Below are positions 1 to 64,000 of a stretch of DNA of 64,000 nt, piece by piece. Location: the IMG/VR virus record IMGVR_UViG_3300045141_000294; one strand, written 5' to 3'. The notes beneath the pieces were generated by a model. The model was not told the origin of the DNA and did not search any database. It saw only the letters and a list, made by a program, of their open reading frames with translations. The position numbers were made by a program, and so were the translations under genes. How positions within the stretch are numbered: the stretch's first letter is position 1; each line of letters opens with the position of its first letter. This DNA comes from a virus.

Positions 1-264
1 GACCTCCACGGTCCGTGAAGGCTCATCGAAGTGCGGGGCATCGGTGTGGTGCTCGTCGCCGGTCACCGTGTAGGAGCCCCGGGAGGAGAAGGTGATCCGG
101 AAGGTGTGCCCCCGGTCGGCCTCCGGCTGCTGGCCGAAGGCGGCCTTCTCGGCCCGCTCAGCACTGCGGTCGAACTCCTCGGCCAACTCCCGCTGCTGCT
201 GGGCCATCAGGCGCAGGTAGGCGGCGTACTCCTCGGGAGGGATGCGTGGTCGCTTGCCGCTCAT
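1..264 (-). CDS. hypothetical protein, 3' end beyond window edge (MSGKRPRIPPEEY...)
   Basis: ATG at 264 overlapping the stop of the upstream gene; open frame to the window edge. Confidence 0.6.
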   Translation of the reverse strand, partial: MSGKRPRIPPEEYAAYLRLMAQQQRELAEEFDRSAERAEKAAFGQQPEADRGHTFRITFSSRGSYTVTGDEHHTDAPHFDEPSRTVEV

Positions 265-440
265 GGCTCGGTCCTCGGGTGCGGCACGGTGGCCGGGTCA
301 ATCCGGACGTAGATGCGCGTCGGCCTCCCGCAGAAGCAGCAGGGCTCCGCCTGCGTCTCCGGGACGATCAGGTGGGACACGTCGTTGTCCGGGAAGAGCA
401 TCCAGAACCGGTCCTCACAGACCGGCTGAGCCCAGGTCAT
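261..440 (-). CDS. small Cys-containing hypothetical protein (MTWAQPVCEDRFW...CCFCGRP)
   Basis: Coding-like 3' part of ORF 261..659; ATG coupled to the upstream stop. Confidence 0.6.
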   Translation of the reverse strand: MTWAQPVCEDRFWMLFPDNDVSHLIVPETQAEPCCFCGRPTRIYVRIDPATVPHPRTEP

Positions 441-808
441 CAGCAGGTACCTCCCTGCATCGAGCAGCCACCAGCCCCGCCGAAGATGACCTGGACGAAT
501 ATCCAGAGCGCCCACCCGAGCCCGACCAGGACGGACCCAGCCAGGGCGGCGACACCCATCCAGACCAGCAGGTAGAACGGTGCGTAGATGACCAGCATGA
601 TCTTCTGCGCGGTGGTCATCCGCTCGCGTTGCTGCCACCGCTCCCGTCTGATCTCCCACCGGCTGGGCGGCACGGGCTCGGGTCGCGGCTCTGGCTTCCG
701 GTACGGCGTCGAGTTGTAGTCGTCGTCGTCGCCCCAGAGGTACATCTTGGCCCCGGTCCGTGCACCGATGACGTACTCGCCGCGCCAGTCGCGCTTGATC
801 TCGCTCAT
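440..808 (-). CDS. hypothetical membrane protein (2 TM segments)
   Basis: Hydrophobic C-terminal stretches IMLVIYAPFYLLVWMGV and LVGLGWALWIFVQVIFG. Confidence 0.65.
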   Translation of the reverse strand: MSEIKRDWRGEYVIGARTGAKMYLWGDDDDYNSTPYRKPEPRPEPVPPSRWEIRRERWQQRERMTTAQKIMLVIYAPFYLLVWMGVAALAGSVLVGLGWALWIFVQVIFGGAGGCSMQGGTC

Positions 809-1110
809 GGAATCTCCGGGGGCACCAGCATCATGTAGGCCTCACCCCGCCCCAGAATCCAGTCCTCGCCGGTGATGTGGTTCCTCTCGCACTGTCCGCA
901 CAGCGGCTGGTCGACCGGCAGCATCACGGGACACCGGGTGGTGTACGGGTGGTCCCCCTGGTCGGTAGCCACCAGCAGGCACCGGCACATGTGCACCCGC
1001 CGCTCCCGGGCCAGGTCCTCCTCCCCGTTGAAGGTCGGGTCCACCAGGTGCCTGGGCACCTCGATGGACGACATCTCCATGCGCCACACCTGCGGGTCCT
1101 CCTCAGCCAT
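805..1110 (-). CDS. hypothetical Cys/His protein
   Basis: Coupled ORF; MCRC...CP...CGQC residues. Confidence 0.6.
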   Translation of the reverse strand: MAEEDPQVWRMEMSSIEVPRHLVDPTFNGEEDLARERRVHMCRCLLVATDQGDHPYTTRCPVMLPVDQPLCGQCERNHITGEDWILGRGEAYMMLVPPEIP

Positions 1111-1364
1111 GCTCGCCAGCCTCTCGCTTCACCACGGGCTCCTGGAACTCACTGAGGTTGACCAGCGGGCCGTGCTGGTGGGTCAGGGTGCTGATCCCGA
1201 TCGAGATGATCCCGGTGTCGTCGGCCCGGGTCGCCATCCCGCCGTCCCGGACCAGCCGCCAGACCAGGCCGTGCCGGTCGATGACGTGCTGGGCCACCAT
1301 CGCGTCGGGGTCGTAGGTCTCGGTCCCTCGGGCCGGGTCCACCTCAGCCATGCTCGCCAGCCTC
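1094..1364. repeat. 30-bp direct repeat pair (1 mismatch) at successive gene junctions
   Basis: gggtcc(t/a)cctcagccatgctcgccagcctc at 1094-1123 and 1335-1364. Confidence 0.9.
1103..1351 (-). CDS. hypothetical protein flanked by 30-bp direct repeats
   Basis: Coupled ORF; repeats at 1094-1123 and 1335-1364. Confidence 0.6.
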   Translation of the reverse strand: MAEVDPARGTETYDPDAMVAQHVIDRHGLVWRLVRDGGMATRADDTGIISIGISTLTHQHGPLVNLSEFQEPVVKREAGEHG

Positions 1365-1691
1365 CCGCAGGGCCTTGGCGGGACACCAGCCGAGATAGGG
1401 ACCGCCCCACTCCCGCTCGTCGTCCACCTCGTCCAGCAGCACCGGCAGCCCCTCCCGGCTCACGGTCAGCACCAGCCCGTCGCCCACGTAGAGCCCACAG
1501 TGCCCCCAGGGCTCGGAGCCGAAGAAGACCACGCCCCCCAGCGGCACCGGCAGGGTCACCGACAGGTGCAGGTCCTCCGCTGCGGCCCTGGCGGACGGGT
1601 AGTGGGCCTTGGCCCCCACCAGCATCCGCACGTAGGCCAGGGACCGGCCCACGTACTCGGAGCGGGCCTCTCCGGGCTTGGTCTCAGTCAC
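1344..1691 (-). CDS. CHAP/NlpC-P60-like protein with Ser at the catalytic Cys position
   Basis: GRSLAYVR...GGVVFFGSEPWGHCGLYVGDG...WGGPYLGW aligns by eye with endolysin 53819..54223. Confidence 0.6.
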   Translation of the reverse strand: MTETKPGEARSEYVGRSLAYVRMLVGAKAHYPSARAAAEDLHLSVTLPVPLGGVVFFGSEPWGHCGLYVGDGLVLTVSREGLPVLLDEVDDEREWGGPYLGWCPAKALREAGEHG

Positions 1692-1893
1692 CCCGGAACT
1701 CCACCCGCTGGTAGTCCTCGACGGTCCCGTCCGGTCGCTGCCTGCGGCCCTGCTCGACCGCCGAGACGTCCTCGGGGCTCAGGCCCTCGATCGGCAGCAG
1801 GCTGCCCTGGTCACGGACCACCAGCCCACCCCCGTGCTCGGCGGTGGTCTTGATGTCGGCGTACAGCCGTGGCTCGTCCTCGTACTCGCTCAT
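1684..1893 (-). CDS. hypothetical protein (MSEYEDEPRL...)
   Basis: RBS aaggagag 4 nt before ATG. Confidence 0.6.
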   Translation of the reverse strand: MSEYEDEPRLYADIKTTAEHGGGLVVRDQGSLLPIEGLSPEDVSAVEQGRRQRPDGTVEDYQRVEFRGD

Positions 1894-1907
1894 AGTGCTC
1901 TCCTTGC

Positions 1908-2195
1908 TCATGGCTTCACCCGGATCACCCAGGTGGCCCGGATCACCGGCTCCCCGCCGAAGACCGGCTGCTCGTCGACGGTGGTGGGCTTCTCCCGGAA
2001 GTCGGGTAGACGGCGCCACCCGAGCAGCCGCTCCCACCAGCGCTCGTAGCGGGCGTCGGCGGCGGTCATCGCCTCGTAGAACTCCGGCAGGTCCTTGTGC
2101 CGGTACCGGCGCCCGTCGGCGACGGTCCACTCCGGAGGCAGGGCACCGTCGGGGTCGTAGGAGGCGATCACGGTGCCCAGTGGCAGGAGGCTCAC
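1908..2195 (-). CDS. hypothetical protein
   Basis: GTG start coupled to the upstream stop; coding-like 3' part of ORF 1908..2405. Confidence 0.55.
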   Translation of the reverse strand: MSLLPLGTVIASYDPDGALPPEWTVADGRRYRHKDLPEFYEAMTAADARYERWWERLLGWRRLPDFREKPTTVDEQPVFGGEPVIRATWVIRVKP

Positions 2196-2317
2196 TCCAT
2201 CCCCCGGTCGTACTGGCCCATCTCGTCGCGGGCACGGCGGGCGTGGTAGGCCTCCATCACGACGTTGACGATGATCGCCCAGCCGATCATCTGCATGGTG
2301 TCGAACAGGTGGCTCAT
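2192..2317 (-). CDS. 41-aa hypothetical peptide with a hydrophobic core (MSHLFDTMQMIGWAIIVNVV...)
   Basis: Fills the gap with coupled start and stop; absent from the ORF track. Confidence 0.5.
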   Translation of the reverse strand: MSHLFDTMQMIGWAIIVNVVMEAYHARRARDEMGQYDRGME

Positions 2318-2619
2318 CAGACCTCCCCCATGGTCTGGTGCCTACGGAATCCGCTGTCCATCGCAACCGATTCCGAAGGACCAGACGCCATGCGCTGCCG
2401 GGCACGAGCGTCCTTGAGCACCTCGGCGAGGTCGTTGCCCCGGACGGTGTGCCACTTGCGCTGGGTGCCCCGGGACAGGGCGATCACGAACTTCACGGTC
2501 CAGGCCCCGTCGTCGAACCACATCTCGACCGGCACCGGCTTGGTGCCGTTGTAGCCCCACGGCTGCTCGGGGACGTGGCCCTGCACCAGGGCTGCCAGGT
2601 CGTTGATGTCGTTGCTCAT
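2317..2619 (-). CDS. hypothetical protein, probably leaderless
   Basis: -10 TACGGT lies 6 nt upstream of the ATG. Confidence 0.6.
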   Translation of the reverse strand: MSNDINDLAALVQGHVPEQPWGYNGTKPVPVEMWFDDGAWTVKFVIALSRGTQRKWHTVRGNDLAEVLKDARARQRMASGPSESVAMDSGFRRHQTMGEV

Positions 2620-2680
2620 GGGCACACCGTACCAAGGAACCTTGGTGGATGGAAGAGATTGGTAGCGTGTCCACTGGTCG
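2620..2680. promoter_or_regulatory. divergent promoter region with ACCAAGG-aa-CCTTGGT inverted repeat
   Basis: Minus strand CTTGG-TACGGT; plus strand TTGG-TAGCGT. Confidence 0.55.
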
Positions 2681-2740
2681 GTGGCCTGCGAGCGCGGGCA
2701 TCGCAGCCTTCCCCGTTCATCTCACCCAGGAGGCTGTCCC

Positions 2741-2995
2741 ATGTCATCCATCTCTTGCCGCTTCTACGTCTCGTCCATCGAGTTCCCCGCTGGCACCAAC
2801 GGCCAGGGCAAGGTCGTGCTCACCCCGGCGTACGCCAACGGCGCCAACACCGAGTGGGCCACCGCCACCCCGTCCGGTCGGATCGAGTTGCAGGTGTCCA
2901 ACCCCGGCGCCGTCAAGGTGCTCAACGAGTGGCGCCTGGGCCGGTCCGACATCCACATCACGATGCAGCCGGTCGAGGAGGTCGAGGGTGGCTGA
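2741..2995 (+). CDS. conserved small phage protein (RFYVSSIE...WATATPSGRIELQVSNP)
   Basis: RBS aggagg; motif pattern recalled from a common phage hypothetical family. Confidence 0.7.
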   Translation: MSSISCRFYVSSIEFPAGTNGQGKVVLTPAYANGANTEWATATPSGRIELQVSNPGAVKVLNEWRLGRSDIHITMQPVEEVEGG

Positions 2996-3167
2996 GCGCG
3001 TCAAGGTGTGCGAGTGCTCAGACCGGGGTCCCGAGGCGACGGTGTACCACGGTGGCTCCGAGGACGGCTGCCCCCGGGAGGCCAACGCCGACGAGACGAT
3101 CGGGGGAGGCCGGGTGGTCTCCTCACCGGCCCTGTGCACGGCGTGTGCCTTCGGCTGCTACGAGTAG
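2988..3167 (+). CDS. small Cys-rich hypothetical protein
   Basis: GTG coupled start; CEC...C...CTAC residues. Confidence 0.5.
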   Translation: MAERVKVCECSDRGPEATVYHGGSEDGCPREANADETIGGGRVVSSPALCTACAFGCYE

Positions 3168-3372
3168 ACGGCTAGCCTCACCCGATGGTCACCCTGATCC
3201 GCACCGGCCTGCTCTGGCTCTGGCTCCGGGCCGCCGAGATGCTGGAGTGAGACGACCCACCACCGAGGAGTGGGTGACCATCGGGATGTTCACGGTCGTG
3301 GCGGTGGCCTACCTGGCCGTGCTGGTCTGGGTCGTCTGAGCCACACCGGGTCCACGTCCTCCTCGTGAGCCA

Positions 3373-4053
3373 TCAGTGGGCACAGACCACGTACACCGTC
3401 AGCGACCAGGAGCCGTTGCCGAACCCCTGCTCCTCGGTGACCTGGGCCACCCAGGAGTTGGCGCCGTTGGGCGAGGAGCGTTGCAGCACCAGGTCGGGGT
3501 CGTGGACGTTGGTGTTGTAGCCGCCACCGGTCATGTGGGTGCCGTTCTGGCAGGACACGGTGCGGGTCTTGGTGTTGGCACCGTCATTGCCGGTGGTGGA
3601 GGAGAAGAACGTCGTGGAGACCACCCCTCCCGGGGCTCCAGGAGGCCCTGGAGGTCCTGGCGGGCCGGGCACGGTGGAGTCGGCCCCTGGTGCTCCAGGA
3701 GGCCCCTGAGCCCCGTCCTTACCGTCCTGACCGGGTTTGCCGGGCTTACCGTCCTGACCATCCTGGCCTGGCTTCCCCCGGAAGCCCCGGGGTCCGCGCT
3801 CACCCGGTGGTCCCTGGGGTCCCGGTGGTGCTGGAGGCGGCGGGAAGGTGGCGAGCCTCAGCGGCTTCTGGTCCTTCCCGCAGGCCTTGCCGAGCCGGAC
3901 GTTGAGGTCCCCGATGCTCGGCTGGGGTCCGGTCATCTGCACGCACGCCGGGACGAAGCCTGCCGTGCTGGCCGAGGTCGCAGCGTCGGAGGAGACCATG
4001 CCGCCCAGCACCAGGGCTCCGGCCACTCCGGCCAGCGCCACCAGGTTTCTCAT
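3373..4053 (-). CDS. secreted collagen-like (Gly-X-Y) protein
   Basis: N-terminal signal peptide, long GPP/GQD/GKP triplet run, Cys-bounded C-terminal beta domain. Confidence 0.8.
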
Positions 4054-4161
4054 GGGGACATCATGCTCCTGGCTAGAACCACCAGGAGAAGGCCGCGTAG
4101 CAGACCAGGGCCGCGCACAGCAGGCCCGCCACAGTGGCGCCGAGGATCAGTACCCAGTCCC

Positions 4162-4320
4162 TCACTCCGGCTGGCCGTAGGCCATCTCCCGGGCCAGGTA
4201 GTACCGGGCCGCGTGGGAGGACGTCCTCCGACCGCTCCTGGTGGTGCAGGGCACACCGGGCTTGGCGTTGCAGTAGGTGCAGGCCATGGACAGCATCAGG
4301 TCCTTGAAGGTCTGGCTCAT
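4162..4320 (-). CDS. small zinc-finger protein (CTYCNAKPGVPC...H)
   Basis: CxxC-x6-C-x10-H pattern; RBS ggagagccc. Confidence 0.65.
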   Translation of the reverse strand: MSQTFKDLMLSMACTYCNAKPGVPCTTRSGRRTSSHAARYYLAREMAYGQPE

Positions 4321-4502
4321 GGGCTCTCCTGGACAGCCACCACCGCCGAGATGATGAGCACGGTCAGTGCCCCGTTCGCCTCGCGCTGCACTACCAGGGG
4401 CTGGCTGGGGTCGCAGCCGAGGTCGAGGGCACGTCGACCGAACTCGGCGATCTCCCCGATGGTCGGTGAGGGCGTGGTGTGCAGGGCGAGGTAGACGCTC
4501 AC
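4317..4502 (-). CDS. hypothetical protein
   Basis: Coupled GTG start. Confidence 0.5.
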   Translation of the reverse strand: MSVYLALHTTPSPTIGEIAEFGRRALDLGCDPSQPLVVQREANGALTVLIISAVVAVQESP

Positions 4503-4828
4503 TTGCCCTCCTCGGGGGTGCCAGACGCAGAAGCGAGATCGGCGTCGGACCATGCGGTGATCTCGCGGGCGCCGATCTGTAGGCAGTACGAGCCCGAGTC
4601 GTCGTGGGCGTATCCGTCGGGGTGGACGTGCCATCCGGCCAGCCGCACCTCGACGAGCACCCGGTCCCGTTCGGCGGCACGCACGGCAGCGTCGTGGTCA
4701 GCGAGCCACTCGGAGGCGAGGACGGCGCGGGCTGCGGCGAGGCACCCGTCGTTTCCGTCGATGTAGACATGCCCAAGCCTGCCCGCCGAGCCGATCACCA
4801 CGGCCAGCGCCTCGTCGTCCCTGCTCAC
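4499..4828 (-). CDS. hypothetical protein
   Basis: Coupled GTG start (VSRDDEAL...). Confidence 0.55.
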   Translation of the reverse strand: MSRDDEALAVVIGSAGRLGHVYIDGNDGCLAAARAVLASEWLADHDAAVRAAERDRVLVEVRLAGWHVHPDGYAHDDSGSYCLQIGAREITAWSDADLASASGTPEEGK

Positions 4829-5097
4829 GGCTGCACCTCGCCGTCGTAGTGCTCGTGTCGCGGTGAGTAGCGCCGCGTGATCTCCCCGAACCATGCCCAG
4901 TCCAGAGGTACGCCTGACACCTCGTTCGCCATGCCCCAGCCCCACTCGAAGAAGGCGTTGGCGACCTCCGCTTGGCGGGCGGTGAGGATCGCCTCGACAG
5001 CGGCGGCGAGCGGGGCAGTGGGGTTGATCGGGTGCGTCATGCCAAGCGACCTCCCCAGCGTCTCGCGCTCCTCGGCGGTGAGCCGTGCGTCGGTCAT
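4825..5097 (-). CDS. hypothetical protein
   Basis: Coupled ATG (MTDARLT...). Confidence 0.55.
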   Translation of the reverse strand: MTDARLTAEERETLGRSLGMTHPINPTAPLAAAVEAILTARQAEVANAFFEWGWGMANEVSGVPLDWAWFGEITRRYSPRHEHYDGEVQP

Positions 5098-5381
5098 GCC
5101 TCTCCCCTCCGGGCCTTGCGGACACCCTGGGTGGTCGGGCTCTCGCCCTTGCTGTACCGGTCCTGGGCGACACACCAGGCCTCGATCCGGTCCAGGGCCT
5201 GCTGGGCCTCCGAGGGCCTCTGCTCGACCAGGGCGAGCACCTGCTGCCGGGCTGCCAGGAAGCCGTCCTCGTCCTCGGCCAGCCAGAGCACCGCCAGCGC
5301 CCGGTCGAGGTCGGTGGGGGTGTCATCGAGCCAGCGGCTCAGGGTCTTCACCATGGCGGGGTCCAGGCCGTGCTCAGCCAT
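5094..5381 (-). CDS. hypothetical protein
   Basis: Coupled ATG (MAEHGLD...). Confidence 0.55.
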   Translation of the reverse strand: MAEHGLDPAMVKTLSRWLDDTPTDLDRALAVLWLAEDEDGFLAARQQVLALVEQRPSEAQQALDRIEAWCVAQDRYSKGESPTTQGVRKARRGEA

Positions 5382-5697
5382 CTGCCTGCATCCGCTCCAG
5401 TCTGTTCGGCCCCCGCACCGCCACCGGCTCCACCTTCTCGGCCACGTCTCGGTATCCCCGCGCCAGCCCCACGGCGTACGGGTTGTCGGGGTTCTCCTCG
5501 GCCATCCCAGCCGCGTGCTCGCAGTAGTCCACGACCCGTGCTCGCAGCCGGTCCTCGGCACCGGCCACCGCTCCGGCGATGATCGCCAGCACGGCCTCGG
5601 TGGCCTCGTCGGCGGCGGCCTCCATGGTCCTCCCGGCGTTGCGGGCCTCGTAGTAGGCGTTGCTGATCGCGGCCCTGACGGCATTCCGGTCGCTCAT
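5374..5697 (-). CDS. hypothetical protein, probably leaderless
   Basis: CTTGG-TAGAGT lies 6 nt upstream of the ATG. Confidence 0.6.
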   Translation of the reverse strand: MSDRNAVRAAISNAYYEARNAGRTMEAAADEATEAVLAIIAGAVAGAEDRLRARVVDYCEHAAGMAEENPDNPYAVGLARGYRDVAEKVEPVAVRGPNRLERMQADG

Positions 5698-5749
5698 GGG
5701 GTCACTCTACCAAGCATCCTTGGGTGCCTCTCTGTCCGATTCCCGCTAC

Positions 5750-5830
5750 CTTTGTAGGGTTCCTACAAAGGTTTTGACTCTCAGGAACTAGCAATGCTTG
5801 ACAGTGTCAACATTGAGAGGGTTCCTACAA
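5750..5830. promoter_or_regulatory. AT-richer intergenic element with two palindromes and a direct repeat
   Basis: ctttgtagg-gtt-cctacaaag 5750-5770; ttgaca-g-tgtcaa 5798-5810; agggttcctacaa repeated at 5818-5830. Confidence 0.5.
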
Positions 5831-5833
5831 CGA

Positions 5834-6064
5834 TCACCGGCTCTTCCAGGCGAACGGGGTGCCGCTGTTCAGCGCCTTGAGACAGCGCGAGCAGTCCACG
5901 TTGCCCCTCGTGCCCGGCCTGACCCGGTGCCGGTACTGGGCCTTCACCCCGCACCAGGCCTGCCCGTAGGTGCTGGTCATCGCGTGGATGGGGCCGAGTT
6001 GCCGATCCCCGTCCCGGTGGGTGACCCCGAACACCGTCGTCACCTGGGGCTCGGGCTCAGTCAT
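5834..6064 (-). CDS. small H/C zinc-binding-like hypothetical protein
   Basis: IHA...WCG...CSRC residues. Confidence 0.6.
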   Translation of the reverse strand: MTEPEPQVTTVFGVTHRDGDRQLGPIHAMTSTYGQAWCGVKAQYRHRVRPGTRGNVDCSRCLKALNSGTPFAWKSR

Positions 6065-6335
6065 CGCTCTCCTGCTCGGGCACGCACGGCCAGTGCCAGG
6101 TACCGCCGACGTGCTCGTCCTCGGACTGCTCCAGGCCCTGGTCGAAGAACAGCCCGCTCGGGTTCAGCACGGCCACGCTGACCAGCCCCTGGACGAGGGC
6201 GCCACCCTCGACGAGGGCGCCAGGCCCAGTCACCTCGGTCACCAGCGCGGCCCGGCACACCGACCTGTAGCGCCCGTCCGGGCTGCCGTGGGACACGTAG
6301 TGCACCGGCTGCCCGATCCTCGGTGAGGTGCTCAC
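6057..6335 (-). CDS. conserved actinophage hypothetical protein (VHYVSHG...CRAALVTEV...GTWHWP)
   Basis: Recognisable motif pattern; coupled GTG start. Confidence 0.7.
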   Translation of the reverse strand: MSTSPRIGQPVHYVSHGSPDGRYRSVCRAALVTEVTGPGALVEGGALVQGLVSVAVLNPSGLFFDQGLEQSEDEHVGGTWHWPCVPEQESDD

Positions 6336-6547
6336 CGGGAGCCGTCCAGCAGGTCGTGCAGGTCGAGGAAGGCGTCGGCGCTCTCGATCTCGGTGTCCGT
6401 CATGTGCTGCTCCCACGGGTCACCCAGGGACTCGGCCAGGAACGCCGAGACCCGAGCCTGGGCGTGAGTGTCGGCGGCTCTCATGGCAGCCTGCCGAGCC
6501 AGCCGAGCCCGGTCCTCGGGGGACAGGCTGTCGAGGATCGTGGTCAT
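6332..6547 (-). CDS. hypothetical protein
   Basis: Coupled ATG. Confidence 0.55.
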   Translation of the reverse strand: MTTILDSLSPEDRARLARQAAMRAADTHAQARVSAFLAESLGDPWEQHMTDTEIESADAFLDLHDLLDGSR

Positions 6548-7023
6548 GACTCCCCCTGCGACTCGGTCTGAGCCTCTGTGGCTTGATCTGAGGGCCTCTC
6601 GGCCTGCTGCTGGGCCAGGTACCCACGCAGGGCCTGCTGGGCGCTGGAGAGCCGGTCCTGGGCCGCGTGGAGGGCGATCCCGGCCATCCGCACCTCTGCC
6701 AGCAGCCGGTCGGCCTCGGTCTGAGCGGTCACCGGCTCCTCGACGGGCTCGGAGTCGGCGTCCAGGGGCATCCGCCACACCTGCTCGTGCTCGGTGCCGG
6801 GGCTGGTCACCACGGTCACCGGCTGGGTCACCGGCTGGGGGATGCGCCCGTGCAGGTTCCCCGGGCAGCCCCCGGTCTCGCAGGTGCGCAGCGCTCCGAG
6901 GTCGCTCAGCGGGGCTCCGCACCCACCACAGGTCGCGTACCGCTTGCCCGGCGCCAGCCAGCAGTCGGGGGCATGCACGCCGTCGCCGTAGCCGCACTCC
7001 TCGCACTGGGTCATGGGGCTCAT
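6544..7023 (-). CDS. hypothetical protein with N-terminal Cys clusters and C-terminal coiled coil
   Basis: CEECG..H..DC and CGGC..C..C residues. Confidence 0.6.
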   Translation of the reverse strand: MSPMTQCEECGYGDGVHAPDCWLAPGKRYATCGGCGAPLSDLGALRTCETGGCPGNLHGRIPQPVTQPVTVVTSPGTEHEQVWRMPLDADSEPVEEPVTAQTEADRLLAEVRMAGIALHAAQDRLSSAQQALRGYLAQQQAERPSDQATEAQTESQGES

Positions 7024-7190
7024 GCGGTCGGCGCCTTGTCGGCTGGCGGCAGCAGCAGGTGGGCGTCCACGCCCTGCTGGTACGGCCCCTTCTTGGCCGA
7101 CTGGGTGCGCACCCGCAGCCAGCCCTCGACGCCCTCCCAGGTGTGGCTCACACCCTGGTCGTCGACCACGGTCAGGGACACGATCCTCAT
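7020..7190 (-). CDS. hypothetical protein
   Basis: Coupled ATG. Confidence 0.5.
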   Translation of the reverse strand: MRIVSLTVVDDQGVSHTWEGVEGWLRVRTQSAKKGPYQQGVDAHLLLPPADKAPTA

Positions 7191-7396
7191 CAGGCCTCCT
7201 GGGGAGTGAAGGGGGTGGTCCTGGGCCTCACGAGCCGGGCGGCCTTGACGATCGGGCAGGCCTCGACCCGGCCCCGGACCCACTGGCGCCCGGTGTGCTC
7301 GCCGTGCGGGCTCCAGACGGCGTGCCAGTGCCCGGTCTCCCCGAGGAACCTGGTGGTGCCGCGCTCGTAGGGCTGGAGGGCTGCGTGCTCGCTCAT
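7190..7396 (-). CDS. hypothetical protein
   Basis: Coupled ORF. Confidence 0.5.
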   Translation of the reverse strand: MSEHAALQPYERGTTRFLGETGHWHAVWSPHGEHTGRQWVRGRVEACPIVKAARLVRPRTTPFTPQEA

Positions 7397-7518
7397 GGGG
7401 TCTCCCGAGAGGTGTCGGTGGTGGGTGTGCTGGGGTCGGGCTCAGGTGTGGTGATGGTGACAGGCTCGACCGGCCAGTCCGGCATCGTGCCCGGCAGGTC
7501 CTCGGGCAACGGGCTCAT
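7393..7518 (-). CDS. 41-aa Pro/Thr-rich peptide
   Basis: Coupled start and stop. Confidence 0.4.
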   Translation of the reverse strand: MSPLPEDLPGTMPDWPVEPVTITTPEPDPSTPTTDTSRETP

Positions 7519-7766
7519 GGCTGGTCCTCCATGACGGCGACCTCGGCGTCGCAGAGCGCCTGGGCCTGCTCCAGGGTCTCGAAGTCCCCGGGGAGCCACG
7601 GGACGTACCACAGGCTTTTGCCCTCGGCTCCGCGACCATGACCCACGATGTCCTGCTGGCGAGTCTTGCCGTTGACCGTCACCGTGCGGGTGTAGGCGAG
7701 GAGGGCGCCCTGCCGGGCGATCTCCCACTCGCCGACGGTGGCCTCGGTGTACGGGACGGTCCTCAT
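7515..7766 (-). CDS. hypothetical protein
   Basis: RBS ggagagccagccATG. Confidence 0.6.
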   Translation of the reverse strand: MRTVPYTEATVGEWEIARQGALLAYTRTVTVNGKTRQQDIVGHGRGAEGKSLWYVPWLPGDFETLEQAQALCDAEVAVMEDQP

Positions 7767-8050
7767 GGCTGGCTCTCCTCGTCGGCCTCCACGATGCGAT
7801 CGAACATCCGGTCGGCCAGTTCGATCGGCGCCTCGGTGTGGTGGACCATGATCAGTCCCTCGGCCTCGGCGTAGGTCGGCCCCACGTCCTCGGGCAGGTC
7901 CCACATCCCGTTCGGGAGATGGTCGCGAGCCCACTGGGTGGCCTCGGCCTCGGTGCTGAACCCGGTCACCAGGGCGTTGGGCTGGCTCGGACGGTCAGGC
8001 CCACTCATGTCGGGGCCTCCGTACGAGATCACTACGTGCTGCTCGGTCAT
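7763..8050 (-). CDS. hypothetical protein
   Basis: RBS ggagagccacccATG. Confidence 0.65.
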   Translation of the reverse strand: MTEQHVVISYGGPDMSGPDRPSQPNALVTGFSTEAEATQWARDHLPNGMWDLPEDVGPTYAEAEGLIMVHHTEAPIELADRMFDRIVEADEESQP

Positions 8051-8334
8051 GGGTGGCTCTCCTCGGTGGTGGGCTCGGACTGGGGCCAGTCAGCCAGTTC
8101 CCAGGCCCGCAGGTTGCGCTCGGCCTCGCGCTCGGCCTCGACCACGAACAGCGGGTCGCTCACGACCAGTGCGTACAGGGCCTGACCGTCCTCATGACCG
8201 GCCTCAGCCAGCCACTCCGCGTTCCTGACCTCGTGGGCGATCTCGGCCTGTGCCCGGTCGGCGTAGGCCCGATCGACAGCATCGAGCATCGCCTGCACCT
8301 GCTCGGGAGACAGCAGGTCGTTGAGCCGGGTCAT
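8047..8334 (-). CDS. hypothetical protein
   Basis: Coupled ORF. Confidence 0.6.
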   Translation of the reverse strand: MTRLNDLLSPEQVQAMLDAVDRAYADRAQAEIAHEVRNAEWLAEAGHEDGQALYALVVSDPLFVVEAEREAERNLRAWELADWPQSEPTTEESHP

Positions 8335-8702
8335 GCCTCGTCTCCCGGCTTCTTCAAGTGCGGGTAGGCAGCAGCGGTGGCCTCGTGCTGCGCGTCCTCC
8401 CAGGCCTGCTGGGCGGCCAGCCAGCGCTTGCCGGTCTCGTCGGGGACGGTGACCACCGGGCCTCCGGTCTCCTCGTCGACAGCCCGGTCGCCCACGTCCT
8501 CCAGGCTCACCCCGTCGGGCCAGGCGTAGACCTGGATGCGCATCGGAGCGCTGGTCCCGTGCTCGTCGAGGAAGGCGTCGAGGGCCTCCTCGGCCTGGTC
8601 CCGGACCTCCTGGGCGTTGCGGACGGTCAACGAGGCGGTGTGCAGCGCGTCGGTCAGGCGGCGCCGGGTGGCCTCGTAGTCACCGGGCTGGTAGGTGCTC
8701 AT
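8331..8702 (-). CDS. hypothetical protein
   Basis: Coupled ATG (MSTYQPG...). Confidence 0.6.
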   Translation of the reverse strand: MSTYQPGDYEATRRRLTDALHTASLTVRNAQEVRDQAEEALDAFLDEHGTSAPMRIQVYAWPDGVSLEDVGDRAVDEETGGPVVTVPDETGKRWLAAQQAWEDAQHEATAAAYPHLKKPGDEA

Positions 8703-8866
8703 GTCGTCTCCTGGGTGGTCTTGGTCTCTAGGTGCTGCTCGAACTCCAAGACGGCCTGTCGGACCGCCTCGTCGACCAGGCCCGCGCTGTACGCCGTGGC
8801 CCACGAGAGCCGACGCCTGAGCCCCTGCTCGAAGTCGGTGACCCGCGAATCTGTCGCCGGGCTCAT
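8699..8866 (-). CDS. 55-aa hypothetical protein (MSPATDSRV...)
   Basis: Manually translated; coupled at both ends; absent from the ORF track. Confidence 0.5.
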   Translation of the reverse strand: MSPATDSRVTDFEQGLRRRLSWATAYSAGLVDEAVRQAVLEFEQHLETKTTQETT

Positions 8867-9045
8867 CACTGCACCTCCCGGCTCACGATGTGCTCCTCGC
8901 GGACCACCAGACGCAGCCCGTCCGCGAACTCAACCTTGTGGGTCAGGGACACCTCGTCGTGGTCGAGCAGACGCACGCGCTGGTCGCGCCGGTCCTCGAA
9001 CTCATCCCCGGCTCGGGGAGCGTAGAAGTGGATGGTGGTGCGCAT
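8866..9045 (-). CDS. 59-aa hypothetical protein (MRTTIHFY...)
   Basis: Manually translated; RBS ggagg; absent from the ORF track. Confidence 0.55.
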   Translation of the reverse strand: MRTTIHFYAPRAGDEFEDRRDQRVRLLDHDEVSLTHKVEFADGLRLVVREEHIVSREVQ

Positions 9046-9046
9046 C

Positions 9047-9376
9047 TCAGGCCTCCTCGGGCTTGGTCGCTGCGGTCAGGGTCTCGGCTGCCGGGTAGTC
9101 ACGCTTGCCGGTCAGGGCGGCCAGGGTCTTGCGCTGGGCCTCGGTGTACTGGACGACGTACTCGTAGTGGTCCCCGGCCAGCACCTCGACCTGCTGCACC
9201 TCCACAGGGGTGCCCCAGGCCCCTGAGCGCACCATCCGGAGCACCCGGGTGATCGCCTGGACCCGACCGTCGGCCCGGCGCACGTAGCGGCCCACCTGGA
9301 GGCTCGCGGGCTTGGGGGGAGCGGGGGTGCTCGCGTCGATCTGGATGCTCGGGAACATCGGGGTGTGGTCGCTCAT
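9047..9376 (-). CDS. hypothetical protein, first gene of an early operon
   Basis: Directly downstream of a conserved promoter/leader module. Confidence 0.65.
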   Translation of the reverse strand: MSDHTPMFPSIQIDASTPAPPKPASLQVGRYVRRADGRVQAITRVLRMVRSGAWGTPVEVQQVEVLAGDHYEYVVQYTEAQRKTLAALTGKRDYPAAETLTAATKPEEA

Positions 9377-9450
9377 GTGGCTCTCCTGGGTGCTCGGTCT
9401 CTCTGGCTACAGCCAAAGGTACACCAAGGAAGGCAGGTGGAGAAGGGGTT
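9377..9450 (-). promoter_or_regulatory. conserved early promoter + leader module
   Basis: CTTCTCCAC..TTCCTTGGTG-TACCTT..GCCAGAGAGACC..GGAGAGCCAC-ATG. Confidence 0.7.
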
Positions 9451-9491
9451 CAGGTAGATTTTTTCATGATCAGACGGTGTGATGTTTTGAT

Positions 9492-11276
9492 CTAGGGCTC
9501 GTTGTCGGGCAGGTCGCTGCGCTGGTGCCCCTTGATCCGGCACAGCCGCAGCCGGACCAGGACGTGGCCGTCGGGGTTGGGGGACCTGATGGAGCCGACC
9601 ACGTACTTCTTGGCCCCGTCCCCGCCGACGTAGTCGACCAGGGCCGGGTGCACCGCGAACCCGTCGATGCCCTTGCCGTACCAGCGGGCGCCGAAGACTC
9701 CGTGCATGTTGAACGGGTCCCGGCTGAGTTGGATGTTCCAGTCCCCGCCCACCACCCAGGGATGCGGTGAGGTCTTGAGGAAGGCCCGCAGGGTGGCCCC
9801 GTAGTCGTCCTTGAGGTACTGCGGCATCCGCTGTGGGGGCATGTGCAGGCTGACCACCCTGATCCGCTGCGGGAGGAAGGTCAGTTTGATGTCGGCCCAC
9901 GGGAAATAGCGGGCCTGGATGCCCGAGACGTTCATCGTGGAGGCCCGCACCGAGCCGGTCACCGAGGTGGTCAGGTCGTTGCGGACCAGCACCGCCTGCC
10001 CGGCTGGGTCACCGCTGGGCTGGGTGGGCTGGGTGGTGACCCACCTCGGCTGGGTGTCCCGAGCCACCAGTTCCTGGAGGCAGACCACCGCTGCCCCCCG
10101 GACCCCGGTGATCTCGTCGATCCGCTTCTGGTGCTCGATGTCGGAGTAGGCGAAGTTCAGGTTGGCGCAGACCAGCAGGTCCAGGTCCACCGGCTGGTTC
10201 AGGTTCAGGTTGGACTGCTGCTGGTGGTCGTCATGGGTGCCCTGGTTGGGGCTGTTCGAGCCGCCCGGGTTGGGGTTGCCAGCACTGTCGGTGGCGGTGG
10301 CGTGCCGGGTCACCCGGTAGACCGCCTTGACCGCGTTGTGGTCGCTGGCCAGGCCCTTGAGGATGCCGTTGGCCGACCACTGCACCTGCGGGGTGCGCCG
10401 GTGGTAGACGTGGTCGTAGACCGCGTGCCAGCCCCGGTCCCCGTGGGTGCCGTAGGCCGGGATCGTCTTGGCGTAGTACCAGTTGGCCACCATCTGCAAC
10501 CCGGCCAGGGCCTTGGGCGGCCACCAGGTCACCTGCCTGCTGCGCGGGTTGCGGTAGTTGATCTCGGTGTCGCTCAGCACGAAGCAGAGCATCGTGTCCG
10601 GGGTGGAGCGGACCCCGTGCACCAGGGCGTCCATGCACTGCCGGTACAGGTCCTGGCGGGGCAGGTCGTAGGGCGTCCCGTCGTCGTCGATGTGGGAGGG
10701 GAACGCCATGTTGAACAGCCGCACCCGCTGCCCGCTGGTGCCATGGGTGGCGGTGATCTGGGAGACCCACTTCTCGGTGGGCTTGCTACCGGCGCCAGCC
10801 GCCGAGCCGAAGATGAAGGAGCCAGCGCCGATGTCCTTCCAGCGGCCCTTGCGGAACATGATCGGGTTCTGCATCTGCGGACCGGTGCCGGTGTAGCAGG
10901 AGAAGGTCCAGTTCGCCCCGAAGGCCTGGGTGATGTCGGACTTGGCCGTCGAGGCCTCCTGGAGGCAGATCGCATCGGGGTCGGCCCAGGCGATCACCCG
11001 CTGGATGTCGCTCACCCAGCGCGGTGGCGGGCCTGGGTCGGAGGGGTCCCAGTCGTCCCCGTGTCCCCCGGTGGCGTGCAGGATGTTGAAGGTCACCAGT
11101 TTCAGCACGTCCGAGCGGGTGTTCGGGGGCATCGTCCCGGCGTGCTGGTTGGCCCCCGGGGAGTTCAGCGGGGACTGCTGGGGCGACTGGACGTCCGGTG
11201 GCCCGGTGCCCACCTGGTTGTCGATGAGGTCCTGGACCCACTGGTCGGGTGGGCAGGAGACCGGGATGGTGGTCAC
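9492..11276 (-). CDS. tandem endonuclease/exonuclease/phosphatase (EEP) domain protein
   Basis: Domain 1 TFNI..LQEA..YDHV..SDH; domain 2 ANLN..LQEL..LH..GGDWN..IDGF..DGH. Confidence 0.75.
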   Translation of the reverse strand: MTTIPVSCPPDQWVQDLIDNQVGTGPPDVQSPQQSPLNSPGANQHAGTMPPNTRSDVLKLVTFNILHATGGHGDDWDPSDPGPPPRWVSDIQRVIAWADPDAICLQEASTAKSDITQAFGANWTFSCYTGTGPQMQNPIMFRKGRWKDIGAGSFIFGSAAGAGSKPTEKWVSQITATHGTSGQRVRLFNMAFPSHIDDDGTPYDLPRQDLYRQCMDALVHGVRSTPDTMLCFVLSDTEINYRNPRSRQVTWWPPKALAGLQMVANWYYAKTIPAYGTHGDRGWHAVYDHVYHRRTPQVQWSANGILKGLASDHNAVKAVYRVTRHATATDSAGNPNPGGSNSPNQGTHDDHQQQSNLNLNQPVDLDLLVCANLNFAYSDIEHQKRIDEITGVRGAAVVCLQELVARDTQPRWVTTQPTQPSGDPAGQAVLVRNDLTTSVTGSVRASTMNVSGIQARYFPWADIKLTFLPQRIRVVSLHMPPQRMPQYLKDDYGATLRAFLKTSPHPWVVGGDWNIQLSRDPFNMHGVFGARWYGKGIDGFAVHPALVDYVGGDGAKKYVVGSIRSPNPDGHVLVRLRLCRIKGHQRSDLPDNEP

Positions 11277-11322
11277 GGGACCTCCAGGTGGGGTTCAGCG
11301 CGTCAGGGGAGCGAGGGGTCGC

Positions 11323-11811
11323 TCACTCCTTCGTGGCTGAGTCCGACACCTCGACAGCATGAGGGGGCTCCATGGGTTGGGCAGGTACCAGCAGGTCGTC
11401 GTCCAGGCGGGGCCGGGACTGTTCCGGCAGACGGCAGGCCGGTGAGGTGACCACGAAGACCTGCCAGGCCCAGGTCTCGTGGTCCAGCACCACCATCAGG
11501 CGCCCTTCGAGCAGGGCCAGGGTGGAGTACCGGTCCCGGGAGCCCGGGTAGTAGTCCGGGTCGGTGTAGGGCAGCAGCACCTCGTAGAGGGCCGAGACGA
11601 TGTCGGAGGTGGCGGGCCTGCCCAGGGTGCCCAGGACGTCGGTGAGGGTCTCGTGAGCCAGGTCTGCGATCCGCTGGAGGACTGCCACGTCCAGGTCCTG
11701 ACCCTGCTGCTGACCCTGCTGCTGAGGCTGCTGAGGCTGCTGCTGGGGCTCAGGATGCTGGTGCTCCTGGGGCTCCTGGTGCTGGTGTTGTGTTCCCGAA
11801 TCGGCTGTCAA
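11323..11811 (-). CDS. hypothetical protein with Gln/His/Pro-rich N-terminus
   Basis: TTG start with RBS caggag; QEPQEHQHPEPQQQPQQPQQQGQQQG tract. Confidence 0.6.
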   Translation of the reverse strand: MTADSGTQHQHQEPQEHQHPEPQQQPQQPQQQGQQQGQDLDVAVLQRIADLAHETLTDVLGTLGRPATSDIVSALYEVLLPYTDPDYYPGSRDRYSTLALLEGRLMVVLDHETWAWQVFVVTSPACRLPEQSRPRLDDDLLVPAQPMEPPHAVEVSDSATKE

Positions 11812-11909
11812 GGGAGGCTCCTGTCATGCTTGCTGATGGCAACGAGTTTCTTGGTAAACACCAAGAGAGTCTGAACCGGACGCTACTCCGTGCCGTATCC
11901 CCATGCAGC

Positions 11910-12067
11910 AAGGACCGGACACCCTCCCCCGATGGTGTCCGGTCCTTCTGTGTGTGCCGTGCTGTGGTGCTGGAGACACCCGCTCCCCCGATGCGGGTAC
12001 CTCCTGGAGTGAGACGCCGCAGTCCAGGAACCATGACGCAGGTTCCATGACCCGGGGTCTGACTCCA
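11910..12067. ncRNA. candidate structured RNA / hairpin array (first hairpin may be a terminator)
   Basis: 14-bp stem 11910-11947 and 6-bp stem 11978-11998 share the loop tcccccgat; branched stem 12005-12067. Confidence 0.4.
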
Positions 12068-12086
12068 TCCCAAGGGCTCCAGCGGC

Positions 12087-12497
12087 TCAGACGCCAGAGC
12101 CCAAGGGCTCTCCCGGGTGGTCCTTCCGGATGTGCCGGTCGACCCGACCCGGAGTGGTCCTGGTCTCGATGCAGTACGGGCAGCAGAGCCTCTCGGAGCC
12201 CCGCGCCTTCTTGTACACGCTGGTGCTCTTGGGAGGCTTCACCCTGACCGGTGTGCCGCCAGGTGTGCGGCCAGGTGTACTGGCGCCGGGCCTGTGGTCC
12301 CTGCCGTACTCCGCAGCCCACTGCTGGACCTGGGTGAAGGGGGCGTCGGCGTGCTCCTTGCACAACTCGATCTCCCAGACCTCGGTGGGTCCCCCGAACT
12401 CCCCGCCCACGATCTGGGTGAAGCCCTCCACATGCTCCTGGTCGTCGTTGTTCAGGTGCGGGTCGCACCAGAGCATGATCACCGCTTGCTTGGCCAT
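12087..12497 (-). CDS. Lsr2 dimerisation-like N-domain fused to a C2H2 zinc finger
   Basis: MAKQAVIMLWCD..WEIELCKEHA..QWAAEYGR resembles the Lsr2 N-terminus; C-terminal CPYC-x12-H-x4-H. Confidence 0.55.
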   Translation of the reverse strand: MAKQAVIMLWCDPHLNNDDQEHVEGFTQIVGGEFGGPTEVWEIELCKEHADAPFTQVQQWAAEYGRDHRPGASTPGRTPGGTPVRVKPPKSTSVYKKARGSERLCCPYCIETRTTPGRVDRHIRKDHPGEPLGSGV

Positions 12498-12503
12498 GGC
12501 GGC

Positions 12504-12899
12504 TCAGCGCTCCTTGGGAGGGGTGGGCTTGGTGGGCTTCTGGGTGGTGTCCCAGTGCCTGGTGAAGTACTCCTTGCGGATCTTCGACTTCCCGTCGTGG
12601 TTGATCCGCCCGCTCGTGGACAGGTACCCCTCGGCCCTGGAGTAGTCCAGGGACCTGCGCAGCACCTCGAAGTCGGCGTTGAGCAGCAGCACCCACATCA
12701 CCCCGCACTTGTGGGAGCAGCGCATCAGCGCCTCCACCACCGCGCTGGGGTGACCCACCACGTCCCGGACGTAGGACACGTCGTAGGGGATCGGGTCATG
12801 GCCCCAGGTACGACAGCGCAGGTGGCTGGCCTTCAACTCCTTCGCGAAGACCTCGGCCTCCTCGGGTGTCGCAGGGACGGACTCGTAGATGCCGGGCAT
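12504..12899 (-). CDS. conserved actinophage zinc-binding hypothetical protein (CRTWGH...C..KC...Y...EGY)
   Basis: Motif pattern. Confidence 0.65.
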   Translation of the reverse strand: MPGIYESVPATPEEAEVFAKELKASHLRCRTWGHDPIPYDVSYVRDVVGHPSAVVEALMRCSHKCGVMWVLLLNADFEVLRRSLDYSRAEGYLSTSGRINHDGKSKIRKEYFTRHWDTTQKPTKPTPPKER

Positions 12900-13420
12900 C
12901 AGGGCTCCTCGTGGCTCTCGTGGACGATGGGTACTCCTAGTACCAAGGCAGCGCCCATGCCGGGGCTGCCGAGACTGCCGGGACTGCTCAGCAGGCCCAC
13001 GTCCTGCGCCAGCCGCTGGCCCAGGCCAGCCCGGTGCTCGGCCCAGGTCTCGGTCGGGTGTCCGGAGATCATGTAGGGCAGCAGGTCGAACCGCTCACGG
13101 GTACGAGCCAGGGCCTGCCGGGCGATCTCCCAGCGGCCCTCCTCCCCCAGGGACGTGTGGACCTCGGTGAGGCTCGCAAGGGGGTCACGCAGGCCCAGCG
13201 GGGTCAGCGGGTAGCCGCTGAGGTGGACGCTGGCCATGACCTCCCCGGCCACGATCTCCCGATCGTTCTCCGGCGAGGGGGCGAGCATGGTCAGGTGGAC
13301 CCTGGCCGAGGTGATCTCGAACGCGGGCTCGGTGAAGCCTGAGGTGATGGCCGGGACATGGACCGACATCGAGTAGGTCTCGATCAGGTCGGTCACCGGC
13401 TCGGAGAGCGTGTACTGCAT
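12899..13420 (-). CDS. hypothetical protein, paralogue of 13422..13865
   Basis: Shared TDL..TY, ASV.L.GY.L, RWEIARQAL and WAEH blocks. Confidence 0.7.
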   Translation of the reverse strand: MQYTLSEPVTDLIETYSMSVHVPAITSGFTEPAFEITSARVHLTMLAPSPENDREIVAGEVMASVHLSGYPLTPLGLRDPLASLTEVHTSLGEEGRWEIARQALARTRERFDLLPYMISGHPTETWAEHRAGLGQRLAQDVGLLSSPGSLGSPGMGAALVLGVPIVHESHEEP

Positions 13421-13421
13421 C

Positions 13422-13865
13422 TCAGGCCTCCCGGCTCTCGGGCCTGATCCCGAACTGCTCCAGCACCAGGGCCTGCGCCCTGGCCTGGTGCTCGGCCCAG
13501 GAGAGGGTCGAGTGGTCGACGACCTGGGCGGCGTCCAGCCCGTGCCGGGCGCAGGAGGCCAGCAGCGCCTGCCTGGCGATCTCCCAGCGGGTCTCCTCCT
13601 CGTGGTAGCCGAAGACCACACCGGAGGTGCCGTTGGCCCGCCGCTTGCCGGTCTTGGCCAACTGGTAGCCGTACAGGGTGACCGAGGCCAGGATGTCGCC
13701 CTCCACCAGCCCCTCGGCGAGGACGGTCTCGGTGACCACGGTCAGCGAGACCCTGACCGAGGTGACCTCGGCTGCGGAGTGCTGGCGGGGGATCTCGGGG
13801 ACCGTGAGGGACACCTTGTAGGTGTCCACGAGGTCGGTCTCGGGAGCGTCGAAGGTGAAGTCCAT
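13422..13865 (-). CDS. hypothetical protein, paralogue of 12899..13420
   Basis: Same shared blocks as its neighbour. Confidence 0.7.
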   Translation of the reverse strand: MDFTFDAPETDLVDTYKVSLTVPEIPRQHSAAEVTSVRVSLTVVTETVLAEGLVEGDILASVTLYGYQLAKTGKRRANGTSGVVFGYHEEETRWEIARQALLASCARHGLDAAQVVDHSTLSWAEHQARAQALVLEQFGIRPESREA

Positions 13866-13870
13866 GATGC

Positions 13871-14458
13871 TCAGGCCTCCATCAGCGCGGTGGTCTGGAT
13901 GCTGGACTTGCTGGCCTCGCGGATCAGGGTGGCCAGCGCCTGGCGGGCCTCCTCGACGGCGTAGTGGGCCGTGCTGCTGGGGACCAGCAGGTCGATCTCG
14001 GCGAGCAGCGCCTCGGCGCCCTTGGCGAGCCGGGCGTTGAACGCGCCGTTGCGGCCCTCGCGGATGGCCTGCTCATCGGCAGCCAACTGCTCGGGGGTCT
14101 TGGCGGCCTGCTTGGTGACGTAGTCCAGCGCGTTCAGGAAGCCGTGCACGATGCGCTCCGCGAACCAGACCATCGTGCCCTGGTCGGAGTAGCCGCTGTC
14201 CAACTTGCCGGTCTCGGGGTCGGCGGTGTGGAGACGGTAGCGACCGCCTGCGGCCTCCCGGACCAGCATCCCGGCGCGGCGGTAGACGGGGATGTCACCG
14301 CCGACGACGCTGATGGTCAGGTACTTGCCCTTGTCGACGCTCTCGACCTTGACCCGGTACTCGACCTGCTCGCCGGTCTGGTTGGAGGTGAGGGTTCCGT
14401 AGCGGTGACCGTCGCGGTGCTTGGTGAGGGTCATCGGCTGGTAGGCGGTGGTGTTCAT
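13871..14458 (-). CDS. hypothetical early protein
   Basis: First gene after a promoter module. Confidence 0.7.
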   Translation of the reverse strand: MNTTAYQPMTLTKHRDGHRYGTLTSNQTGEQVEYRVKVESVDKGKYLTISVVGGDIPVYRRAGMLVREAAGGRYRLHTADPETGKLDSGYSDQGTMVWFAERIVHGFLNALDYVTKQAAKTPEQLAADEQAIREGRNGAFNARLAKGAEALLAEIDLLVPSSTAHYAVEEARQALATLIREASKSSIQTTALMEA

Positions 14459-14535
14459 GGTGGCTCTCCTTGTGGCTGGGTCTCTCTGGCAAGACAGAAT
14501 CTACACCAAGGAAACCAGGTGTGGAAGACTTTGGG
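14459..14535 (-). promoter_or_regulatory. conserved early promoter + leader module
   Basis: GTCTTCCACAC..TTCCTTGGTG-TAGATT..GCCAGAGAGACC..GGAGAGCCACC-ATG. Confidence 0.7.
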
Positions 14536-14567
14536 CGAAAAACTTTCAAGTCTTCTTGGTGAGGCTC

Positions 14568-15074
14568 TCAGGCACCGATCTCGCAGTGGACCTGGAGCGA
14601 GGTGGTGACCACGGCGCGGTAGCCCTTCTCGCCGTCGAGCCGGACCACGGGGTGGCCGGTCAAGGTGGCGGCCTGGAACCAGCCCTGGGTCACGGTGTGC
14701 TCACCGTGACGGCCCTGCTGGTAGACCCAGCCGCCCGCCTTGGCGTAGTAGCCCAGCGGCTTGAGCACGGCCTTGGCCGCAGCGATGTCGGTGGTGTACT
14801 CGCGGCTGTAGACCGCGAAGCCGGTGACCAGGTTCCTCAAGGGGAGGCTGGCGTAGCGCGGGTCGTGCTCGGAGCGGACCTCGAAGTGACGGACCTGCTG
14901 GCCCCTGTAGACGACCACGCCCTTGACGCCGAGGGCCTCACGGCGCTGGTCGTCCATGGCCTGCCAGCGGTCGATGGCCGGGCTCCAGTCCATCCAGTCG
15001 GTGCTGCGGAACTGGGTGCCGTCGTCGAGGGTGACGAACACGGCGTGCTGCTCGATGGTGACGATGCGCGACAT
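14568..15074 (-). CDS. hypothetical protein
   Basis: Coding-like 3' part of ORF 14568..15617 (MSRIVTIEQH...). Confidence 0.6.
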   Translation of the reverse strand: MSRIVTIEQHAVFVTLDDGTQFRSTDWMDWSPAIDRWQAMDDQRREALGVKGVVVYRGQQVRHFEVRSEHDPRYASLPLRNLVTGFAVYSREYTTDIAAAKAVLKPLGYYAKAGGWVYQQGRHGEHTVTQGWFQAATLTGHPVVRLDGEKGYRAVVTTSLQVHCEIGA

Positions 15075-15076
15075 GA

Positions 15077-15577
15077 TCAGACCGCCTTCACGCGAGCGTT
15101 GAACACGTTGACGTCCGCGAAAACCGTGGTCTTGCCGGTGTCCTGGGCCAGGTGCGTGTAGCCGAACGTGCTGGCCACCGAGCGGGCGTCGGCCACCGCC
15201 TTGGTCCGGGTGGGGTGGGCGTTGACCGAGGAGGCGCCGATGACCTGGCCGGTCATCTGGTCGGTCAGGATGCAGCCGTACCCGCGCTTGCCGTGCAGCC
15301 GGGTGATCTCGAAGGACGCCCGCTTCTCGACCTGGCCGACCTCGGCGAGGGAGTTGTACATCCGGTCCTTGATCGAGGCGATCACCTCGACGCGGGTGCG
15401 GTGGCCGTAGACGACGCCGTTGGCGCCGACGTTCTTCTCGCACCGCACGGTGCCGAACTCGCACCAGCCGTAGGGCACGTACTGGCCGCAGTCGGTGCAC
15501 AGCACGGGCTCCAGGTACAACTGCGCGGCGTGGTGGCCGTTGGTGGCGAGGAAGGTGTCGAGGGGGTGGCTGTACAT
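15077..15577 (-). CDS. hypothetical early protein with Cys cluster
   Basis: First gene after a promoter module; CTDCG..C..C. Confidence 0.7.
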   Translation of the reverse strand: MYSHPLDTFLATNGHHAAQLYLEPVLCTDCGQYVPYGWCEFGTVRCEKNVGANGVVYGHRTRVEVIASIKDRMYNSLAEVGQVEKRASFEITRLHGKRGYGCILTDQMTGQVIGASSVNAHPTRTKAVADARSVASTFGYTHLAQDTGKTTVFADVNVFNARVKAV

Positions 15578-15650
15578 GGTGGCTCTCCTTGGTGTCGGTC
15601 TCTCTGGCTACTGCCAAAGTACACCAAGGAATGTGCGTGCAAAAGGGTTC
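15578..15650 (-). promoter_or_regulatory. conserved early promoter + leader module
   Basis: TTCCTTGGTG-TACTTT..GCCAGAGAGACC..GGAGAGCCACC-ATG. Confidence 0.7.
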
Positions 15651-15668
15651 TGGTGAAGATTTTTTGAT

Positions 15669-16073
15669 CTAGCCGAAATGGATCCACCCGTGAGCGTCTC
15701 GGTGCTGGGCGGGTTTGTTGCAGAACTGCTCGCTACAGCGGGCCGTGGGGTCGGACATGGCCACCTGGGCGTGCATCCCGTCCAGCAGCCTGATGGCCGT
15801 GCCCACCGGGGTCTCCGGCACCTGGTAGTTGGTCCGGCCCACCTCGTGCGGGAACTGGTCGGTGAGGTAGGCGTCCAGCCTCTCCACCTGCTGCTCAGGG
15901 GCCTCTGCTGGCTGCCCTGGGACGTACGCCATCCCACCAGGGGGCACCAGGCTGTCCTCACTGGTGTCGTGCTGTCCTGCGGCCTCTGAGGGGCTGATGG
16001 TGGTCACCTGGGACTCGGGGACCTCGGTCTCCTCCTGGGACTGCTGCTCGGTCTGTGCTGGGGTCTCGTCCAT
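15669..16073 (-). CDS. hypothetical protein, acidic N-terminus, C-terminal C..C...H..H
   Basis: RBS aggag; motif pattern. Confidence 0.6.
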   Translation of the reverse strand: MDETPAQTEQQSQEETEVPESQVTTISPSEAAGQHDTSEDSLVPPGGMAYVPGQPAEAPEQQVERLDAYLTDQFPHEVGRTNYQVPETPVGTAIRLLDGMHAQVAMSDPTARCSEQFCNKPAQHRDAHGWIHFG

Positions 16074-16082
16074 GTCCTGCTC

Positions 16083-16289
16083 CTACACCACGTCGTCGAG
16101 TTTGCCGATGTTGGCACGCCAGTCCGGGTGCCGTTCCTCCCAGGCATCGCGCTGCTCCACCGAACGCCTCACGGAGAAGGATGCACAGGGTCCGGGATGC
16201 ACCTCCGGGAGTTCGCAGGTGTACCCCATGCCGTGGTCGTTGTAGACGGCCTCTCGGCAGGCCTTCTGGGGGTACTCAGCATTCTCCAT
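16083..16289 (-). CDS. small Cys/His hypothetical protein
   Basis: C...C.LP..H.GPC residues. Confidence 0.55.
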   Translation of the reverse strand: MENAEYPQKACREAVYNDHGMGYTCELPEVHPGPCASFSVRRSVEQRDAWEERHPDWRANIGKLDDVV

Positions 16290-16321
16290 GAGGCACATGC
16301 TACGCAGGATGCTTGGTTACG

Positions 16322-16364
16322 CCAGGAAGCCCGGAGCCACCCCTCTGGGCTCCGGGCTTCCTGG
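16322..16364. terminator. intrinsic terminator-like hairpin
   Basis: Perfect 17-bp IR ccaggaagcccggagcc / ggctccgggcttcctgg, just downstream of gene 16374. Confidence 0.75.
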
Positions 16365-16373
16365 TGGTCTGGT

Positions 16374-17342
16374 TCAGAGCACGCCGTCCCAGAAGGTGCC
16401 ACCCTCCTTGACCGCACGCTTGTGGTTCTTGGCCACCAGCGCCTCGGTGTCCACGTCGCGCTCCTTGAGCGCCTCCAGCATCAGCCGGAGGTTGTGGAAG
16501 GCCTCGTCGTGGTTGATCGCGAACTGGCCCTGCTCGGTGTACCGGCGCAGCGTCAGGTCGAAGCCGTTGATCATGGCGTAGGCGCCGGTGATCTGCCGGA
16601 CCAGGGCGCCAGCGTCGTTCTGGAGCGCCCTGGTGGTCTTCCAGGTCACGTTGCGCAGCGAGGGCTGGGTCTCGCTGTAGCGCTGCACCCACACGTCCAG
16701 GGTGACCGTGGCTGCGGCCTTCTCCTGGCGCTTGGCCTCGCGCTCGATGGCCCGCTCCTGCTTGGACTTCTCGTCGGCGGTGTAGACCGAGCGGGGCCGC
16801 TTGAGGTCCTCGACCGGAGCGTGCGGGTAGCACACCGTGCAGGCGTCCGAGCCAGCCTTGGCGATGATCTCGGACTCGTCGTGGTCGGCCAACTCGATCA
16901 GCCACTCGTAGCGCGTGGTGGGGAAGCACGTCGAGCAGGACATCGAGGAGTGGACGTGGCCGTTGACGTTGGTGACCAGGAAGGCCCTGGTCCAGGGACG
17001 GCTGAGGTACTCAGCGGTGTACGGCGCCAACTCCTCGCGCAGGTCCTGGCCCTTCATCTTGAGGGTGAGCAGCCGCTGGTCGGCGTCCCGCAGGCCCTTG
17101 CGCGTGTACTCGGGCAGGCCCTCGGTGGTGCACACCTGGTCGAGGAACTCCCGGCTGTAGGCCTGGCGCTGCTCACGCCTGCCGCGCCCCAGGGCCTCGT
17201 GCAGGCGGTGCTCCAGGCTGTCCACGGCCCGCTGCTGGGCGAAGGCGTTGTCGAACTGGAGGTCGTAGATGCGGGCGATCTCGGTGTCGACCTGGACCGG
17301 GGTCCAGGTGCTGAGGTCGAGGGTGGTGGTCTGGTCGTTCAC
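16374..17342 (-). CDS. conserved actinophage early protein with HVH..CSTC and CTVC metal motifs
   Basis: RAFLV..GHVHSSMSCSTC..WL..ACTVCYPHAP; GTG start after a leader module. Confidence 0.75.
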   Translation of the reverse strand: MNDQTTTLDLSTWTPVQVDTEIARIYDLQFDNAFAQQRAVDSLEHRLHEALGRGRREQRQAYSREFLDQVCTTEGLPEYTRKGLRDADQRLLTLKMKGQDLREELAPYTAEYLSRPWTRAFLVTNVNGHVHSSMSCSTCFPTTRYEWLIELADHDESEIIAKAGSDACTVCYPHAPVEDLKRPRSVYTADEKSKQERAIEREAKRQEKAAATVTLDVWVQRYSETQPSLRNVTWKTTRALQNDAGALVRQITGAYAMINGFDLTLRRYTEQGQFAINHDEAFHNLRLMLEALKERDVDTEALVAKNHKRAVKEGGTFWDGVL

Positions 17343-17400
17343 GGGGCTCTCCTTGGGTCGGTCTCTCTGGCTCCACCAGAGTAGCACCAAGAAAGCCTGG
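17343..17400 (-). promoter_or_regulatory. conserved early promoter + leader module
   Basis: TTCTTGGTGC-TACTCT..GCCAGAGAGACC..GGAGAGCCCC-GTG. Confidence 0.7.
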
Positions 17401-17426
17401 GGAGAAGAGTCTCCCCAGGCTTTCTT
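17389..17426. terminator. terminator hairpin overlapping the next promoter
   Basis: Perfect 17-bp IR aagaaagcctggggaga / tctccccaggctttctt. Confidence 0.75.
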
Positions 17427-17440
17427 TGAGTGAGTTCAGA

Positions 17441-18415
17441 TCACAGGTCGCAGTTGCTCAGCGCCTCGTCCAGAGCCGACCGGGCCTCGTCGACCCACTC
17501 CTCGCTGGCCTCGCCCTCGATGGTGCCCTCGCCGCCACAGGTCTCGCACTGGGTGGTGCCCTCGCCGTCGCAGGTCGGGCAGTCGTCCTCTTCGCTCTCG
17601 ACGACCTCCCACTCGTCGGCGTCCTCCTCGGGGTGAGCGGCCAGGTAGGCGTCCAGGTTGGCCTGGGCCACCTCCTCGGTCAGGTAGCCCTCCTCGTCGA
17701 GGCTCTGGGCATCCGGGCCGGTGGCGTACCACTTGGAGGTGCCCTCGGCCTTGCCGGTGCCACCGCACTCCTCGCAGTCGACATCGCCGGTGCCCTCGCA
17801 GTCACCGCAGGCATCGTCCCACTCGGGGGCCTCGGCGTTGCCGATCTCGTCGACCCAGGCCTCCAGGGCCTCGACCTGCTCGCCGAGCACCGAGCCCTCA
17901 CCCAGGCCCTCGGGCATGTTGTCGAGGCTCTCCTGCTTCTCGTCCAGGAAGTCCTGGGCCATCGCGGCCAGGTCGTCGCGCAGGGCGTCGAAGTCCTCGG
18001 CAGCGGTGAACTCGTAGGACTGGATCAGGTCGCTGCCCTCGCTCATGATGCGAGCCACGTTGGCCGAGGCCGACGAGGAGTAGTCCCAGACGTTCCAGTC
18101 CGGGTGCTCGGCGTGCCGGTTCAACTGGCGCCCGCCGTAGGGGCCGGACTTGGGGCTGATGTGCTTGTACGGCGTGCCGATGGCGATCTTGCCGCCGTTG
18201 ATGTCGCAGCCGTGGAAGTCGCAGCGCAGCAGGTCCAGGGGCTGGTCCTTGTCGGCGACGGTCTTGGTCATGAAGACCGGGCCGCGCTTGGAGACCTTCT
18301 GCTCGCCGGTGCGCTTGTTGATCACGGGGGTCTTGACGGGCTGGCCGTCCTCCCCCAGCACGGGCACGGTCTTGTAGCGCTGCTGGGCCTTGGCGACTCG
18401 GGTGATGCGGGCCAT
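17441..18415 (-). CDS. acidic protein with DnaJ-type CxxCxGxG zinc-finger repeats
   Basis: CGDCEGTG, CEECGGTG, CPTCDGEG, CETCGGEG; no J domain. Confidence 0.8.
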   Translation of the reverse strand: MARITRVAKAQQRYKTVPVLGEDGQPVKTPVINKRTGEQKVSKRGPVFMTKTVADKDQPLDLLRCDFHGCDINGGKIAIGTPYKHISPKSGPYGGRQLNRHAEHPDWNVWDYSSSASANVARIMSEGSDLIQSYEFTAAEDFDALRDDLAAMAQDFLDEKQESLDNMPEGLGEGSVLGEQVEALEAWVDEIGNAEAPEWDDACGDCEGTGDVDCEECGGTGKAEGTSKWYATGPDAQSLDEEGYLTEEVAQANLDAYLAAHPEEDADEWEVVESEEDDCPTCDGEGTTQCETCGGEGTIEGEASEEWVDEARSALDEALSNCDL

Positions 18416-18495
18416 GGTGGCTCTCCTTCGGTTCAAGTGGTTCTCTGGCGTCTCCGACAGTAGCACCAAGGAAGCATAGTGCGGAAGACCTGGAG
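18416..18495 (-). promoter_or_regulatory. conserved early promoter + leader module
   Basis: GTCTTCCGCAC..TTCCTTGGTGC-TACTGT..GCCAGAGAACC..GGAGAGCCACC-ATG. Confidence 0.7.
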
Positions 18496-18539
18496 ACAAG
18501 ATGTTTTCATGAATCTTGGCCCATGCCAGACTGTCACCC

Positions 18540-19277
18540 GTGACTGGACGTGGCGCATGGCCCAACAAGGGCACAGGCGGGACCCTGAACTTCGACCGGA
18601 CGGCTCCTGGGCCGTACTACGCCCTGGCAGCCGGGGACATGTTCCCGGTGGGCTCGGACAAGCACTCGACCGACATCAACATCCGGGCCGTGCACGCCGG
18701 GGTCTTCGCCATCCAGCGGGCTCTCAACCGGCGCTTCAAGGACGACATCAAGGTGACCGGCATCTTCGACGACCCCACCGCCGATGCGGTGATGAAGTTC
18801 CAGCGGGAGCGGATGACCGGCCAGGTGCCGTGGCCCGGGGTAGGCCCGGAGACCTCCCAGGCCCTGTTCAGCCCGGACATCAAGGCCCGCTGCAAGAAGT
18901 TGGGCTGGGCCGACCCGGCAGTGGTCTGCGGGGTGATCAAGAACGAGTCCAACTTCGACCCCGGCGCCGTGGGGTTCGTCGATGACTCCGACCTGGGGCT
19001 GGCCCAGATCAACGGCCCGGCCCACCCCGACAGCAGCGAGGGCGAGCGGCTACAGCCGATCTACTCGATCGACTTCGTGATCGGCTACCTGGCCAACGCC
19101 ACCAAGGCCCTGCGGGACGAGGACCTGGCCATCGCCTCCTACAACCTCGGCCTGGGCGGCGCCCGCACATGGGACAAGGCCGGGCGCCCCAACCCCTACG
19201 CCCCGGCGCCGGGAGCCCCGGCCCGGGACGTAGAGGCCTACATCCAGCGGATCAAGACGGCCTGCCGGACTACCTAG
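18540..19277 (+). CDS. peptidoglycan-binding domain + soluble lytic transglycosylase (GH23-like)
   Basis: AIQRALN..GIFDDPT..AVMKFQ..GPET (PG-binding); IKNESNF..GLAQIN..ASYNLG (SLT); likely leaderless GTG at 18540 (ORF track starts at 18516). Confidence 0.8.
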   Translation: MTGRGAWPNKGTGGTLNFDRTAPGPYYALAAGDMFPVGSDKHSTDINIRAVHAGVFAIQRALNRRFKDDIKVTGIFDDPTADAVMKFQRERMTGQVPWPGVGPETSQALFSPDIKARCKKLGWADPAVVCGVIKNESNFDPGAVGFVDDSDLGLAQINGPAHPDSSEGERLQPIYSIDFVIGYLANATKALRDEDLAIASYNLGLGGARTWDKAGRPNPYAPAPGAPARDVEAYIQRIKTACRTT

Positions 19278-19593
19278 CCTCGGCCTTGTCGATGGCGTCC
19301 TGGAGCATCCGCTCGGGCAGGTCGGAGGAGAGCAGCGAGAGCAGCGTCTCCTCGCTCCTGAGCCCGGCCAGGATGGCCCTGGCCAACTCCAGCGGGAGCA
19401 CCACGCCGTAGCCTCCAGCAGCCTCCTGGGCCGCCTCCAGGTGGACATAGCGCTCGACCATCTCGTTGAGCCGAGCCCCCTCCTCAGGAGACCACTCGCG
19501 GATGACCCGCTCGTTCTCCTCGGCGATGGCCTTGTCGACGGCCTTCTCGAACGGGCCGGGCTTGAGCATGTGGTCGTAGGGGTTCTCGGTCAT
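19270..19593 (-). CDS. hypothetical protein
   Basis: ORF convergent with the SLT gene. Confidence 0.55.
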   Translation of the reverse strand: MTENPYDHMLKPGPFEKAVDKAIAEENERVIREWSPEEGARLNEMVERYVHLEAAQEAAGGYGVVLPLELARAILAGLRSEETLLSLLSSDLPERMLQDAIDKAEAR

Positions 19594-19594
19594 C

Positions 19595-19768
19595 TCAGGT
19601 TCCCTTCGGGTGGTCTGCGCACCGGTCGATGCGCATCGTGCTGCTGTGGGTGGAGAAGAACGTGATGGTCACCGAGCAGCCGCAGGGGGCTGTCGCGGTG
19701 TGGCCGTTCTTCTTGGCCTTGGCCCGCTTGGTGGCCTCGACGATGAGAGTGCCGATGGAGGTGGTCAC
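19595..19768 (-). CDS. small Cys-containing hypothetical protein
   Basis: Coupled GTG; PCGC...RCADH. Confidence 0.5.
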   Translation of the reverse strand: MTTSIGTLIVEATKRAKAKKNGHTATAPCGCSVTITFFSTHSSTMRIDRCADHPKGT

Positions 19769-20067
19769 TCCACCACCTCGACATCGGTGATCTCGGTGAC
19801 CCCGGGACGCACCACGATGGTGAACGTCTGGTCGGCGTAGGTGGTCCACTCGGGGCCGTCGGTGGTCCGCTTGAGGGCGGCGACGGTCTTCATGGACCGC
19901 AGCACCTCGGGCTTGCGGGCGATCCGGCCCTGGGGGGCCTCGAAGCGGTGCTGGCCCTCAGCCGGGCTGCGGCGGTAGCCGAGCCGGACGGCCATCACGT
20001 CGTTGACCGTGGTGAAGGTCTGAACGTGCTCGCCCCGGAAGGTCAGGGTGTAGGTGTGCTTGCTCAT
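19765..20067 (-). CDS. hypothetical early protein
   Basis: First gene after a promoter module. Confidence 0.65.
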   Translation of the reverse strand: MSKHTYTLTFRGEHVQTFTTVNDVMAVRLGYRRSPAEGQHRFEAPQGRIARKPEVLRSMKTVAALKRTTDGPEWTTYADQTFTIVVRPGVTEITDVEVVE

Positions 20068-20135
20068 GTGGCTCTCCTTGGTGTCTCTGGCTACTGCCAA
20101 GGTACACCAAGAAAAGTGCGTGTGGAAGACTTTGA
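20068..20135 (-). promoter_or_regulatory. conserved early promoter + leader module
   Basis: GTCTTCCACAC..TTCTTGGTG-TACCTT..GCCAGAGACACC..GGAGAGCCAC-ATG. Confidence 0.7.
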
Positions 20136-20147
20136 GTCAAGATGTTT

Positions 20148-20453
20148 TCAGGAATGCTGCTCAGGGTGCTCGGCCTCGAAGCGGTCAAGCACGCTCTGCG
20201 GCAGGCCGTTCATGAACGGGGCGCCACCGGGGCGGGTGGTGAGGCCCTGGTGGAACTCACCGCCGTAGCGGTTGATGACCTGGAGGGCGACGGAGAAGGC
20301 GTTCTTGTCGGTGGGGTCCACGTCGACCTCGATCACCCACGGCCTACCGTGCCAGGGCTCGACCATCACGGGAGTGTCACCGTCCATCCCCATCGGCAGG
20401 GACGCCTCGGCCCTGCGAGCCTCGGCCTCGGTGTGGAAGTACGCGGGGATCAT
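20148..20453 (-). CDS. hypothetical protein
   Basis: ORF in operon context. Confidence 0.6.
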   Translation of the reverse strand: MIPAYFHTEAEARRAEASLPMGMDGDTPVMVEPWHGRPWVIEVDVDPTDKNAFSVALQVINRYGGEFHQGLTTRPGGAPFMNGLPQSVLDRFEAEHPEQHS

Positions 20454-20457
20454 GACC

Positions 20458-21009
20458 TCACTGTCCCATCTGGTTCTGGTGGTAGGTGAGAGACGCCTGC
20501 TCGGTCTTGCGCGAGTGGGCTCCCCAGGCCACCTGGATCACCACCCAGACCAGCAGCACCTTGGTGGCGAAGACGGGCTCGATGGCCCTCAGCCAGGCGA
20601 AGCCGACCCCGCCGACCCACATCGGCACGAACATCATCAGCGAGATCGGCAGCGCCACCTCGGCGTCCGGGCCGGACTGGCCGAGCCACCAGGCCCCCAG
20701 GATCAGGATCGCCGAGAGGATGCTCCAGCCCCAGAAGGACTCCCAGGGGAAGACCGTGGAGGGCTTGGCCCAGGCATCCTGCTGAGCGGGCGTGTGGTAG
20801 TCGTAGATCGCCTCGCCCTTGGGCTGGGTCTTGCCGATGTAGTGGTAGAACCAGCGGTTGTCCTCAGGGCGAATCTCGATCAGGCGGTAGTACCCGGCTC
20901 CGTGGCCGTCGGCGCCCTGCGGGGCGGTCTCCTCGCTCAGCAGCAGGACCTTTCCGAGGAAGAACCCGGCTGGTCGTCTGCTGAGGAGGAAGTCTGTGGT
21001 GGCACTCAT
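20458..21009 (-). CDS. membrane protein (about 3 C-terminal TM helices)
   Basis: Hydrophobic segments; RBS ggagagccaccc. Confidence 0.7.
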   Translation of the reverse strand: MSATTDFLLSRRPAGFFLGKVLLLSEETAPQGADGHGAGYYRLIEIRPEDNRWFYHYIGKTQPKGEAIYDYHTPAQQDAWAKPSTVFPWESFWGWSILSAILILGAWWLGQSGPDAEVALPISLMMFVPMWVGGVGFAWLRAIEPVFATKVLLVWVVIQVAWGAHSRKTEQASLTYHQNQMGQ

Positions 21010-21065
21010 GGGTGGCTCTCCTTCGTGTCGTGGAGATGCCAGAATAGCACCAAGAAACCTTGGAG
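21010..21065 (-). promoter_or_regulatory. conserved promoter + leader module (variant)
   Basis: CCAAGGTTTCTTGGTGC-TATTCT..GGAGAGCCACCC-ATG. Confidence 0.6.
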
Positions 21066-24000
21066 TCATGAAGAGCCCAGCGAGAAGTTCTCCCACTCCC
21101 CTGCGATGACGCACCAGACCTCATCGACATCCCAGGTCATGCGTTCGATCTTCGGGAGGAAGCGAACGTGGTACTTCGAGTACGAGAGGGTCAGATGTGG
21201 GGTGAACTCGTGGTCGGTGCGCGGTGAGTAGCCGCCCTTCTCCAGGGCATGGATCAGCCGCTCGTGCATCAGGTTGACCCCGGGGATCGCCACGCTGGCC
21301 CACATGACGTGCTGGCCGTCCTCGTCGGCCTTGAGGAAGGTCCCGGCGCCCTGGGTGGTGGCGCTCAGCGGCATCTCGGCCTCGGCCCAGGCCGCCACCA
21401 CCTCGGGCAGGTCGCGCAGTTGGGCCTTGGTCATCTCGGTGGTCTCGCCCAGGTAGGCCAGGGTGATGTGCAGGCTGTCGACGGGCTCGGTGCCGTCCTC
21501 CTGCACCAGGGCCTCGGCCACCTTCGGCGGTGGCACCAGGGCCACCATCACGCCCTTGGAGTGGTCGGTGTCCTTGGCAGCCTGGTGCTGCTGAGGGAGC
21601 GAGGGAGCATGCGGTGCGAGCCGGAACTCCTTGGGCCACTCCGGCTTGCTCGGTGGGATGACCTCGGTCACCGGGTGGTAGTCCATGCAGGAGATGCACA
21701 TCCCGACAAGCGACCCATCGGGCTCTCGACTCATGGCGCGGGGCAGGTGGCCGGTGCCGTCGCAGACCTCCTCCTTGGCGGCGGTGTGCTGCTGGGGGAG
21801 GCTCTTCGAGCCCACGGAGAGCACGTCGCTGGGTGCGCACATCTCCGGGGTACGGCCCTCATGGGTACCTCGCCACTCCTCCGGGATGGACTTGGGCGGC
21901 GGGTTGCCGCGTGCTCCCTTGACCTCGGAGTCGTACATCCGGCACACCCGCAGCGGGACGTGGGACCAGCCCGCCCGCTCGGCTGCGGTGAGCCGGTGGT
22001 TGCCCTCGCCCAGGGATGCCACGTTCTCCTCGTTGTGGTGCAGCAGCATCAGCGGGTCAGTCATCCCCCGGCCATCGCGGAGTTGGCTGGCGATCTCGTC
22101 GACCTTCTGCTCCGAGCCCGCGTGCTGCACCCCGGAGTGCTCCCGGAACCTCTTGGCCACCTCGATCGGCACCCACTCGGCGTGCGGGTAGCCGTCCCAG
22201 CCGGACAGGTCGTCACCGGGGCTGTAGCCGGGCCTGGTGGCCTGCCTCTCGGCATGCTCCCTGACCCGTTGCTGGTACTCGGCATCGTCGTCCTTGGCGC
22301 CGAGCCGGTGCTGGAAGGTCGTCGAGTGGGCAGGTGTACCGGCCTCCTCGGGGCTCACCGCATCACGCCAGGAGCGCCCGTCACCGGACAGCCGGTCGGA
22401 GTGCTGGATGCCCGGGGTGATCTCCAGAGCCCTGCGGAACATCTCGGCCCCCAACCCTCGGCGCCGGTGCTCGGAGGCGACCTCGGCCTTGTCGATCTTC
22501 GGGCCGAACGAGGGGTTGTCCTTGTACGGGCCGTCGCCGGGGTCCCACCACGACAGACGACCGATCTGAGTGCCCTCCAGGAAGGCGTTGAGGGAGTGGT
22601 GCCCGCTGGGCCTCCCCTCGCTGTAGGGGTCCCTGGGAGGGCTGTGCCGGTACTCCACCGGGTCCGGGTCGGGGCGATCCTTGACCCCCTCCTTGCCCTT
22701 CAACTGGTCGTCGATGTGCCGCTCGAAGGTGCCCGGGGCGTAGTGCGGGGTGGTCTTGTCGATGTGGTTCATGAACCTGCCCCGGACCTCGGGGTCGTTG
22801 AGCATCTTCACGGTGCCGGGAGGGTTGGAGGGGTCGGAGGCGAGCAGGTCCATGAACTGCTCCATGGCGTCCCGGAAGTCCAGGTCGTCATCTTCCTTGG
22901 CGCCCTCGTGCCGCAACTCGTCCTCGCTGTGGAAGGGCAACTCCGGCTGGCGCCCGTGGTGCTCCTCGGCATGGCTGATGTCCGGGCCGTTGTAGCCCCA
23001 CTCGTCAAAGGCGTCCTGGCTCCAGTTGACGTGCTTGGCGGGCACCGTGGCCTTGAGGATGCGGTAGTCGTCGTCCTCCGGGACGTTCGACATGCCGTGC
23101 TGCTGGGCATAGCCGGGATGCAGGGTCACCCAGTCACCGGAGTGGATGTCGGTGACGTGGTGGGGGACCGCCCGGTAGATGCTGACCGGGGCCTCGGGGT
23201 TGCCCCGGGCCTTCTTCATCTGCTGGAAGGCCCCCATGGCGTTCTCGTAGCCCCGCTTGGCGTCCCGCCACTCGATCGAGCAGTGGTAACGGGACACCGA
23301 GCCGGGAGGCCGGGGGCCGTTGTGGTACTCGGGGTGCTCGTAGAGGTCATCGGGAAGTTCGTGCAGAGCGGGCTCCTCCGGCCCGGCTGGTCGATGGCTA
23401 CCCCGCCAGTCGTACTCGGCGAGGTGCTGGAGCAGGGAGCCCTCGTGCATCCAGTCGTCGTCGTGGTCGGAGTGCTCGCACCAGGACGGCTGGACCTTCT
23501 CGGCACCAGGCACGAACTTGTGGACGTCGCAGGGCCAGTGCCCGACCTTCTTGACCTTCTGGATCACCGGCTCGTCGTCGTGACCGAAGCCGGTCCACTT
23601 CCCCTGCACCAGGTGGGCTCGACGGTCCGGTGAGGTGTTGCGGCCCCTCCGGCAGTCTTCGAGGTGCCCCTGGAGCATGTCGTGGGTGTCGTCGTGCATC
23701 TCGGTGTTCTCGGGGTCGTGCTCCCACAGGTCGCAGTGCTCGGGGCCTCCACAGCCCTCGTAGTGCTCCCCCCGGTCCATGTCGTAGTCGGGGTCCATCG
23801 GCTGGCCGTGCTTGTCCAGGTCGTAGACGCTGACGCCCTCCTCACGATGCCCGGTGATGTGGTTCATCGAGCGCTCGTCGGCGGGCCAGTCCCCGAACCG
23901 GACGTAGGTCGGGTGGGGGTGGTCGAAGCCGAACGCCCGGTTGTGCTCCTGGGAGTTCGAGGCCATCCCGAAGTGCCGGAGCAGCGAGACACGCTGGTCG

Positions 24001-25181
24001 ATGTGGGCCTGCTCGAAGTTCCATCGGTCTCGCACCTTCGGGTCCTGCCACTTCGGATGACGTCCCAGGTCCTCAACCGACTTGACCTTGCTGGAACGGA
24101 TGGCCATCGAGGTGCTGCCCTTGTCCTCGGCCTCGTTGCGGTACAGATGCGCGTCGTAGTCTCCACAGTTGGCCTGGAAGTCGAGACTCCCGGCGCCCCT
24201 GCCGTACTTGTCGTCGTCCTGGTCGGCATGGACGTAGGGACAGATGCGCGTCCCCGGGGCGATTCGGACCCGATGCAGCCGCGAGTGTGGAATATGGAGC
24301 GAGAACTCGTCTCCGGCATCCCACTCGTCCGGGTCGATCCGATCCAGGGCGGCCTGCTTCGTGCCGATGTGCAGCCAGCCGGTACCGGACCAGTTGATCT
24401 TGTCGTGGAGCCTGCGGCCATTGTCGATGACTCCAGCGTGGTACCAGTCCTGCTGGGTCGCCGGGTCAGGAGCAGCAAAGTGCTGGAGCAGCGAGGAGTG
24501 GTGGCTCAACTGCTCGGAGTACTGGCCGGGCTCGTCGAGGTCGTGGCCGCAGTGGGCACACCCACCCCAGGACGGGTCGTCCTTGCTGTGCGGGTACAGG
24601 CACTCGTGGCAGACATCGCCCTCCTCGCACGGCTCGGAGGCATGGTGCACCGAGTGGATGGTGATGTCCTCGGGGTGGAAGGCGATCGCGCACTCGTGCA
24701 GGTGTGAGCCCTCGTACTCGTTGCCGTAGGTGATCCCGTCATGGCCCTTGCTCTCCAGGTGCTCCCGGAAGCCCTGGGCGATCTCCTTGACGTGCGGGTG
24801 GTAGCGCAACTGGGAGGCCGGGTCGTGGCTGCCCTCGGGGGACAGCCCGTGGATGTCGTGGCCGTTGTCGTCCGCCCAGTTGCGGGCCGCCCGGTCGAGG
24901 TCCTTCTCGGAGTAGTAGTGCTTGGGGTTCTTGGCGGCCAGGCCGACGTGGTAGACCGCCCCGGAGTGCCCGAAGGCGATCTGGGCAGCGGTGTCGTGCT
25001 CGCTGGAGAAGTGGCTGCCCAGATGGCAGTTCCAGTGCTTGGGGTCCCCGGTGCCCTCCCGCTCCCGCACGTCCGGGTCGAACTTCTCGAAGGGCTCCAT
25101 GGTGCTGCTGCCGTGGAACCAGGGCTCCTCGATGCCAGCGGTCTTCTGCGGGAGGTAGGACCAGCCGTACCACTGGGTCAT
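21066..25181 (-). CDS. polyvalent protein 2 (1371 aa): 4 ART-like + GNAT + ParB-like + 2H phosphodiesterase domains
   Basis: WFHGS/GSHF/GHDGITYGNEYE; WYHAG/HIGTKQAALDR/YRNEAEDKGS; YVRFG/GVSVY/DEP; IYRAVP/GDWVT/EWGY; V..EHRRRGLG; EGNHRL; HITL...HLTL. Confidence 0.8.
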   Translation of the reverse strand: MTQWYGWSYLPQKTAGIEEPWFHGSSTMEPFEKFDPDVREREGTGDPKHWNCHLGSHFSSEHDTAAQIAFGHSGAVYHVGLAAKNPKHYYSEKDLDRAARNWADDNGHDIHGLSPEGSHDPASQLRYHPHVKEIAQGFREHLESKGHDGITYGNEYEGSHLHECAIAFHPEDITIHSVHHASEPCEEGDVCHECLYPHSKDDPSWGGCAHCGHDLDEPGQYSEQLSHHSSLLQHFAAPDPATQQDWYHAGVIDNGRRLHDKINWSGTGWLHIGTKQAALDRIDPDEWDAGDEFSLHIPHSRLHRVRIAPGTRICPYVHADQDDDKYGRGAGSLDFQANCGDYDAHLYRNEAEDKGSTSMAIRSSKVKSVEDLGRHPKWQDPKVRDRWNFEQAHIDQRVSLLRHFGMASNSQEHNRAFGFDHPHPTYVRFGDWPADERSMNHITGHREEGVSVYDLDKHGQPMDPDYDMDRGEHYEGCGGPEHCDLWEHDPENTEMHDDTHDMLQGHLEDCRRGRNTSPDRRAHLVQGKWTGFGHDDEPVIQKVKKVGHWPCDVHKFVPGAEKVQPSWCEHSDHDDDWMHEGSLLQHLAEYDWRGSHRPAGPEEPALHELPDDLYEHPEYHNGPRPPGSVSRYHCSIEWRDAKRGYENAMGAFQQMKKARGNPEAPVSIYRAVPHHVTDIHSGDWVTLHPGYAQQHGMSNVPEDDDYRILKATVPAKHVNWSQDAFDEWGYNGPDISHAEEHHGRQPELPFHSEDELRHEGAKEDDDLDFRDAMEQFMDLLASDPSNPPGTVKMLNDPEVRGRFMNHIDKTTPHYAPGTFERHIDDQLKGKEGVKDRPDPDPVEYRHSPPRDPYSEGRPSGHHSLNAFLEGTQIGRLSWWDPGDGPYKDNPSFGPKIDKAEVASEHRRRGLGAEMFRRALEITPGIQHSDRLSGDGRSWRDAVSPEEAGTPAHSTTFQHRLGAKDDDAEYQQRVREHAERQATRPGYSPGDDLSGWDGYPHAEWVPIEVAKRFREHSGVQHAGSEQKVDEIASQLRDGRGMTDPLMLLHHNEENVASLGEGNHRLTAAERAGWSHVPLRVCRMYDSEVKGARGNPPPKSIPEEWRGTHEGRTPEMCAPSDVLSVGSKSLPQQHTAAKEEVCDGTGHLPRAMSREPDGSLVGMCISCMDYHPVTEVIPPSKPEWPKEFRLAPHAPSLPQQHQAAKDTDHSKGVMVALVPPPKVAEALVQEDGTEPVDSLHITLAYLGETTEMTKAQLRDLPEVVAAWAEAEMPLSATTQGAGTFLKADEDGQHVMWASVAIPGVNLMHERLIHALEKGGYSPRTDHEFTPHLTLSYSKYHVRFLPKIERMTWDVDEVWCVIAGEWENFSLGSS

Positions 25182-28100
25182 GACGCACCCACCATCGGTG
25201 GGTGGTGGTACTCGTGGGTCCAGTCGACCAGCCGACCCACCGGGTCACTCGGGTGGTACTCCAGGTACTTCCACAGCGCGTTGGAGGGGTCCTTCCAGCC
25301 CTGCCCCTGGGCCGAGAAGGCGTGCCTACGGTCGTCGTGCAACTGCTCGTAGAGCATGGCGCCACGTCGAGCCCGGTCCACCGGGTCCTTGATCTGGCCG
25401 ATGGCGTCGACCAGGGCCAGGTAGGCCTCGGCCTGGTCCCACAGGCTCTCGTCGAAGGACCCCGGCCCCCACTCACTGGACACCTGGGGAGGCTTGACCA
25501 CCCAGCGGTCGGTGTCGACCAGGTAGGCGCTGTAGGGCTTGATGTCACGGATGTTCCAACTGGCCGGGTTGGAGTAGGCGGTGACGTGCCACTCGTGGCC
25601 ATCCCAGGGCGCCAGGTAGTGCTCGTCGTTGTAGGACCTGCGGAACAGCCCGGTGATCTTCGCGCTGATCTGGTCATCGGTCAGGTCGGCGTCATCGGGA
25701 TGGGCCTTGCGGAACTTCCGGTAGTTGACCCCGACCAATAGGTCCAGGTCCCGGTTGCCCGGGTTCCACCAGTACGACGCCGCCCCTCCGGCGATGTAGT
25801 TGCGGCACCAGTCCCGCCAATCCGGGTAGACGCCGCCCACGGCCTGGTCCAGGCGGCCCATGACCACCTTCTTGACCCGGGGCCGCAGGTGCTGGCCCTG
25901 GGTCCACAGGGAGGGCTCCAGGATGCCCTTGGTGGCCGAGAAGATGCCCTGCTTCGGCAACCACGGGTGCTCCTTGGTGTAGCCGGGCAGCAGGGCGGCC
26001 TCGGCATGGCGCAGCACCTCGCACGGCAGGTGGGAGAGCCCGGCGTCGTCGGCTGCGTGGATGCGGTGGTTGCCGTTGAGGACCCGGCCATCGAGGAGCC
26101 GCACATGGTCGTCGTCGTCGTCCACGTCCTCCGCGTTGTAGCCGTGCTGGCTCATCTGCCGGGCGTACTCGGCGACCTTGGCCTCGTCCACCACGTCGCT
26201 GTCGCGGGGCAGGGCCATCTGGAGCAGGTCGGCCACCGGGATGTCCTGGGTGCGACGTCGAGCGGCCTGGTGGTACTTCCACTCGCCCTTGCCGGTGTTG
26301 CCCTTGTCCGAGCGGCCCCAGCGCTCCACCGAGCCGTTGTTGTGGTAGCGGTTCACCTCGTCCAGGAAGTCGTCGGGCTCGTCGTGGATCGCCGCGATGT
26401 GGGCATGGTCGACCCGGCCCGGTCGGCTGCCGGGCTTGACGAAGTAGGACTCCCGGTTCTCGTCGTAGTCGTGGACCGGGTGCATCCGGTCGACGTGGGT
26501 GACCTTGATGGTCTTCGGGTCGAAGGCGATCGCGCAGTAGTGCTGGTTGGGTCCCTCGACGCCGTTGCCGTAGGTGATCCCGTCGTGGCCGTCGTAGCGC
26601 AGTTGGCTGACGTAGGCCCCGGCCATCTCGTGCTGCCGGGGGTGCCACTGGAAGTGCGCCTCGATCGCGCTGTGGGTCTGACGTGGTGAGGCTCCTCGGG
26701 CGATCCGCTGGTTGATGCCCTCCCGGGTGGCGCCGGAGCCGTACTGCCACTGCATGTCGCCTTCGTGCTTCTCGTCGTGGAAGCCGGAGCCCGCGCCGAC
26801 GGTCTTCCAGACGTGCCGGAGCAGCGACTCCTCGGAGTCGAAGTGGATCGGGTTCTTCATCTTCAACTGGGCATGGAAGACCTGGCCGTCCTGAGCCCGG
26901 TGCGGCCCGGCGAAGGAGTGGGCCACCGCGTGCAGGGCCGAGAAGTGCACCCCCAGCAACTTGTTCATCTGCGGGCCACCGGCGCCGTTGCCCGCTGGCC
27001 GATGACCCTCGCGGATCGCCTGGGGGTTCAGGTCCTCGTGGTCCCCCAGCGTGCCGTGGAACCACTCGTTGTGCTCCTCGTGGTACGGGTTCGGGAGGAC
27101 CCCGCTGCTGTCCTGCTTGGCCTGCACCCGCAGCCCGGTCTTCTCCTGGCTCTGGGGCTCCTCGGGCTCGTGCGGGGACTCGGTGCCACCGATGTGCAGG
27201 GCTGAGCCGTCGGAGGTGCGCCACTCGCCCAGGGCCGAGACCCGGTAGCCCCTGGCGCCCGGCTTGGGGTGCACCCGCAGGATCGAGAACTGGCTGGGGT
27301 GGGTCTCGGAGAAGGCCTTGGGCGAGTTCATGATGAAGCCCGGGTCCATCTCACCGGTGCCGAAGTGCTCACGCATCGCGGCGTGGTACTTGTAGTGGCT
27401 GCTGGCGAAGTCCAACTTCTCGTCGTCGTTCATCGGCACCGAGTGCCGGTGGTAGATGCGGCCCTTGGGGGCGTCGAAGTGACCACCGTCCAGGACCGGC
27501 TCGGCGTCGGGGTGCTTCTTCTTGATCTCGTCGGTGGTGTCCATCATCACGCTGTCCAGGACACGGCGCCCCTTGAGGCCCTCGCGGAGCCGGATCGGCA
27601 GCGTGTCGCCGTCCTTCCAGTCCTTACCACCGCCGTACTGGCCACCGACGACGTGATGCAGGTAGCCGCCCTGATGGGCCTCGTCCAGCATGTCCTGGAT
27701 GCTCGTCTTGCCGGTCACCACCGCGTGGTACTCGTGCAGCGCCCGATGGATGTGCCGGGCCACCTCGGGGTCATGGGTCAGCGAGATGGTGTCGGAGTCG
27801 CCGCCGCCCAGGCCCGAGCCGCCGTGGTTCATGTTGAGTTCGTCGCGGCTCTTGAGCGAGCCTGCGGCCAGCACCCCGGACTTGTTGGTCGTGGTGTGCC
27901 ACAGGGTCTGCGGCAGATGCTCCCAGGACAGTCCGTGATGCTCGGTGTCGTGGTAGTAGGCCCCCTGGCTGGTCTGGTCGTGGCCATGGCCCTTGTAGCC
28001 GTTGTTCCAGGCCTCCTGGGGCTCCAGGTCCCCTCGGGACAAGGCACGCCGGACCTCCCGGTCCCAGCGATGACCGTGCTCCCGAGCCCGTTCGGCCTCC

Positions 28101-29206
28101 GAGAAGTCGTCGGGGTCCAGGGCCTGGAGGCGCCGGTGCTCGTCCATGTCGATGCCCGGCTTCGGCTGCTTGTACAGCGGCTCCCCGGAGCCGAAGTGCT
28201 GGAGCAGGGCGGTCCTCATCGGGCCGAGGTGCTCCTTGTCCGGACCCGTCCAGTGGTAGCCCTTCCCCGGGAAGTAGTCGGGGCTGACGACCTCATCCCC
28301 GTGGCGAGCGCTGGTCTCCCCCTGATCGGAGTTCAGGTGCTCCTTGGACTCGTGCAGCCACTCCCAGCGGGAGTGGCTGATCTGGTGGTCGTCGAACGGG
28401 ATCGCGCACCGGTGGCCCTTGGGCGGCTCGTACTCGTTGCCGTAGGTCACCCCGTCGTGGCCCTGGCTCCGGAGGTGCTCCTTGAATCCCTCGACGATGT
28501 GCTCCCGCTCCGGGTGCAGGGTCATGTACAGGTCCAGGTGCGGGCCGGAGGCGTCCTCCTTGCCCTCCGGACGCCGGTCGATGTCGTCGAGGGCACGGCG
28601 CCCCTGCTCGTCGGTGTGGTTGTCGACGTACTGCATGTGCTCGTGGTCAGGGATCTCGGCGTAGTGCCCACCTGAGTCCAGGTGGTCCTCCCACTTGTCC
28701 TGACTCCGGGCCTTGTCGTCCAGGTAGTGGTGGCCGTTCTCGTGCGCCCAGGTGATGGCGTCGCGGGACATGTCGAACTCGGAGTCGTAGTGCTTGGGGT
28801 TGGCCATGTGCAGTTGGGAGTGCGAGATCCGCGACAACGGGTGGTGGCCGTGCCCGCTGAACACATGGGCCACCTCCGGGTCGGAGGTGAAGTGCACGCC
28901 GAGATCGGTGTTCCAGTGCTTGTCGGCGTGCATCCCGTACTCGTCGTGGAACCGGTCCGGGGTCTGCACCCGGCCCCCGGGGTCATGCGGTGGGTGCAGG
29001 GCCGGGGAGGTCAGGTGGTGGGTGGTCCCCACGTCGTAGGCCGGTTCGTCATCACCGACGTACTCGCCGTACTCGTCGTGGAACTCACCGCTGGTGCCGT
29101 GGAACCAGTGCTTGTACCGGGTCTTGGGGTTGCGGTACGGGGCGGGCATGGCGGCAGCCGTCTTCGCACCCAGGGCGAAGAACTCCGCGAGCAGGGGCAT
29201 CGGCAC
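25178..29206 (-). CDS. polyvalent protein 1 (1342 aa): 3 ART-like + ParB-like + Pol-beta nucleotidyltransferase domains
   Basis: Two WFHGT/GVHF/GHDG.TYGN..E domains; LWHTTT..LKSR..ISLT..GEW; NGNHRIHAA; GGAASY..DLDL. Confidence 0.8.
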   Translation of the reverse strand: MPMPLLAEFFALGAKTAAAMPAPYRNPKTRYKHWFHGTSGEFHDEYGEYVGDDEPAYDVGTTHHLTSPALHPPHDPGGRVQTPDRFHDEYGMHADKHWNTDLGVHFTSDPEVAHVFSGHGHHPLSRISHSQLHMANPKHYDSEFDMSRDAITWAHENGHHYLDDKARSQDKWEDHLDSGGHYAEIPDHEHMQYVDNHTDEQGRRALDDIDRRPEGKEDASGPHLDLYMTLHPEREHIVEGFKEHLRSQGHDGVTYGNEYEPPKGHRCAIPFDDHQISHSRWEWLHESKEHLNSDQGETSARHGDEVVSPDYFPGKGYHWTGPDKEHLGPMRTALLQHFGSGEPLYKQPKPGIDMDEHRRLQALDPDDFSEAERAREHGHRWDREVRRALSRGDLEPQEAWNNGYKGHGHDQTSQGAYYHDTEHHGLSWEHLPQTLWHTTTNKSGVLAAGSLKSRDELNMNHGGSGLGGGDSDTISLTHDPEVARHIHRALHEYHAVVTGKTSIQDMLDEAHQGGYLHHVVGGQYGGGKDWKDGDTLPIRLREGLKGRRVLDSVMMDTTDEIKKKHPDAEPVLDGGHFDAPKGRIYHRHSVPMNDDEKLDFASSHYKYHAAMREHFGTGEMDPGFIMNSPKAFSETHPSQFSILRVHPKPGARGYRVSALGEWRTSDGSALHIGGTESPHEPEEPQSQEKTGLRVQAKQDSSGVLPNPYHEEHNEWFHGTLGDHEDLNPQAIREGHRPAGNGAGGPQMNKLLGVHFSALHAVAHSFAGPHRAQDGQVFHAQLKMKNPIHFDSEESLLRHVWKTVGAGSGFHDEKHEGDMQWQYGSGATREGINQRIARGASPRQTHSAIEAHFQWHPRQHEMAGAYVSQLRYDGHDGITYGNGVEGPNQHYCAIAFDPKTIKVTHVDRMHPVHDYDENRESYFVKPGSRPGRVDHAHIAAIHDEPDDFLDEVNRYHNNGSVERWGRSDKGNTGKGEWKYHQAARRRTQDIPVADLLQMALPRDSDVVDEAKVAEYARQMSQHGYNAEDVDDDDDHVRLLDGRVLNGNHRIHAADDAGLSHLPCEVLRHAEAALLPGYTKEHPWLPKQGIFSATKGILEPSLWTQGQHLRPRVKKVVMGRLDQAVGGVYPDWRDWCRNYIAGGAASYWWNPGNRDLDLLVGVNYRKFRKAHPDDADLTDDQISAKITGLFRRSYNDEHYLAPWDGHEWHVTAYSNPASWNIRDIKPYSAYLVDTDRWVVKPPQVSSEWGPGSFDESLWDQAEAYLALVDAIGQIKDPVDRARRGAMLYEQLHDDRRHAFSAQGQGWKDPSNALWKYLEYHPSDPVGRLVDWTHEYHHPPMVGAS

Positions 29207-29227
29207 ACCTCCACCCCTTCGGAGGCG

Positions 29228-29455
29228 TCAGGGCGTCGGAGACAGCGCCTTGAGCAGTTCCTCCGAGGCGTCCTCACCGGCCAGGAACCCCTGACAGGGG
29301 CGCCCGTCGGGTCCGGAGTGACAGCCGATGGCCTTGCAGGGCACATCCGAGCGCTTGGAGTGGAACGAGAACGAGTGGCCGCACCTGGAGCAGCGCTCCT
29401 GCAAGACGCCCATCATGCGCTCCCTCTTGGCTCTATAGGTTTCCTTGGTGACCAT
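29228..29455 (-). CDS. small Cys-rich zinc-binding protein
   Basis: CSRCGH..H..C...C...C; start uncertain. Confidence 0.6.
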   Translation of the reverse strand: MVTKETYRAKRERMMGVLQERCSRCGHSFSFHSKRSDVPCKAIGCHSGPDGRPCQGFLAGEDASEELLKALSPTP

Positions 29456-29463
29456 ACTGTCAC

Positions 29464-29632
29464 ACCCGGCGCCCCAAGGGACAGAACGAAGCCCCCTCCA
29501 CCAGGCTCAGCAGCCGGAGGAAGGGGCTTCGTGAGGCAACTCTGTGTCCGGTCTTCCCGCGCCGGGAGAGCCAATGCCTTCGCCAGAGAGCCGTGGCAGG
29601 GCGCGTACTCGACCGGACTACAGAGGTCGCTC
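29464..29632. ncRNA. candidate small regulatory RNA carrying both conserved leader boxes
   Basis: Stem 29486-29495/29523-29532; stem 29540-29553/29611-29625 enclosing GGAGAGCCA and GCCAGAGAG; promoter-like elements on both strands. Confidence 0.45.
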
Positions 29633-29689
29633 GTGGGAAGCGTACATGTCAGATGCCGCATCAGCAACCACAATGCTTGGTAGGGAGCC

Positions 29690-31762
29690 TCAGTTGCGTC
29701 CTCGGGGACGGCCCCGCTGGTTGCGGCTGGGTGTCATGTCCAGGCGTCCCCGAGCCCTCCCGAACGACGACAGGGCAGCGATCCGCTCGTCCGAGTCATG
29801 GTCGGAGTACATCTCCCGGAACGGCGCCACACCGCCCTCCATGGCCGCCCCTGGCCGGAACGAGGACAGTTCGGTGTGCAGGAAGTTGTTGATCTGCTCG
29901 CCGATCAGGACATGGATGCACTCGGTCATGCAGTCCGCGATGTCCTTGGACTGCACCGGGCCGGAGTCGGGGTGGTCGACCCTGCCGTTGACCAGTTGCA
30001 GGAACCGCAGTTCCAACTCGGCCCGCTCCAGGTACGGCGCATGCACCAGGTCCAGGTTGATCGCGGCCTTGGCGTTCTCCTTGACCTGCCAGTCGTAGGC
30101 CCGGGTGGTGGTCTTCTCGAAGACCTGGACCCGCTTGGGCAGCCGGTTGGCGGGCTCCCGGAGTTTCTTCTGCATCCGCTGGATCGAGGACGTGGAGTTG
30201 TACTGGTCGTAGGTGAACTCACCGGGCATGAACGGCTGGATCACGTTGGCCCACAGGTACTCGTCGACATCCTCGTAGTCGATGATCCCGTCCGGGAAGT
30301 CGGCAGGGTCGAAGGCACCGATCAGGTCGAAGACGCAGTGCGGGCGCTCCTCGTCGTCGTACTCGGCGTGAGCCAGGGCGAAGCCGAACTTGTCGTTGAC
30401 CTTGGACGGGTCGGCGTGGCCCTTGTAGGTGGTGGTGAGCAGCCCCCGGGACTGGAAGGTGATCTCGGGCGGGCCGTACTTCTCCGGGCGCCCGAGCCAC
30501 GGCATGAAGATGTTCTTGACCTTCTGCTCGTTCAGGTAGGCGTCCAGGACAGCCGCCCACTTGGCCCGGCGCTCCACCTTGAACGTCTCCGGGTTGGCCC
30601 GCTCCTCTCGCGCCATCTGGGCGTCATAGACCGAGATGGCACCCCGCAGGTGAGCGAACCCAGGCAGCGGCTCCGGGCTCTCGCCCTCGGGGTCGTACTC
30701 GCCCAGGTCGCCCAGGAAGCCCTCGGGCAGCAGTGGGAAGTCCGGGTCCCCGGTGCGCTCCCAGTCCAGGTAGATGTCCCAGGAGGCCAATTGCAGGGAG
30801 AGCATGTCGGGGTAGGAGAAGGTGCCGTCCGGCTCCTTCTCGTTGGCCAGCAGCCAGTTGTCGTAGAACTGGCCGAGCATCTGCCAGGGGCTCGACGGCT
30901 CGACGATGAAGGCGTCCTTGCCGAACTGGTCGAGAGACGGCTTGGCGGCGCCGTAGACCTCAGAGGCACTGCGGTTGGCGCCGGAGGACACGACGTGGGC
31001 CATCTCGTCGTAGCCCTGCATGAACGAGGTCGGACCACGACCGGCCATCATCGTGGACTCGCGGGGCACGATCGCGAAGGTGGCCTGGTCCCGCTCGGAC
31101 CTGATCCCGCGCTGGACCTGGCGCCGCATCCGCACGAAGTCGTTGGGGGCGTAGATGGTCAGTTTCTCGGTGTGGTCCTGGTTGATGTAGGGCAGGAAGC
31201 ACTCGCTGCCGGAGATCACGTTCACCAGGTCGCCGTACAGGTTGGCCTTGGCCTGGTCCCGCTTGCCCGCGAACATCAGGGCGACCAGTTGCTTGTCCCG
31301 GTCGATCCCGTAGTAGGCCTGGGGGTCGCCCTTGGCCATGTAGCACCACAGCACGTAGGTCATGCACGCTGCCGCGATGTGGCCCTTGCCGCCACGGCGA
31401 CCGGCCACCAGCAGCACCTCGCGGAACCAGCGGTGACCCAGCGCCCGCAGCAGCCGCATCTTCTCCAGCAGGCCGGGCGCCAGGCCCTCGGTGCCGTTGG
31501 AGGCGACGAAGGCGTACTCCCACTCCTCGATGACGGCGTAGTCGTAGTCGGTGAACAGGTCCTCGCGCAGGAAGATGACCTTCACCAGGGTGGCCTGGCG
31601 CGGGTACAGGTGCCCACGGTTCAGCCAGCGTTGGCCGTAGACGAACGTGATCGGGTCCGGCACCTCGATGCCGGTGAACAACTGGTGGAACGACCCGACG
31701 CCGACGGGCAAGGGGTTGGGTGCCTGGGCAGCAACCCCTCGCAACGCCGTGTTGACGCTCAT
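29690..31762 (-). CDS. terL: terminase large subunit
   Basis: Walker A-like VAGRRGGKG, Walker B GYDE, nuclease GHADPSKVNDKFG and SKDIAD motifs. Confidence 0.9.
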   Translation of the reverse strand: MSVNTALRGVAAQAPNPLPVGVGSFHQLFTGIEVPDPITFVYGQRWLNRGHLYPRQATLVKVIFLREDLFTDYDYAVIEEWEYAFVASNGTEGLAPGLLEKMRLLRALGHRWFREVLLVAGRRGGKGHIAAACMTYVLWCYMAKGDPQAYYGIDRDKQLVALMFAGKRDQAKANLYGDLVNVISGSECFLPYINQDHTEKLTIYAPNDFVRMRRQVQRGIRSERDQATFAIVPRESTMMAGRGPTSFMQGYDEMAHVVSSGANRSASEVYGAAKPSLDQFGKDAFIVEPSSPWQMLGQFYDNWLLANEKEPDGTFSYPDMLSLQLASWDIYLDWERTGDPDFPLLPEGFLGDLGEYDPEGESPEPLPGFAHLRGAISVYDAQMAREERANPETFKVERRAKWAAVLDAYLNEQKVKNIFMPWLGRPEKYGPPEITFQSRGLLTTTYKGHADPSKVNDKFGFALAHAEYDDEERPHCVFDLIGAFDPADFPDGIIDYEDVDEYLWANVIQPFMPGEFTYDQYNSTSSIQRMQKKLREPANRLPKRVQVFEKTTTRAYDWQVKENAKAAINLDLVHAPYLERAELELRFLQLVNGRVDHPDSGPVQSKDIADCMTECIHVLIGEQINNFLHTELSSFRPGAAMEGGVAPFREMYSDHDSDERIAALSSFGRARGRLDMTPSRNQRGRPRGRN

Positions 31763-31763
31763 C

Positions 31764-32159
31764 TCAGTGACCGTGCTCCTGGTCCTTGAACGCCTCGGGG
31801 TTGGACTTGATCACGCCGCCATCCCCAATATCGAGGAGATCGTGGGTGATCTCGTGCACCTTCTGATCGTGGTCGAAGGCACCGGCCTCGATCCGGTCGC
31901 GGATCACGATCTCGGGGATCAGGGTGCCCTCGACGTTGGTCTCGTACCAGTTCACCACGACCATGAACCCGAGGTCCTCGAACCGCTCCCGGACCTCCCG
32001 GGTGAACGCGGCGTAGTCGACCCGACCGTCATGGGCCTTGGTGCTCAGCCTCTCCAGCAGTCGCTCGATCTCGATGATCTCGGAGTCGTGTATCTCCACA
32101 CGGGCGGTGAGACCGGGAGCGTTGGAGCCCCCGGCCTCACCCAGGATCGGAATGTTCAT
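31764..32159 (-). CDS. hypothetical protein upstream of the terminase
   Basis: Coupled ORF. Confidence 0.7.
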   Translation of the reverse strand: MNIPILGEAGGSNAPGLTARVEIHDSEIIEIERLLERLSTKAHDGRVDYAAFTREVRERFEDLGFMVVVNWYETNVEGTLIPEIVIRDRIEAGAFDHDQKVHEITHDLLDIGDGGVIKSNPEAFKDQEHGH

Positions 32160-32177
32160 GCGGTCAGGCTCTCACGA

Positions 32178-33188
32178 TCACGAAAGCCTCGAATGGCAGG
32201 TCGAGCACCTCTGAGCGTGGTCGTCGACCAGCCAGCCACCGGCCCGCTCCAGCCGACGCCGGGCGTTGTGCTGGAGGCGCATCTCGGGGTCGTTGGCCTG
32301 GTTGGTGATGTGGTTCACCAGGTCGAACATGGTCGGGTGGTTGCCCTCGAAGGCGATGGAGAGGGTGTCCTCCATGTTGCCGATGGTCCGGTCGGGCAGC
32401 CCGGCCTCACGAGCCATACGCCGGAAGTGGCCGGTGTAGTCGGGGTCGGCCTGGACGTTGCGGAGGTCGTAGAAGGCCGCGATGTCGGACTCCACCCGGT
32501 CGAAGGACTCACCGATGATCTTCTCGAACTCGATCAGGATGGTGGCCGCGTCGGCCCCCCGGGCGTCGATCTTGAGGCCGAGGTCGGGGACCTCCATCCC
32601 GTTGGTGCAGGCCAGTCGGTACATGATCGGCTGAGCCCAGGGCGCCAGGTTCTGCTTGCGGTTCTGGCCGATCCGGACCCCGCCCTTGGTCAGGTCGCCG
32701 ACCTTGGCGTCGCCGCCGATGCCTCGGTCGAAGGCGTCCGGCACGATCGCGTCGAGCCGGAACTCGTCGGCGTTGGTCCACCAGTCGAGGACCGAGGACT
32801 CGGCAGGCATGACGTTGAGGAGGCACTCGACCATCGGCGCCACCTCCATCCGGGTCAGGTTGGCCAGGTAGGCCTCCTCGATCCCGTCCTCGGTGTACTT
32901 GACCACCAGCGGCTTGTCCTCGGACCGGGCGATCCGGTGCTCCAGGATGAACTGCTGCTCGTCGGCGGGGAGGCGCTCCAGGAACTTGTAGGGCACCTCG
33001 TAGAACTGGGCCAGGGCCTGGAGGCCTGCCTCGGTGGCGGGCACCTCGGCACCGACCAGGTCGATCACATGGTCGCGAGTGAGGTCGACCTTGACCTTGG
33101 TGGAGGAGTCGGACCAGGTGTCCCGGTCGTCGCTGGCGGCATCGAGCACCTCGGTGAGGGTGGGAAAGGTGGTGTCGCGGAAGAACAT
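32178..33188 (-). CDS. DUF932-like protein
   Basis: YRLACTNGM motif and typical size; RBS ggagagcc. Confidence 0.7.
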   Translation of the reverse strand: MFFRDTTFPTLTEVLDAASDDRDTWSDSSTKVKVDLTRDHVIDLVGAEVPATEAGLQALAQFYEVPYKFLERLPADEQQFILEHRIARSEDKPLVVKYTEDGIEEAYLANLTRMEVAPMVECLLNVMPAESSVLDWWTNADEFRLDAIVPDAFDRGIGGDAKVGDLTKGGVRIGQNRKQNLAPWAQPIMYRLACTNGMEVPDLGLKIDARGADAATILIEFEKIIGESFDRVESDIAAFYDLRNVQADPDYTGHFRRMAREAGLPDRTIGNMEDTLSIAFEGNHPTMFDLVNHITNQANDPEMRLQHNARRRLERAGGWLVDDHAQRCSTCHSRLS

Positions 33189-33232
33189 GGCTCTCCTAAG
33201 GAAACTTGCGGATGGAGAGCCCACCGTAACAT

Positions 33233-33865
33233 TTATTCATCTGGTGTGGCTACGGTTTCCTCGACCTCACCTGAAACAATCTCATGCTCGCGCTGCTTGG
33301 CCATCAGCGCCTTGAGCAGCGGGTTGCTGGTCAGCCTCCGGGCGAACACGTCCCACTGCTCAAGGCTCATCACCTGCTGAGCCTCCTCGAAGTAGATGAA
33401 CATCGACTGCTGGTAGGCCTCGGTGTCGTAGCCCTCGGTCGAGGTCGACTCGATCCGGTGCCTGAGCCCCATCGCGGTCAGCAGGTCGCCCATGCCGGGC
33501 TCGATCTCCCCGGCCATCAGCCGCTCTTTGCCCCGGTTGATCACCAGGTCGGTGAGGGTGATGTAGTCGGTCAGGTCATCCTCGCCCGCGATCGCCGCAC
33601 CCAGGTCCTCGGCACGCTTCTCGATGATCCGGCGCCGGGCCTGGATCGGTTGCGGCAGATGCCCGTTCGTGACGTGGTTGGCGATGGCCTGGTAGCCGGG
33701 GGGCGGGAACCGCCCGGTCGGCAGTTCCTCCACCTGCTCGGCGATGGCCCGGTACGAGCGGCCCATCAGCAGTTCGTTCTCGATGAACATCCGGTGTGGG
33801 CTCTGGCAGGTGTGGCAGCCCGATGAGGTTCTGACCGGGTAGTCCCGTCCACCGATCCGGATCAT
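33233..33865 (-). CDS. Zn/HTH DNA-binding protein, possible terminase small subunit
   Basis: CHTC..HR..IE..L..GRSYRAIA; position near terL; start could be GTG 33922. Confidence 0.5.
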   Translation of the reverse strand: MIRIGGRDYPVRTSSGCHTCQSPHRMFIENELLMGRSYRAIAEQVEELPTGRFPPPGYQAIANHVTNGHLPQPIQARRRIIEKRAEDLGAAIAGEDDLTDYITLTDLVINRGKERLMAGEIEPGMGDLLTAMGLRHRIESTSTEGYDTEAYQQSMFIYFEEAQQVMSLEQWDVFARRLTSNPLLKALMAKQREHEIVSGEVEETVATPDE

Positions 33866-33906
33866 CGCCGTCGAGGGCGGTCCCGGCGTCGGAGAGCGGC
33901 GCCCGT

Positions 33907-34260
33907 TCACCCGTCCGTCCACGGCATCTCCACAGAGGCGTCAGAGGCGTTGTCCCGCACGAAGTCGGACAGGGACTGGGTGCGATGCCCACGCACGATG
34001 CCGTCCCGGGAGTTCAGGTGGTCGTACCCGGCGTTCCTGACCCGGTGGTACAGGCCCTTGCGGGTCGAGGGGTCCGGTACCCCGATGGCGTTGTACACCT
34101 CGCGGTTGCGCCGGTCCTGCTCCTTCCAGGGGGTCAGGATGTCTGACTTCTCAGCCATCGAGGTGACCCCCTCCAGAGACTTGCGGATCATCTCGTTGGC
34201 CACGTCCTCCAGGGGCTTGTGCACCCCGAACCTGATGATCCCGGAGCCGTCGCCGGTCAT
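33907..34260 (-). CDS. hypothetical protein
   Basis: Coupled ATG. Confidence 0.6.
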   Translation of the reverse strand: MTGDGSGIIRFGVHKPLEDVANEMIRKSLEGVTSMAEKSDILTPWKEQDRRNREVYNAIGVPDPSTRKGLYHRVRNAGYDHLNSRDGIVRGHRTQSLSDFVRDNASDASVEMPWTDG

Positions 34261-34613
34261 GAGGCATCCACCAGGTCCTCGTGGAACTTGGGCAGCAGCC
34301 CGGCCTCGATCATGGTGACCAGCCGCTTGAGCCCGTTGTTGGCGTACGTCGAGACCGGGGTGGACTCCTGGATGCCCATCATCCTGGCGGCCTCGCGCTC
34401 CTTCATGTTCGCGTACAGGCACAGTTCGATGGCCTGTTGCTGGCGCGGTGAGAGACGGGTCCGGCAGGAGTACAGGTACTGGAGGTCCCAGACCGTCCAG
34501 TCGCGCCCGTCGGGTGCTCGGAGGGTGTTGAGGCCCTCGGCCTCGTACAGCGCCTCGAACGATTGGAGGTTGCGGAACAGAGCCCTCAGCACTGCGATGT
34601 CGATCGACGCCAC
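34257..34613 (-). CDS. sigma-70 region-4-like HTH protein
   Basis: LSPRQQQAIELCLYANMKEREAARMMGI; no region 2. Confidence 0.7.
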   Translation of the reverse strand: MASIDIAVLRALFRNLQSFEALYEAEGLNTLRAPDGRDWTVWDLQYLYSCRTRLSPRQQQAIELCLYANMKEREAARMMGIQESTPVSTYANNGLKRLVTMIEAGLLPKFHEDLVDAS

Positions 34614-34743
34614 CTACACCATCTGACGCCCTTCTCTGGCCCACCGAGACCAAGCAACCCTGTAGTCGGACTGCAACAGGCGTGGCTCCCGTTCCGGACA
34701 TGCTAGCCCCAGAAAGGTAGGTGCCAGCAAGGAGGCTCGTCAG

Positions 34744-35445
34744 TCAGCGGGTGTAGAGGCTGTCCTTGAGCCGCTGCTGGATGCGGTCCATCGAGCGGAC
34801 GAGCGCGTCTGCCTTGCGACTGTAGAGCGACTGGAACAACGCGAAGTAGCGCTCCTCACGGGACTTCCCGCGAGCCCGCTGGGTCATCGCCTCGTCGGTC
34901 TTCCGGCCACCCTCGGAGGTGTCCAGGAACGTGTCGGCGAACTTCTCCTCCCACTGGGCCTTGGCGAACATGGCCTGACCCCAGGCATCGGCTGCGGCCT
35001 GTTCCCAGGCGAACATGCAACCGATGATCTGGAACATGAACTGCTCCCGCTCCTTGATGCCCAGCCGGGAGTAGTCCTCGATGTACCGGCCCGACTCGGT
35101 GGTCTCCCAGACCGGGAACCCGTGCCGGTCGTAGAGCAACTCCCCGGTCTCGGAAGAGGCCTTGTGCTGGCGCACGATGCCGTAGATGTCGTTCATGATC
35201 TTGTAGGCGTCGGTGAAGTTCACCGCCACCCGATCGTCGGCGTAGGTGAGCACCGACCTGATCACCGTGGCGTCCTTGTCGTGCCAGTCCAGCCGCATCC
35301 GTGCGAAGCCCGGGGTCCGCATCTCCTTGGTGCGGTCGTCGGGTATCTCGGCCTCCATCGGCCTGTCCTCGTTGGCCGAGGACCTCTCCATGGCGGCCTC
35401 GGCTGCCTTCAACCTCTCCTGGCTGGGCTCGGTGGACTCATCCAT
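34744..35445 (-). CDS. hypothetical helical protein
   Basis: Long coupled ORF. Confidence 0.7.
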   Translation of the reverse strand: MDESTEPSQERLKAAEAAMERSSANEDRPMEAEIPDDRTKEMRTPGFARMRLDWHDKDATVIRSVLTYADDRVAVNFTDAYKIMNDIYGIVRQHKASSETGELLYDRHGFPVWETTESGRYIEDYSRLGIKEREQFMFQIIGCMFAWEQAAADAWGQAMFAKAQWEEKFADTFLDTSEGGRKTDEAMTQRARGKSREERYFALFQSLYSRKADALVRSMDRIQQRLKDSLYTR

Positions 35446-36055
35446 TGCGCTCCCTCCCGTGCAGCCAGGTCAGGGCCAGCCCGGCAGCATCGTGCACGTC
35501 CTGGGTCCACCTCTCGGTCTCCCGCATGAAGGCCGGGACCAGCCTGGTGACGACCCTGGTCATCGCCCGCTTCTGGTTGTGCCGGTCCCCGGTCAGCAGG
35601 GCGTACGCCGCCTGCCGGTTGACCATCACGACCGGGATGTCGTAGGACTTCGCCACTCGACGAATCTCCCGGGCGGCCATCAGCGAGGACTCCAACCGGT
35701 GTCCCCGAACCGCTGGCATCTCGTGCACGATCACGTCGGGCCGGGCTTCGGTCTCGGCGAAGCGACCGACCACCCGGTCGATCTTCTCGGCCAGCACCTC
35801 GGCCTTGGCGAAGGTCCGCTCGAAGCCGTCCAGCCGGTAGTGGACCTCCGGGACCAGGACGCCCCCGGCGTAGATGCCGAGGCCGTCACAGGCCTGGTCG
35901 TACCCCAGCAGCACCCACCCGGTCTTGGTCAGAGTCTGGTCGAAGGCCAGTGCCCTGCCGAAGCCGAAGTCGAAGGCGTACGGCGCCACCCAGACCTTCT
36001 TCTTGCCGGGCTTGGGCTCCTTCACCCTGGCCCGCAGTTCATCCAGGCTCGCCAT
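35438..36055 (-). CDS. ruvC: RuvC-like Holliday junction resolvase
   Basis: LAFDQTLTKTGW, VHEMP, DVHDA catalytic pattern. Confidence 0.75.
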   Translation of the reverse strand: MASLDELRARVKEPKPGKKKVWVAPYAFDFGFGRALAFDQTLTKTGWVLLGYDQACDGLGIYAGGVLVPEVHYRLDGFERTFAKAEVLAEKIDRVVGRFAETEARPDVIVHEMPAVRGHRLESSLMAAREIRRVAKSYDIPVVMVNRQAAYALLTGDRHNQKRAMTRVVTRLVPAFMRETERWTQDVHDAAGLALTWLHGRERNG

Positions 36056-36888
36056 CACAGCCTCCCCACCGGGCACACGCCCCGGGCTGGGCAGGTCTTG
36101 GCCATGTCGGACCTGGGGGCACAGCAGGGCTCCGGCAGCACCTCCAAGGTCGCCATCTCCCGGACCCTGCGGTACTTGGCCTTCTGCTCGATCATGAAGC
36201 CGTGGTCATAGGGGATCGCTATCTCCACCAACTTGAACGGAAAGGTCGGGATGCAGAACAGCAGAATGCACATCGCCATCCCGGTCATGTCGAGATAGTC
36301 CTGGACCTGGGCGTAGTAGTCGAGGTGCCTTGTCTTGAGCCATTCCAGGTTGTTATCGGTCAGCCCGAAAGCGGCATTCGGGTTGATCGTCTTGAACTCG
36401 AACAGGCCCCGGCCCCAGTCGGCGGTGGTGGTCTGGAGGATGCCGTCGAGGTGACCCCGGCGCCCCAGCGTCTTGTCGATGGCGCCCCACTCGTCGCACT
36501 CGTCCGGGCCGGAGCCGTGCGGTCTCCCGCAGGCCAGGCAGGTGCCTGTCGGCCTGATCAGCACCTCGGCGTCGTACATGCACTCCTGGATCAGTGAGTG
36601 CGCCCCGGTGCCCATCAGCATCGCCATCCGGTTCTCGTAGGCGATCTCCTCGGGGATCAACTTGTCCGGCTCGGTCAGGTAGTAGTACAACTGCCGCTCG
36701 CCCCACATCGGGTGGGTGGAGGGGTGGAAGAAGTCGTCCGGCTTCCGCTCCCTGCCCTCGTCGCGGTAGGTGACGGTGAAGACCCCGGGGAACTTCCCCT
36801 GGCGCAGGTAGGCCTCGACCAGGGGCTTGACCACCAGGCCGTCGGCCACCATCGAGGCCCAGCGCCGGAACTGCGGCGTGGTGTTCAT
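36055..36888 (-). CDS. Cas4/RecB-like PD-(D/E)xK exonuclease
   Basis: HPS..GT..H, GHLDG, FEFKT, Q.Q.Y, C-terminal C..C...C. Confidence 0.8.
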   Translation of the reverse strand: MNTTPQFRRWASMVADGLVVKPLVEAYLRQGKFPGVFTVTYRDEGRERKPDDFFHPSTHPMWGERQLYYYLTEPDKLIPEEIAYENRMAMLMGTGAHSLIQECMYDAEVLIRPTGTCLACGRPHGSGPDECDEWGAIDKTLGRRGHLDGILQTTTADWGRGLFEFKTINPNAAFGLTDNNLEWLKTRHLDYYAQVQDYLDMTGMAMCILLFCIPTFPFKLVEIAIPYDHGFMIEQKAKYRRVREMATLEVLPEPCCAPRSDMAKTCPARGVCPVGRL

Positions 36889-37274
36889 TCGGGACCCCCC
36901 TGGGCCTTGCGGGCGATCTCACGAAGCCGGTCGGAGTCCGCCAGCAGTTCGGCGAAGTCGTGGGCGTCGACCACCACCAGGTCCCGGAGCACGTCGAGTT
37001 TCTGGTTCTCGTCGCAGTAGAACCGCAGCGCCAGCATGGGCCGCTCGCCCCCGGCCTGCTCCCTGATCTTGTCCCACATCGCCAGGGACACGGTGCTCGA
37101 CTTGTGCATGGTCGACTTGCCGTCCCAGGCGAACGCGAACGGGACGTGCATCCGGCTGGTCCTGCCGTCAGCGGGGTTCTGCCACTGGTTTCCCGAGCCC
37201 CTGGTCTGGTGGCCACCCAGCAGGTCGGCCAGGAACTTCTCGTGGGCCTCGCCCATGTCGTGGTTGAGGCTCAC
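36885..37274 (-). CDS. PD-(D/E)xK nuclease, Hjc/resolvase-like
   Basis: E..LA..LGG..T.GSG..D...DGKST pattern. Confidence 0.65.
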   Translation of the reverse strand: MSLNHDMGEAHEKFLADLLGGHQTRGSGNQWQNPADGRTSRMHVPFAFAWDGKSTMHKSSTVSLAMWDKIREQAGGERPMLALRFYCDENQKLDVLRDLVVVDAHDFAELLADSDRLREIARKAQGGPE

Positions 37275-37612
37275 TGGCTCACCTGTCCGTAGGTCCTGGC
37301 GCAGAGCACGTCCATGCCCTGCTCGGGATGCTGGGGAATCGGCCACAGCAGCACCTTCTCGCCGACCGCGATCTGGTCGCCGTGGCAGGTGCAGTGCATG
37401 CTGCTCACCCCGCTGCGGGGGTGGTAGAGCATGTAGTGAGGCGGGTTGTCCGGGTCGATGGCCCGAGCCTCGTCCGGATCAAGGTCGATGTGCTCGATCA
37501 CCCGTGGTTGAGCGGGATTGGGCTTTCTCTGGCGCCGGGCCACCCAGACCCCAGCGAGCACCGACAGGCACCCCAGCACCACCCCCAGGAGGAAGAACCA
37601 CGCGCTGCTCAC
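37271..37612 (-). CDS. membrane-anchored hypothetical protein
   Basis: N-terminal TM helix; CTCH..C residues. Confidence 0.65.
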   Translation of the reverse strand: MSSAWFFLLGVVLGCLSVLAGVWVARRQRKPNPAQPRVIEHIDLDPDEARAIDPDNPPHYMLYHPRSGVSSMHCTCHGDQIAVGEKVLLWPIPQHPEQGMDVLCARTYGQVSQ

Positions 37613-38718
37613 GACGAGTGCTCCAGGACGACCTCTGTCTCCTCGTGCACGTCGCCGGACATGGTGGCGATCGCAGCCGTCCGGACCAGTTCCAGGTCAT
37701 CGGGGCACGAGCGCAGGTGGGCACCCAGTTTCTCCCGGCCCTGAATCCTGGTGCGCTTCTCCTGGCCCTTGGTCAGCGGCAGGTGGTACCAGCCGCCGCC
37801 CTGCTCGATCACCTCGGTGTAGAGGCCGATGGTGATCGCCTCGTCGGCCTTGTCGATGCCGACCGGGCCGTACTCCTTGGTGTCGGCGTTGATCAGGTAG
37901 AACTCACTGTTCTTGCCCTGCACGGCCACCTTGTTGCGGCTCACCCTGGCCCGGACCTTGCGCCCGATGGTGCTGTCCTCGGTGTCACCGGGAAGCCGGT
38001 ACCGGATCGGGTCGTCCATGGAGATGCCCATGTCCACCCGCATCGTGGTGGAGTACTTGAGCGCCTTCGGACCAGCCGAGATGTCGGAGCCCATGGGGTT
38101 GCTGATGTTGGCCCGGTACTGGTTGATCAGCAGCACCGCCGTCTGGCTCTTGCGGGCCAGCACCGCGCACTGCTTGACCATCCGGGTGATCACCTGGGCG
38201 TTGCGGCCCACCACCGAGTCCCCGGACTCCTTCTCGAAGGCCTGCTTGGACTCCATGCCACCGATCGAGTCGACCACCACCATCGAGAACAGCCCGGTCT
38301 CGATCTGCTTGCGGAGCACGTCGGCCACATCCTCGGAGTCGTCGGGGTAGATGTGGAACCACCGGTCCTTGGAGGTGTCCAGGCCGAGCGCCTCGGCCCA
38401 GTCGTAGTCGAAGGTCTGCTCCATGTCGATGTAGCCCACGGCCAGTTTCTTGTGCTGGCGCTGGGCCTCGACCATCGAGGAGATCGCCACGGTGGTCTTG
38501 CCGACCCCCTCCGGACCGACGACCTCGTGCAGGCGGCCACGGACCCAGCCGCCGACCCGGGTGGCCAGGTCCAAGGTGAGCGAGCCGGTGGAGATCACCT
38601 CGTACGGCACCACCTGGTCCCGGCGCACCACCTGCTTGCCGTAGGCCTTCTCCAGGTTGCCTCGCAACTGGGCCAGGCTCGACGCGGGAGCCGCGACCTT
38701 CTTCTTGGCTGTGGGCAT
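37609..38718 (-). CDS. recA: RecA-like recombinase
   Basis: ISTGSLTLD, GPEGVGKT, YIDMEQ, VVDSIGG, LINQYR; real start at ATG 38718 inside ORF 37609..40356. Confidence 0.92.
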   Translation of the reverse strand: MPTAKKKVAAPASSLAQLRGNLEKAYGKQVVRRDQVVPYEVISTGSLTLDLATRVGGWVRGRLHEVVGPEGVGKTTVAISSMVEAQRQHKKLAVGYIDMEQTFDYDWAEALGLDTSKDRWFHIYPDDSEDVADVLRKQIETGLFSMVVVDSIGGMESKQAFEKESGDSVVGRNAQVITRMVKQCAVLARKSQTAVLLINQYRANISNPMGSDISAGPKALKYSTTMRVDMGISMDDPIRYRLPGDTEDSTIGRKVRARVSRNKVAVQGKNSEFYLINADTKEYGPVGIDKADEAITIGLYTEVIEQGGGWYHLPLTKGQEKRTRIQGREKLGAHLRSCPDDLELVRTAAIATMSGDVHEETEVVLEHSS

Positions 38719-41700
38719 CAGTCTCTTCCCCTCGGGGTGTTGGCGTGCTGCAAGGTGAGTCCCTTGGCGTTCTGCTGGACCTCGAACAGTCGCAGGGAGC
38801 CCAGCGTGATCAGGTGCTTGTAGGACTGCCAGGCCTTGGAGAAGACGGTCACGTCGAGTTCTCCGCGCTCGGTGGCCACCCCCAGGAAGGCCATCTGGTT
38901 GCCGTTGCGGTCGGTGTGCTTGCGGACCTTGTTGATGGCCACCGCCAGCACGAAGTTGTCCTCCCCGCCCTCCTCCATCCGGTCGGCCTCGGCCAGTGCC
39001 ACCTGGCGCCAGTCGTCGGGCATCTGGTCGAAGACCGTGGAGGACAGGTGGACCTTGAGCACCTCCATCTCGATGTTGCGGATGTCCTCGTCGGTGTAGG
39101 GCTCGATGGTCAGCAGGTTGACCGGCTCCGGCGCCGTGTACTGGCGGCAGGCCTTGGTGCAGCGCTTCGGGATCGGCTTGGCCTTGAGGGTCTTGCCGGT
39201 GCGGGGGTTGACCGGCACCGGCTCGCTCTCCCAGGGGAACGTGCAGACCCCCTGGGGTCCGGTCCCGCACTCCAGGTCCTTCCAGGCGCACTGGGTCGAA
39301 GCGCCGGTCTTCTCCATCAGCAGCAGGGTCTCCAGGCCACGCCGGTTGGGCAGCATCGTGTCGAAGGCGCCGATCTTGGCCAGGGTCGCCACCACCCCGG
39401 AGTGGACCCCTGAGCGGTCCCGGAAGTCCTCGTAGGAGGCGTACGGCTGACCAGCGATGATCGAGTTGGCGGCAGCCACCCCGATCCCTCCGATGGCCTC
39501 CAGCCCGTACCGCACCGAGAGCCCCTGGCAGGTGAAGGACCGGCCCGACTCGTTGACATCGGGCGGCAGGATCGCCAGCCCCATCTGGCGGGCCTCGTTG
39601 ATGAACTCCGGCACCCGGTCGTTGGGCGCCGTAGACATCACCGAGGTGTAGAACTCCACCGGGTAGTGGACCTTGAGCCAGGCCGTCCAGTAGGCCAGCA
39701 CCGCGTAGCCGAAGGCGTGGGCTCGGTTGAAGGAGTACCGGGCGAACTCGGCCATCTGCGACCACAGGGCGTCGGCGGCCTCCCGGGTCATGCCGTTCTC
39801 GACGCAGCCCTGGACGAACTCCCGGCCCGCCTCGATCACCTTCTCGACCTTCTTCTTGCCGAGGATCGAGCGCACCTCGTCGGCCTTGGTGGAGTCGTAA
39901 CCGGCCAGGAGCATCGTGGTCTGCATCACGTCCTCCTGGTAGATCATGCAGCCGTAGGTCCGGGCCAGGACCTTCTCCAGCCGGGGGTCGGGGTAGGTGA
40001 TCGGCGCCAGCCCGGCCCGGCGCTCCAGGTACAACTTGGTCAGCCCGGACCGCTTGGGGCCGGGGCGGACCAGGGACTGCACGTCGGCGAACTCGTTGAG
40101 GTTGGCCGGACGCATCTGCTTCATCAGCCGGGTGCCGGATGGTGTCTCGACCTGGAACACCCCGAGCGTGTGACCGTCGCTGAGGGCCTCCCAGACCTGG
40201 GGGTCCTGGTACTCCTCCTTCCAGTCGTCCATGTCGATCTCGTGACCCCGGTTGACCTTGATCAGGTCGACGGTGGTCTGGATGGTGTCCAGGGTGCGCA
40301 GGGTGAGCAGGTCCCACTTGACGTAGCCCAGGGCCTCCAGGGCGGTCATCCCCCACTGGGTGATCATCTGGCCGTCCTCAGAGTCCCGGAGCGGCAGGGA
40401 GTCGATCAGCGACTCGTCGGAGGCGATCAGCCCGGCTGGATGCTTGCCGTAGGACTTGAGGATGCCGACCAGTTTCCCGGCCATCTCGAACAGGTCGGGG
40501 TACTTGTCGGCGTACGGCTGGAGGACCTCACCCTCCTGCGCCCATAGTTCGTCCCAGGACAGCCCGAGCCCGGCAGTGGTGATCTCGGCCTCGGTGATGA
40601 TCTTGGCGACCTCCTCCAGGTCCTTCCAGGCGGTCTCCGGCAACTGGGCCTTCATGGCCCGGCCCAGGTCCTTGACGATGCCCTTGTTCTTGAGCCGCAG
40701 GTGGGTGCCGACCCGGGCCACATGCTCCTCGCCGTAGCGGTGGGTGATGTAGTCCTGGACCCGGTGCCTCCAGGTGGTGGGGAAGTCGATGTCGAAGTCC
40801 GGCAGCGCGGTACGGCCCTCGGTCATGAACCGCTCGAACAGCAGCCCGGCGTCGATCGGGTCGATGCCGACGATCCGGGCCAGGTAGGCCACCAGGGAGC
40901 CACCGCCCGAGCCCCGGCCCGGACCGACCCGGCAGCCCTCGGCCTTCATCGCGTTCACGTAGTCGGCGACCTGGAGGAAGTACCCGCAGTAGCCCTTGCG
41001 GACGATCATCGGGAACTCGTGCTCGAACCGGGCGATGGCCTCGTCCTGGGTGTAGCCCTTGCCCTGGGTCAGGTGCCAGTTGGACATGCACAGGTCGAGC
41101 AGCCGCTCCTCGTCCTTGGCCTGCCGCTCCTCCTCGGTCAGCGAGGAGTCCCGGGTGAAGATCGGGATGGTCTGCTTGGCCTCGATCCGGGCCGTGCAGC
41201 GGTTGGCGATCGCGGTGGTGGTCACGACCGCCTGGTCGACCTGCTCGGGCGTCAGGGAGCGCTCCAGGCCCTTGCGGACCTCCACCTCGGACTGCACGAA
41301 CAGCCCCAGGTCGTGGGAGAACAGGTCACCCTCGTCCATGTCATCGCTGGTGCGGACCGCGACCCAGGCCTTGTGCTCGGGTCGGGCGTCCTCGGTGGGG
41401 TAGTGGGAGTCGACGGTGGCCACCAGGGGCAGCCGGTACTCCAGGGCGAAGGCCGCCAACGCCTTGTTCACGGTGACCTGCTCAGGCAGGTCGTTGGGCA
41501 TCACCTCCAGGTAGAGCCGGTCGCCGAAGATGTCCATCAGGCGCCCCAGGTTGGCCCGTGCGGTGCTCAGGTCGCCGTCGAGGATCGGCACCGACAGCGG
41601 ACCGCGCAGGCAGCCGGTGAGGCAGATCATCCCCTCGGCATGACGCTGGAGGGTGTCCCAGTCCATCCGGGGCACCTGGTACTTGCCGTCCCGGTAGGAC

Positions 41701-42479
41701 TCGGTGGAACTTGCCCAGATGTTGCGCAGCCCGGTGTCGTCCATGGCGAGCAGGGTCAGGTGGAAGTAGCCGTACCGGACCTCCTTCTCGTCGGTGACCC
41801 GGGTCAGGGTCTTCTTGCGCTGCTCGACGGTCAGGCTGGCCAGGGTCTCCTCGGTGACCCGGTGGCCGTCGCCGTCCTCCCACCACTCCGCAGCACGGCG
41901 GTGCCGGTCGTGGACGAAGTAGGCCTCGATCCCGAAGATGCCCCTGATCCCGGCCCGGTCGGCCTCGATCTGGAGTTCGGGGTGACCGAAGCAGCCGCCG
42001 TGGTCGGTCAGGGCCACGGCATGCTGGCCGTGCCGGACCACCTCCGGGATGATCTCGGTGACCCGGCTCCTGCCGTCCATCGGGCTGTACTCGGAATGGG
42101 TGTGGAGGTGCACGAACCCGGTGACCGGGGGGACACTGGAGAGTTCGTCCTGTAGGAGGTCGAGGTACGCCGGGAAGACGGGGGTCTCCCGCCAGCCACG
42201 CGCCAGGTGGTAGGCCCCCGTCGTCTCCTCGCGAAGGTCCAGGAAGTCCTCGACGAGGATCGAGCCCCAGGCCCCCGGCATCGGTGCGGCCAGAGCCACG
42301 GCGCCAGCAGCGACAGCCCTGGCGTAGTGGCCGGGACTGATCGTGCCGAACGTGGGCGCCAGGTACCAGCGGAGCCCGTCCTCGTCCTCGATCAGGCTGT
42401 CGACTGGGACCGTCCGGCCCCCGATGTGGGCACCCTCGTCACCGGTGCCGTAGACCTCGATGAGCGTGTACGTCATCAA
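38718..42479 (-). CDS. dnaE: DNA polymerase III alpha subunit (DnaE-like)
   Basis: PHP HLHTHSEYS, GPGRGSGGGS, PDFDID, GKHPAG, YSFNRAHA, C-terminal OB fold. Confidence 0.95.
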   Translation of the reverse strand: MMTYTLIEVYGTGDEGAHIGGRTVPVDSLIEDEDGLRWYLAPTFGTISPGHYARAVAAGAVALAAPMPGAWGSILVEDFLDLREETTGAYHLARGWRETPVFPAYLDLLQDELSSVPPVTGFVHLHTHSEYSPMDGRSRVTEIIPEVVRHGQHAVALTDHGGCFGHPELQIEADRAGIRGIFGIEAYFVHDRHRRAAEWWEDGDGHRVTEETLASLTVEQRKKTLTRVTDEKEVRYGYFHLTLLAMDDTGLRNIWASSTESYRDGKYQVPRMDWDTLQRHAEGMICLTGCLRGPLSVPILDGDLSTARANLGRLMDIFGDRLYLEVMPNDLPEQVTVNKALAAFALEYRLPLVATVDSHYPTEDARPEHKAWVAVRTSDDMDEGDLFSHDLGLFVQSEVEVRKGLERSLTPEQVDQAVVTTTAIANRCTARIEAKQTIPIFTRDSSLTEEERQAKDEERLLDLCMSNWHLTQGKGYTQDEAIARFEHEFPMIVRKGYCGYFLQVADYVNAMKAEGCRVGPGRGSGGGSLVAYLARIVGIDPIDAGLLFERFMTEGRTALPDFDIDFPTTWRHRVQDYITHRYGEEHVARVGTHLRLKNKGIVKDLGRAMKAQLPETAWKDLEEVAKIITEAEITTAGLGLSWDELWAQEGEVLQPYADKYPDLFEMAGKLVGILKSYGKHPAGLIASDESLIDSLPLRDSEDGQMITQWGMTALEALGYVKWDLLTLRTLDTIQTTVDLIKVNRGHEIDMDDWKEEYQDPQVWEALSDGHTLGVFQVETPSGTRLMKQMRPANLNEFADVQSLVRPGPKRSGLTKLYLERRAGLAPITYPDPRLEKVLARTYGCMIYQEDVMQTTMLLAGYDSTKADEVRSILGKKKVEKVIEAGREFVQGCVENGMTREAADALWSQMAEFARYSFNRAHAFGYAVLAYWTAWLKVHYPVEFYTSVMSTAPNDRVPEFINEARQMGLAILPPDVNESGRSFTCQGLSVRYGLEAIGGIGVAAANSIIAGQPYASYEDFRDRSGVHSGVVATLAKIGAFDTMLPNRRGLETLLLMEKTGASTQCAWKDLECGTGPQGVCTFPWESEPVPVNPRTGKTLKAKPIPKRCTKACRQYTAPEPVNLLTIEPYTDEDIRNIEMEVLKVHLSSTVFDQMPDDWRQVALAEADRMEEGGEDNFVLAVAINKVRKHTDRNGNQMAFLGVATERGELDVTVFSKAWQSYKHLITLGSLRLFEVQQNAKGLTLQHANTPRGRD

Positions 42480-42550
42480 CCCCTCCTGGGCTGATCACCC
42501 CTCTGGCCCTGGCCCAAACATGGAAGAGCCAGAGGGGCAGCCTCCTGGGC

Positions 42551-43549
42551 CTAGTCCACGTCCGAGAGGGTGGCTGCTCCAGCGTGACCCCGGACACGGG
42601 CACGCATCGCAGCCAACTTGTCCTCGTCCACGGCGTCGGCAGGAGTCTCGGGCACGTCGGGGGCGCTGGACGGCGCCGTCCCGTTCGAGGAGGAGGCCTG
42701 GGACTTGCTCGGGTCGAAGAAGCGACCGTAGTACTCGTCGCTGGCCCGATGGGCGATCATCTCGTTCAGGTCGAGGTGCTGGGCCGCGATCGCTGGCGGG
42801 TACTTCTCCAGCCAGCGCTCGGTGGCCGGGATCTGCTCGCCCTTGTTGTTGGTGTACGCACCGTGCAGGCTGGGCGTGGGGTCCAGCGGGATGTGGGTGT
42901 ACACGGTGCTGGTGCCGGTACCGGAGCGCCGGACCACGTAGTCGCGGTCGCAGACCGTACGGTAGATCGCGAACAGCGAGTTGAGCCCGGTGAAGTAGTT
43001 GCTGGGAGCCATGTTCACCACGACGATCCGGGGCTCCAGGATGGTCTTGCCGGTCTCCTTGCCCTCGGCGTCACGCTCGGCGATCTCCCGGGTCTGGTCG
43101 CGGTAGCCGAGCCGCTGGCCGACCTGCTCGGCGGTGATCTCACCGGCGTCGACCATGGCCTGGTTGCCGATGACCTCCTCGCGGATGACGGCCAGAGCCC
43201 ACTCGCGGGGCGTGGCCTTGATGACCTTGCCGAACTGGCTCTTGATCTCGTTGTCGTCGACGTAGCAGTCCTTGTAGGCACCGCCGAAGGCGCTGTCGTA
43301 GCGGCAGACAGCGGGCATCGAGGTGGGCCAGTTGCCCTCGACATCGGCGGGCTTGGCCTTGGTCGGCACCGAGGCGTGCTGGTCGACGACGATCCACTCG
43401 GGGCTGTCGGTGAGGTACCGGAGTACCTCCTGCTTGCCATCCTCAATCTTGAGGAACTCGATGCGGGCGAACCCGCCGCCGCTGGACTTAGCGGCCTCGT
43501 CGCCAACGTCTCCACCCTTGCGGAAGTTGGGCTGTGCAGTCGTGCTCAT
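42551..43549 (-). CDS. ssb: single-stranded DNA-binding protein (gp32-like), internal in-frame start
   Basis: RYLTD..W..VDQH, RDYVVRRSGTG.ST.Y, acidic tail; SD caggtg before ATG 43549; position in the replication operon. Confidence 0.7.
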   Translation of the reverse strand: MSTTAQPNFRKGGDVGDEAAKSSGGGFARIEFLKIEDGKQEVLRYLTDSPEWIVVDQHASVPTKAKPADVEGNWPTSMPAVCRYDSAFGGAYKDCYVDDNEIKSQFGKVIKATPREWALAVIREEVIGNQAMVDAGEITAEQVGQRLGYRDQTREIAERDAEGKETGKTILEPRIVVVNMAPSNYFTGLNSLFAIYRTVCDRDYVVRRSGTGTSTVYTHIPLDPTPSLHGAYTNNKGEQIPATERWLEKYPPAIAAQHLDLNEMIAHRASDEYYGRFFDPSKSQASSSNGTAPSSAPDVPETPADAVDEDKLAAMRARVRGHAGAATLSDVD

Positions 43550-44512
43550 GTTTTCACCTGATCCAATCAGTTTCTCGGGGCGCATCGTGCTCGGCGCAGT
43601 CATCTGTGTCATCAGTTCGGTTTTCGCTGCTCGGACGAGGTCTGGTGTGACCTCCTCCTCGCTGTTGAGGAACACCACCGGCTCACCGCCCACCTGGGCG
43701 ATAGCGAACCGGTGGGGCTGCTTCCCCATGAGTCCTACCACCAAGGTCGGACACATTCCGGAGAGTTCGGTGATGAGCATCGACTGCCACTTCGACAGCC
43801 TGGTGATGTCCCACCGAGTGGTTCTCCAGAGGTAGAAGGCATACTGCCAGATGCCACCGACAGAATCCTCGTACCTGGACTGATGGTGTCTTTCGGGTTC
43901 GTCCTTGTCAAGGCTTGCTTGGTGATCGTCCTCGGGAACGACCTCCAGCCCCCAGTCGTCGAGCACCTCCTGGGCCATCGTGTACCGGCCCTGAGCGGTG
44001 CGCCGGGACGCCTCTGCCGCTGCCTTCTTCCTGAGTGCCTCCTGGATGTAGATGTCGTCGAGGTACTGCTCGCCCAGCGGCAGGGCGTCATAGACGGCCC
44101 GCACCAGGGGGTCGAGCAGTTGCTTGAGGCAGTACGTCAACCGTCGGTCGTTGGGGCCGCCCACGGCGAAGAACGCCAGCCTGAGGTCCTTCTTGGTGGC
44201 ATCGACGTACGGCCAACCGACCCCGAGGTCGCGGTAGTACCGGTTCGGGTCCCAGGCCCAGCCCCGGCGTACGGCGATCTGACGGCTCGTGGAGCACCGG
44301 ATGGGGCCGGTGCCCACCCGCTCGGGGAACGAGCCCTCACCGGGCCTCTGGGGCTGCTGGTAGAGGCGTGCGGGGATGTCCTCCAGCGGCTCCTCGGGCC
44401 GGGCTCGGGAGGACAGGACGTAGTGGACATCCGCCGTCGAGGTGCCCTGCTTGGTGAACGCCTCGTACTTGCCCAGGATGTCGCTGAGGTCCAGGTCCTC
44501 ACGGAAGCCCAT
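42551..44512 (-). CDS. J-domain-like protein reading in frame into SSB (653 aa)
   Basis: YYRDLGV...ATKKDLR.AF......L.DP..R..YD (about 44074-44242); no stop before the SSB part. Confidence 0.6.
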   Translation of the reverse strand: MGFREDLDLSDILGKYEAFTKQGTSTADVHYVLSSRARPEEPLEDIPARLYQQPQRPGEGSFPERVGTGPIRCSTSRQIAVRRGWAWDPNRYYRDLGVGWPYVDATKKDLRLAFFAVGGPNDRRLTYCLKQLLDPLVRAVYDALPLGEQYLDDIYIQEALRKKAAAEASRRTAQGRYTMAQEVLDDWGLEVVPEDDHQASLDKDEPERHHQSRYEDSVGGIWQYAFYLWRTTRWDITRLSKWQSMLITELSGMCPTLVVGLMGKQPHRFAIAQVGGEPVVFLNSEEEVTPDLVRAAKTELMTQMTAPSTMRPEKLIGSGENMSTTAQPNFRKGGDVGDEAAKSSGGGFARIEFLKIEDGKQEVLRYLTDSPEWIVVDQHASVPTKAKPADVEGNWPTSMPAVCRYDSAFGGAYKDCYVDDNEIKSQFGKVIKATPREWALAVIREEVIGNQAMVDAGEITAEQVGQRLGYRDQTREIAERDAEGKETGKTILEPRIVVVNMAPSNYFTGLNSLFAIYRTVCDRDYVVRRSGTGTSTVYTHIPLDPTPSLHGAYTNNKGEQIPATERWLEKYPPAIAAQHLDLNEMIAHRASDEYYGRFFDPSKSQASSSNGTAPSSAPDVPETPADAVDEDKLAAMRARVRGHAGAATLSDVD

Positions 44513-44641
44513 TCAGTCCTCCTTGCTCTCCTCGTCGAGCGCCTTCTCGTCCTCCTCGTCCCACTGCTGGGCCGAGGCCGTCTTGGGCTGCTCCTGGTCC
44601 TCGGGAAGCACCTGGCCAGTGCCGTGTTTGCGAATGCTCAT
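44513..44641 (-). CDS. 42-aa acidic peptide (MSIRKHGTGQVLPEDQEQPKTASAQQWDEEDEKALDEESKED)
   Basis: Manual translation; RBS gaggtgaggag; coupled at both ends; absent from the ORF track. Confidence 0.65.
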   Translation of the reverse strand: MSIRKHGTGQVLPEDQEQPKTASAQQWDEEDEKALDEESKED

Positions 44642-45792
44642 CTCCTCACCTCCTCACATCCTCCGGTGTGTGCCGGTCGGCAGCATCGGTGACAGACCAG
44701 CATCCTCGGCATCTCCCAGACCACCCAGGGCACCGCCTGCTGCTTGAGGTGCACGACCTCGGGGTAGTCCAGGTCCGCAGGGTCAGCGTGCCAGTCGTTC
44801 TGGACCACCCAGCAGTCGGTCAGCGCCGAGGCCTGCTCCAGCACCCCGACCTTGGTCTGACGGCCCCGCTGGTCGTACAGGCCCTGGTAGGACTGCCAGC
44901 CCGCCCGGTCGTTGTCCAGCCACCAGTACAGCCGCTCGTACCGACCCAGCAGTTTGACCTGCCGGTCGGTGATGTTGGCGCCGAAGGTGGACACGATGTG
45001 CATGCCCTCCTCCGGGTCCTCCCGGTCGTGCCGGAGCACGCTGAACGGAGACTCGACCACCACCGCATCGGGGTATCTGTCGGGGTCGTAGTTGAAGATG
45101 GTCTCGTCACGCGGGAAGTCGGTCGAGGAGTGGTACTTGGGGTAGCCGTCACTGGCCAGGCCCCGGGTCTGCCAGCCGACCAGCCGGTCCTTCCACAGGT
45201 GCGGGATCACCACCCGCTCGGAGGTGGGCTGGTCCTTGCCCATGAAGTACCGCTCGGCGTACCCGACCCTGAACCGCTCCGCGTTGTCCTCCGGCACTCC
45301 CCGGCCTCCGACGTTGCGCCCCTGGTCGTCGAAGACGGGCAGATCGGTCACCCAGGGGTGCAGCAGCATCCAGGGGTCCAGGGTCTTGAGCGCGTAGGTG
45401 GGGATCGGCGACCTGGCGGTCGACCCGGCGTAGAGCGCGTCGAAGTAGCGCAGCAGGGAGCCGAGGTCCTGGACCTGGCCGTCGGTGCCGGTCTCGGCGG
45501 CCAGCCAGGTCCGGGCATCGACGGTGTTGCCGCCCCGGTGCTCGGCGATGAACCACAGCAGCCCACCGGAGCGCTGGCAGCCCAGGCACTTGAACGTCAA
45601 CTTCTCGTAGTTGACCGCCGCCGTGGGGTCACGGTCCTGGTTCTGGTGCGGCCCCAGCACGCAGGGGATGACCAGTTCGTGGCGCCGGGCGTAGTGCACC
45701 TTGACCGACAGGTGGAACTCGGTCAGCAGTTCCCGGACCAGCCGCTCCTTCTCGGCCAGCGGCAGCGTGGCTGGCTCGAAGGTGGTGCTCAC
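44638..45792 (-). CDS. DNA primase (DnaG-like, Zn domain + TOPRIM)
   Basis: C...H...C..C zinc domain, VVVES, LDND; GTG start. Confidence 0.88.
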   Translation of the reverse strand: MSTTFEPATLPLAEKERLVRELLTEFHLSVKVHYARRHELVIPCVLGPHQNQDRDPTAAVNYEKLTFKCLGCQRSGGLLWFIAEHRGGNTVDARTWLAAETGTDGQVQDLGSLLRYFDALYAGSTARSPIPTYALKTLDPWMLLHPWVTDLPVFDDQGRNVGGRGVPEDNAERFRVGYAERYFMGKDQPTSERVVIPHLWKDRLVGWQTRGLASDGYPKYHSSTDFPRDETIFNYDPDRYPDAVVVESPFSVLRHDREDPEEGMHIVSTFGANITDRQVKLLGRYERLYWWLDNDRAGWQSYQGLYDQRGRQTKVGVLEQASALTDCWVVQNDWHADPADLDYPEVVHLKQQAVPWVVWEMPRMLVCHRCCRPAHTGGCEEVRR

Positions 45793-46061
45793 TGGGGAGC
45801 CTTCTTGGTGCGTGGGGCACCCAGGCGCCGGTACTGGGCCTTCACGTCGTAGCCCAGCCACCACTTGTGCACCTCGTCGGCCAGGAACATCGGGCAGCGG
45901 CTCGGACCTCCGCTTTCGGGCCGGATGCAGGCCGCCACCGGCTCCGGGAAGGCGTTGGCCGCCCGGCGCCGGTGCCACATGTAGAACTGGTTGCTGGTGA
46001 CCGCGATCCCCATCCCGGCGAAGTGGGAGACCAGCCCCTTGTAGGTCACTACCTCGTCCAT
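45789..46061 (-). CDS. AlpA/Xis-like winged-HTH protein
   Basis: W.RR....FPEP...F...EV..WW pattern. Confidence 0.55.
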   Translation of the reverse strand: MDEVVTYKGLVSHFAGMGIAVTSNQFYMWHRRRAANAFPEPVAACIRPESGGPSRCPMFLADEVHKWWLGYDVKAQYRRLGAPRTKKAPQ

Positions 46062-47377
46062 CACACGTCTACCTCGGCCTCTCGCACGACGCGGTACCGG
46101 TCCCTGCGGGGACCCCACGCGATGTCCCAGGCCTTCACGTCCTCACGACGGCTGGCCAGCACCTGGAGCAGCGCCGCGTGCTGGCTCCGCATGGCGTAGT
46201 TGCGGTACAGCGAGAACACCCAGGAGGCGGCCCGCTCCACCCCCGCCGACTCTGCCATGTGGTGCATCTCGTGGGCGTTCGGCTTGCGGACCTTGGCCGA
46301 CTCCATCCCGGCCCGGTTGATCTGGTGCAGGACCAGCAGCGGCAGTCGGTCCCGGCCCTGCTTGATCAGGTCGGCGAAGTCGTGGACGTTCTCGTTGAAC
46401 AACTCGTGCCGGGCCTTGCGGGCCGGGTTCGGATGCTCGACGTGGGTCAACTGGTCCACGATCACCGAGTCGGCTCCGCGCATCCGGGCCTCCCGGATCA
46501 GCATCTCCGGGGTCCTGGCGCCCCGGGGCGGGGCGATGATCTGGAGGTCGCCGGTCATGTCGCCCAGTTCCTCGTTGATGAACTTGCGGACCTGCTCGAT
46601 CTGCTCGGGCGGCACCTGGCCGCGCTGGTAGTCGCGAGCGTTGATGTCCAGGTGCAGGCAGGCGATCCGGTCCTGCATCATCTCCACGGTGTTCTCCAGC
46701 GTGAAGAGCACCGTGCGGTGGCTGCGGACCGCCCACTCGTGCAGGGCCACCCGGACCGCGAAGTAGGACTTTCCCACCTTCGGACCTCCGGCCAGCACCG
46801 CCAACTCGCCGGGGTGGATGCCGTAGGTGTGCTCGTCGACCGGCTCCAGCCCGAAGGTCATGCCCCGATGCGCATGGCCCTCCTCGACCCGGCGCTCGTA
46901 GTCGGCCAGGGAGGCCGGGAAGGCGTCCTGGATGCCGACCTGGGCCGAGTGGTCCTGGAGCCGGGCGACCACCTCGAACAGCAGGTTGGCCTGGGTGGTG
47001 AGGGTCTCGGCCTTGGTCATCGGCAGGGCGTTGGCCATCTCGGCTGCCGAGGACTTGATGAACTGCTGGTACTCGCGGTGGGCGTAGTGGTCCTTGAGGG
47101 TGGCCAGCGCCGACTCGATGGTGTCGGTCTCCTGGTCCTCGTCGGGGAGTTCGATCTCCTCGGCCTCCAGCACGTCGCCCCAGACGTAGACCAGCATCTC
47201 CCGGGTCGGGGCCTGCTTCCGGTTGCCCTCGAAGTAGTAGTCCAGCGCCCAGGCCACCACGGGCCGCATCACCTCGGTGGGGATGCACAGGGGGTCGAGC
47301 CCGACGCTGGCCAGGGTCTCCAGGGCGTCGATGTCGGTGAGGCTGGCGAACAGCACGTCCTCGGCGCGAGAGGCCAT
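46061..47377 (-). CDS. dnaB: replicative DNA helicase (DnaB-like)
   Basis: GELAVLAGGPKVGKS, FTLEN, IVDQL, HQINR. Confidence 0.9.
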   Translation of the reverse strand: MASRAEDVLFASLTDIDALETLASVGLDPLCIPTEVMRPVVAWALDYYFEGNRKQAPTREMLVYVWGDVLEAEEIELPDEDQETDTIESALATLKDHYAHREYQQFIKSSAAEMANALPMTKAETLTTQANLLFEVVARLQDHSAQVGIQDAFPASLADYERRVEEGHAHRGMTFGLEPVDEHTYGIHPGELAVLAGGPKVGKSYFAVRVALHEWAVRSHRTVLFTLENTVEMMQDRIACLHLDINARDYQRGQVPPEQIEQVRKFINEELGDMTGDLQIIAPPRGARTPEMLIREARMRGADSVIVDQLTHVEHPNPARKARHELFNENVHDFADLIKQGRDRLPLLVLHQINRAGMESAKVRKPNAHEMHHMAESAGVERAASWVFSLYRNYAMRSQHAALLQVLASRREDVKAWDIAWGPRRDRYRVVREAEVDV

Positions 47378-47378
47378 C

Positions 47379-48233
47379 TCAGGAGCCGAACGTGAAGGGC
47401 CGCACGACGCCCTGCCGGGCCTCGTCGGCGAACCGCTCTTTGGCCCTGCTCCGGAAGTCGGGGCCGGTCACCTCGTGGAAGGTGGACCGCTCCGAGAGCA
47501 GGCTGAGCACCGGCCCGCCGTAGCCGGTCAACAACTGCTCCTGGGTGAAGTTGGTGGTGATGATGGTCGGCTTCTCGTGGCCGGTCCGGTGCCGGATCAC
47601 GTCGTCGAACAAGGCGCTGCGGAAACTCTCCGGGTACTGAATCTGACGGGTCCCCTCGTTGTAGACCCCACCGGTCTTGTACTCCCGGCCTATGTCGTCG
47701 ATCACCAGGATGTCGGCGTTGCGGATGCGCCGGGTGAACCAGAGCAACTCGTCCTGGTCGCGCCAGGTGGCGGTGTAGGAGTCGAGCAACTCGTTGAACT
47801 GGGTGAAGTAGCCGTCGTATCCGGTGGCCAGCAGCCGCTTGAACAGCAGCGCCGAGATCATGGTCTTGCCGGTGCCGGGCTTGCCCCACAGGATCATCCC
47901 GAGCCCGGCCCGCACGTAGTTGTCGATGTGGTCCAGGTAGTCGGTGATGGCCTCCCAGATCGAGGCGGGCACCTGGTCATCCAGGTCGGCCCAGGTGAGC
48001 CGCTGGTAGGCCGTCTTGAGCCCCGAGTAGAGCATGTGCCAGTGCAGCGTCCACTGGTCGTAGCAGTCGCACTCGTGCTTGCCGTCAGGGGCGAGGTACT
48101 CCCCGGTCTTCCGGCAGATCAGGCAGGTCCGCTCGGGGTCGGACCACAGGTCCGGGAAGACCCGGCGCAGCCGATCGGTGTCGGCCTCGTCGAGTGGGCG
48201 AAGGCTGGAGGGTAGGGCAGATGGAACGGCCAT
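47379..48233 (-). CDS. DnaC/IstB-like helicase loader ATPase
   Basis: GKPGTGKT, VIDDIG, TIITTN. Confidence 0.88.
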   Translation of the reverse strand: MAVPSALPSSLRPLDEADTDRLRRVFPDLWSDPERTCLICRKTGEYLAPDGKHECDCYDQWTLHWHMLYSGLKTAYQRLTWADLDDQVPASIWEAITDYLDHIDNYVRAGLGMILWGKPGTGKTMISALLFKRLLATGYDGYFTQFNELLDSYTATWRDQDELLWFTRRIRNADILVIDDIGREYKTGGVYNEGTRQIQYPESFRSALFDDVIRHRTGHEKPTIITTNFTQEQLLTGYGGPVLSLLSERSTFHEVTGPDFRSRAKERFADEARQGVVRPFTFGS

Positions 48234-48275
48234 GGCTGGCTCTCCCGGATGGCTCTCTGGCGTAGCGGCGAAGGA

Positions 48276-48683
48276 CTAGACGTTGACGGCGATGACGGCT
48301 GCGAAGTAGGGGTCGGAGGCCTTGCAATAGCGGGTGATGGTGATCGGGGCGTTGTGCCACATCCCGTCATGGACCTCCATCGAGGCCCTGGCGATGGCGA
48401 CCGCCTTCTCGATCCCCCAGCGGCTGATGAAGGCCTTGAGGATGCCCGCCTCCCTCAAGGAGTCGTGCACCTGGGGTCCGTGGCGCTGCTCGATCTCGCA
48501 CATGAGGTAGTCCCTCAGGTCGGTCCAGTTCCACAGCGCCGGGGCTTTCGCCAGGTACGAGGTGGTCTCGCTGGCCCGGATCACGGTGACCTGTTCGGTC
48601 ACGGTAGGGACGGGCTCCGACACCAGTGTCTGGGTCACGGTCTGGTCCGTAGTCGGGACCAGGATGGTGTCGAAGTCACGCAT
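48276..48683 (-). CDS. hypothetical protein upstream of the loader
   Basis: ORF in the replication operon. Confidence 0.7.
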   Translation of the reverse strand: MRDFDTILVPTTDQTVTQTLVSEPVPTVTEQVTVIRASETTSYLAKAPALWNWTDLRDYLMCEIEQRHGPQVHDSLREAGILKAFISRWGIEKAVAIARASMEVHDGMWHNAPITITRYCKASDPYFAAVIAVNV

Positions 48684-48722
48684 GAGGGCTTCCTCCAGGG
48701 GGTTGCTGAGTGGGTGGGGGGT

Positions 48723-49088
48723 CTAGCGGTTTCTCGTGCAGTAGTCCCAGAAGGCCCCGCCGATGTCGGTCAGGGCCTTCTGGACTTCTTGCGTCTCCTG
48801 GTCGAAGGAGTTCCTCGATGACAGCGAGATCATGTCGGCACTCTTGTGCACCAGGACGATCGCAATCGGGTCTTGCTCGGGTGCTGGCTCGGGGACGACC
48901 GAGGCCACCATCCAGTGGTAGTCGTCCATGCCGACGACGTAGCCGATGACCTCGTGGGCTGGCTGGCTGGAGAGGAAGGCGAAGGTCACCTTGCGGCCTC
49001 GGGCTGCGGCCTCGGAGATCTGCTTGTTCGACATGAAGGCGCCGCGTCGTGCTCCCCGGGACACCTGCTCCTCCGTTGCCGAGCCCAC
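48723..49088 (-). CDS. hypothetical protein
   Basis: GTG 49088 with RBS ggagg (alternative ATG 49034). Confidence 0.6.
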   Translation of the reverse strand: MGSATEEQVSRGARRGAFMSNKQISEAAARGRKVTFAFLSSQPAHEVIGYVVGMDDYHWMVASVVPEPAPEQDPIAIVLVHKSADMISLSSRNSFDQETQEVQKALTDIGGAFWDYCTRNR

Positions 49089-49103
49089 AACCATCCTCCA
49101 GAT

Positions 49104-49149
49104 AAAAAAATCCCCATCCCGACGCTGGACCAGCAGGCACGGGATGGGG
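49104..49149 (-). terminator. intrinsic terminator
   Basis: 10-bp stem ccccatcccg/cgggatgggg followed by a 7-nt U tract on the minus strand. Confidence 0.75.
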
Positions 49150-49300
49150 CGAGAGTATGGTGTTTCGGGCCTCATCCTCGTCTGGCGAACCGAGGATGTA
49201 AAAAACTTGCACTTCGTTTCAAGTGAAACGGTGCTGACCACTGTAGGACCGTGGTGCAGAGGTGGTCAAGCACCCGTTTCACATTCGGTACTACCGCTCC

Positions 49301-49309
49301 TGTGGATAA
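49301..49309. promoter_or_regulatory. perfect DnaA box (TTATCCACA on the minus strand)
   Basis: tgtggataa in an AT-richer intergenic region upstream of the replication genes. Confidence 0.6.
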
Positions 49310-49323
49310 CCACTTGAAGCGGT
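49309..49323. promoter_or_regulatory. palindromic operator-like site ACCRYTT-N-AARCGGT
   Basis: accacttgaagcggt; related copies at 54490-54504 and 58608-58622. Confidence 0.5.
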
Positions 49324-49358
49324 GCAGACGGTCAAGATGCAAAAACCATCGCCATGCG

Positions 49359-49580
49359 TCAGGCGGGTACTGCCTCCGTCTGCTTCTGCGACCGACGGCG
49401 CCGCAGCGAACGCAGGGTCACGTCCTCCGGCACTCGCTTCTGCTGACATGGTGCGCACAGGTCCATGACCCGCTCTCCCGAGGCCACGCTTCCCTCGAAG
49501 CGCTCGATGTACTTCTGCTTCTGGCCGTTGGCGATCACTTCGCCACAGTCGTCGCAGGTGAAACCCCGGAACTGAGCCAT
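49359..49580 (-). CDS. small Zn-ribbon / Lsr2-N-like protein
   Basis: MAQ..FTCDDCG...MDLCAPC; basic C-tail. Confidence 0.55.
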   Translation of the reverse strand: MAQFRGFTCDDCGEVIANGQKQKYIERFEGSVASGERVMDLCAPCQQKRVPEDVTLRSLRRRRSQKQTEAVPA

Positions 49581-50473
49581 CACGAATCCTTCCATAGGTC
49601 ACCGGTGTAGAACCGGTTTCGTACCGAGTCCAGTTGGTAGCGGGTCAAGAATGACACAAGGGAGTCGTACAGTGCGCTGCCAGGTGCAGTAGGAGCGAAC
49701 ATCGGCAGCGCAGGCAGATGGAGTTCTGGCAGTGGGATACGCAGGTCCACCAGTTGCAGGGAGGTCTGCACCTGGTCCCAGTGCTCCCTGACACCGGGGT
49801 GGTCCACAGCCTCCAGCACCCAGTCCGCCTTGGCCAGTGCTTTGACCGCCGTCTTGGTCCCGAACCGAGGCACACCGGGTATCCCGTCGGAGACATCCCC
49901 TGCCAGCGCCATCACCAGGGGCAGGTGCTCCGGCAGGCAGCCGTACTCCTCCTCCACCCGCTGGAGATCCCACCGGTCGGTGGGTCCACCACCCGAGGTG
50001 AACCGGACCTGCTCGACGGCAGGGCCAACCAACTGGAGGAAGTCCTTGTCGCTGGACAGGATCACCGCCGTATCCCAGATGCCCTTCGGCGGCGACTGCC
50101 AGCGGTTGCCCACGTACCAGGCGATCAGGTCGTCGGCCTCGTAGCCCTCCCGCTCCACCTGGTGGATGCCCGCCAGCGCCAGGAACTCCTTGACCAGGGC
50201 GAAGGTGGTCCGCTTGCCCTGGTCGAAGTCCGCCGACACCTGGGGCCGGTTGGCCTTGTAGCCGGGGAACAGGGCCTGCCTGGCCCGGGACGGCCCGGCG
50301 TCCCAGCACGCCACCACCCGGCCCGGCTTCTCCTCCCGGATGTGCTTGCTCAGGGCGTTGATCACCACCAGCAGCGGACCGGTGGGCACCCCATCGGCGG
50401 ACAGCGGGCTCTTGGCCATGGCGTGGATGCCGCGCATGGTCAGGTTGTTCGCGTCCACGAGCAGCACGGTCAT
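49580..50473 (-). CDS. 5'-3' exonuclease / flap endonuclease (PolA N-terminal-like)
   Basis: LLVDANN, YKANR, EADD, SSDKDFLQL, GDVSDGIPGVPRFGTKTA. Confidence 0.92.
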   Translation of the reverse strand: MTVLLVDANNLTMRGIHAMAKSPLSADGVPTGPLLVVINALSKHIREEKPGRVVACWDAGPSRARQALFPGYKANRPQVSADFDQGKRTTFALVKEFLALAGIHQVEREGYEADDLIAWYVGNRWQSPPKGIWDTAVILSSDKDFLQLVGPAVEQVRFTSGGGPTDRWDLQRVEEEYGCLPEHLPLVMALAGDVSDGIPGVPRFGTKTAVKALAKADWVLEAVDHPGVREHWDQVQTSLQLVDLRIPLPELHLPALPMFAPTAPGSALYDSLVSFLTRYQLDSVRNRFYTGDLWKDS

Positions 50474-50859
50474 GGGTGCCTCGGCCACGGCGGCACCGGC
50501 TTCTCGCCCACACCGTTCCAGGACGCCGCCCACTGCTCCGCGACCAGTTTCCTCACCAGGTCGGTGCCGTCGACCAGCACGATGCTGACGATGATCCGGT
50601 TGCTGTACTTGTCCCACTCGCTGCTCTGCACCTTGATGACGGAGCCGACCGGGATCAGCGAGGCCAGGTTGTCCCGGGCCTCCTTGCCACCCGGCATGGC
50701 CAGTTCCCGGGCGTTGCAGCCGTCGAGCCGGAGCCCGATCCCGGCCTGGGACATCCCGAAGTGCCAGGTGCCGACGCCGAGGTCGATGTGTCCGTACAGG
50801 GTGTCGCCGTCATGCACCTCGTTGACGGTGACCCAGAGGTCGTAGAGACGCTTCGCCAT
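50470..50859 (-). CDS. thermonuclease (SNase-like)
   Basis: VHDGDT, LRLDGCNAREL, DKY.R. Confidence 0.8.
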   Translation of the reverse strand: MAKRLYDLWVTVNEVHDGDTLYGHIDLGVGTWHFGMSQAGIGLRLDGCNARELAMPGGKEARDNLASLIPVGSVIKVQSSEWDKYSNRIIVSIVLVDGTDLVRKLVAEQWAASWNGVGEKPVPPWPRHP

Positions 50860-51113
50860 CAGTCCTCGATCTCGACCTTGGCCCGCTCGATGACCGCCTC
50901 CAGGTTCTCGGGGTCGATCACGGTCGGGGTGACCAGCCTGAGGGCCTCGCCGGTGGCCAGGGACACATGACCACCCCAGGACAACTCGAAGCAGTGCAGG
51001 GCATCGTGCTGCCGCTTGTAGCCCTCACTGGCGACCGACAGGGGCTCGCCGTTGTCACCGTCCAAGGTCCAGCGGTGCTCGCCGCTCTTGTCCTCGTAGA
51101 ACCGAACCTTCAT
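50859..51113 (-). CDS. YegP/DUF1508-like protein
   Basis: FYEDKSGEHRW.L...NGE....SEGY. Confidence 0.75.
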   Translation of the reverse strand: MKVRFYEDKSGEHRWTLDGDNGEPLSVASEGYKRQHDALHCFELSWGGHVSLATGEALRLVTPTVIDPENLEAVIERAKVEIED

Positions 51114-51115
51114 CG

Positions 51116-51328
51116 TCAGGGTTCCTTCCTCATCTTGCGTACGACCACCAAGGCCTTCCCCCGAGTGGGGTGCTTCATCAGGACCTTGCGCCGCTTCCCG
51201 GGCGCAGAGCCCTTGGCGTACGGCCCGTAGACCTCGCTGGTCACGAGGTCGACCACGACGTGGGTCAGCGACTGGAGCCTGCGCTCCTCGCCGTAGCGCT
51301 GCTCGTCGAGCATCCGGTCAGCACCCAT
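51116..51328 (-). CDS. hypothetical protein
   Basis: Coupled ORF. Confidence 0.55.
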   Translation of the reverse strand: MGADRMLDEQRYGEERRLQSLTHVVVDLVTSEVYGPYAKGSAPGKRRKVLMKHPTRGKALVVVRKMRKEP

Positions 51329-51795
51329 CAGGTGCCCGGCCCCGGCATCAGGGCCGGTATCTGGCCGGTGGCGTAGGCCGTCTCGATCTGCGGCAGCACC
51401 AGGTCCCCGAGGGTCTGCCCACCGGGCAGCACCATGTGCATCGCGAACTCCTCGTCGAAGGTGACGATCCCGGCCTCGACGGCCTCCAACTTCGCCTTGA
51501 TCACCAGGGCCAGAGCCCGCCAGCGCTGCCGGACGGCCTGCTCGTAGGCGGCTGCGATCTGGCTGTCGTCGCGGCGGTACCCGCGTGCCGGGGTGTGGGT
51601 GAACTCCCGGTCGTTCCGGTTCGGCATGGTCAGGAGGAAGCGGATCTGCCGGTCGTGGATCACGAAGCCGACCATGGCCCGGTCCTTGCGAGATCCGTAG
51701 GCGAATTCGTCAGCACCGTACCGGACCAGGGTGCGCTCGATCTCGGCACGGGACTTCTCCGAGGAGACCGAGGTCTCGCTGGCGTAGGTGGGCAT
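51328..51795 (-). CDS. widely conserved phage hypothetical protein (YA..T.V..EKSR.EIE..RQRWRAL.LVIKAKLEAVE)
   Basis: Recognisable motif pattern. Confidence 0.8.
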   Translation of the reverse strand: MPTYASETSVSSEKSRAEIERTLVRYGADEFAYGSRKDRAMVGFVIHDRQIRFLLTMPNRNDREFTHTPARGYRRDDSQIAAAYEQAVRQRWRALALVIKAKLEAVEAGIVTFDEEFAMHMVLPGGQTLGDLVLPQIETAYATGQIPALMPGPGT

Positions 51796-52103
51796 CAGGG
51801 CTCCACTTCGGCCTTCATGAAGTGGCTGCCGATCACGAACCCCTCGGTCCAGAACAGGGCCTGCGCCATCACCTCGTCCATCCGCTGCTGGAGGTCCATC
51901 GGGTCCTTCACCCGGAGGAAGGCCACCGCCCTGGCGATCGCGGCGTAGGAGACCGACTGCGGGTCTACGGTCTGCGCGAGCAGGGCCACGATGTCGAAGC
52001 CCCCCAACTGCGCCGGGATCTCGACCAGGTTCTGGATCAGGTCCTGGAGCCGCTGGTAGTCGGGATGGTCCGGCTCAGAGAACTGCGGCTGCTCCTCGGC
52101 CAT
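51795..52103 (-). CDS. hypothetical protein
   Basis: Coupled ORF. Confidence 0.6.
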   Translation of the reverse strand: MAEEQPQFSEPDHPDYQRLQDLIQNLVEIPAQLGGFDIVALLAQTVDPQSVSYAAIARAVAFLRVKDPMDLQQRMDEVMAQALFWTEGFVIGSHFMKAEVEP

Positions 52104-52104
52104 C

Positions 52105-52596
52105 TCAGAGGGCGCCGTACAGACGGGCGCAGGTCCGGACCATGAGCACGATGTGGGCGAGTTTGGTGCCGTCGATCAGGCTCTGCTGGGCCAGCGCCGC
52201 CCCCATCCTCTCGATGTCGGCCAGGGTGAAGTAGCGAGCCGTGGTGGCGTCGTGGTCGGTGGGCTTGCGCTTGAACTCCAGGGGCTCGCCGTCGAGGACG
52301 AAGTAGCCGTCCGGGAACCTCTGCTCGCCGGTCTTCTTGGACGGGGCGTCCGGCCTCATCCGCCAGCGCAGCCAGTCGGAGTTCTGGCCGAAGAACACCT
52401 GGGCCACGACCTTGACCGGGAACGAGGGAATCGGCATCCCGTCCTTGTCGACCCGGAACATGTCGTCGTAGAGCCACCAGTCGCGGTCGGGTGGGGTGAT
52501 CAGGTCCTGGGTGGTGAACAGGTACTGCGGGTCCTGGCCCGGCAGCATCTGCGGGTCCTGGTCCGGTGTCTCCTGCGGTATCTCGGTCATCGTCAT
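52105..52596 (-). CDS. MerR-like HTH DNA-binding protein
   Basis: VAQVFFGQNSDWLRW...RYFTLADIERM. Confidence 0.6.
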   Translation of the reverse strand: MTMTEIPQETPDQDPQMLPGQDPQYLFTTQDLITPPDRDWWLYDDMFRVDKDGMPIPSFPVKVVAQVFFGQNSDWLRWRMRPDAPSKKTGEQRFPDGYFVLDGEPLEFKRKPTDHDATTARYFTLADIERMGAALAQQSLIDGTKLAHIVLMVRTCARLYGAL

Positions 52597-52674
52597 GCGG
52601 TTCCCTCATGGTGGTGCACCCGGGCCGGGGTCTCTTGGACGAGGACCTCCCCGACCCGGGTGGCTGGTGGTGGC

Positions 52675-53442
52675 CTATCTGGCCTTGCGCGTGAACAGGC
52701 TGACCGAGGGCTTGCCCTGACGGGTCATCTTGGCGATGACGCGCAGAATCTCGTCGCGCAGATCGGGCTTCTCCAGAGCCGCCTGCTGGGCCTTGTTCTC
52801 GTCGAAGACCCGACGCTGGCGGGTCATCGCCAGGTAGACATCGCGGTCGATCTCGCCCTCCTCGTGCATCTGGTCCAGGACCGACTCGTCGGAGGTGACG
52901 GTGCCCTTGCGGTACTCCCGGCTCCAGTCCTGGTTGGTGCCGGGGATGTGCGTCCGCTCGGGGTTGCCGGGGCCGCACAGGATGTAGTGGCCGTCGGTGG
53001 TGCGGTCGGTGGCCTCGACGATCACCTGGCCGGTGCCCGGGTCGACGGTGGCCTTCTGGACCGCGATGTTGCGCTCCTCGGCGTCCACGTCCATGTGGTG
53101 CCGGATGATGGTCTTGAGGTGCTCGTCGCGGGTCTCCAGCAGCACCAGGATGTGCTTGAGCACGTCGCGCTCCTCGTAGACCGCGATCTTCTCCTCGTCG
53201 GTCAGGGTCCGGCGCTCGGTGGGCTGGACGACCATGAACACCTCGGGCAGCCGCTTGAGTGCCTCGGCCACATCCTCGGTGATCTCGACCGGTGCGGGCA
53301 CGGACGGGAAGGGCAGCGCCTCGGTCCGGGCCACGTCGGCCTGGTACGGCGCCGCCATCGCCTCGCGGACCTCCCTGAGGGACTTGCCCTGCTGGAGGGC
53401 GATCCGGCCCTGCTCGATGTACGGCTCGACCTGCTTGCTCAT
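52675..53442 (-). CDS. hypothetical protein
   Basis: First gene after a promoter module. Confidence 0.7.
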   Translation of the reverse strand: MSKQVEPYIEQGRIALQQGKSLREVREAMAAPYQADVARTEALPFPSVPAPVEITEDVAEALKRLPEVFMVVQPTERRTLTDEEKIAVYEERDVLKHILVLLETRDEHLKTIIRHHMDVDAEERNIAVQKATVDPGTGQVIVEATDRTTDGHYILCGPGNPERTHIPGTNQDWSREYRKGTVTSDESVLDQMHEEGEIDRDVYLAMTRQRRVFDENKAQQAALEKPDLRDEILRVIAKMTRQGKPSVSLFTRKAR

Positions 53443-53520
53443 GCGGCTCTCCTCGGTGATGTCTCTGGTTCCTCGACGGTACCAAGAAAAGTGGGGTCGC
53501 ACAAGGAAACCTTGGAGTGG
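53443..53520 (-). promoter_or_regulatory. conserved promoter + leader module (variant)
   Basis: TTCTTGG-TACCGT..CCAGAGACA..GGAGAGCCGC-ATG. Confidence 0.6.
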
Positions 53521-53577
53521 AAACAGAGAACCCCCACCAGGTCCAGGTGGGGGTGCTCAGTCTGGCGAGGCAGATGC

Positions 53578-53805
53578 TCAGGTCAGCGGCTCGGACTCGA
53601 CAGGAGGTACAGCGGGCGGCGCCGGGTCGATCTTGTTGGTCGGGGTCACGAACATCCGGGCCACGATCGCCAGGATCACCGCGACCACGGCCATGATCGA
53701 CCCGGTCTGCTCGTTGCTCAGGTTGATCCCGAAGGCCAGGAACAGCCCCAGCACTGCCTGCACCAGGGACTGGATCAGGACCGGCTCGTTCTTGACGATC
53801 TCCAT
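53578..53805 (-). CDS. holin (2 TM)
   Basis: EPVL..LVQAVLGLFLAFG...IMAVVAVILAIVAR..VTP; directly downstream of the endolysin. Confidence 0.8.
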   Translation of the reverse strand: MEIVKNEPVLIQSLVQAVLGLFLAFGINLSNEQTGSIMAVVAVILAIVARMFVTPTNKIDPAPPAVPPVESEPLT

Positions 53806-53818
53806 AGGCTCATACCCC

Positions 53819-54223
53819 TCACTTCTTGTGGTGCCTGTCCCAGTACGGATGCGGGATGGTGACCTCGTTGATGTCCCAGGCCCAGCCCGCGTAGCGCTCG
53901 TGCCAGTTCCGCTCGATGTAGCCCAGGTCGACCGTGGTGACCAGGCCGGAACGCGGGACGTCAGTGGTCCGAATCCTCCCGCCACCCAGGCTCAGCGCGA
54001 TGTGGCCGTAGCCGTGTGAGCCGCCCGTCCAGAACACCGCTGCGCCCCTGGGTGGGTGCCGGTCACCGGGGAACCGGTGGTTGGTGTTGAACCAGGCGAT
54101 GGCCGCAGTGCCGTACCGAGGTGGGATGCCAGCCCAGGTACGGACCTGGATCAGACAGGTACCAGGGATGTTGAACCGGTCGTTCTCGGCGTTGCGGGCG
54201 GCGACCGCTGCTCGGTTGGCCAT
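53819..54223 (-). CDS. endolysin, CHAP/NlpC-P60-type peptidase, single domain
   Basis: GTCLIQVR (Cys), PRGAAVFW..GYGHIALS (His), YAGW. Confidence 0.8.
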   Translation of the reverse strand: MANRAAVAARNAENDRFNIPGTCLIQVRTWAGIPPRYGTAAIAWFNTNHRFPGDRHPPRGAAVFWTGGSHGYGHIALSLGGGRIRTTDVPRSGLVTTVDLGYIERNWHERYAGWAWDINEVTIPHPYWDRHHKK

Positions 54224-54423
54224 CACGCCTCCCCGTCGTCGGCGTGCTTGTTCTGCTCGGGGTACTCGGTGCCCTCGGGGTCCTGGTCGGCCTTGGGGGG
54301 CTCTGGAGCACCCTCCTCGGGCTCGTTGTCCGGCTCGTCGGACAGGTCGGGAACGTCCTGGTCCTCGGTGTCGTCGCCCTCGTCGTAGACCTCGACCGGC
54401 TCGCTGCTCGGTGGTTCTGTCAT
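54223..54423 (-). CDS. 66-aa highly acidic peptide coupled to the endolysin
   Basis: RBS ggagagagcca; TGATG overlap. Confidence 0.6.
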   Translation of the reverse strand: MTEPPSSEPVEVYDEGDDTEDQDVPDLSDEPDNEPEEGAPEPPKADQDPEGTEYPEQNKHADDGEA

Positions 54424-54442
54424 TGGCTCTCTCCTGAAACGA

Positions 54443-54484
54443 CTGAATGCCCCTCAGCCCTTCGCAGGGCTCAGAGGCATTCAG
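54443..54484. terminator. hairpin between dinG and the lysis cassette
   Basis: ctgaatgcc/ggcattcag outer and agccct/agggct inner stems. Confidence 0.55.
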
Positions 54485-54489
54485 ACAGC

Positions 54490-54504
54490 ACCGCTTGAAG
54501 CGGT
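54490..54504. promoter_or_regulatory. perfect palindromic operator-like site
   Basis: accgctt-g-aagcggt. Confidence 0.5.
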
Positions 54505-54513
54505 ATGGAGAGA

Positions 54514-56469
54514 TCAGGCGTAGAACCCCCGGACCTCCTCGAAGGAGGTGGTGCGCGGGGACTGCGGCAGGCCCTTGACGATCTTGGCGCCGTAGCCAGT
54601 GCTGGAGAGCCGGGAGTCCAGGATCGCCACCACGCCCTTGTCGGCGGTGGTCCGGATCAGCCGACCGTAGGCCTGCTCCAGGGTCAGGGTCATCATCGGG
54701 ATGGTCATCCGGTTGAAGGAGGACCGGGGACCGTGCTGGCGCTCCACCTCATCGGCACGAGCCGAGATGATCGGGTCGGTCGGGACCGGGAAGGGCAACT
54801 TGTCGATGATCACCAGGCGGCAGGTGTCGCCCTGGAAGTCGACGCCGGTCATGAAGGACTTGAGCGCGAACAGCACCGAGTGGGTGTCGGCTGAGAAGCG
54901 CTCTGCCAGCACCTTGTTCGAGCCCTGGCCCTGGACGTAGGCGTTGAAGCCCTTGGCCTCCAGCCACGGGCTGAGGGCGTCGTAGGCGGCGTTCATGGCC
55001 GTGCGCGAGGTGAACAGCAGCAGGGCGCCGCCACCGGCAGCACCGATCAACTCCTGCATCGCCACGCCGGACCAGGTGAGCCAGGCGGCCCGCTCCTTCG
55101 ACGGACCGGGCACCTTGGCCTCGGGCACGAACAGCAGCGCCTGGGTGTCGTAGTCGAACGGGGTGCCGACCGAGAGGGTCTCGGTGCCAGCGGGCATCCC
55201 GAGCCGGTCGGCGATGTAGGAGAAGTCGTCGCCCACCGAGAGGGTGGCCGAGATCAGCACCGAGGGCACCCGGCTCCACAGCAACTGGTCCAGGTAGGCA
55301 CCGACGTGCACCGGGGCCGTCTTGAGGATCAGGCTGGTCTCACCGCGACGGCTGGTGAACTCCTCGACCCAGCGGACCAGGAGGCTGTCGTCGGAGGTGA
55401 TCGCCTCGGCCAACTTCTCGGCGGACGACGCGGCCCGGCGAGCCAGCCGGGTGCGCTTGCTCTCCTCCTTGAGGTCACCGGAGGTGATCCGGATGTCAGC
55501 GATCTCGTCGGAGAGGTTGTAGAGCGCCTCGATCAGCGCCATGAACGGCTCGGCGTTGTCGACGAAGAACCGGAGCGGGCGCCGGGAGGTCTTGTAGGTG
55601 CTGTCGTCCTCCAGGGTCTTCCAGGCATCGGACAGGGCCGAGGCCACCGCGAAGTCATGCTTGAGGGAGACGCCCTGGGCCTGGGCGAAGGTGAGTGCCT
55701 CGCCGACCAGCCGGTCGATCCCGGTACGACGGATGTCGGCGGCCAACTGGTTGGTCGCGATCTCCTCGGTCTCGTGGCCCTCGTCGATGACCACCAGGTC
55801 GTAGTCGCCGAGCATCGCCACGTTGCCGTCGGTCAACTCGCGGACCTTGAGGTCGGTCATCAGCATCGCGGTGTTGGTGACCACGACCTGGGCCTCCTTG
55901 CCGCGCTGCTTGGCGGCCTCGGCGAAGCAGATGTCGCCGAACGGGCACTGCTTCTTGCCGGGGCAGTCGTCGGCGGTGGAGGTGACCCAGGAGAAGTCCT
56001 CCTTGCTGACCTCGGTGGCGAAGTGCTCGCGGTCACCGGTATGGGTCGGGTCGGCCTCGATCTCGGCCAGCATGGCGCCGAGGTTGGGGACCTTGCGGGC
56101 CACGTCGGGGTCGTTGACCTTGGCCCGGCACAGGTAATTGGACCGGCCCTTGACCAGCGCGAAGGTGAACGGGACCCCGAGGTTCTCCTGGAGGAACGGC
56201 ACGTCCTTGTTGGCGTACTGCTCCTGGAGCGCGATCGTGGCGGTGGCCAGCACCGTCTTCTTGCCGGACAGGATGGCCGGGATCATCGCGGCCAGGGACT
56301 TGCCGGTACCGCACCCGGCCTCGGCCAGGCCGTGCCCGCCGTTCTTGATGATGTCCTCGATGAAGGCCGCCAGCGCCTGCTGCTGCGGGCGCTCGGTGTA
56401 GCCGGGGAGGCGCTCGGCCAGGACCGACTCGGCCTGGGCGAACGTCTTGATGGTGGGAACGATCTTCAC
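54514..56469 (-). CDS. dinG: DinG/YoaA-family SF2 helicase with Fe-S cysteines
   Basis: EAGCGTGKS, KGRSNYLC, CP...C...C, IDEGH, SATL, IDKLPF, QAYGRLIR. Confidence 0.92.
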   Translation of the reverse strand: MKIVPTIKTFAQAESVLAERLPGYTERPQQQALAAFIEDIIKNGGHGLAEAGCGTGKSLAAMIPAILSGKKTVLATATIALQEQYANKDVPFLQENLGVPFTFALVKGRSNYLCRAKVNDPDVARKVPNLGAMLAEIEADPTHTGDREHFATEVSKEDFSWVTSTADDCPGKKQCPFGDICFAEAAKQRGKEAQVVVTNTAMLMTDLKVRELTDGNVAMLGDYDLVVIDEGHETEEIATNQLAADIRRTGIDRLVGEALTFAQAQGVSLKHDFAVASALSDAWKTLEDDSTYKTSRRPLRFFVDNAEPFMALIEALYNLSDEIADIRITSGDLKEESKRTRLARRAASSAEKLAEAITSDDSLLVRWVEEFTSRRGETSLILKTAPVHVGAYLDQLLWSRVPSVLISATLSVGDDFSYIADRLGMPAGTETLSVGTPFDYDTQALLFVPEAKVPGPSKERAAWLTWSGVAMQELIGAAGGGALLLFTSRTAMNAAYDALSPWLEAKGFNAYVQGQGSNKVLAERFSADTHSVLFALKSFMTGVDFQGDTCRLVIIDKLPFPVPTDPIISARADEVERQHGPRSSFNRMTIPMMTLTLEQAYGRLIRTTADKGVVAILDSRLSSTGYGAKIVKGLPQSPRTTSFEEVRGFYA

Positions 56470-56545
56470 GGTGGCTCTCCTGGGTTGCTCTCTGGCTGGT
56501 GGTTCCAATCTACACCAAGAAAGCCTGGGGGAGAAGGGGTAGGGA
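56470..56545 (-). promoter_or_regulatory. conserved early promoter + leader module
   Basis: CTTCTCCC..TTCTTGGTG-TAGATT..GCCAGAGAGC..GGAGAGCCACC-GTG. Confidence 0.7.
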
Positions 56546-56554
56546 TGAAAACAT

Positions 56555-57610
56555 CTAGTTGACGATCTCGCCCCGGATCACCATCGGCTCGGTCGGCTCC
56601 TCGGCACCGGTCTGCCCCTGTTCGGCAAGCCTGACCAGCCGGTCACCCAACCCGGCCATCTTCTTCTCCAACTTGGTCCGGACGTAGGGGTTGGCCGACA
56701 GCACCGGCCACATCTGCTCCACCAGGTCCATCTTCTCGGCCACCTCATCCAACCAGCCGATGGCGTTGAACCCGGCCTCGGCCAGCATCCGGGTCTCGGC
56801 GGCCTTCTGGGCCTGCTCCCGCTTGGTCGTCACCCGGTCGTTCTTGAGGTCGATCAGCGCCTCCTGCAACTGCTCGAACGTCATCGCCACGTCCGGGCTC
56901 GACCACCGCAGGACCAGGTCCCCGTAGGGCTGGACAGTCGGCAGGAACTTCATGATCTCGCGGACCTTGGGGGTGCCGGTGGAGGTGATCACACCGGTCA
57001 CGATCTTGCGCAGGACGACCAACTTGCCGTCCTCGCTGACGTACTTGTTGGCCAGCACCGCCTCGGCCACAGCCGGGGTGATCTGACCGGAGTACAGGTA
57101 GCCCTGGGCCTCACCCGGCGCCTCGGACCACAGCCGGAGCAGGGTCACGTCCTTGAAGTGGGTCAGGCCCAGGTGCTCCTTGACCGACTTCGGGGTCCAG
57201 GTCGGGTGCTTGGCCAGCACCTCCCGGTACTCGTCCACCTGACGCTTGATCCTGGCGCCCCGGGCAGCACCGGCGCCAGGGGTCCGCCTCCGCAGCCGCG
57301 CCCGGTACGGGACGCTGGCGGTCATCCTCAGGTCGTTGCTGACGGTCTGCTGGTCGACGCCGAGGGCGGCAGCAGCGGAGCCGGTGGACAGCCCGGCCTC
57401 GGTCAGGTCCACGGATGCCTTCATCCGGTCCTCCTGGGAGTACGTGTGGTGGGGGAGTTCGACGGCGGCGAAGTCCTGCCACGTCCGGTGGCCCAGCGCC
57501 AGGTGGGCCTGACCCCGGAACGCCTCGATGACCAGAGGCACCGTGGAGACCGTGGGGGACTCGCTGATCCGCCGCACCAGGCGCTCTGCCTGAGCCTTGC
57601 TCATCTTCAT
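56555..57610 (-). CDS. HTH DNA-binding protein
   Basis: LGHRTW..F...E; GLSTGSAAAALGVDQQTVSNDL. Confidence 0.7.
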   Translation of the reverse strand: MKMSKAQAERLVRRISESPTVSTVPLVIEAFRGQAHLALGHRTWQDFAAVELPHHTYSQEDRMKASVDLTEAGLSTGSAAAALGVDQQTVSNDLRMTASVPYRARLRRRTPGAGAARGARIKRQVDEYREVLAKHPTWTPKSVKEHLGLTHFKDVTLLRLWSEAPGEAQGYLYSGQITPAVAEAVLANKYVSEDGKLVVLRKIVTGVITSTGTPKVREIMKFLPTVQPYGDLVLRWSSPDVAMTFEQLQEALIDLKNDRVTTKREQAQKAAETRMLAEAGFNAIGWLDEVAEKMDLVEQMWPVLSANPYVRTKLEKKMAGLGDRLVRLAEQGQTGAEEPTEPMVIRGEIVN

Positions 57611-57700
57611 GAAAACATGTTCTTTCGAGGAAGTTGTGGGGGAGCGGTGGTGCATACCCGCATCAGGCGGTGCCGCCGCCGCTCCCCCACATTGGTGAGG

Positions 57701-58504
57701 TCAGGCGTCGTCCTGGGACTCGCCGGACCCACTGGTGATTGCCGCCAGGTGACTGGTGACCTTGGTGTCGGTCAGGTCACTGATGGCGGCGTCGAGGGCC
57801 TTGACCTCCTCGGGGGTCTTGCCCTCGATCGCCTTGGCGTAGGCCGTGGCCCGCGCACTGTTGGACGCCACGATCCCGGCGTCGAGCGCGGCCAGCACCA
57901 TGGGTGCGGACTCGGGCACGGCGGTCATCCGGGCGTTGGCGTTGTTGGCTGCGTGCATCGACGCCGACCAGGCCCGCTTGACCTCGGGCTCCAGCACCAG
58001 CCGGTCGATCAGGTCGGCGGAGACCGCGACGGCCCACACCTGCACCTCGTGCTTGCTGGTGATCCCGGTGGTCTTGGACGTGTACTCGCGCCAGACCTTG
58101 GTCGCGACCAGGAACTTGCCCTTGGGCACCAGGTTGGTCTGGACGGCACCGTCGTAGCGGCCACCCAGCCTGGACTTGATGATCGAGCCGAGACCCACTG
58201 CCGGGTCGATGTAGAACTCGCGCTGGACCGTGCCCTCGGCGGGCATCTTGCGGTCGTCGTCGATCGGCAGCCCGGCGACGTTGTGCACCAGGTGGTCGAT
58301 GGCGAAGCCGTGCTCGACCACGTCCTCGATCGTGGAGCACTCGGGTGCAGCGGTGAAGGCCGAGGTGAGCACCTCGACCAGACCCGGGTTGAGGATGGTG
58401 AACTCGTTCGAGCCGGACTTCTTGACCGCGACCCCGTTGGCGACCAGCGCCTTCCAGTCCGCAGCGGTGAAGTGGTCGGTCTTGCCATCCATGCGCACGC
58501 TCAT
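57701..58504 (-). CDS. hypothetical protein
   Basis: Long coding-like ORF. Confidence 0.7.
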   Translation of the reverse strand: MSVRMDGKTDHFTAADWKALVANGVAVKKSGSNEFTILNPGLVEVLTSAFTAAPECSTIEDVVEHGFAIDHLVHNVAGLPIDDDRKMPAEGTVQREFYIDPAVGLGSIIKSRLGGRYDGAVQTNLVPKGKFLVATKVWREYTSKTTGITSKHEVQVWAVAVSADLIDRLVLEPEVKRAWSASMHAANNANARMTAVPESAPMVLAALDAGIVASNSARATAYAKAIEGKTPEEVKALDAAISDLTDTKVTSHLAAITSGSGESQDDA

Positions 58505-58607
58505 CGCGTGTACCTCTTCTCTGATGCAGGAACGTCGCATCACCACGGCAGTGCCCGCAAAAGCGGCTGCGAGAGGGACCGTACCAGCAAGCGTCCTTGG
58601 TGGGAAG

Positions 58608-58622
58608 ACCGTTTCAAGCGAT
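58608..58622. promoter_or_regulatory. third operator-like site
   Basis: accgttt-c-aagcgat, intergenic. Confidence 0.4.
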
Positions 58623-58629
58623 TCGGGTC

Positions 58630-59757
58630 CTACCCTGGGGTCGGGAACTCGTTCCTGACGGCCTCCAGGGCAGCCCGCAGGGCCTCACGAGGAGCGTTCT
58701 CCTCCGCCACCACGGCGTTGTAGACCTCGACCTCCAGCACGCCAAGGATCGTCTCCTCGACCCGCCTCTCGATCTCCTCGATCGACAGCGCCTCGACCTG
58801 CAACGTGCGGGTCTCACCCCTGCGCCACCAGCGGGCGTACTGACGCACCTGGTCGGCCTTGGCCTTGGTCGTGGTGTTGCCAGGATCGTCAAGGTCGTCG
58901 TCGATGATCGCCACCCGGATGACCTCGACATCCGCGAACCACGGAGGGCTGAAAAACTCGTCGGGCAGCACCTTCCTCAACCCGTCCTCCATCGCCGCAC
59001 CCGGTGCGTGCCAGGGCTCGTCCGGCAGCCGTCGGGGAAAGCACTGACAGGCGAGCCGGTACACCTCCTGCTCCGAGAGGGGCATGTCGCCCTCCACGAG
59101 GGTTTCGTACATGAACCAGCGTGCCGCCCAGGTCTCTGTGGCCGTGGCGATCAGGCTCGGCATGAACACCCCGGGCGGGTCGTAGTCGCCCACGTACAGC
59201 ACCGTGATCGGACGCTGCTCCTTGGCCATGATTCGGCCCAGGTTCATCCGCTGCTGGTCGGTGTTCGTGCCCGAGGACGACACCAGCATGCAGCCGTACT
59301 TGTCGGCCAGCGCACGCAGTCCCGGGATCGTGTCAGCAGCCTCGGTCCAGATCACGATCCGCCGCTGCTGCCCCTCCTGCCGGTCATGGACGTACATCCG
59401 CTTGAGGGCGTCGATGAGCACCTGCACGTACTCCGCAGGACCCGTGTAGGTCTCCGGGGTCTCGGTGGTGGACCGCCCGTCCACGATCGAGTCGGGATGG
59501 ATCAGGCCCGCGTCCCGCATCACCGTGATCGTGCTGCCGACGGCGCCGTCCAGGGCATCCTTGCTGGCGTACCCCTCGGTCTCCGGACTCTCCTGGTCGT
59601 ACAGCACGTAGGTGACACGCCGGGCGGTGCCGGGTCGGGTGAACCCGGCGACCGCCGCAGCGATCACCCCGGCCAACTTGATGACTCCACCGCGACCCCC
59701 CGCCTTGCCGCTGCCACCACGGTTGGCCAGGTCCCAGGCCTTGCCGAGCGCCGACAT
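58630..59757 (-). CDS. Topo VI-A/Spo11-like (DUF2399/mini-A-type) TOPRIM protein
   Basis: TARRVTYVLY, R.AGLI....IVDGR, IWTEA, LYVGDYDPPG, VEAL. Confidence 0.7.
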   Translation of the reverse strand: MSALGKAWDLANRGGSGKAGGRGGVIKLAGVIAAAVAGFTRPGTARRVTYVLYDQESPETEGYASKDALDGAVGSTITVMRDAGLIHPDSIVDGRSTTETPETYTGPAEYVQVLIDALKRMYVHDRQEGQQRRIVIWTEAADTIPGLRALADKYGCMLVSSSGTNTDQQRMNLGRIMAKEQRPITVLYVGDYDPPGVFMPSLIATATETWAARWFMYETLVEGDMPLSEQEVYRLACQCFPRRLPDEPWHAPGAAMEDGLRKVLPDEFFSPPWFADVEVIRVAIIDDDLDDPGNTTTKAKADQVRQYARWWRRGETRTLQVEALSIEEIERRVEETILGVLEVEVYNAVVAEENAPREALRAALEAVRNEFPTPG

Positions 59758-60026
59758 CAGGCGATCCGGTGGTAGCGGTCCGCGTCGCGGTAGCCAACGG
59801 TGACGATCAGGTTCTGCTCCGGGACCAGCACTACGTCGTAGTCGGGGTGCAGGTCCGAGGTGACGATCACCCGTTTCCCCCCGCCGTACTCGTTGGCAGC
59901 GGCCACGTCCCTGGTCACACTCCAGTGCCGGACGATGGCCTTGGCCACCTTGGTCGAGATGCCCATCTCGGCACACCGCTGCCGGGCGTGGTCGGAGAGC
60001 CGGGGGGTCGGCAGGTAGTCGCTCAT
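59757..60026 (-). CDS. DUF4258/RelE-like small protein
   Basis: LSDHARQRCAEMGIS...IVTV. Confidence 0.6.
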   Translation of the reverse strand: MSDYLPTPRLSDHARQRCAEMGISTKVAKAIVRHWSVTRDVAAANEYGGGKRVIVTSDLHPDYDVVLVPEQNLIVTVGYRDADRYHRIA

Positions 60027-60370
60027 GACCCCTCCAGGTCGTGAGCCGAAGCCTCCGCGAACGACGGGTACAGGTCGGGCCAGTCCTCACCGGGCTCCAG
60101 CGAGCAGATCGGGATGTCCCCGGTCAACACCGCCAGCCGGACGTTGGGGTGGGAGGACCCCTCGACGGCCAGCCACCCGGCACAGGCCCGCTCGCCGCCC
60201 TCAGGGCTCTTGTGGCAGGCGAACAGGGCGTTGCCGTAGTCCGGGCCGAACCCGGTGTCCTCATCGAGGCTGCTGGCCCTGAGGACTCCCCAGCGCTCCG
60301 GGGTGAACCGGCCCGACTGGGCGTCGACTCGCCACGGACACTCATCGCACGGACGCTTGATCCGCTTCAT
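60023..60370 (-). CDS. DUF6283-like Cys-rich protein
   Basis: PCDECPWR...FACH...CAGWL. Confidence 0.7.
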   Translation of the reverse strand: MKRIKRPCDECPWRVDAQSGRFTPERWGVLRASSLDEDTGFGPDYGNALFACHKSPEGGERACAGWLAVEGSSHPNVRLAVLTGDIPICSLEPGEDWPDLYPSFAEASAHDLEGS

Positions 60371-61794
60371 CACTCCCCCAGCCTGACGCTGGAGTCACGG
60401 AGCAGGGCGCCGAGGCGGCAGCACTCGTCGTGGAAGGCGTGGCTGAGGTGGTCGCTCACCCGGTCGTGGGCGAACTCGTGGATCAACAGGGCGTCGACCT
60501 TGTGCGGGTCGGCCTCGTTGAACCAGCGGTGCCCGAGCCGCATCAGGTTGAACGACAGGGTGCCCTGGCTGTACCAGGCCGCGAACGGCTGCGCGGTGCT
60601 GTGCATCTCGACGTACAAGTCCTCACCGATCAGGTCCTTGGCCAGCCGCTCGGCGTACTCGGCCACGCGGTGCATGGCCGGGGTCCACTTGCTCTCGTCC
60701 AGGGGCGGCTTGCCGTCCGCGCTGGTCTTCGGCCTGGCCGACGGGGTGACCTTGCCAGCAGGCCGGAGCACACCGGAGCGCTTGGCCTGCTCCCACTCGT
60801 CCCCGGACAGCGAGCCGCCGTGCACCACCGTGTAGCCCTGGAGCACCGCCTCGGCGTTGGCCTCGGAGTCGTGCGGGTCGTAGGCCACGGCCTTCTCCCC
60901 GAACCGCTGGGTCATCACCCGGGTCACGGCCTCGGGCTCGGCCCGCTTGTCGGAGGCTGCCTCCTTGACCCAGGTCGAGGTGGCGTCGGCCTCGGTGAGC
61001 AGGTCGTGGGTGCTGTTGAGCACCGCCACCCGGACCTCCCTCAGGTACGCCGGGGTCACGCCGTCCCGCTCGAAGGACAGCGGGACCTTCTGGGCGATGT
61101 CGATGTGCCAGCGGCCCTCGTGGATGACCACCGGGATGCCCATCTCGTACAGGTGCGGCTTCTCGTCGAGCAGCGGCTCGTAGAGCCGGACCGTGGTCTG
61201 GCGCTTCGACCGGCGCAGGATGCCGTCGGCGTCGGCGACCTCGGTGGTCAGGGCGGCGGTGAAGGTCCGGACCGGCTCCCGGGTCGAGAGCATCACGCCG
61301 TTGAGGGTGGTGACGATGCCCTTCGGCGGCAGCAGGGTCTCGATCAGGGTGAACACCTCGGCCCGCTCGGCATCGGTGAGCCGGATCAGAGCCTCGAACC
61401 GGGAGCCCGCGATCGTGGTCTTCCGGAGCCGCTTGCGGCCCTCGTCGCTGAACTCCCAGCCACCCCGGGTCGAGAGCACGGTGGCGCTGTCGCAGATGGC
61501 CAGCACCAACTTCTCGCCGAGGTTGAACCGGCCCCGCTTGGCGGCGTCGGTGACCTTGCCGCTGGGGGCGAACAGGGTGAAGGCGTGGGTCAGGTCGGCG
61601 AAGCCCTCGGGGGCGTCGTCCTCGACCACGAGCAGGGACCTGCCGCGCTTGGGAGCGTCGTGCAGGGTGACCGAGACCCGGGTCACCCCGTCCTCGTCCC
61701 AGGCGTTCTGGATCAACTCCAGGACGGCGCTGGCCTTCCCCTTGCGCTCCAGGATGGAGGCGAGGCCCTCCTTGTCGACGGCGAACCAGTCCAT
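60370..61794 (-). CDS. GHKL ATPase fused to a C-terminal HExxH zincin-like domain
   Basis: ELIQNAWD, VEDD..G, RGRFNLGEK; LLIHEFAH. Confidence 0.8.
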   Translation of the reverse strand: MDWFAVDKEGLASILERKGKASAVLELIQNAWDEDGVTRVSVTLHDAPKRGRSLLVVEDDAPEGFADLTHAFTLFAPSGKVTDAAKRGRFNLGEKLVLAICDSATVLSTRGGWEFSDEGRKRLRKTTIAGSRFEALIRLTDAERAEVFTLIETLLPPKGIVTTLNGVMLSTREPVRTFTAALTTEVADADGILRRSKRQTTVRLYEPLLDEKPHLYEMGIPVVIHEGRWHIDIAQKVPLSFERDGVTPAYLREVRVAVLNSTHDLLTEADATSTWVKEAASDKRAEPEAVTRVMTQRFGEKAVAYDPHDSEANAEAVLQGYTVVHGGSLSGDEWEQAKRSGVLRPAGKVTPSARPKTSADGKPPLDESKWTPAMHRVAEYAERLAKDLIGEDLYVEMHSTAQPFAAWYSQGTLSFNLMRLGHRWFNEADPHKVDALLIHEFAHDRVSDHLSHAFHDECCRLGALLRDSSVRLGE

Positions 61795-61795
61795 G

Positions 61796-62095
61796 TCAGG
61801 CCTCCCGCTCGACGGTGATCTTCTGGGTGGGCTGGAAGACGATCGGTCGCAGGTAGCGGTACTGCGCCCAGGGCTGGCGGTTCTCCGGCAGGTCGTCGTA
61901 GTCGGTGAAGCGGACCCGGTAGGCGGTGTGGTGGGCGTAGGGCTTGATCTTCTCCACGCTCTTGACGGTGGCCTGGTAGACCCCCATCTCCTCGGCCCGG
62001 AGCATCTCCGGTCCGGGCAGGAAGTGGTCGCCGCTGGTGAGGCGGTCGATCTTGTCCCCCGGCTGTAGGTCGCGGGGCAGGACGGTGGTTCTCAT
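61796..62095 (-). CDS. hypothetical early protein
   Basis: First gene after a promoter module. Confidence 0.65.
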   Translation of the reverse strand: MRTTVLPRDLQPGDKIDRLTSGDHFLPGPEMLRAEEMGVYQATVKSVEKIKPYAHHTAYRVRFTDYDDLPENRQPWAQYRYLRPIVFQPTQKITVEREA

Positions 62096-62160
62096 GTGGC
62101 TCTCCTTGGCGAAGGCTGGTTGTTGGTACCACCCTACCATACCAAGAAAAGTGGGTGGGG
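62096..62160 (-). promoter_or_regulatory. conserved promoter + leader module (variant)
   Basis: TTCTTGGTATGG-TAGGGT..GGAGAGCCAC-ATG. Confidence 0.6.
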
Positions 62161-62385
62161 CTGGCCCAAGGCCTTAGAGGTCTTACTAGGTATTGACAGC
62201 CTTACTAGGCTCAAGGTCCTGGGTCCCCCCTGAAAGAACCAAGAACACCGGGGCGCCTACCCATCCGAGGGCGAAGCCCGAGGATAATTATGGTCTCCCT
62301 CCCGACCCGTCGCTATGAGTCGGATCGGCTCAACTCTTGCAGGAGCCCCAGACCACCCGCCCGTTCACGCATCGGGAGTGGACGC

Positions 62386-62850
62386 TCAGCCCGGGAAGTC
62401 GCTCTCCGGCCCGTACCCGTTCATGGCCTGGGAGCGGCTGTCCCGGAGCGTGGTCAGCATCTCGGCGATCATCGCGTCGACCTCCCTGGCCTGCATCCAC
62501 AGGTCCGGGAGCACCCCGGTCCCGTGAATCCGCTGGCCGATCAGGTGGGACGGGATGGCCAGGGTCACCCCGATCACCGGGACCAGGCCGCCGTCGGCCT
62601 GGGGAAGGATCGAGCCGGAGACCAGGTAGTCCACGGGCTCTCCCATCCGATGCACACCGATCGCCACCTGGACGAGTTCGGTCATCCGGGCCAGCAGGTC
62701 CGGGCTGGCCACCACCCCCTCGTGTACGGGCGGGGGAGGCCGCCAGAGACCACCTGGACCGATCAGGGGCTGTACGGGCTCTGACGGGGCTCCTGCGGAG
62801 TCCTGGGGGCCTTCCTGGGGCTCGCCCTGCTCCTGGTCGTCCTGGCTCAT
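62386..62850 (-). CDS. hypothetical protein
   Basis: Coupled ATG. Confidence 0.6.
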   Translation of the reverse strand: MSQDDQEQGEPQEGPQDSAGAPSEPVQPLIGPGGLWRPPPPVHEGVVASPDLLARMTELVQVAIGVHRMGEPVDYLVSGSILPQADGGLVPVIGVTLAIPSHLIGQRIHGTGVLPDLWMQAREVDAMIAEMLTTLRDSRSQAMNGYGPESDFPG

Positions 62851-64000
62851 CACTGGCTCCTGGTCTTGGCTCTGCCTCGTCTGATCGAGAGCATCTCCCG
62901 GCGCTCCATGGCCGTGATGTGGTCCTCTCCGGCGTCCCGCTCGTCCAGCAGGATGTCGTGCTGAGAGTTCCGGTCGATCATGTTCTTCGCGATGGTCTCC
63001 TCCACCGTCTCATGGGTGAAGAAGGTCATGCAGGTCACCGAGGCCGCCGTGGAGTCGATCCGGTGCACCCGGTTGATCCGCTGGGTCCGCATCGCGAAGG
63101 TCAGGGCGCTCTCGTACTCGACCACGTAGGTCGCCTGGGGCAGGTTGATCCCCCGGGCGCCAGCATCGGAGGACAGCAGCACCGCTGGACCGGCGAACTC
63201 CCGGAAGCCCTGCCGCTGGGTGCCGATGGTGTCCAGGTCCATCCCGCCGTAGGTCTCGAAGACCTTGAACTTCCGCTTCCGCAGGGCGACCGCCAGCAGC
63301 GGCAGGGTGGAGGGGCCGAAGAACGAGAACACCACCACCTTGGCGCCCTGGCCGTGCACCAGCGGCTCCAGGTAGTCCACCAGCCCCTGCTCCTTGACCG
63401 AGGAGACCGAGCGGAAGTAGTCCTCGCCCAGTTCCTCGACCAGCAGCCTGGCCAGTTGGGACTGGCCCTTGGTGGCCGAGTGGATGATCGAGGCCGGGTG
63501 GTTGACCACCATCCGCTTGATCGTGTGCAGACCGGGCACCGGCTCCTCCCCGGGCTCCTGGAGGTCGCAGCACATCTCGTACAGGGAGCGCTGGTCGTCG
63601 GGCAGGGTGAACCAGTGCGCCTCCTCGACCTGGGCCGGGAACTCGGCCATCACCTCCGGGTCGGTCTTGCGGACCCGCATGATCATCGGCGCCGCCAGCG
63701 CGGTGAACTTCGGCATCTCGGACTTGCGGTAGTGGGGCCGGTCGTAGGGGTCGCGTCCGGAGACGAACCACTCCTCGAACTCCTTGACCAGCGGCATCGA
63801 GGAAGGGTCGGCCAGCCGGAGTTGGCTGTAGGCGTCCTCGTAGTCCCGCTCGATCGGGGTGGCGGTCAGTTCCAGGACCCGGGTGGTGCCGGACTTCCGG
63901 AACCGGCCCAGGGACCGGAACCAGGACTTGTAGACGTCGGCCTGCCGGTTCTTGACCTTGGTCGACTCGTCGTAGACCACCAGCACCCGCTTGCCCTCGA
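62850..64000 (-). CDS. SNF2-family helicase, 5' end beyond window
   Basis: VYDESTKVKN, LTATPIE, SSDAGARGINL, QRINRVHR. Confidence 0.85.
   Translation of the reverse strand, partial: EGKRVLVVYDESTKVKNRQADVYKSWFRSLGRFRKSGTTRVLELTATPIERDYEDAYSQLRLADPSSMPLVKEFEEWFVSGRDPYDRPHYRKSEMPKFTALAAPMIMRVRKTDPEVMAEFPAQVEEAHWFTLPDDQRSLYEMCCDLQEPGEEPVPGLHTIKRMVVNHPASIIHSATKGQSQLARLLVEELGEDYFRSVSSVKEQGLVDYLEPLVHGQGAKVVVFSFFGPSTLPLLAVALRKRKFKVFETYGGMDLDTIGTQRQGFREFAGPAVLLSSDAGARGINLPQATYVVEYESALTFAMRTQRINRVHRIDSTAASVTCMTFFTHETVEETIAKNMIDRNSQHDILLDERDAGEDHITAMERREMLSIRRGRAKTRSQ

Follow-up and report, generated by a model that had tools for sequence, protein, structure and literature searches.

The gp21-type phage proteases known so far cleave behind Glu rather than behind Ala or Gly; the maturation and release sites of herpesvirus assemblin read (V/L/I)-X-A|S. 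In T4, the ADP-ribosyltransferase Alt and the internal proteins carry leaders of 7–10 residues that are cut by gp21 (PMC9026906); gp245 of SPN3US recognizes A-X-E and is itself among its substrates (PMC10052503). Cleavage of the Prp motif, MLxx(D/N)LQ(F/L)F'A(S/H)KK, which stands in N-terminal leaders of 13–14 residues, separates F from A, the site of L27 and 80alpha being LNLQ(F/H)F'A (PMC9405229, PMC5744158). Polyvalent proteins, known from phages and conjugative elements, were predicted to be co-delivered with the DNA, their domains being released by peptidases (Iyer, Burroughs, Anand, de Souza, Aravind 2017, PMC5512222); release was attributed to embedded peptidases, i.e. zincin-like metallopeptidases and a C-terminal assemblin-like domain, and the word 'linker' is absent from that paper.

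The window analysed here, a 64-kb stretch of DNA from an uncultured actinobacterial phage, contains two giant multi-enzyme ORFs in which a short peptide signal recurs at the protein starts and between the enzyme modules; this signal is real and non-random. The recurring peptide is best explained as a short linear signal that marks every module boundary and the N-terminus.

Two giant ORFs

Both ORFs are phage 'polyvalent proteins', that is, chains of host-modifying enzymes:

25178..29206, minus strand: P0001, upstream polyvalent protein, 1342 aa; the start is likely the ATG at residue 3
21066..25181, minus strand: P0002, downstream polyvalent protein, 1371 aa

By their coordinates, the stop codon of P0001 and the start codon of P0002 share 4 nt (ATGA). 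P0001 is composed of two ART-PolyVal-like modules, a third ART/DarT-like module, a ParB-like module and a nucleotidyltransferase-like C-terminus; homologues with PF18760, PF02195 and PF00583 were found. P0002 is composed of an ART-like module, two modules of unknown function, 'ParB C-terminal', GNAT, ParB-like, zinc ribbon and 2H/LigT phosphoesterase modules; profile matches: PF13563 (2H), 8e-11; phrog_2579, 2.4e-28; GNAT, weak. At least seven modules were delimited in P0002 and five in P0001, and among homologues PF18760, PF12120, PF02195, PF00293 and PF00583 occur in shuffled order. The two features by which polyvalent proteins are recognized, 2 to 15 unrelated effector domains per polypeptide and a source that is either a phage of the portal–terminase type or a conjugative element, are both present, the phage type as a terminase-like neighbour (window gene 29690-31762; phrog_2, 8.7e-6) and the portal gene of a related phage (see below). 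The polyvalent genes adjoin this terminase-like gene and lie in the replication region rather than in the head module. No protease, capsid or portal gene was found within the 64-kb window, no peptidase domain in P0001 or P0002, and no protease family in a Pfam scan of 22 window proteins.

Recurring peptides and their positions

All recurring peptides quoted in an earlier sequence-only reading of this DNA were found at the residues given there. Strict motif: regular expression [SA]L[LP][QR]Q?H, applied to the six reading frames of the whole 64-kb window; 7 matches, 7/7 of them in frame inside P0001 and P0002; no match in the other window ORFs (19,128 residues); shuffled P0001 and P0002 (20,000 composition-preserving trials) had 0.023 matches on average and never more than 2. 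In the motif scan that the reading had proposed, strict matches were thus confined, within the window, to the two giant ORFs. The short motif is real; its list of peptides needs one correction, in that it mixes an aromatic type, L-L-Q/R-H-F-A/G, with a K-T-A-A / A-A-K type. At the N-terminus of P0001, MPLLAEFFALGAKTAAA, the aromatic and K-T-A-A types stand together. The aromatic and K-T-A-(A/S) forms fit one pattern, basic (H, K or R)-x-small (A or G).

Each residue was scored by how large a share of the BLAST segments to relatives spans it; percentiles below refer to this score within the same protein.

29150..29197, minus strand: P0001 leader PLLAEFFALGAKTAAA, aa 4-19; bipartite, aromatic motif then K-T-A-A; orthologues begin likewise
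28187..28210, minus strand: ALLQHFGS, P0001 aa 333-340; junction after the first ART domain; percentile 0.059
27116..27145, minus strand: EKTGLRVQAK, P0001 aa 688-697; junction before the second ART-PolyVal-like module; percentile 0.015
26807..26827, minus strand: SLLRHVW, P0001 aa 794-800; strict match missing from the earlier list; ART domain core; spanning fraction 1.0
26261..26275, minus strand: YHQAA, P0001 aa 978-982; junction before the ParB-like module; percentile 0.029; motif match weak
25994..26014, minus strand: LRHAEAA, P0001 aa 1065-1071; before the C-terminal nucleotidyltransferase-like module; percentile 0.20; motif match weak
25134..25148, minus strand: QKTAG, P0002 aa 12-16; part of the N-terminal leader MTQWYGWSYLPQKTAG
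24471..24494, minus strand: SLLQHFAA, P0002 aa 230-237; junction of ART + zinc ribbon with domain B; percentile 0.12
23967..23987, minus strand: SLLRHFG, P0002 aa 399-405; junction of domains B and C
23418..23438, minus strand: SLLQHLA, P0002 aa 582-588; junction of domains C and D
22896..22916, minus strand: LRHEGAK, P0002 aa 756-762; junction after domain D; percentile 0.057
22293..22319, minus strand: TFQHRLGAK, P0002 aa 955-963; GNAT / ParB-like junction; percentile 0.25
21774..21803, minus strand: SLPQQHTAAK, P0002 aa 1127-1136; ParB-like / zinc ribbon junction
21573..21602, minus strand: SLPQQHQAAK, P0002 aa 1194-1203; junction before the 2H phosphoesterase

That the motifs sit mainly between domains was confirmed: the listed internal sites (11/11) rank within the bottom quartile of the protein that holds them (percentiles 0.015-0.25) and coincide with homology breaks against domain-shuffled relatives. 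SLLRHVW, inside an ART domain, is probably not a junction signal. The comparison of boundaries with domain interiors was also carried out family-wide and gave a bias toward boundaries; internal aromatic-type matches: mean percentile 0.18 (Wilcoxon p = 2e-4); KTA[AGST]: 44 observed vs 4.0 expected (11-fold), mean percentile 0.17 (p = 6e-11); permuted tetrapeptides, taken as family-wide control: no boundary bias.

Single sites in relatives: segments of P0024 and P0027 begin at residues 235-236 of P0002 (SLLQHFAA), and 14 segments begin at residues 1192-1212 (SLPQQHQAAK). P0004 starts with a SLLRHFG-type motif directly before its domain C homologue. The SLLQHLA point is the protein start in six relatives (e.g. 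MSLIERFAEHDW and MTQHIAEGDY), so that domain D is preceded, depending on the relative, by LLQHLA-EYDW, by SKTAS-EDDDY (SKTASEDDDY), by a protein start or, in P0203, by a protease tail, GIGKSAT-VNTDY, that abuts the domain D homologue. KPKTASA was found in P0039 at the junction orthologous to ALLQHFGS, MKTAAD or QAKEAS at the position of EKTGLRVQAK, and TQHKTAAQ in P0003 where it is aligned with SLPQQHTAAK; at its internal residue 238, P0003 has the same W-Y-A...K-T-A-A leader as P0002. In AlphaFold2 models two aromatic motifs are placed at helix ends with middling confidence (pLDDT about 54-76), SLLRHFG among the motifs so placed and lying beyond the domain C core fold; this modelled placement is as compatible with docking by a helix as with cleavage.

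Motif forms across relatives: in ~55 domain-shuffled relatives two interchangeable junction motifs were found, L-(L/T)-x-(H/F)-F-(A/G) and K-T-A-(A/S). The aromatic type doubles as N-terminal leader, 21 of 39 regular-expression matches beginning within the first 11 residues, which make up under 1% of positions; the leader is kept in all P0001 orthologues (35-53% identity). In some relatives, e.g. P0038 and P0032, the motif stands at the C-terminal end, and P0056, a distant relative with MuF and zincin domains, is without it. The type of the window lineage is LLQHFA; that of the lineage of contig c20 (see below) is (T)ATAFF(R/A)QA, which a six-frame search of the 155.7 kb met three times, each time in one of the two polyvalent proteins of c20. 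KTA[AGSTD] was not enriched genome-wide in c20 (5 observed vs 4.4 expected). No Glu is fixed near the motif core, which is followed by nothing more than a loosely acidic stretch at +5 to +7, and the junction motifs do not conform to cleavage after Glu (L/I-x-E or (S/A/G)-x-E).

Prohead protease of related phages

Contig c20: complete 155.7-kb Streptomyces phage, syntenic with the window; protein identity 30-58%; genes for a portal (phrog_2833, 5.7e-142), a cement protein and the tail. A 944-aa protein of this phage begins with a domain of the T4 gp21 fold (5jbl_A; Z 10.6, rmsd 2.8 over 137 residues); herpes proteases gave Z 5.3-7.3 with the same domain. This prohead protease (phrog_18299, 4.7e-24) has variable cargo as its fusion partner. 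The protease domain is followed, in 118 distinct homologues, by ADPTA[HYF]FLGVDx[RS]GL[GD]K[AT]A[SA]K, where conservation ends; the tail with its K-(A/T)-A-(S/A) is predicted to be disordered (pLDDT below 50).

The K-T-A profile, built from polyvalent proteins only, matched the protease tail in 26 of 120 proteins (threshold ≥2 bits) vs 1 in shuffles; the aromatic-type profile scored a median of -1.9 bits on the tail sequence TAHFLGV, no better than shuffles. At the putative processing site of the protease itself, the K-T/A-A-A/S form is accordingly found in relatives, and the aromatic form is not. The cargo fused to the protease holds KTA[AGST] (38 observed vs 4.9 expected) and aromatic junctions (SLLQHFG, LLQHFAS; 11 vs 0 in shuffles), and has an ART-like domain and domain D in common with the window proteins. 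In relatives the scaffold protein keeps (S/A)KTADIANP; the N-termini of the capsid proteins keep a box, GLRGR(V/I/T)A(K/R)KSDDY, that is motif-like by eye and is scored by neither motif profile.

Proposed processing and alternatives

From the pattern of sequences, the motifs are probably cut sites of the prohead protease together with a leader, following the capsid-targeting/gp21 logic of T4 with a new motif. The polyproteins would enter the procapsid, possibly aided by the N-terminal leader in the manner of the T4 capsid-targeting sequence; the gp21/assemblin-fold prohead protease of the phage would there cut every junction, and the single enzymes would be released and then ejected with the DNA. 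Cleavage is placed after the small residue as a guess by analogy with the A|S site of herpesvirus assemblin. The earlier proposal, a prohead-protease site or packaging tag, is thus upheld in part: it is favoured by the conservation of the motifs at N-termini and junctions in ~55 relatives, by K-T-A-(A/S) in the tail of the gp21-fold protease and by SLLQHFG and KTAA in protease-fused cargo, and is weakened by the capsid N-terminus, which the motif profiles do not score. Also counting against it are the failure of the aromatic-type profile on the protease tail, the lack of KTA[AGSTD] enrichment across c20, the after-Glu specificity of known gp21-type phage proteases, the location of the polyvalent genes away from the head module and the modelled helix ends. 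As genes for protease, capsid and portal are absent from the window, the link to the protease runs through a relative at 30-58% identity; the phage of the window presumably encodes a gp21-fold protease as well.

The same peptides could instead be read as uncleaved, possibly helical, docking or addressing signals that bind scaffold, portal, capsid interior or a chaperone and load the head with intact chains. Selection on the N-terminal leader, the C-terminal motif of P0038 and P0032 and the helix ends in the AlphaFold2 models agree with this, as does the N-terminal scaffold peptide of 80alpha, which is required for assembly while its cleavage is dispensable (PMC5744158). A single tag per protein would suffice for docking, yet copies stand at nearly all module boundaries; fused and split module arrays break exactly at the motif, as is expected if their end products are identical; and the K-T-A type is located where gp21-type proteases process themselves (PMC10052503). 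We therefore regard permanently intact chains as unlikely. Less likely still is cutting by some other, cytoplasmic protease, either Prp-like (a cysteine protease) or of the host, with no part for the prohead protease: the LQHF-A core of SLLQHFAA does match the published Prp motif (PMC9405229, PMC5744158), but Prp sites are solely N-terminal, the K-T-A form has no Prp counterpart, PF04327 (Peptidase_Prp) had no match at E <= 1 in the 10.2-Mb Streptomyces assembly that includes c20 (G001), and the 22 Pfam-scanned window proteins held no protease family, Prp included.

Similarly small credence is given to the motifs as passive joints, i.e. a conserved linker or microhomology that eases recombination of modules and is read by no protein. 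Modules are heavily shuffled at the motif points, and the copies have a core of 12-15 nt in common, CTGCTCCAGCAC(TTC); against this, DNA identity stops with the peptide (Ser, Phe, Ala and Gly codons vary between copies), the same junctions hold two unrelated peptide forms, and the motif is kept right after the start codon in many proteins and recurs in the protease tail.

A wider scheme is put forward tentatively, as one that may well prove wrong: the ~150-160-kb Streptomyces-type phages might use a portable two-part code, in which the aromatic leader would be the procapsid address and basic-x-Ala/Gly the cut site of a gp21-fold protease with herpesvirus-like after-Ala, not T4-like after-Glu, specificity; whatever its kind, an enzyme module could then be packaged in the head, as part of a chain or as a protease fusion, and set free as a separate effector. 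Such a code would be a counterpart, in bacterial viruses, of the polyproteins of eukaryotic viruses and a ready-made cargo-loading tag. Processing by the prohead protease, if true, would explain how peptidase-less polyvalent proteins of phages become separate working enzymes; it would add a new specificity of the gp21-fold head protease (basic-x-Ala/Gly vs x-x-Glu), provide a simple sequence rule to predict which mature proteins are injected by the ~155-kb Streptomyces phages, a large and widespread group that has hardly been studied, and might allow foreign proteins to be tagged with the short leader for packaging in capsids of actinophages.

Comparison with known systems

Like the polyvalent proteins described before (PMC5512222), P0001 and P0002 unite ART-PolyVal, ParB-like, GNAT, 2H and nucleotidyltransferase modules in single polypeptides of a tailed phage; unlike those, they have no peptidase domain and carry a repeated short signal instead, and the gp21-fold protease of sister phages is N-terminal to its cargo, not C-terminal as is the assemblin-like domain (PMC5512222).

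With the Prp sites of L27 and of 80alpha capsid and scaffold proteins, the peptides share a near-identical LQ(F/H)F'A and a short N-terminal leader; the flanking residues are different, and here the majority of copies lie inside the proteins. To our knowledge, Actinobacteria, the hosts here, are without the N-terminal extension of L27. Herpesvirus assemblin has the same protease fold, an invariant Ala followed by Ser/Ala, and a self-cleavage site between the protease and a C-terminal extension; it differs in an aliphatic rather than basic P3 and in scaffold rather than cargo enzymes as substrate, the scissile bond here being guessed.

In T4, as here, short N-terminal leaders are found on unrelated cargo (IPI-III and Alt), an ADP-ribosyltransferase included, and one short motif is common to the cargo and the protease, whose gp21 fold recurs in the relatives of the window phage (Z 10.6). 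T4 cuts after Glu (L/I-x-E), whereas the conserved core here is basic-x-(A/G) with no fixed Glu; its cargo consists of single modules, whereas up to about 8 are chained here; and its targeting and cleavage were demonstrated, whereas here both are deduced from sequence. The systems of phiKZ (gp175) and SPN3US (gp245), which process head and ejection proteins, differ in their motif, (S/A/G)-X-E, in substrates that are not multi-enzyme polyproteins and in Gram-negative hosts. They resemble the present one in that one short motif, cut there at many points of several head proteins, recurs (PMC10052503, PMC5694885), and in that the protease removes its own C-terminal propeptide, to which the putatively self-processing tail of the Streptomyces phage protease may be likened.

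The giant proteins and their locus

The two giant ORFs lie side by side in a window of 66–70% G+C, nearly every gene of which is carried by the minus strand. The features referred to here are:

25178-29206 (-): P0001, giant ORF, 1342 aa
21066-25181 (-): P0002, giant ORF adjacent to P0001, 1371 aa
29690-31762 (-): terminase-large-subunit-like protein, 690 aa (phrog_2, 8.7e-6; no Pfam match)
18516-19277 (+): lysozyme-like gene

P0001 stops and P0002 starts within a shared ATGA (25178-25181), an overlap suggestive of translational coupling; relatives have the P0001/P0002 module boundary inside one single protein. The histidine content of the two giant proteins is 8.6% and 7.8%, vs 3.0% in the other window ORFs. 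The terminase-like gene is located directly upstream of the pair, its product being, by family match, a candidate packaging terminase; a replication module (Pol III alpha-like polymerase, DnaB, helicase loader, primase, SSB and helicases) is also found upstream. No portal, capsid or protease gene was detected in the window; 0 of 22 Pfam-scanned proteins matched a protease family. The ORF at 18516-19277, the sole clearly coding plus-strand ORF in that part of the window, was assigned as lysozyme-like and oppositely oriented since it carries SLT and peptidoglycan-binding domains in the metagenome-contig gene call.

Judged from their sequences, P0001 and P0002 are polyvalent proteins as defined by Iyer et al. 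2017 (PMC5512222). The C-terminus of P0002 is a 2H/LigT phosphoesterase (PF13563, 8e-11); further matches in this protein are to a "ParB C-terminal" domain (phrog_2579, 2.4e-28) and, weakly, to GNAT. Two database searches gave ca. 55 related, domain-shuffled giant proteins, in which the order of ART-PolyVal (PF18760), Arr-like ART, ParBc, NUDIX and GNAT domains varies. The 8.1-kb region gave no megablast match in 50,697 phage records, and tblastn against phage records returned single-domain matches only, all of <60% identity; P0041 had no pattern match in IMG/VR, and a search of protease-bearing IMG/VR contigs for polyvalent genes gave one weak match only. A distant metagenomic relative, P0056 (1914 aa), has an ART/DarT-like domain in common with P0001, begins with a MuF head domain, contains two HExxH boxes (zincin-like) and is devoid of junction motifs; it looks like an alternative route for cargo loading and processing.

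Junction motif in the window

Every peptide quoted in the sequence-only reading as a recurring inter-domain motif was found. With all six frames of the window translated, the strict expression [SA]L[LP][QR]Q?H gave 7 matches, every one of them in-frame in P0001 or P0002; shuffled P0001/P0002 gave a mean of 0.023 and a maximum of 2 (20,000 trials), and the remaining window ORFs (19,128 residues) gave none. Noise was too high in the two boundary statistics used first, break-point density and a coverage-trough rule (p = 0.06, 0.10, 0.27): colinear orthologues cross the junctions, and the coverage of neighbouring domains differs greatly. A spanning-fraction score took their place, which gives for each residue the share of local BLAST segments to relatives continuing across it. 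The proposed placement at domain boundaries was borne out: 11 of 11 listed internal sites fall in the lowest quartile of spanning fraction of their own protein (percentiles 0.015–0.25), the exception being SLLRHVW (P0001, 794), the sole match absent from the original list, which lies inside a domain core.

In P0002 the successive modules B, C and D are joined by SLLRHFG (B/C) and SLLQHLA (C/D). AlphaFold2 modelling of residues 195–600 gave a well-folded domain C, with SLLRHF and SLLQHL at helix ends (pLDDT ca. 54–76), outside the core; domain B was not modelled (pLDDT <50), and the model is therefore uninformative on the first P0002 junction. A fixed A-x-E site downstream of the motif was looked for and none was found. 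Internal translation starts at the junctions were rejected, as Met follows the motif at two junctions only.

Junction motifs in relatives

The aromatic form of the motif, L-(L/T)-x-(H/F)-F-(A/G), begins many relatives (MSLMAHFAAV, MDLLEHFAAV, VTLTEHFAAA, MRLTQHFANA, MSLIERFAEH, MTQHIAEG); the P0001 orthologues start with M..LL.FF(A/R), and 21 of 39 aromatic matches in relatives begin at residue ≤11. A second form, K-T-A-(A/S), was observed 44 times in relatives vs 4.0 expected. Both occur at break points, with a mean percentile of 0.17 (p = 6e-11) for K-T-A-(A/S) and 0.18 (p = 2e-4) for internal aromatic-type matches; permuted tetrapeptides tested likewise had no break-point bias.

The two forms interchange at one and the same junction: domain D is preceded by LLQHLA-EYDW in the window and by SKTAS-EDDDY, KTAA-EDYW or the protein start elsewhere, and the P0001 junction ALLQHFGSGEP is KPKTASADP in the relative P0039. 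In distant domain C homologues the junctions are mostly (K/R)-T-A-A-like, and stand-alone single-domain versions have no leader. The variants are lineage-specific, one subgroup using (T)ATAFF(R/A)QA in up to five copies per protein.

Complete relative c20 and its group

A homologue of the window polyvalent proteins is encoded by c20, a 155,672-bp contig with overlapping ends in a Streptomyces assembly, which is syntenic with the window over ca. 35 kb at 30–58% protein identity and carries portal, cement protein, tail and capsid protein genes.

c20, 31243-33423 (-): counterpart of the terminase-like gene, ca. 90 kb from the portal

The c20 variant of the motif occurs in 3 copies in six frames of the entire contig, at two polyvalent N-termini and one junction; KTA was not enriched across the c20 proteome in a genome-wide test. 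Many Streptomyces and Kitasatospora assemblies contain, each on one contig, an element of ca. 150–158 kb that belongs to a very large conserved group (L004-L011; proteins P0164-P0283), one of them with a plasmid annotation. Besides portal and tail genes these elements encode a capsid protein, with 76–99% identity among 80 IMG/VR contigs; they may be phage-plasmids or carrier-state phages.

Protease and its fused cargo

The c20 head protease forms the N-terminal ca. 200 residues of a 944-aa protein (phrog_18299, 4.7e-24). Its AlphaFold2 model (pLDDT 80–96 over residues 23–201) matched T4 gp21 best, with Z 10.6 and an rmsd of 2.8 for 137 residues; herpesvirus proteases came next (Z 5.3–7.3). At least 675 relatives of the protease were obtained, many on 150–158 kb contigs from Streptomyces assemblies.

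L009:6442-9276 (-): P0164, protease-fusion protein with gp21-fold N-terminal domain

Proteins of 520–1650 aa carry the gp21-fold prohead protease at their N-terminus and variable cargo at their C-terminus (DUF7178, ParB, NUDIX, GNAT; one protein is named rubrerythrin). The catalytic serine belongs to an invariant TSMG box. The catalytic domain leads, in 118 distinct sequences, into the tail ADPTA[HYF]FLGVDx[RS]GL[GD]K[AT]A[SA]K, where conservation ends; this tail has pLDDT <50 in the AlphaFold2 model. Scored with a K-T-A profile derived from the polyvalent proteins alone, the tails of 26 out of 120 proteins reached ≥2 bits, vs 1 in shuffles. Within the fused cargo, KTA[AGST] was observed 38 times vs 4.9 expected, and aromatic junctions (SLLQHFG, LLQHFAS, TLTAHFAAS) 11 times vs 0 in shuffles. 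Some fused cargo has an ART-like domain and domain D in common with the window proteins; in P0203 domain D comes immediately after the protease tail GIGKSAT. A modelled complex of the P0260 protease domain with P0002 residues 214–256 scored 0.11 (mark 0.32), giving no verdict for or against binding.

The protease proteins P0164-P0283 begin with a conserved M-L-K-(F/Y)-A-(S/T)-A, by eye loosely like the aromatic leader through K-F-A. T4 gp21 has a site near its own N-terminus.

Two further sequences look related to the motif: GLRGR(V/I/T)A(K/R)KSDDY, a conserved box at the capsid N-terminus, and KTADIANP of the scaffold. The motif profiles gave no score on capsid protein N-termini, where a scan for the motif had been proposed as a check.

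Function of the junction motifs

Similar short signals occur in three settings: at cargo protein starts, between cargo modules, and at the joint of the gp21-fold protease and its own cargo. Where module arrays occur both fused and split, the breaks coincide exactly with the motif, as expected if the final products are identical either way. Passive recombination joints fit poorly: what is conserved is the peptide, unrelated peptides of two kinds occupy common junctions, and the motif is retained immediately after start codons. A docking tag that stays uncleaved is possible. The resemblance of LQHF'A to the site of Prp-like proteases (PMC9405229, PMC5744158) suggests cutting by such an enzyme, against which stands that PF04327 had no match at E ≤ 1 in G001, the assembly containing c20.

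The three-setting pattern, by analogy with phages of known processing, together with the breaks at the motif, favours the junction motifs as putative prohead-protease cut sites. The prohead-protease site of the sequence-only reading is thus favoured by cargo starts, module joints and K-T-A in the protease tail; the aromatic form lacks the last of these, its profile giving no score on the tail. Both forms fit basic-x-(A/G) (H-F-A, K-T-A, H-T-A, R-L-G). Assemblin cuts between A and S, and by analogy the cut might be guessed to fall after the small residue; the N-terminal leader would possibly double as an address.

No publication describing this junction motif was found in literature searches. 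For polyvalent proteins, release of domains was predicted via embedded peptidases, and linker signals were not described (Iyer et al., PMC5512222); the assemblin-like peptidases there are C-terminal only, whereas here the gp21-fold protease is N-terminal to its cargo. The three-setting pattern is like that of T4, where gp21 processes itself as well as removing 7–10-residue leaders from Alt and the internal proteins (PMC9026906), and like that of SPN3US and phiKZ (PMC10052503).

Follow-up and report, generated by a model that had tools for sequence, protein, structure and literature searches.

FinP of F-like plasmids, which works with the chaperone FinO, is a structured antisense RNA that makes a loop-loop contact and then pairs with the leader and the ribosome-binding site of its target. 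The c4 RNA uses two short loop sequences, and one of its target sites covers the ribosome-binding site. In the phage-plasmids P1 and P7, the C4 antisense RNA blocks icd/ant expression (PMC8198154). OOP of lambda and sar of P22, each with a promoter and a terminator of its own, are short RNAs that lower the expression of phage genes through base pairing (PMC12197685). Most phage regulatory RNAs found so far are cis-antisense to a single neighbour, and a review of 2025 names no RNA of an actinobacterial phage and no phage sRNA directed against a leader tag shared by many of the phage's own operons (PMC12197685).

Here we analysed the gap that follows the terminase gene terL in a 64,000-nucleotide stretch of DNA from an uncultured actinophage, hereafter called the window. 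On balance, we favour the view that this gap holds an independent minus-strand sRNA gene of about 150 nt, whose product would act in trans on leaders of the phage's own mRNAs. A first-pass annotation of the same DNA had suggested that a minus-strand RNA could be complementary to two boxes found in many phage mRNAs. This antisense reading of the minus strand is supported by our sequence comparisons; it fits the promoter-like site, the terminator hairpin, the covariation and wobble pairs of the stems, and the leader enrichment in three genomes, which are described below.

Gene context and conserved layout

The gap spans 29414-29689 (276 nt) and is bounded by the start of a zinc-ribbon-like ORF at 29413. 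The neighbouring genes are all on the minus strand, in the order terL, the zinc-ribbon ORF and the genes for polyvalent proteins (Table 1). The terL product shares 31% identity with the terminases of Rhodococcus phage E3 and of mycobacteriophages. The zinc-ribbon ORF was also found in the relatives L032 and L020, and its start was placed at 29413, matching the relatives, and not at 29455; no Pfam or PHROG family was matched by it. We rejected the gap itself as protein-coding, since the gap-crossing ORF is unconserved and without a family match. A minus-strand ORF of 86 aa in the gap is missing from the relative L001 and has no family match, and the plus-strand frames behind both "SD-start" boxes, on which the window and L001 disagree, have none either.

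Table 1. Positions of the proposed sRNA gene, its parts, the flanking genes and leader sites in the window
Feature	Position	Strand	Basis or remark
terL, terminase large subunit gene, upstream of the proposed sRNA gene	29690-31762	-	PHROG 2
-35-like hexamer TTGCTG of the proposed sRNA promoter	29662-29667	-	read from sequence; conserved pattern in relatives
-10-like hexamer TACGCT of the proposed sRNA promoter	29639-29644	-	17 nt from TTGCTG
Proposed sRNA, ~150 nt (long 5' hairpin domain, then terminator hairpin)	29478-29632	-	fold, covariance model
Long 5' hairpin domain	29540-29625	-	outer stem 29611-29625 with 29540-29553; inner stem P1 29600-29605 with 29558-29563
Apical hairpin, UGGC loop at 29582-29585	29576-29591	-	folds; helix 2 with 3/6 pairs altered on both sides
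Box 1 of the RNA, CUCUCUGGC, complementary to leader 5' box GCCAGAGAG	29582-29590	-	word match
Box 2 of the RNA, UGGCUCUCC, complementary to leader ribosome-binding box GGAGAGCCA	29565-29573	-	word match
GC-rich terminator-type hairpin, 3' end of the proposed sRNA	29486-29532	-	fold and covariation
CACCAAGGAAACC element upstream of the zinc-ribbon ORF	29439-29451	-	reverse complement of the plus-strand "promoter"
Zinc-ribbon-like ORF, Cys-rich, 61 aa; first gene past the proposed sRNA	29228-29413	-	67% identical in L001
Best predicted target leader	48233-48262	-	12 nt + 10 nt complementary to the two sRNA boxes
Example promoter-leader cassette carrying both boxes	9376-9407	-	
Further cassettes with both boxes	starts at 14458, 15577, 17342, 18415, 20067, 56469		

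terL has 649 relatives at E <= 1e-50. About 25 relatives, drawn from metagenomic data and Streptomyces assemblies, have the same layout past terL: a promoter-like site, a hairpin and a terminator hairpin. Some related elements reside in cultured Streptomyces and Kitasatospora strains, with Streptomyces sp. cg35 (plasmid pRLB1-9.1), Streptomyces sp. MH60 and Kitasatospora viridis as candidate carriers, and relatives also exist as plasmid-like replicons of about 150 kb.

The pattern TTGnnn, 17 or 18 nt, nAnnnT is present on the terL strand within about 60 nt past the terL stop in 24 of the 25 relatives' gaps, whereas matches to TTGnnn-nAnnnT on the opposite strand are at chance level. These hexamers keep their fixed spacing in about ten lineages despite diverged surroundings. 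The site is an invariant GTGGCACGATG block in the ~155-kb Streptomyces elements, and it contains TATAAT in lower-GC relatives. In the window, each hexamer agrees with three of the six consensus positions, and transcription is predicted to start near 29631-29632 on the minus strand. The first-pass annotation had quoted one promoter-like string on each strand; both are present in the sequence, and neither reaches the threshold of a promoter scan whose consensus is E. coli-style. As calculated from coordinates, all nine members of the window lineage have 40-53 nt between the predicted start and the CTGGCG box.

At the other end, a strong hairpin closes the element in every member. In the window-lineage alignment, nine of the 20 pairs of this terminator hairpin are altered on both sides, and its wobble pairs are valid on the minus strand only. 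The hairpin in the window is not followed by a U-tract and the terminator scan calls none here; a U-tract stands behind the equivalent hairpin in the lower-GC relatives L002 and L003.

RNA structure and its strand

The two stems of the 5' domain and the hairpin at the 3' end had been drawn in the first-pass annotation, and all of them are present in the minimum-energy folds of both strands. The minus strand has the better values: the z-score of its minimum-energy fold is -3.9 against -3.4 for the plus strand, and the fold energy is -91.8 kcal/mol against -82.2. Eight members of the window lineage have a common fold, and the terL strand is the more stably folded one in six of eight members. Relatives keep P1, and the outer stem is kept as a structure with a differing sequence.

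Covariation in related phages, which the first-pass annotation had named as a check, is found. In an alignment of 6-9 related sequences, 12 pairs are altered on both sides, a number reached by none of 500 shuffles, and 87.5% of the alignment cells pair, compared with 45-55% when the partners are slid. Furthermore, G-U cells outnumber A-C cells when the minus strand is read, by 21 to 3 in the window lineage and by 62 to 7 in the 155-kb group. A covariance model matches the window at 29473-29631 on the minus strand with 129 bits, and this is the sole copy in the window; the plus-strand score is 23 bits, where only the terminator matches. The model also finds three members outside its training set, all of them on the terL strand. 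The window lineage and the 155-kb group were not statistically linked by covariance model R1, by which L033 alone was matched (E 0.05). Rfam gave no match at gathering thresholds for the window and 12 relatives, and permissive Rfam searches returned only spurious matches of the miRNA type. No public RNA run covering 28000-31500 of the window was found.

All lineages examined have a YUGGC loop motif, and CUGG or UUGG is located at the apical loop in the predicted folds of all lineages. The invariant CUGGCG includes a YUNR-type motif.

Complementary sites in phage leaders

The first-pass annotation had stated that the gap shares two boxes with phage leaders, and word counts bear this out. Exact copies of GCCAGAGAG number seven (six minus, one plus) against 1.34 expected, and those of GGAGAGCCA number 13 (12 minus, one plus) against 1.22 expected; neither count was reached in any of 100 shuffles. 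The copies in the gap (Table 1) are the sole plus-strand copies of both words in the window, and the minus-strand copies recur just upstream of start codons. The boxes of a minus-strand RNA are the reverse complement of the leader boxes, and therefore such an RNA could pair with the leaders. The leader box is placed 6-8 nt past the -10 hexamer. The order of boxes in leaders is GCCAGAGAG and then GGAGAGCC, and it is reversed on the plus strand of the gap; the box order of the sRNA is unfit for a single continuous antiparallel duplex with a leader. This objection is softened because GGCUCUC is present twice, which permits a colinear register. The best predicted target is the gene for a DnaC-like helicase loader, 47379-48233 (PHROG 50), in whose leader the match to box 1 extends to 12 nt with flanking bases.

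RNAduplex-type energies between the sRNA core and leaders gave no discrimination, with a background mean of -35 kcal/mol in this GC-rich genome, and unfiltered counts of 9- to 10-mer complements in whole genomes were dominated by GC-rich coding words. Because duplex energies failed to discriminate, we adopted exact-word statistics with a leader filter, in which the counts were compared with those of 2000 shuffled seeds. The window seed has nine leader sites, compared with 0.75 for shuffled seeds, and two of the 2000 shuffles reach nine. The seed of G008, a 157-kb relative, has 12 leader sites against 1.14 (1/2000 shuffles reach 12), and that of G003 has six against 1.54 (65/2000 reach six). 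When seeds were exchanged, the 155-kb genomes had 0-1 leaders that matched the window seed, and the window had 1-2 that matched seeds of the 155-kb genomes. The G008-type seed also matches ten G003 leaders, so that the tracking of leaders by seeds is not exclusive between 155-kb sublineages.

In the 157-kb and 156-kb relatives, the 10-mer complement of their own loop is present five times on the gene strand besides the copy of the sRNA gene, and controls gave zero. These sites are located in leaders or on ribosome-binding sites, as observed for all five in the 157-kb genome and for the three examined in the 156-kb genome. Similar results were obtained in G007 and G003. G002 and G004, which are complete relatives, showed no leader enrichment for the loop complement, the matches falling in coding sequence, and 8- to 10-mers with mismatches were unenriched in the 155-kb genomes. 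Two loose pattern scans of viral contigs gave chance matches only, and L046-L284 were disregarded.

At the position of box 2, relatives have GGCUCUCC, GGUUCUCC or GACUCUCC. Within the window lineage, C-to-U differences in both sRNA boxes keep leader pairing possible via G-U, and the L001 sRNA can pair with a leader of its own phage at 14 of 15 positions. The leaders of L298 bear the same box, 6 nt past the -10 hexamer. The predicted box 1 duplex in L291 and L298 contains an internal G-A mismatch. A ProQ-C-like protein is annotated in L298, and no homologue of it was found in the window. Computation thus shows a gene-like layout, its conservation, a favoured strand and enriched, lineage-specific leader sites.

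Proposed mechanism and alternative explanations

That the sRNA is produced, that it pairs with leaders, and the sign and timing of its effect are what we infer, as follows. Transcription by the host RNA polymerase would begin near 29632, at a sigma-70-type promoter just past the terL stop, run through the long hairpin domain and end at the GC-rich hairpin 29532-29486, so that the RNA would be about 150 nt long. The invariant YUGGC loop would be presented at the hairpin tip, and trans pairing may begin by contact of this loop at the mRNA 5' end. The loop and the 5' arm (CUCUCUGGC) would pair with the initial nucleotides of a family of mRNAs of the phage, and a second, mostly unpaired stretch, UGGCUCUCC, could pair with the ribosome-binding box of the same mRNAs. 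In this way the sRNA might control translation or stability of sets of non-structural operons, among them those of a helicase, a DnaC-like loader and numerous small genes. The effect is more likely to be repression, because box 2 covers the ribosome-binding site; the shut-down at the early-to-late switch suggested in the first-pass annotation is likewise an inference.

The same boxes could be read at the level of DNA: a DNA-binding regulator of the phage would occupy them as an operator or roadblock where transcription of many operons starts. The gap would then hold one more site, inverted, and its hairpins would belong to the terminator region of terL. The place of the leader box behind the -10 hexamer is a common operator position, and the phage promoters do use palindromic operator-like elements, namely CCAAGG-N-CCTTGG in the window (full palindromes at promoters near 2639, 21057 and 53489) and, in the 155-kb group, a GC-rich palindrome within the promoter spacers. 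A protein site would likewise co-vary among its copies, and a DNA-binding protein that reads the word in either orientation would yield part of the same pattern. However, the single inverted copy always occupies the loop and arm of a conserved hairpin that has a conserved promoter-like site on one side and a terminator on the other, and a DNA-level regulator leaves the stem covariation with its strand-specific wobbles unexplained. Moreover, some target copies (L302, L306) overlap the ribosome-binding site and are remote from promoters, and the C-to-U changes in the sRNA boxes remain compatible with pairing. We consider a purely DNA-level role fairly unlikely.

It is unlikely that the gap is simply the 3' untranslated region of terL with its terminator, plus the control region of the operon behind it, and that the likeness to leaders comes from shared cassette ancestry. 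In that case the structure would serve to stabilise or terminate the mRNA of terL. This would suit a region directly past terL on the same strand whose proposed promoter is weak by consensus, and a processed 3' untranslated region would hold the same hairpins. It does not suit promoter-like hexamers that are kept at fixed spacing amid sequence divergence, nor loop-complementary sites that are enriched in the leaders of three genomes, and a terminator alone needs no conserved upstream loop motif. Even so, an sRNA derived from the 3' untranslated region would still act as proposed above for the independent gene.

The other strand must be considered together with the CACCAAGGAAACC element, which probably serves the next gene as operator or promoter element and lies outside the sRNA. 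CCAAGGA has the same orientation and position in L001, L032, L285, L286, L289 and L291, and in several relatives it forms half of a CCAAG-N4-CTTGG inverted repeat. A leader-class antisense promoter directly upstream of the inverted box was also considered and rejected, as it has no -10 hexamer at the proper distance. The first-pass annotation had read this region in the opposite direction, as the promoter of a CsrB-like sponge. On the plus strand, the TTCCTTGG element followed by CATACT is like the phage's promoters with 1-2 extra spacing bases, and an nAnnnT hexamer, read by eye, stands 0-4 nt past CCTTGG in most relatives. The annotation had compared this string with the one before the SLT transglycosylase gene (18516-19277), the one confirmed plus-strand gene; a similar string is present there, but the 11-nt likeness is within chance (2 matches against 2.19 expected). 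The plus-strand element is confounded, since it is the reverse complement of CCAAGGA, which is fixed upstream of the next gene and often lies within a palindrome. In addition, wobble counts and fold energies prefer the minus strand, the plus strand has no terminator ahead of terL, and a plus-strand RNA would hold just two box copies and no array. Thus, the sponge is not supported, in view of the CCAAGGA confound, the better structure of the minus strand and the single copy of each box, and a plus-strand RNA from 29441-29463 that lures away a leader-binding factor or acts as an antisense sponge of the minus-strand sRNA is quite improbable.

A nut- or put-like site acting in cis on antitermination or attenuation, with read-through from terL into the polyvalent-protein genes, is highly improbable: a hairpin and then a short linear conserved GCUCU-type box, which may resemble boxA of a lambda-type nut site, do stand directly upstream of a strong terminator, and the product of 17441-18415 weakly matches Q-like antiterminators, but such a site leaves the complementary sites in many leaders unexplained, and the conserved promoter-like site suggests a separate transcript.

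Implications

If the trans-acting sRNA is real, one sRNA controls a whole set of phage operons via a shared leader tag, and this would account for the uniform leaders that these phages keep. Hundreds of related elements, as counted by the 649 relatives of terL, would have kept the system, which would co-evolve across them and offer a compact, orthogonal RNA switch for Streptomyces engineering. Because such elements occur in cultured Streptomyces and Kitasatospora strains, the idea is directly testable. As a broader and more tentative proposal, the gap may represent an RNA-based master switch in widespread large Streptomyces phages and phage-plasmids, in which an sRNA encoded beside terL reads 5'-terminal leader tags (here also the ribosome-binding box) and co-evolves with them by lineage. 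This would possibly be a post-transcriptional immunity or timing circuit of a kind undescribed for any phage.

Comparison with known systems

c4, from the immI region of P1 and P7, and the proposed sRNA are both small phage RNAs complementary to short stretches of mRNA, by pairing with which c4 keeps downstream genes from being expressed, and the two-box logic is common to them. They differ in several respects. The proposed sRNA has no Rfam match at E up to 10, though Rfam holds the c4 family. c4 acts on one operon, its own, whereas the proposed sRNA has 9-12 candidate leaders genome-wide. The host phylum of c4 is a different one, and the conserved contact of the proposed sRNA is the extreme 5' end of the mRNA. 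FinP is cis-antisense and lies opposite its single target, whereas the proposed sRNA is encoded elsewhere and would act on many leaders in trans. OOP and sar are likewise cis-antisense to a single neighbouring gene, unlike the proposed sRNA with its many candidate leaders.

Two further systems involve repeated sites. The stoperators of cluster A mycobacteriophages are asymmetric DNA sites of the repressor that are repeated across the genome. Stoperators and the leader boxes alike are short asymmetric words that recur throughout an actinophage genome with a single orientation relative to transcription. Stoperators are protein-bound DNA sites and serve as the model for a DNA-level role of the boxes; they predict no inverted copy inside a conserved hairpin RNA gene. 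Sponges of the CsrB/RsmZ type have many copies of a motif in loops, whereas the gap has one copy of each box. Moreover, what the favoured strand carries is the complement of the leader boxes and not a copy of them.

Bacterial trans-acting sRNAs and the proposed sRNA have in common one short exposed seed, many targets near the ribosome-binding site and a 3' terminator hairpin. The targets of the proposed sRNA seem to be tagged with a common 5'-terminal box in repeated promoter-leader cassettes. Thus, the regulons of bacterial trans-acting sRNAs are assembled from unrelated genes, whereas the regulon of the proposed sRNA would be built into the phage genome.

The gap after terL and its relatives

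The window has a G+C content of 65-70% and comes from an uncultured actinophage. All genes around the gap lie on the minus strand. The terL product shares 31% identity with the terminases of Rhodococcus phage E3 and cluster C-type mycobacteriophages. Comparison with relatives places the start of the small Cys-rich ORF at 29413 (MGVLQE...) and not at 29455; the non-coding gap is therefore 29414-29689, 276 nt. For ORFs that cross the gap, neither conservation nor a family match was found. Members of the window lineage keep the Cys-rich ORF, for which no family was matched, behind the proposed sRNA gene, and one further locus (L020) has a weak counterpart. The ORF is absent from the group of ~155-kb genomes, where a polyvalent protein gene directly follows the sRNA region. 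A few genes upstream of terL lies a conserved pair: a 118-143-aa protein that weakly matches Sigma70 region 4 and, after it, a DUF7236 protein. DnaE- and RecA-like genes lie further upstream. Thus, terL follows replication genes and does not head a structural module.

Searches with terL yielded 20 loci from IMG/VR, 12 from metagenomes and 2 from Streptomyces assemblies, and 649 terL relatives at E <= 1e-50 came from a large protein collection. From these hits, closer relatives that share 66-77% terL identity were fetched (L001, L285-L291, L295-L298 and L032). Three additional contigs have exactly the window sequence in the gap. The two Streptomyces loci are the 151-kb plasmid pRLB1-9.1 of Streptomyces sp. 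cg35 (L033, NZ_CP191269.1) and a 157-kb contig with terminal repeats from Streptomyces sp. MH60 (L034). The ~150-kb replicons in cultured Streptomyces, one of them annotated as a plasmid, suggest a phage-plasmid lifestyle, and these carriers provide strains for experiments.

Coordinates of features in the window and in relatives
Feature	Location	Strand	Remark
terL	29690-31762	minus	PHROG 2 match
Small Cys-rich ORF, 61 aa (CxxC ... C ... C ... C)	29228-29413	minus	first gene after proposed sRNA gene
Two polyvalent proteins	25178-29206; 21066-25181	minus	downstream of Cys-rich ORF
Sigma70 region-4-like protein	~34257-34613	minus	weak match
Same protein in relatives	L292 7150-7506; L289 2197-2628; L291 6574-6933		
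SLT gene (lytic transglycosylase, SLT + peptidoglycan-binding domain)	18516-19277	plus	opposite to neighbours
CCAAGG-N2-3-CCTTGG inverted repeats	2626-2639; 21050-21066; 53489-53520; also 11847-11870	minus	overlap several promoters
Perfect CTTGGT-N4-ACCAAG palindrome	~11851-11866		
Second structured intergenic region	11900-12070	minus	two hairpins
GC-rich spacer palindromes	L327, L328 (G007, 73.8 and 75.7 kb); L324 (G003, 95.6 kb)		155-kb group
Phage_ProQ_C_like domain protein	L298 21523-21891		early genes of a relative

Layout of the proposed sRNA gene

In every lineage, the space after terL contains a promoter-like site, a structured body and a GC-rich hairpin. Of 25 gaps examined, 24 have TTGnnn, 17 or 18 nt and nAnnnT on the terL strand, starting 1-77 nt past the stop codon or overlapping it; on the other strand such sites are scattered and about as frequent as expected by chance. 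In the window the site is the minus-strand promoter-like string of the first-pass annotation (TTGCTG, 17 nt, TACGCT, 29667-29639). The site is an invariant GTGGCACGATG block in the ~155-kb group and includes TATAAT in lower-GC relatives. In the window it is weak by E. coli consensus, and the scan tool reports no promoter there, so the argument for a promoter rests on conservation. In all nine window-lineage members, the CTGGCG box lies 40-53 nt from the predicted start.

In predicted folds, the window-lineage body is built from a long outer stem, stem P1 of 6 bp and, at the apex, a hairpin with a UGGC loop, and a mostly unpaired GGYUCUCC stretch lies on its 3' side. L287 and L289 have additional hairpins inserted between the two boxes; structured RNAs often carry inserted extra hairpins. 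The body is larger in the 155-kb group, in which a hairpin loop again has the motif YUGGCGG. A strong GC-rich hairpin forms the third part; only lower-GC relatives have a U-tract behind it.

Conservation of the structure and its strand

The stems, the second hairpin, the two boxes and both promoter-like strings of the first-pass annotation were all found where it had placed them. The gap folds well beyond shuffles on either strand (z = -3.9 minus, -3.4 plus). The structure is conserved in relatives, with covarying pairs: in a six-sequence alignment, 87.5% of cells are paired versus 45-55% with partners slid, and 12 pairs changed on both sides, a number that none of 500 shuffles reached. G-U versus A-C cells in helices number 21 and 3 in the window lineage and 62 and 7 in the 155-kb group, and of 8 members, 6 have their stabler fold on the terL strand. 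A covariance model trained on six members matches three untrained ones (L289, L296 and L286), all on the terL strand. In the window it scores 129 bits on the minus strand versus 23 bits on the plus strand, where the match is to the terminator only, and it found no second sRNA copy there. The model does not extend to the 155-kb group, which is tied to the window lineage by synteny, layout and loop motif and not by a score. No Rfam family matches the sRNA region. The gap probably contains an RNA gene on the minus strand.

Leader boxes and their complementarity to the proposed sRNA

GCCAGAGAG has 7 exact copies in the window versus 1.34 expected, and GGAGAGCCA has 13 versus 1.22; the boxes are not chance. 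All copies are on the minus strand except the gap copy of each. The gap therefore carries the reverse complement of both boxes relative to the gene strand, and their order is swapped versus that in leaders. Most minus-strand copies lie in a cassette of TTYCTTGG, a TAnnnT hexamer, ~7 nt, GCCAGAGAG(ACCGAC), ~10 nt, GGAGAGCC and a start codon.

The earlier proposal that a minus-strand RNA could pair with these boxes gained from the comparison: predicted complementarity exceeds 9 nt in the window lineage, and candidate leader sites are enriched over shuffled seeds. The leader of the DnaC-like loader has 12-nt and 10-nt complementary matches to the sRNA. The L001 RNA and a leader on its own contig pair at 14 of 15 positions, one of them G-U. 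In L298, which continues the L291 contig, GCCAGAGAGACCGC lies 6 nt after TACTCT at three promoters, and therefore the box is very probably the mRNA 5' end; the local sRNA matches this box at 11 of 12 positions. The leader tag of the 155-kb group differs and again fits the local RNA. Two of these genomes, G006 and G008, each have five gene-strand copies of a loop-complementary 10-mer plus one inverted in the RNA gene, with control counts of 0. In G008 all 5 of these sites, and in G006 the three that were examined, are located either 6-13 nt past a -10 hexamer or directly on the ribosome-binding site. Two other members have five (G007) and three (G003) loop-complementary leader sites.

A site counted in a uniform test if 9 or more contiguous nt were complementary to the 18-nt region surrounding the loop and if a Shine-Dalgarno motif, a start codon and an ORF of high GC3 lay within 50 nt downstream. 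Leader sites numbered 9 in the window, 12 in G008 and 6 in G003, with means of 0.75, 1.14 and 1.54 for 2000 shuffled seeds, of which 2, 1 and 65, respectively, reached the observed count. The window seed found 0-1 leaders in 155-kb genomes, and 155-kb seeds found 1-2 in the window. Thus, the two major lineages appear to use different, matching RNA/leader pairs. The G008 seed also matches 10 leaders in G003. The loop complement is not enriched in leaders of the genomes G002 and G004.

The candidate target genes of the window are non-structural; among their products are small proteins of unknown function, a DinG-type helicase, the DnaC-like loader and a protein that weakly matches Q-like ones.

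Operator-like elements and the plus strand

A plus-strand decoy RNA with CsrB-like logic had also been suggested. Its promoter-like string is present, but TTTCCTTGGTG (29440-29450) reads on the other strand as a CCAAGGA element, which all close relatives keep in gene orientation 25-35 nt upstream of the Cys-rich ORF. CCAAGGA is half of a CCAAG-N4-CTTGG inverted repeat in several relatives, and full palindromes of the CCAAG/CTTGG type are found in other window promoters. We take it to belong to the downstream operon, as a putative operator or promoter element. The plus-strand string does resemble the region before the SLT gene, yet no more than chance allows, and a plus-strand start, although conceivable, is not required by any of the observations. 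SLT is the only confirmed plus-strand gene; a -10-like CAGACT lies 8 nt before the GTG at 18541, so its mRNA may be leaderless.

The CCAAGG/CCTTGG repeats look like the operator of a dimeric phage regulator. Other promoters retain only the TTCCTTGG half. The 155-kb group has, between -35 and -10 of its target promoters, a GC-rich palindrome (GCGCATC-TTGA-GATGCGC type), which lies directly upstream of the leader tag and is likely a repressor operator. The second structured intergenic region has unlike stem sequences with the same loop, CAUCGGGGGAG, and no sequence relation to the sRNA.

Proposed mechanism and known analogues

A trans-acting antisense RNA with a putative promoter and terminator of its own is the model with the best support. 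The loop of this RNA would touch tagged phage mRNAs at their 5' end; in the window lineage, the ribosome-binding site of these mRNAs would be covered by a second stretch. The box order on the RNA precludes one continuous duplex with the leader, and a colinear two-helix register is possible because GGCUCUC is repeated. We lean slightly towards action by pairing with leaders; repression of early or middle operons is a tentative suggestion for its effect. The Phage_ProQ_C_like protein of the relative could be an RNA chaperone; no homologue was found in the 64-kb window.

FinP is among the closest known analogues. The c4 RNA of P1/P7 (PMC8198154) and the OOP and sar RNAs (PMC12197685) are the others. 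The sRNA is a member of none of these families and, unlike them, would act on many dispersed operons via a shared tag.
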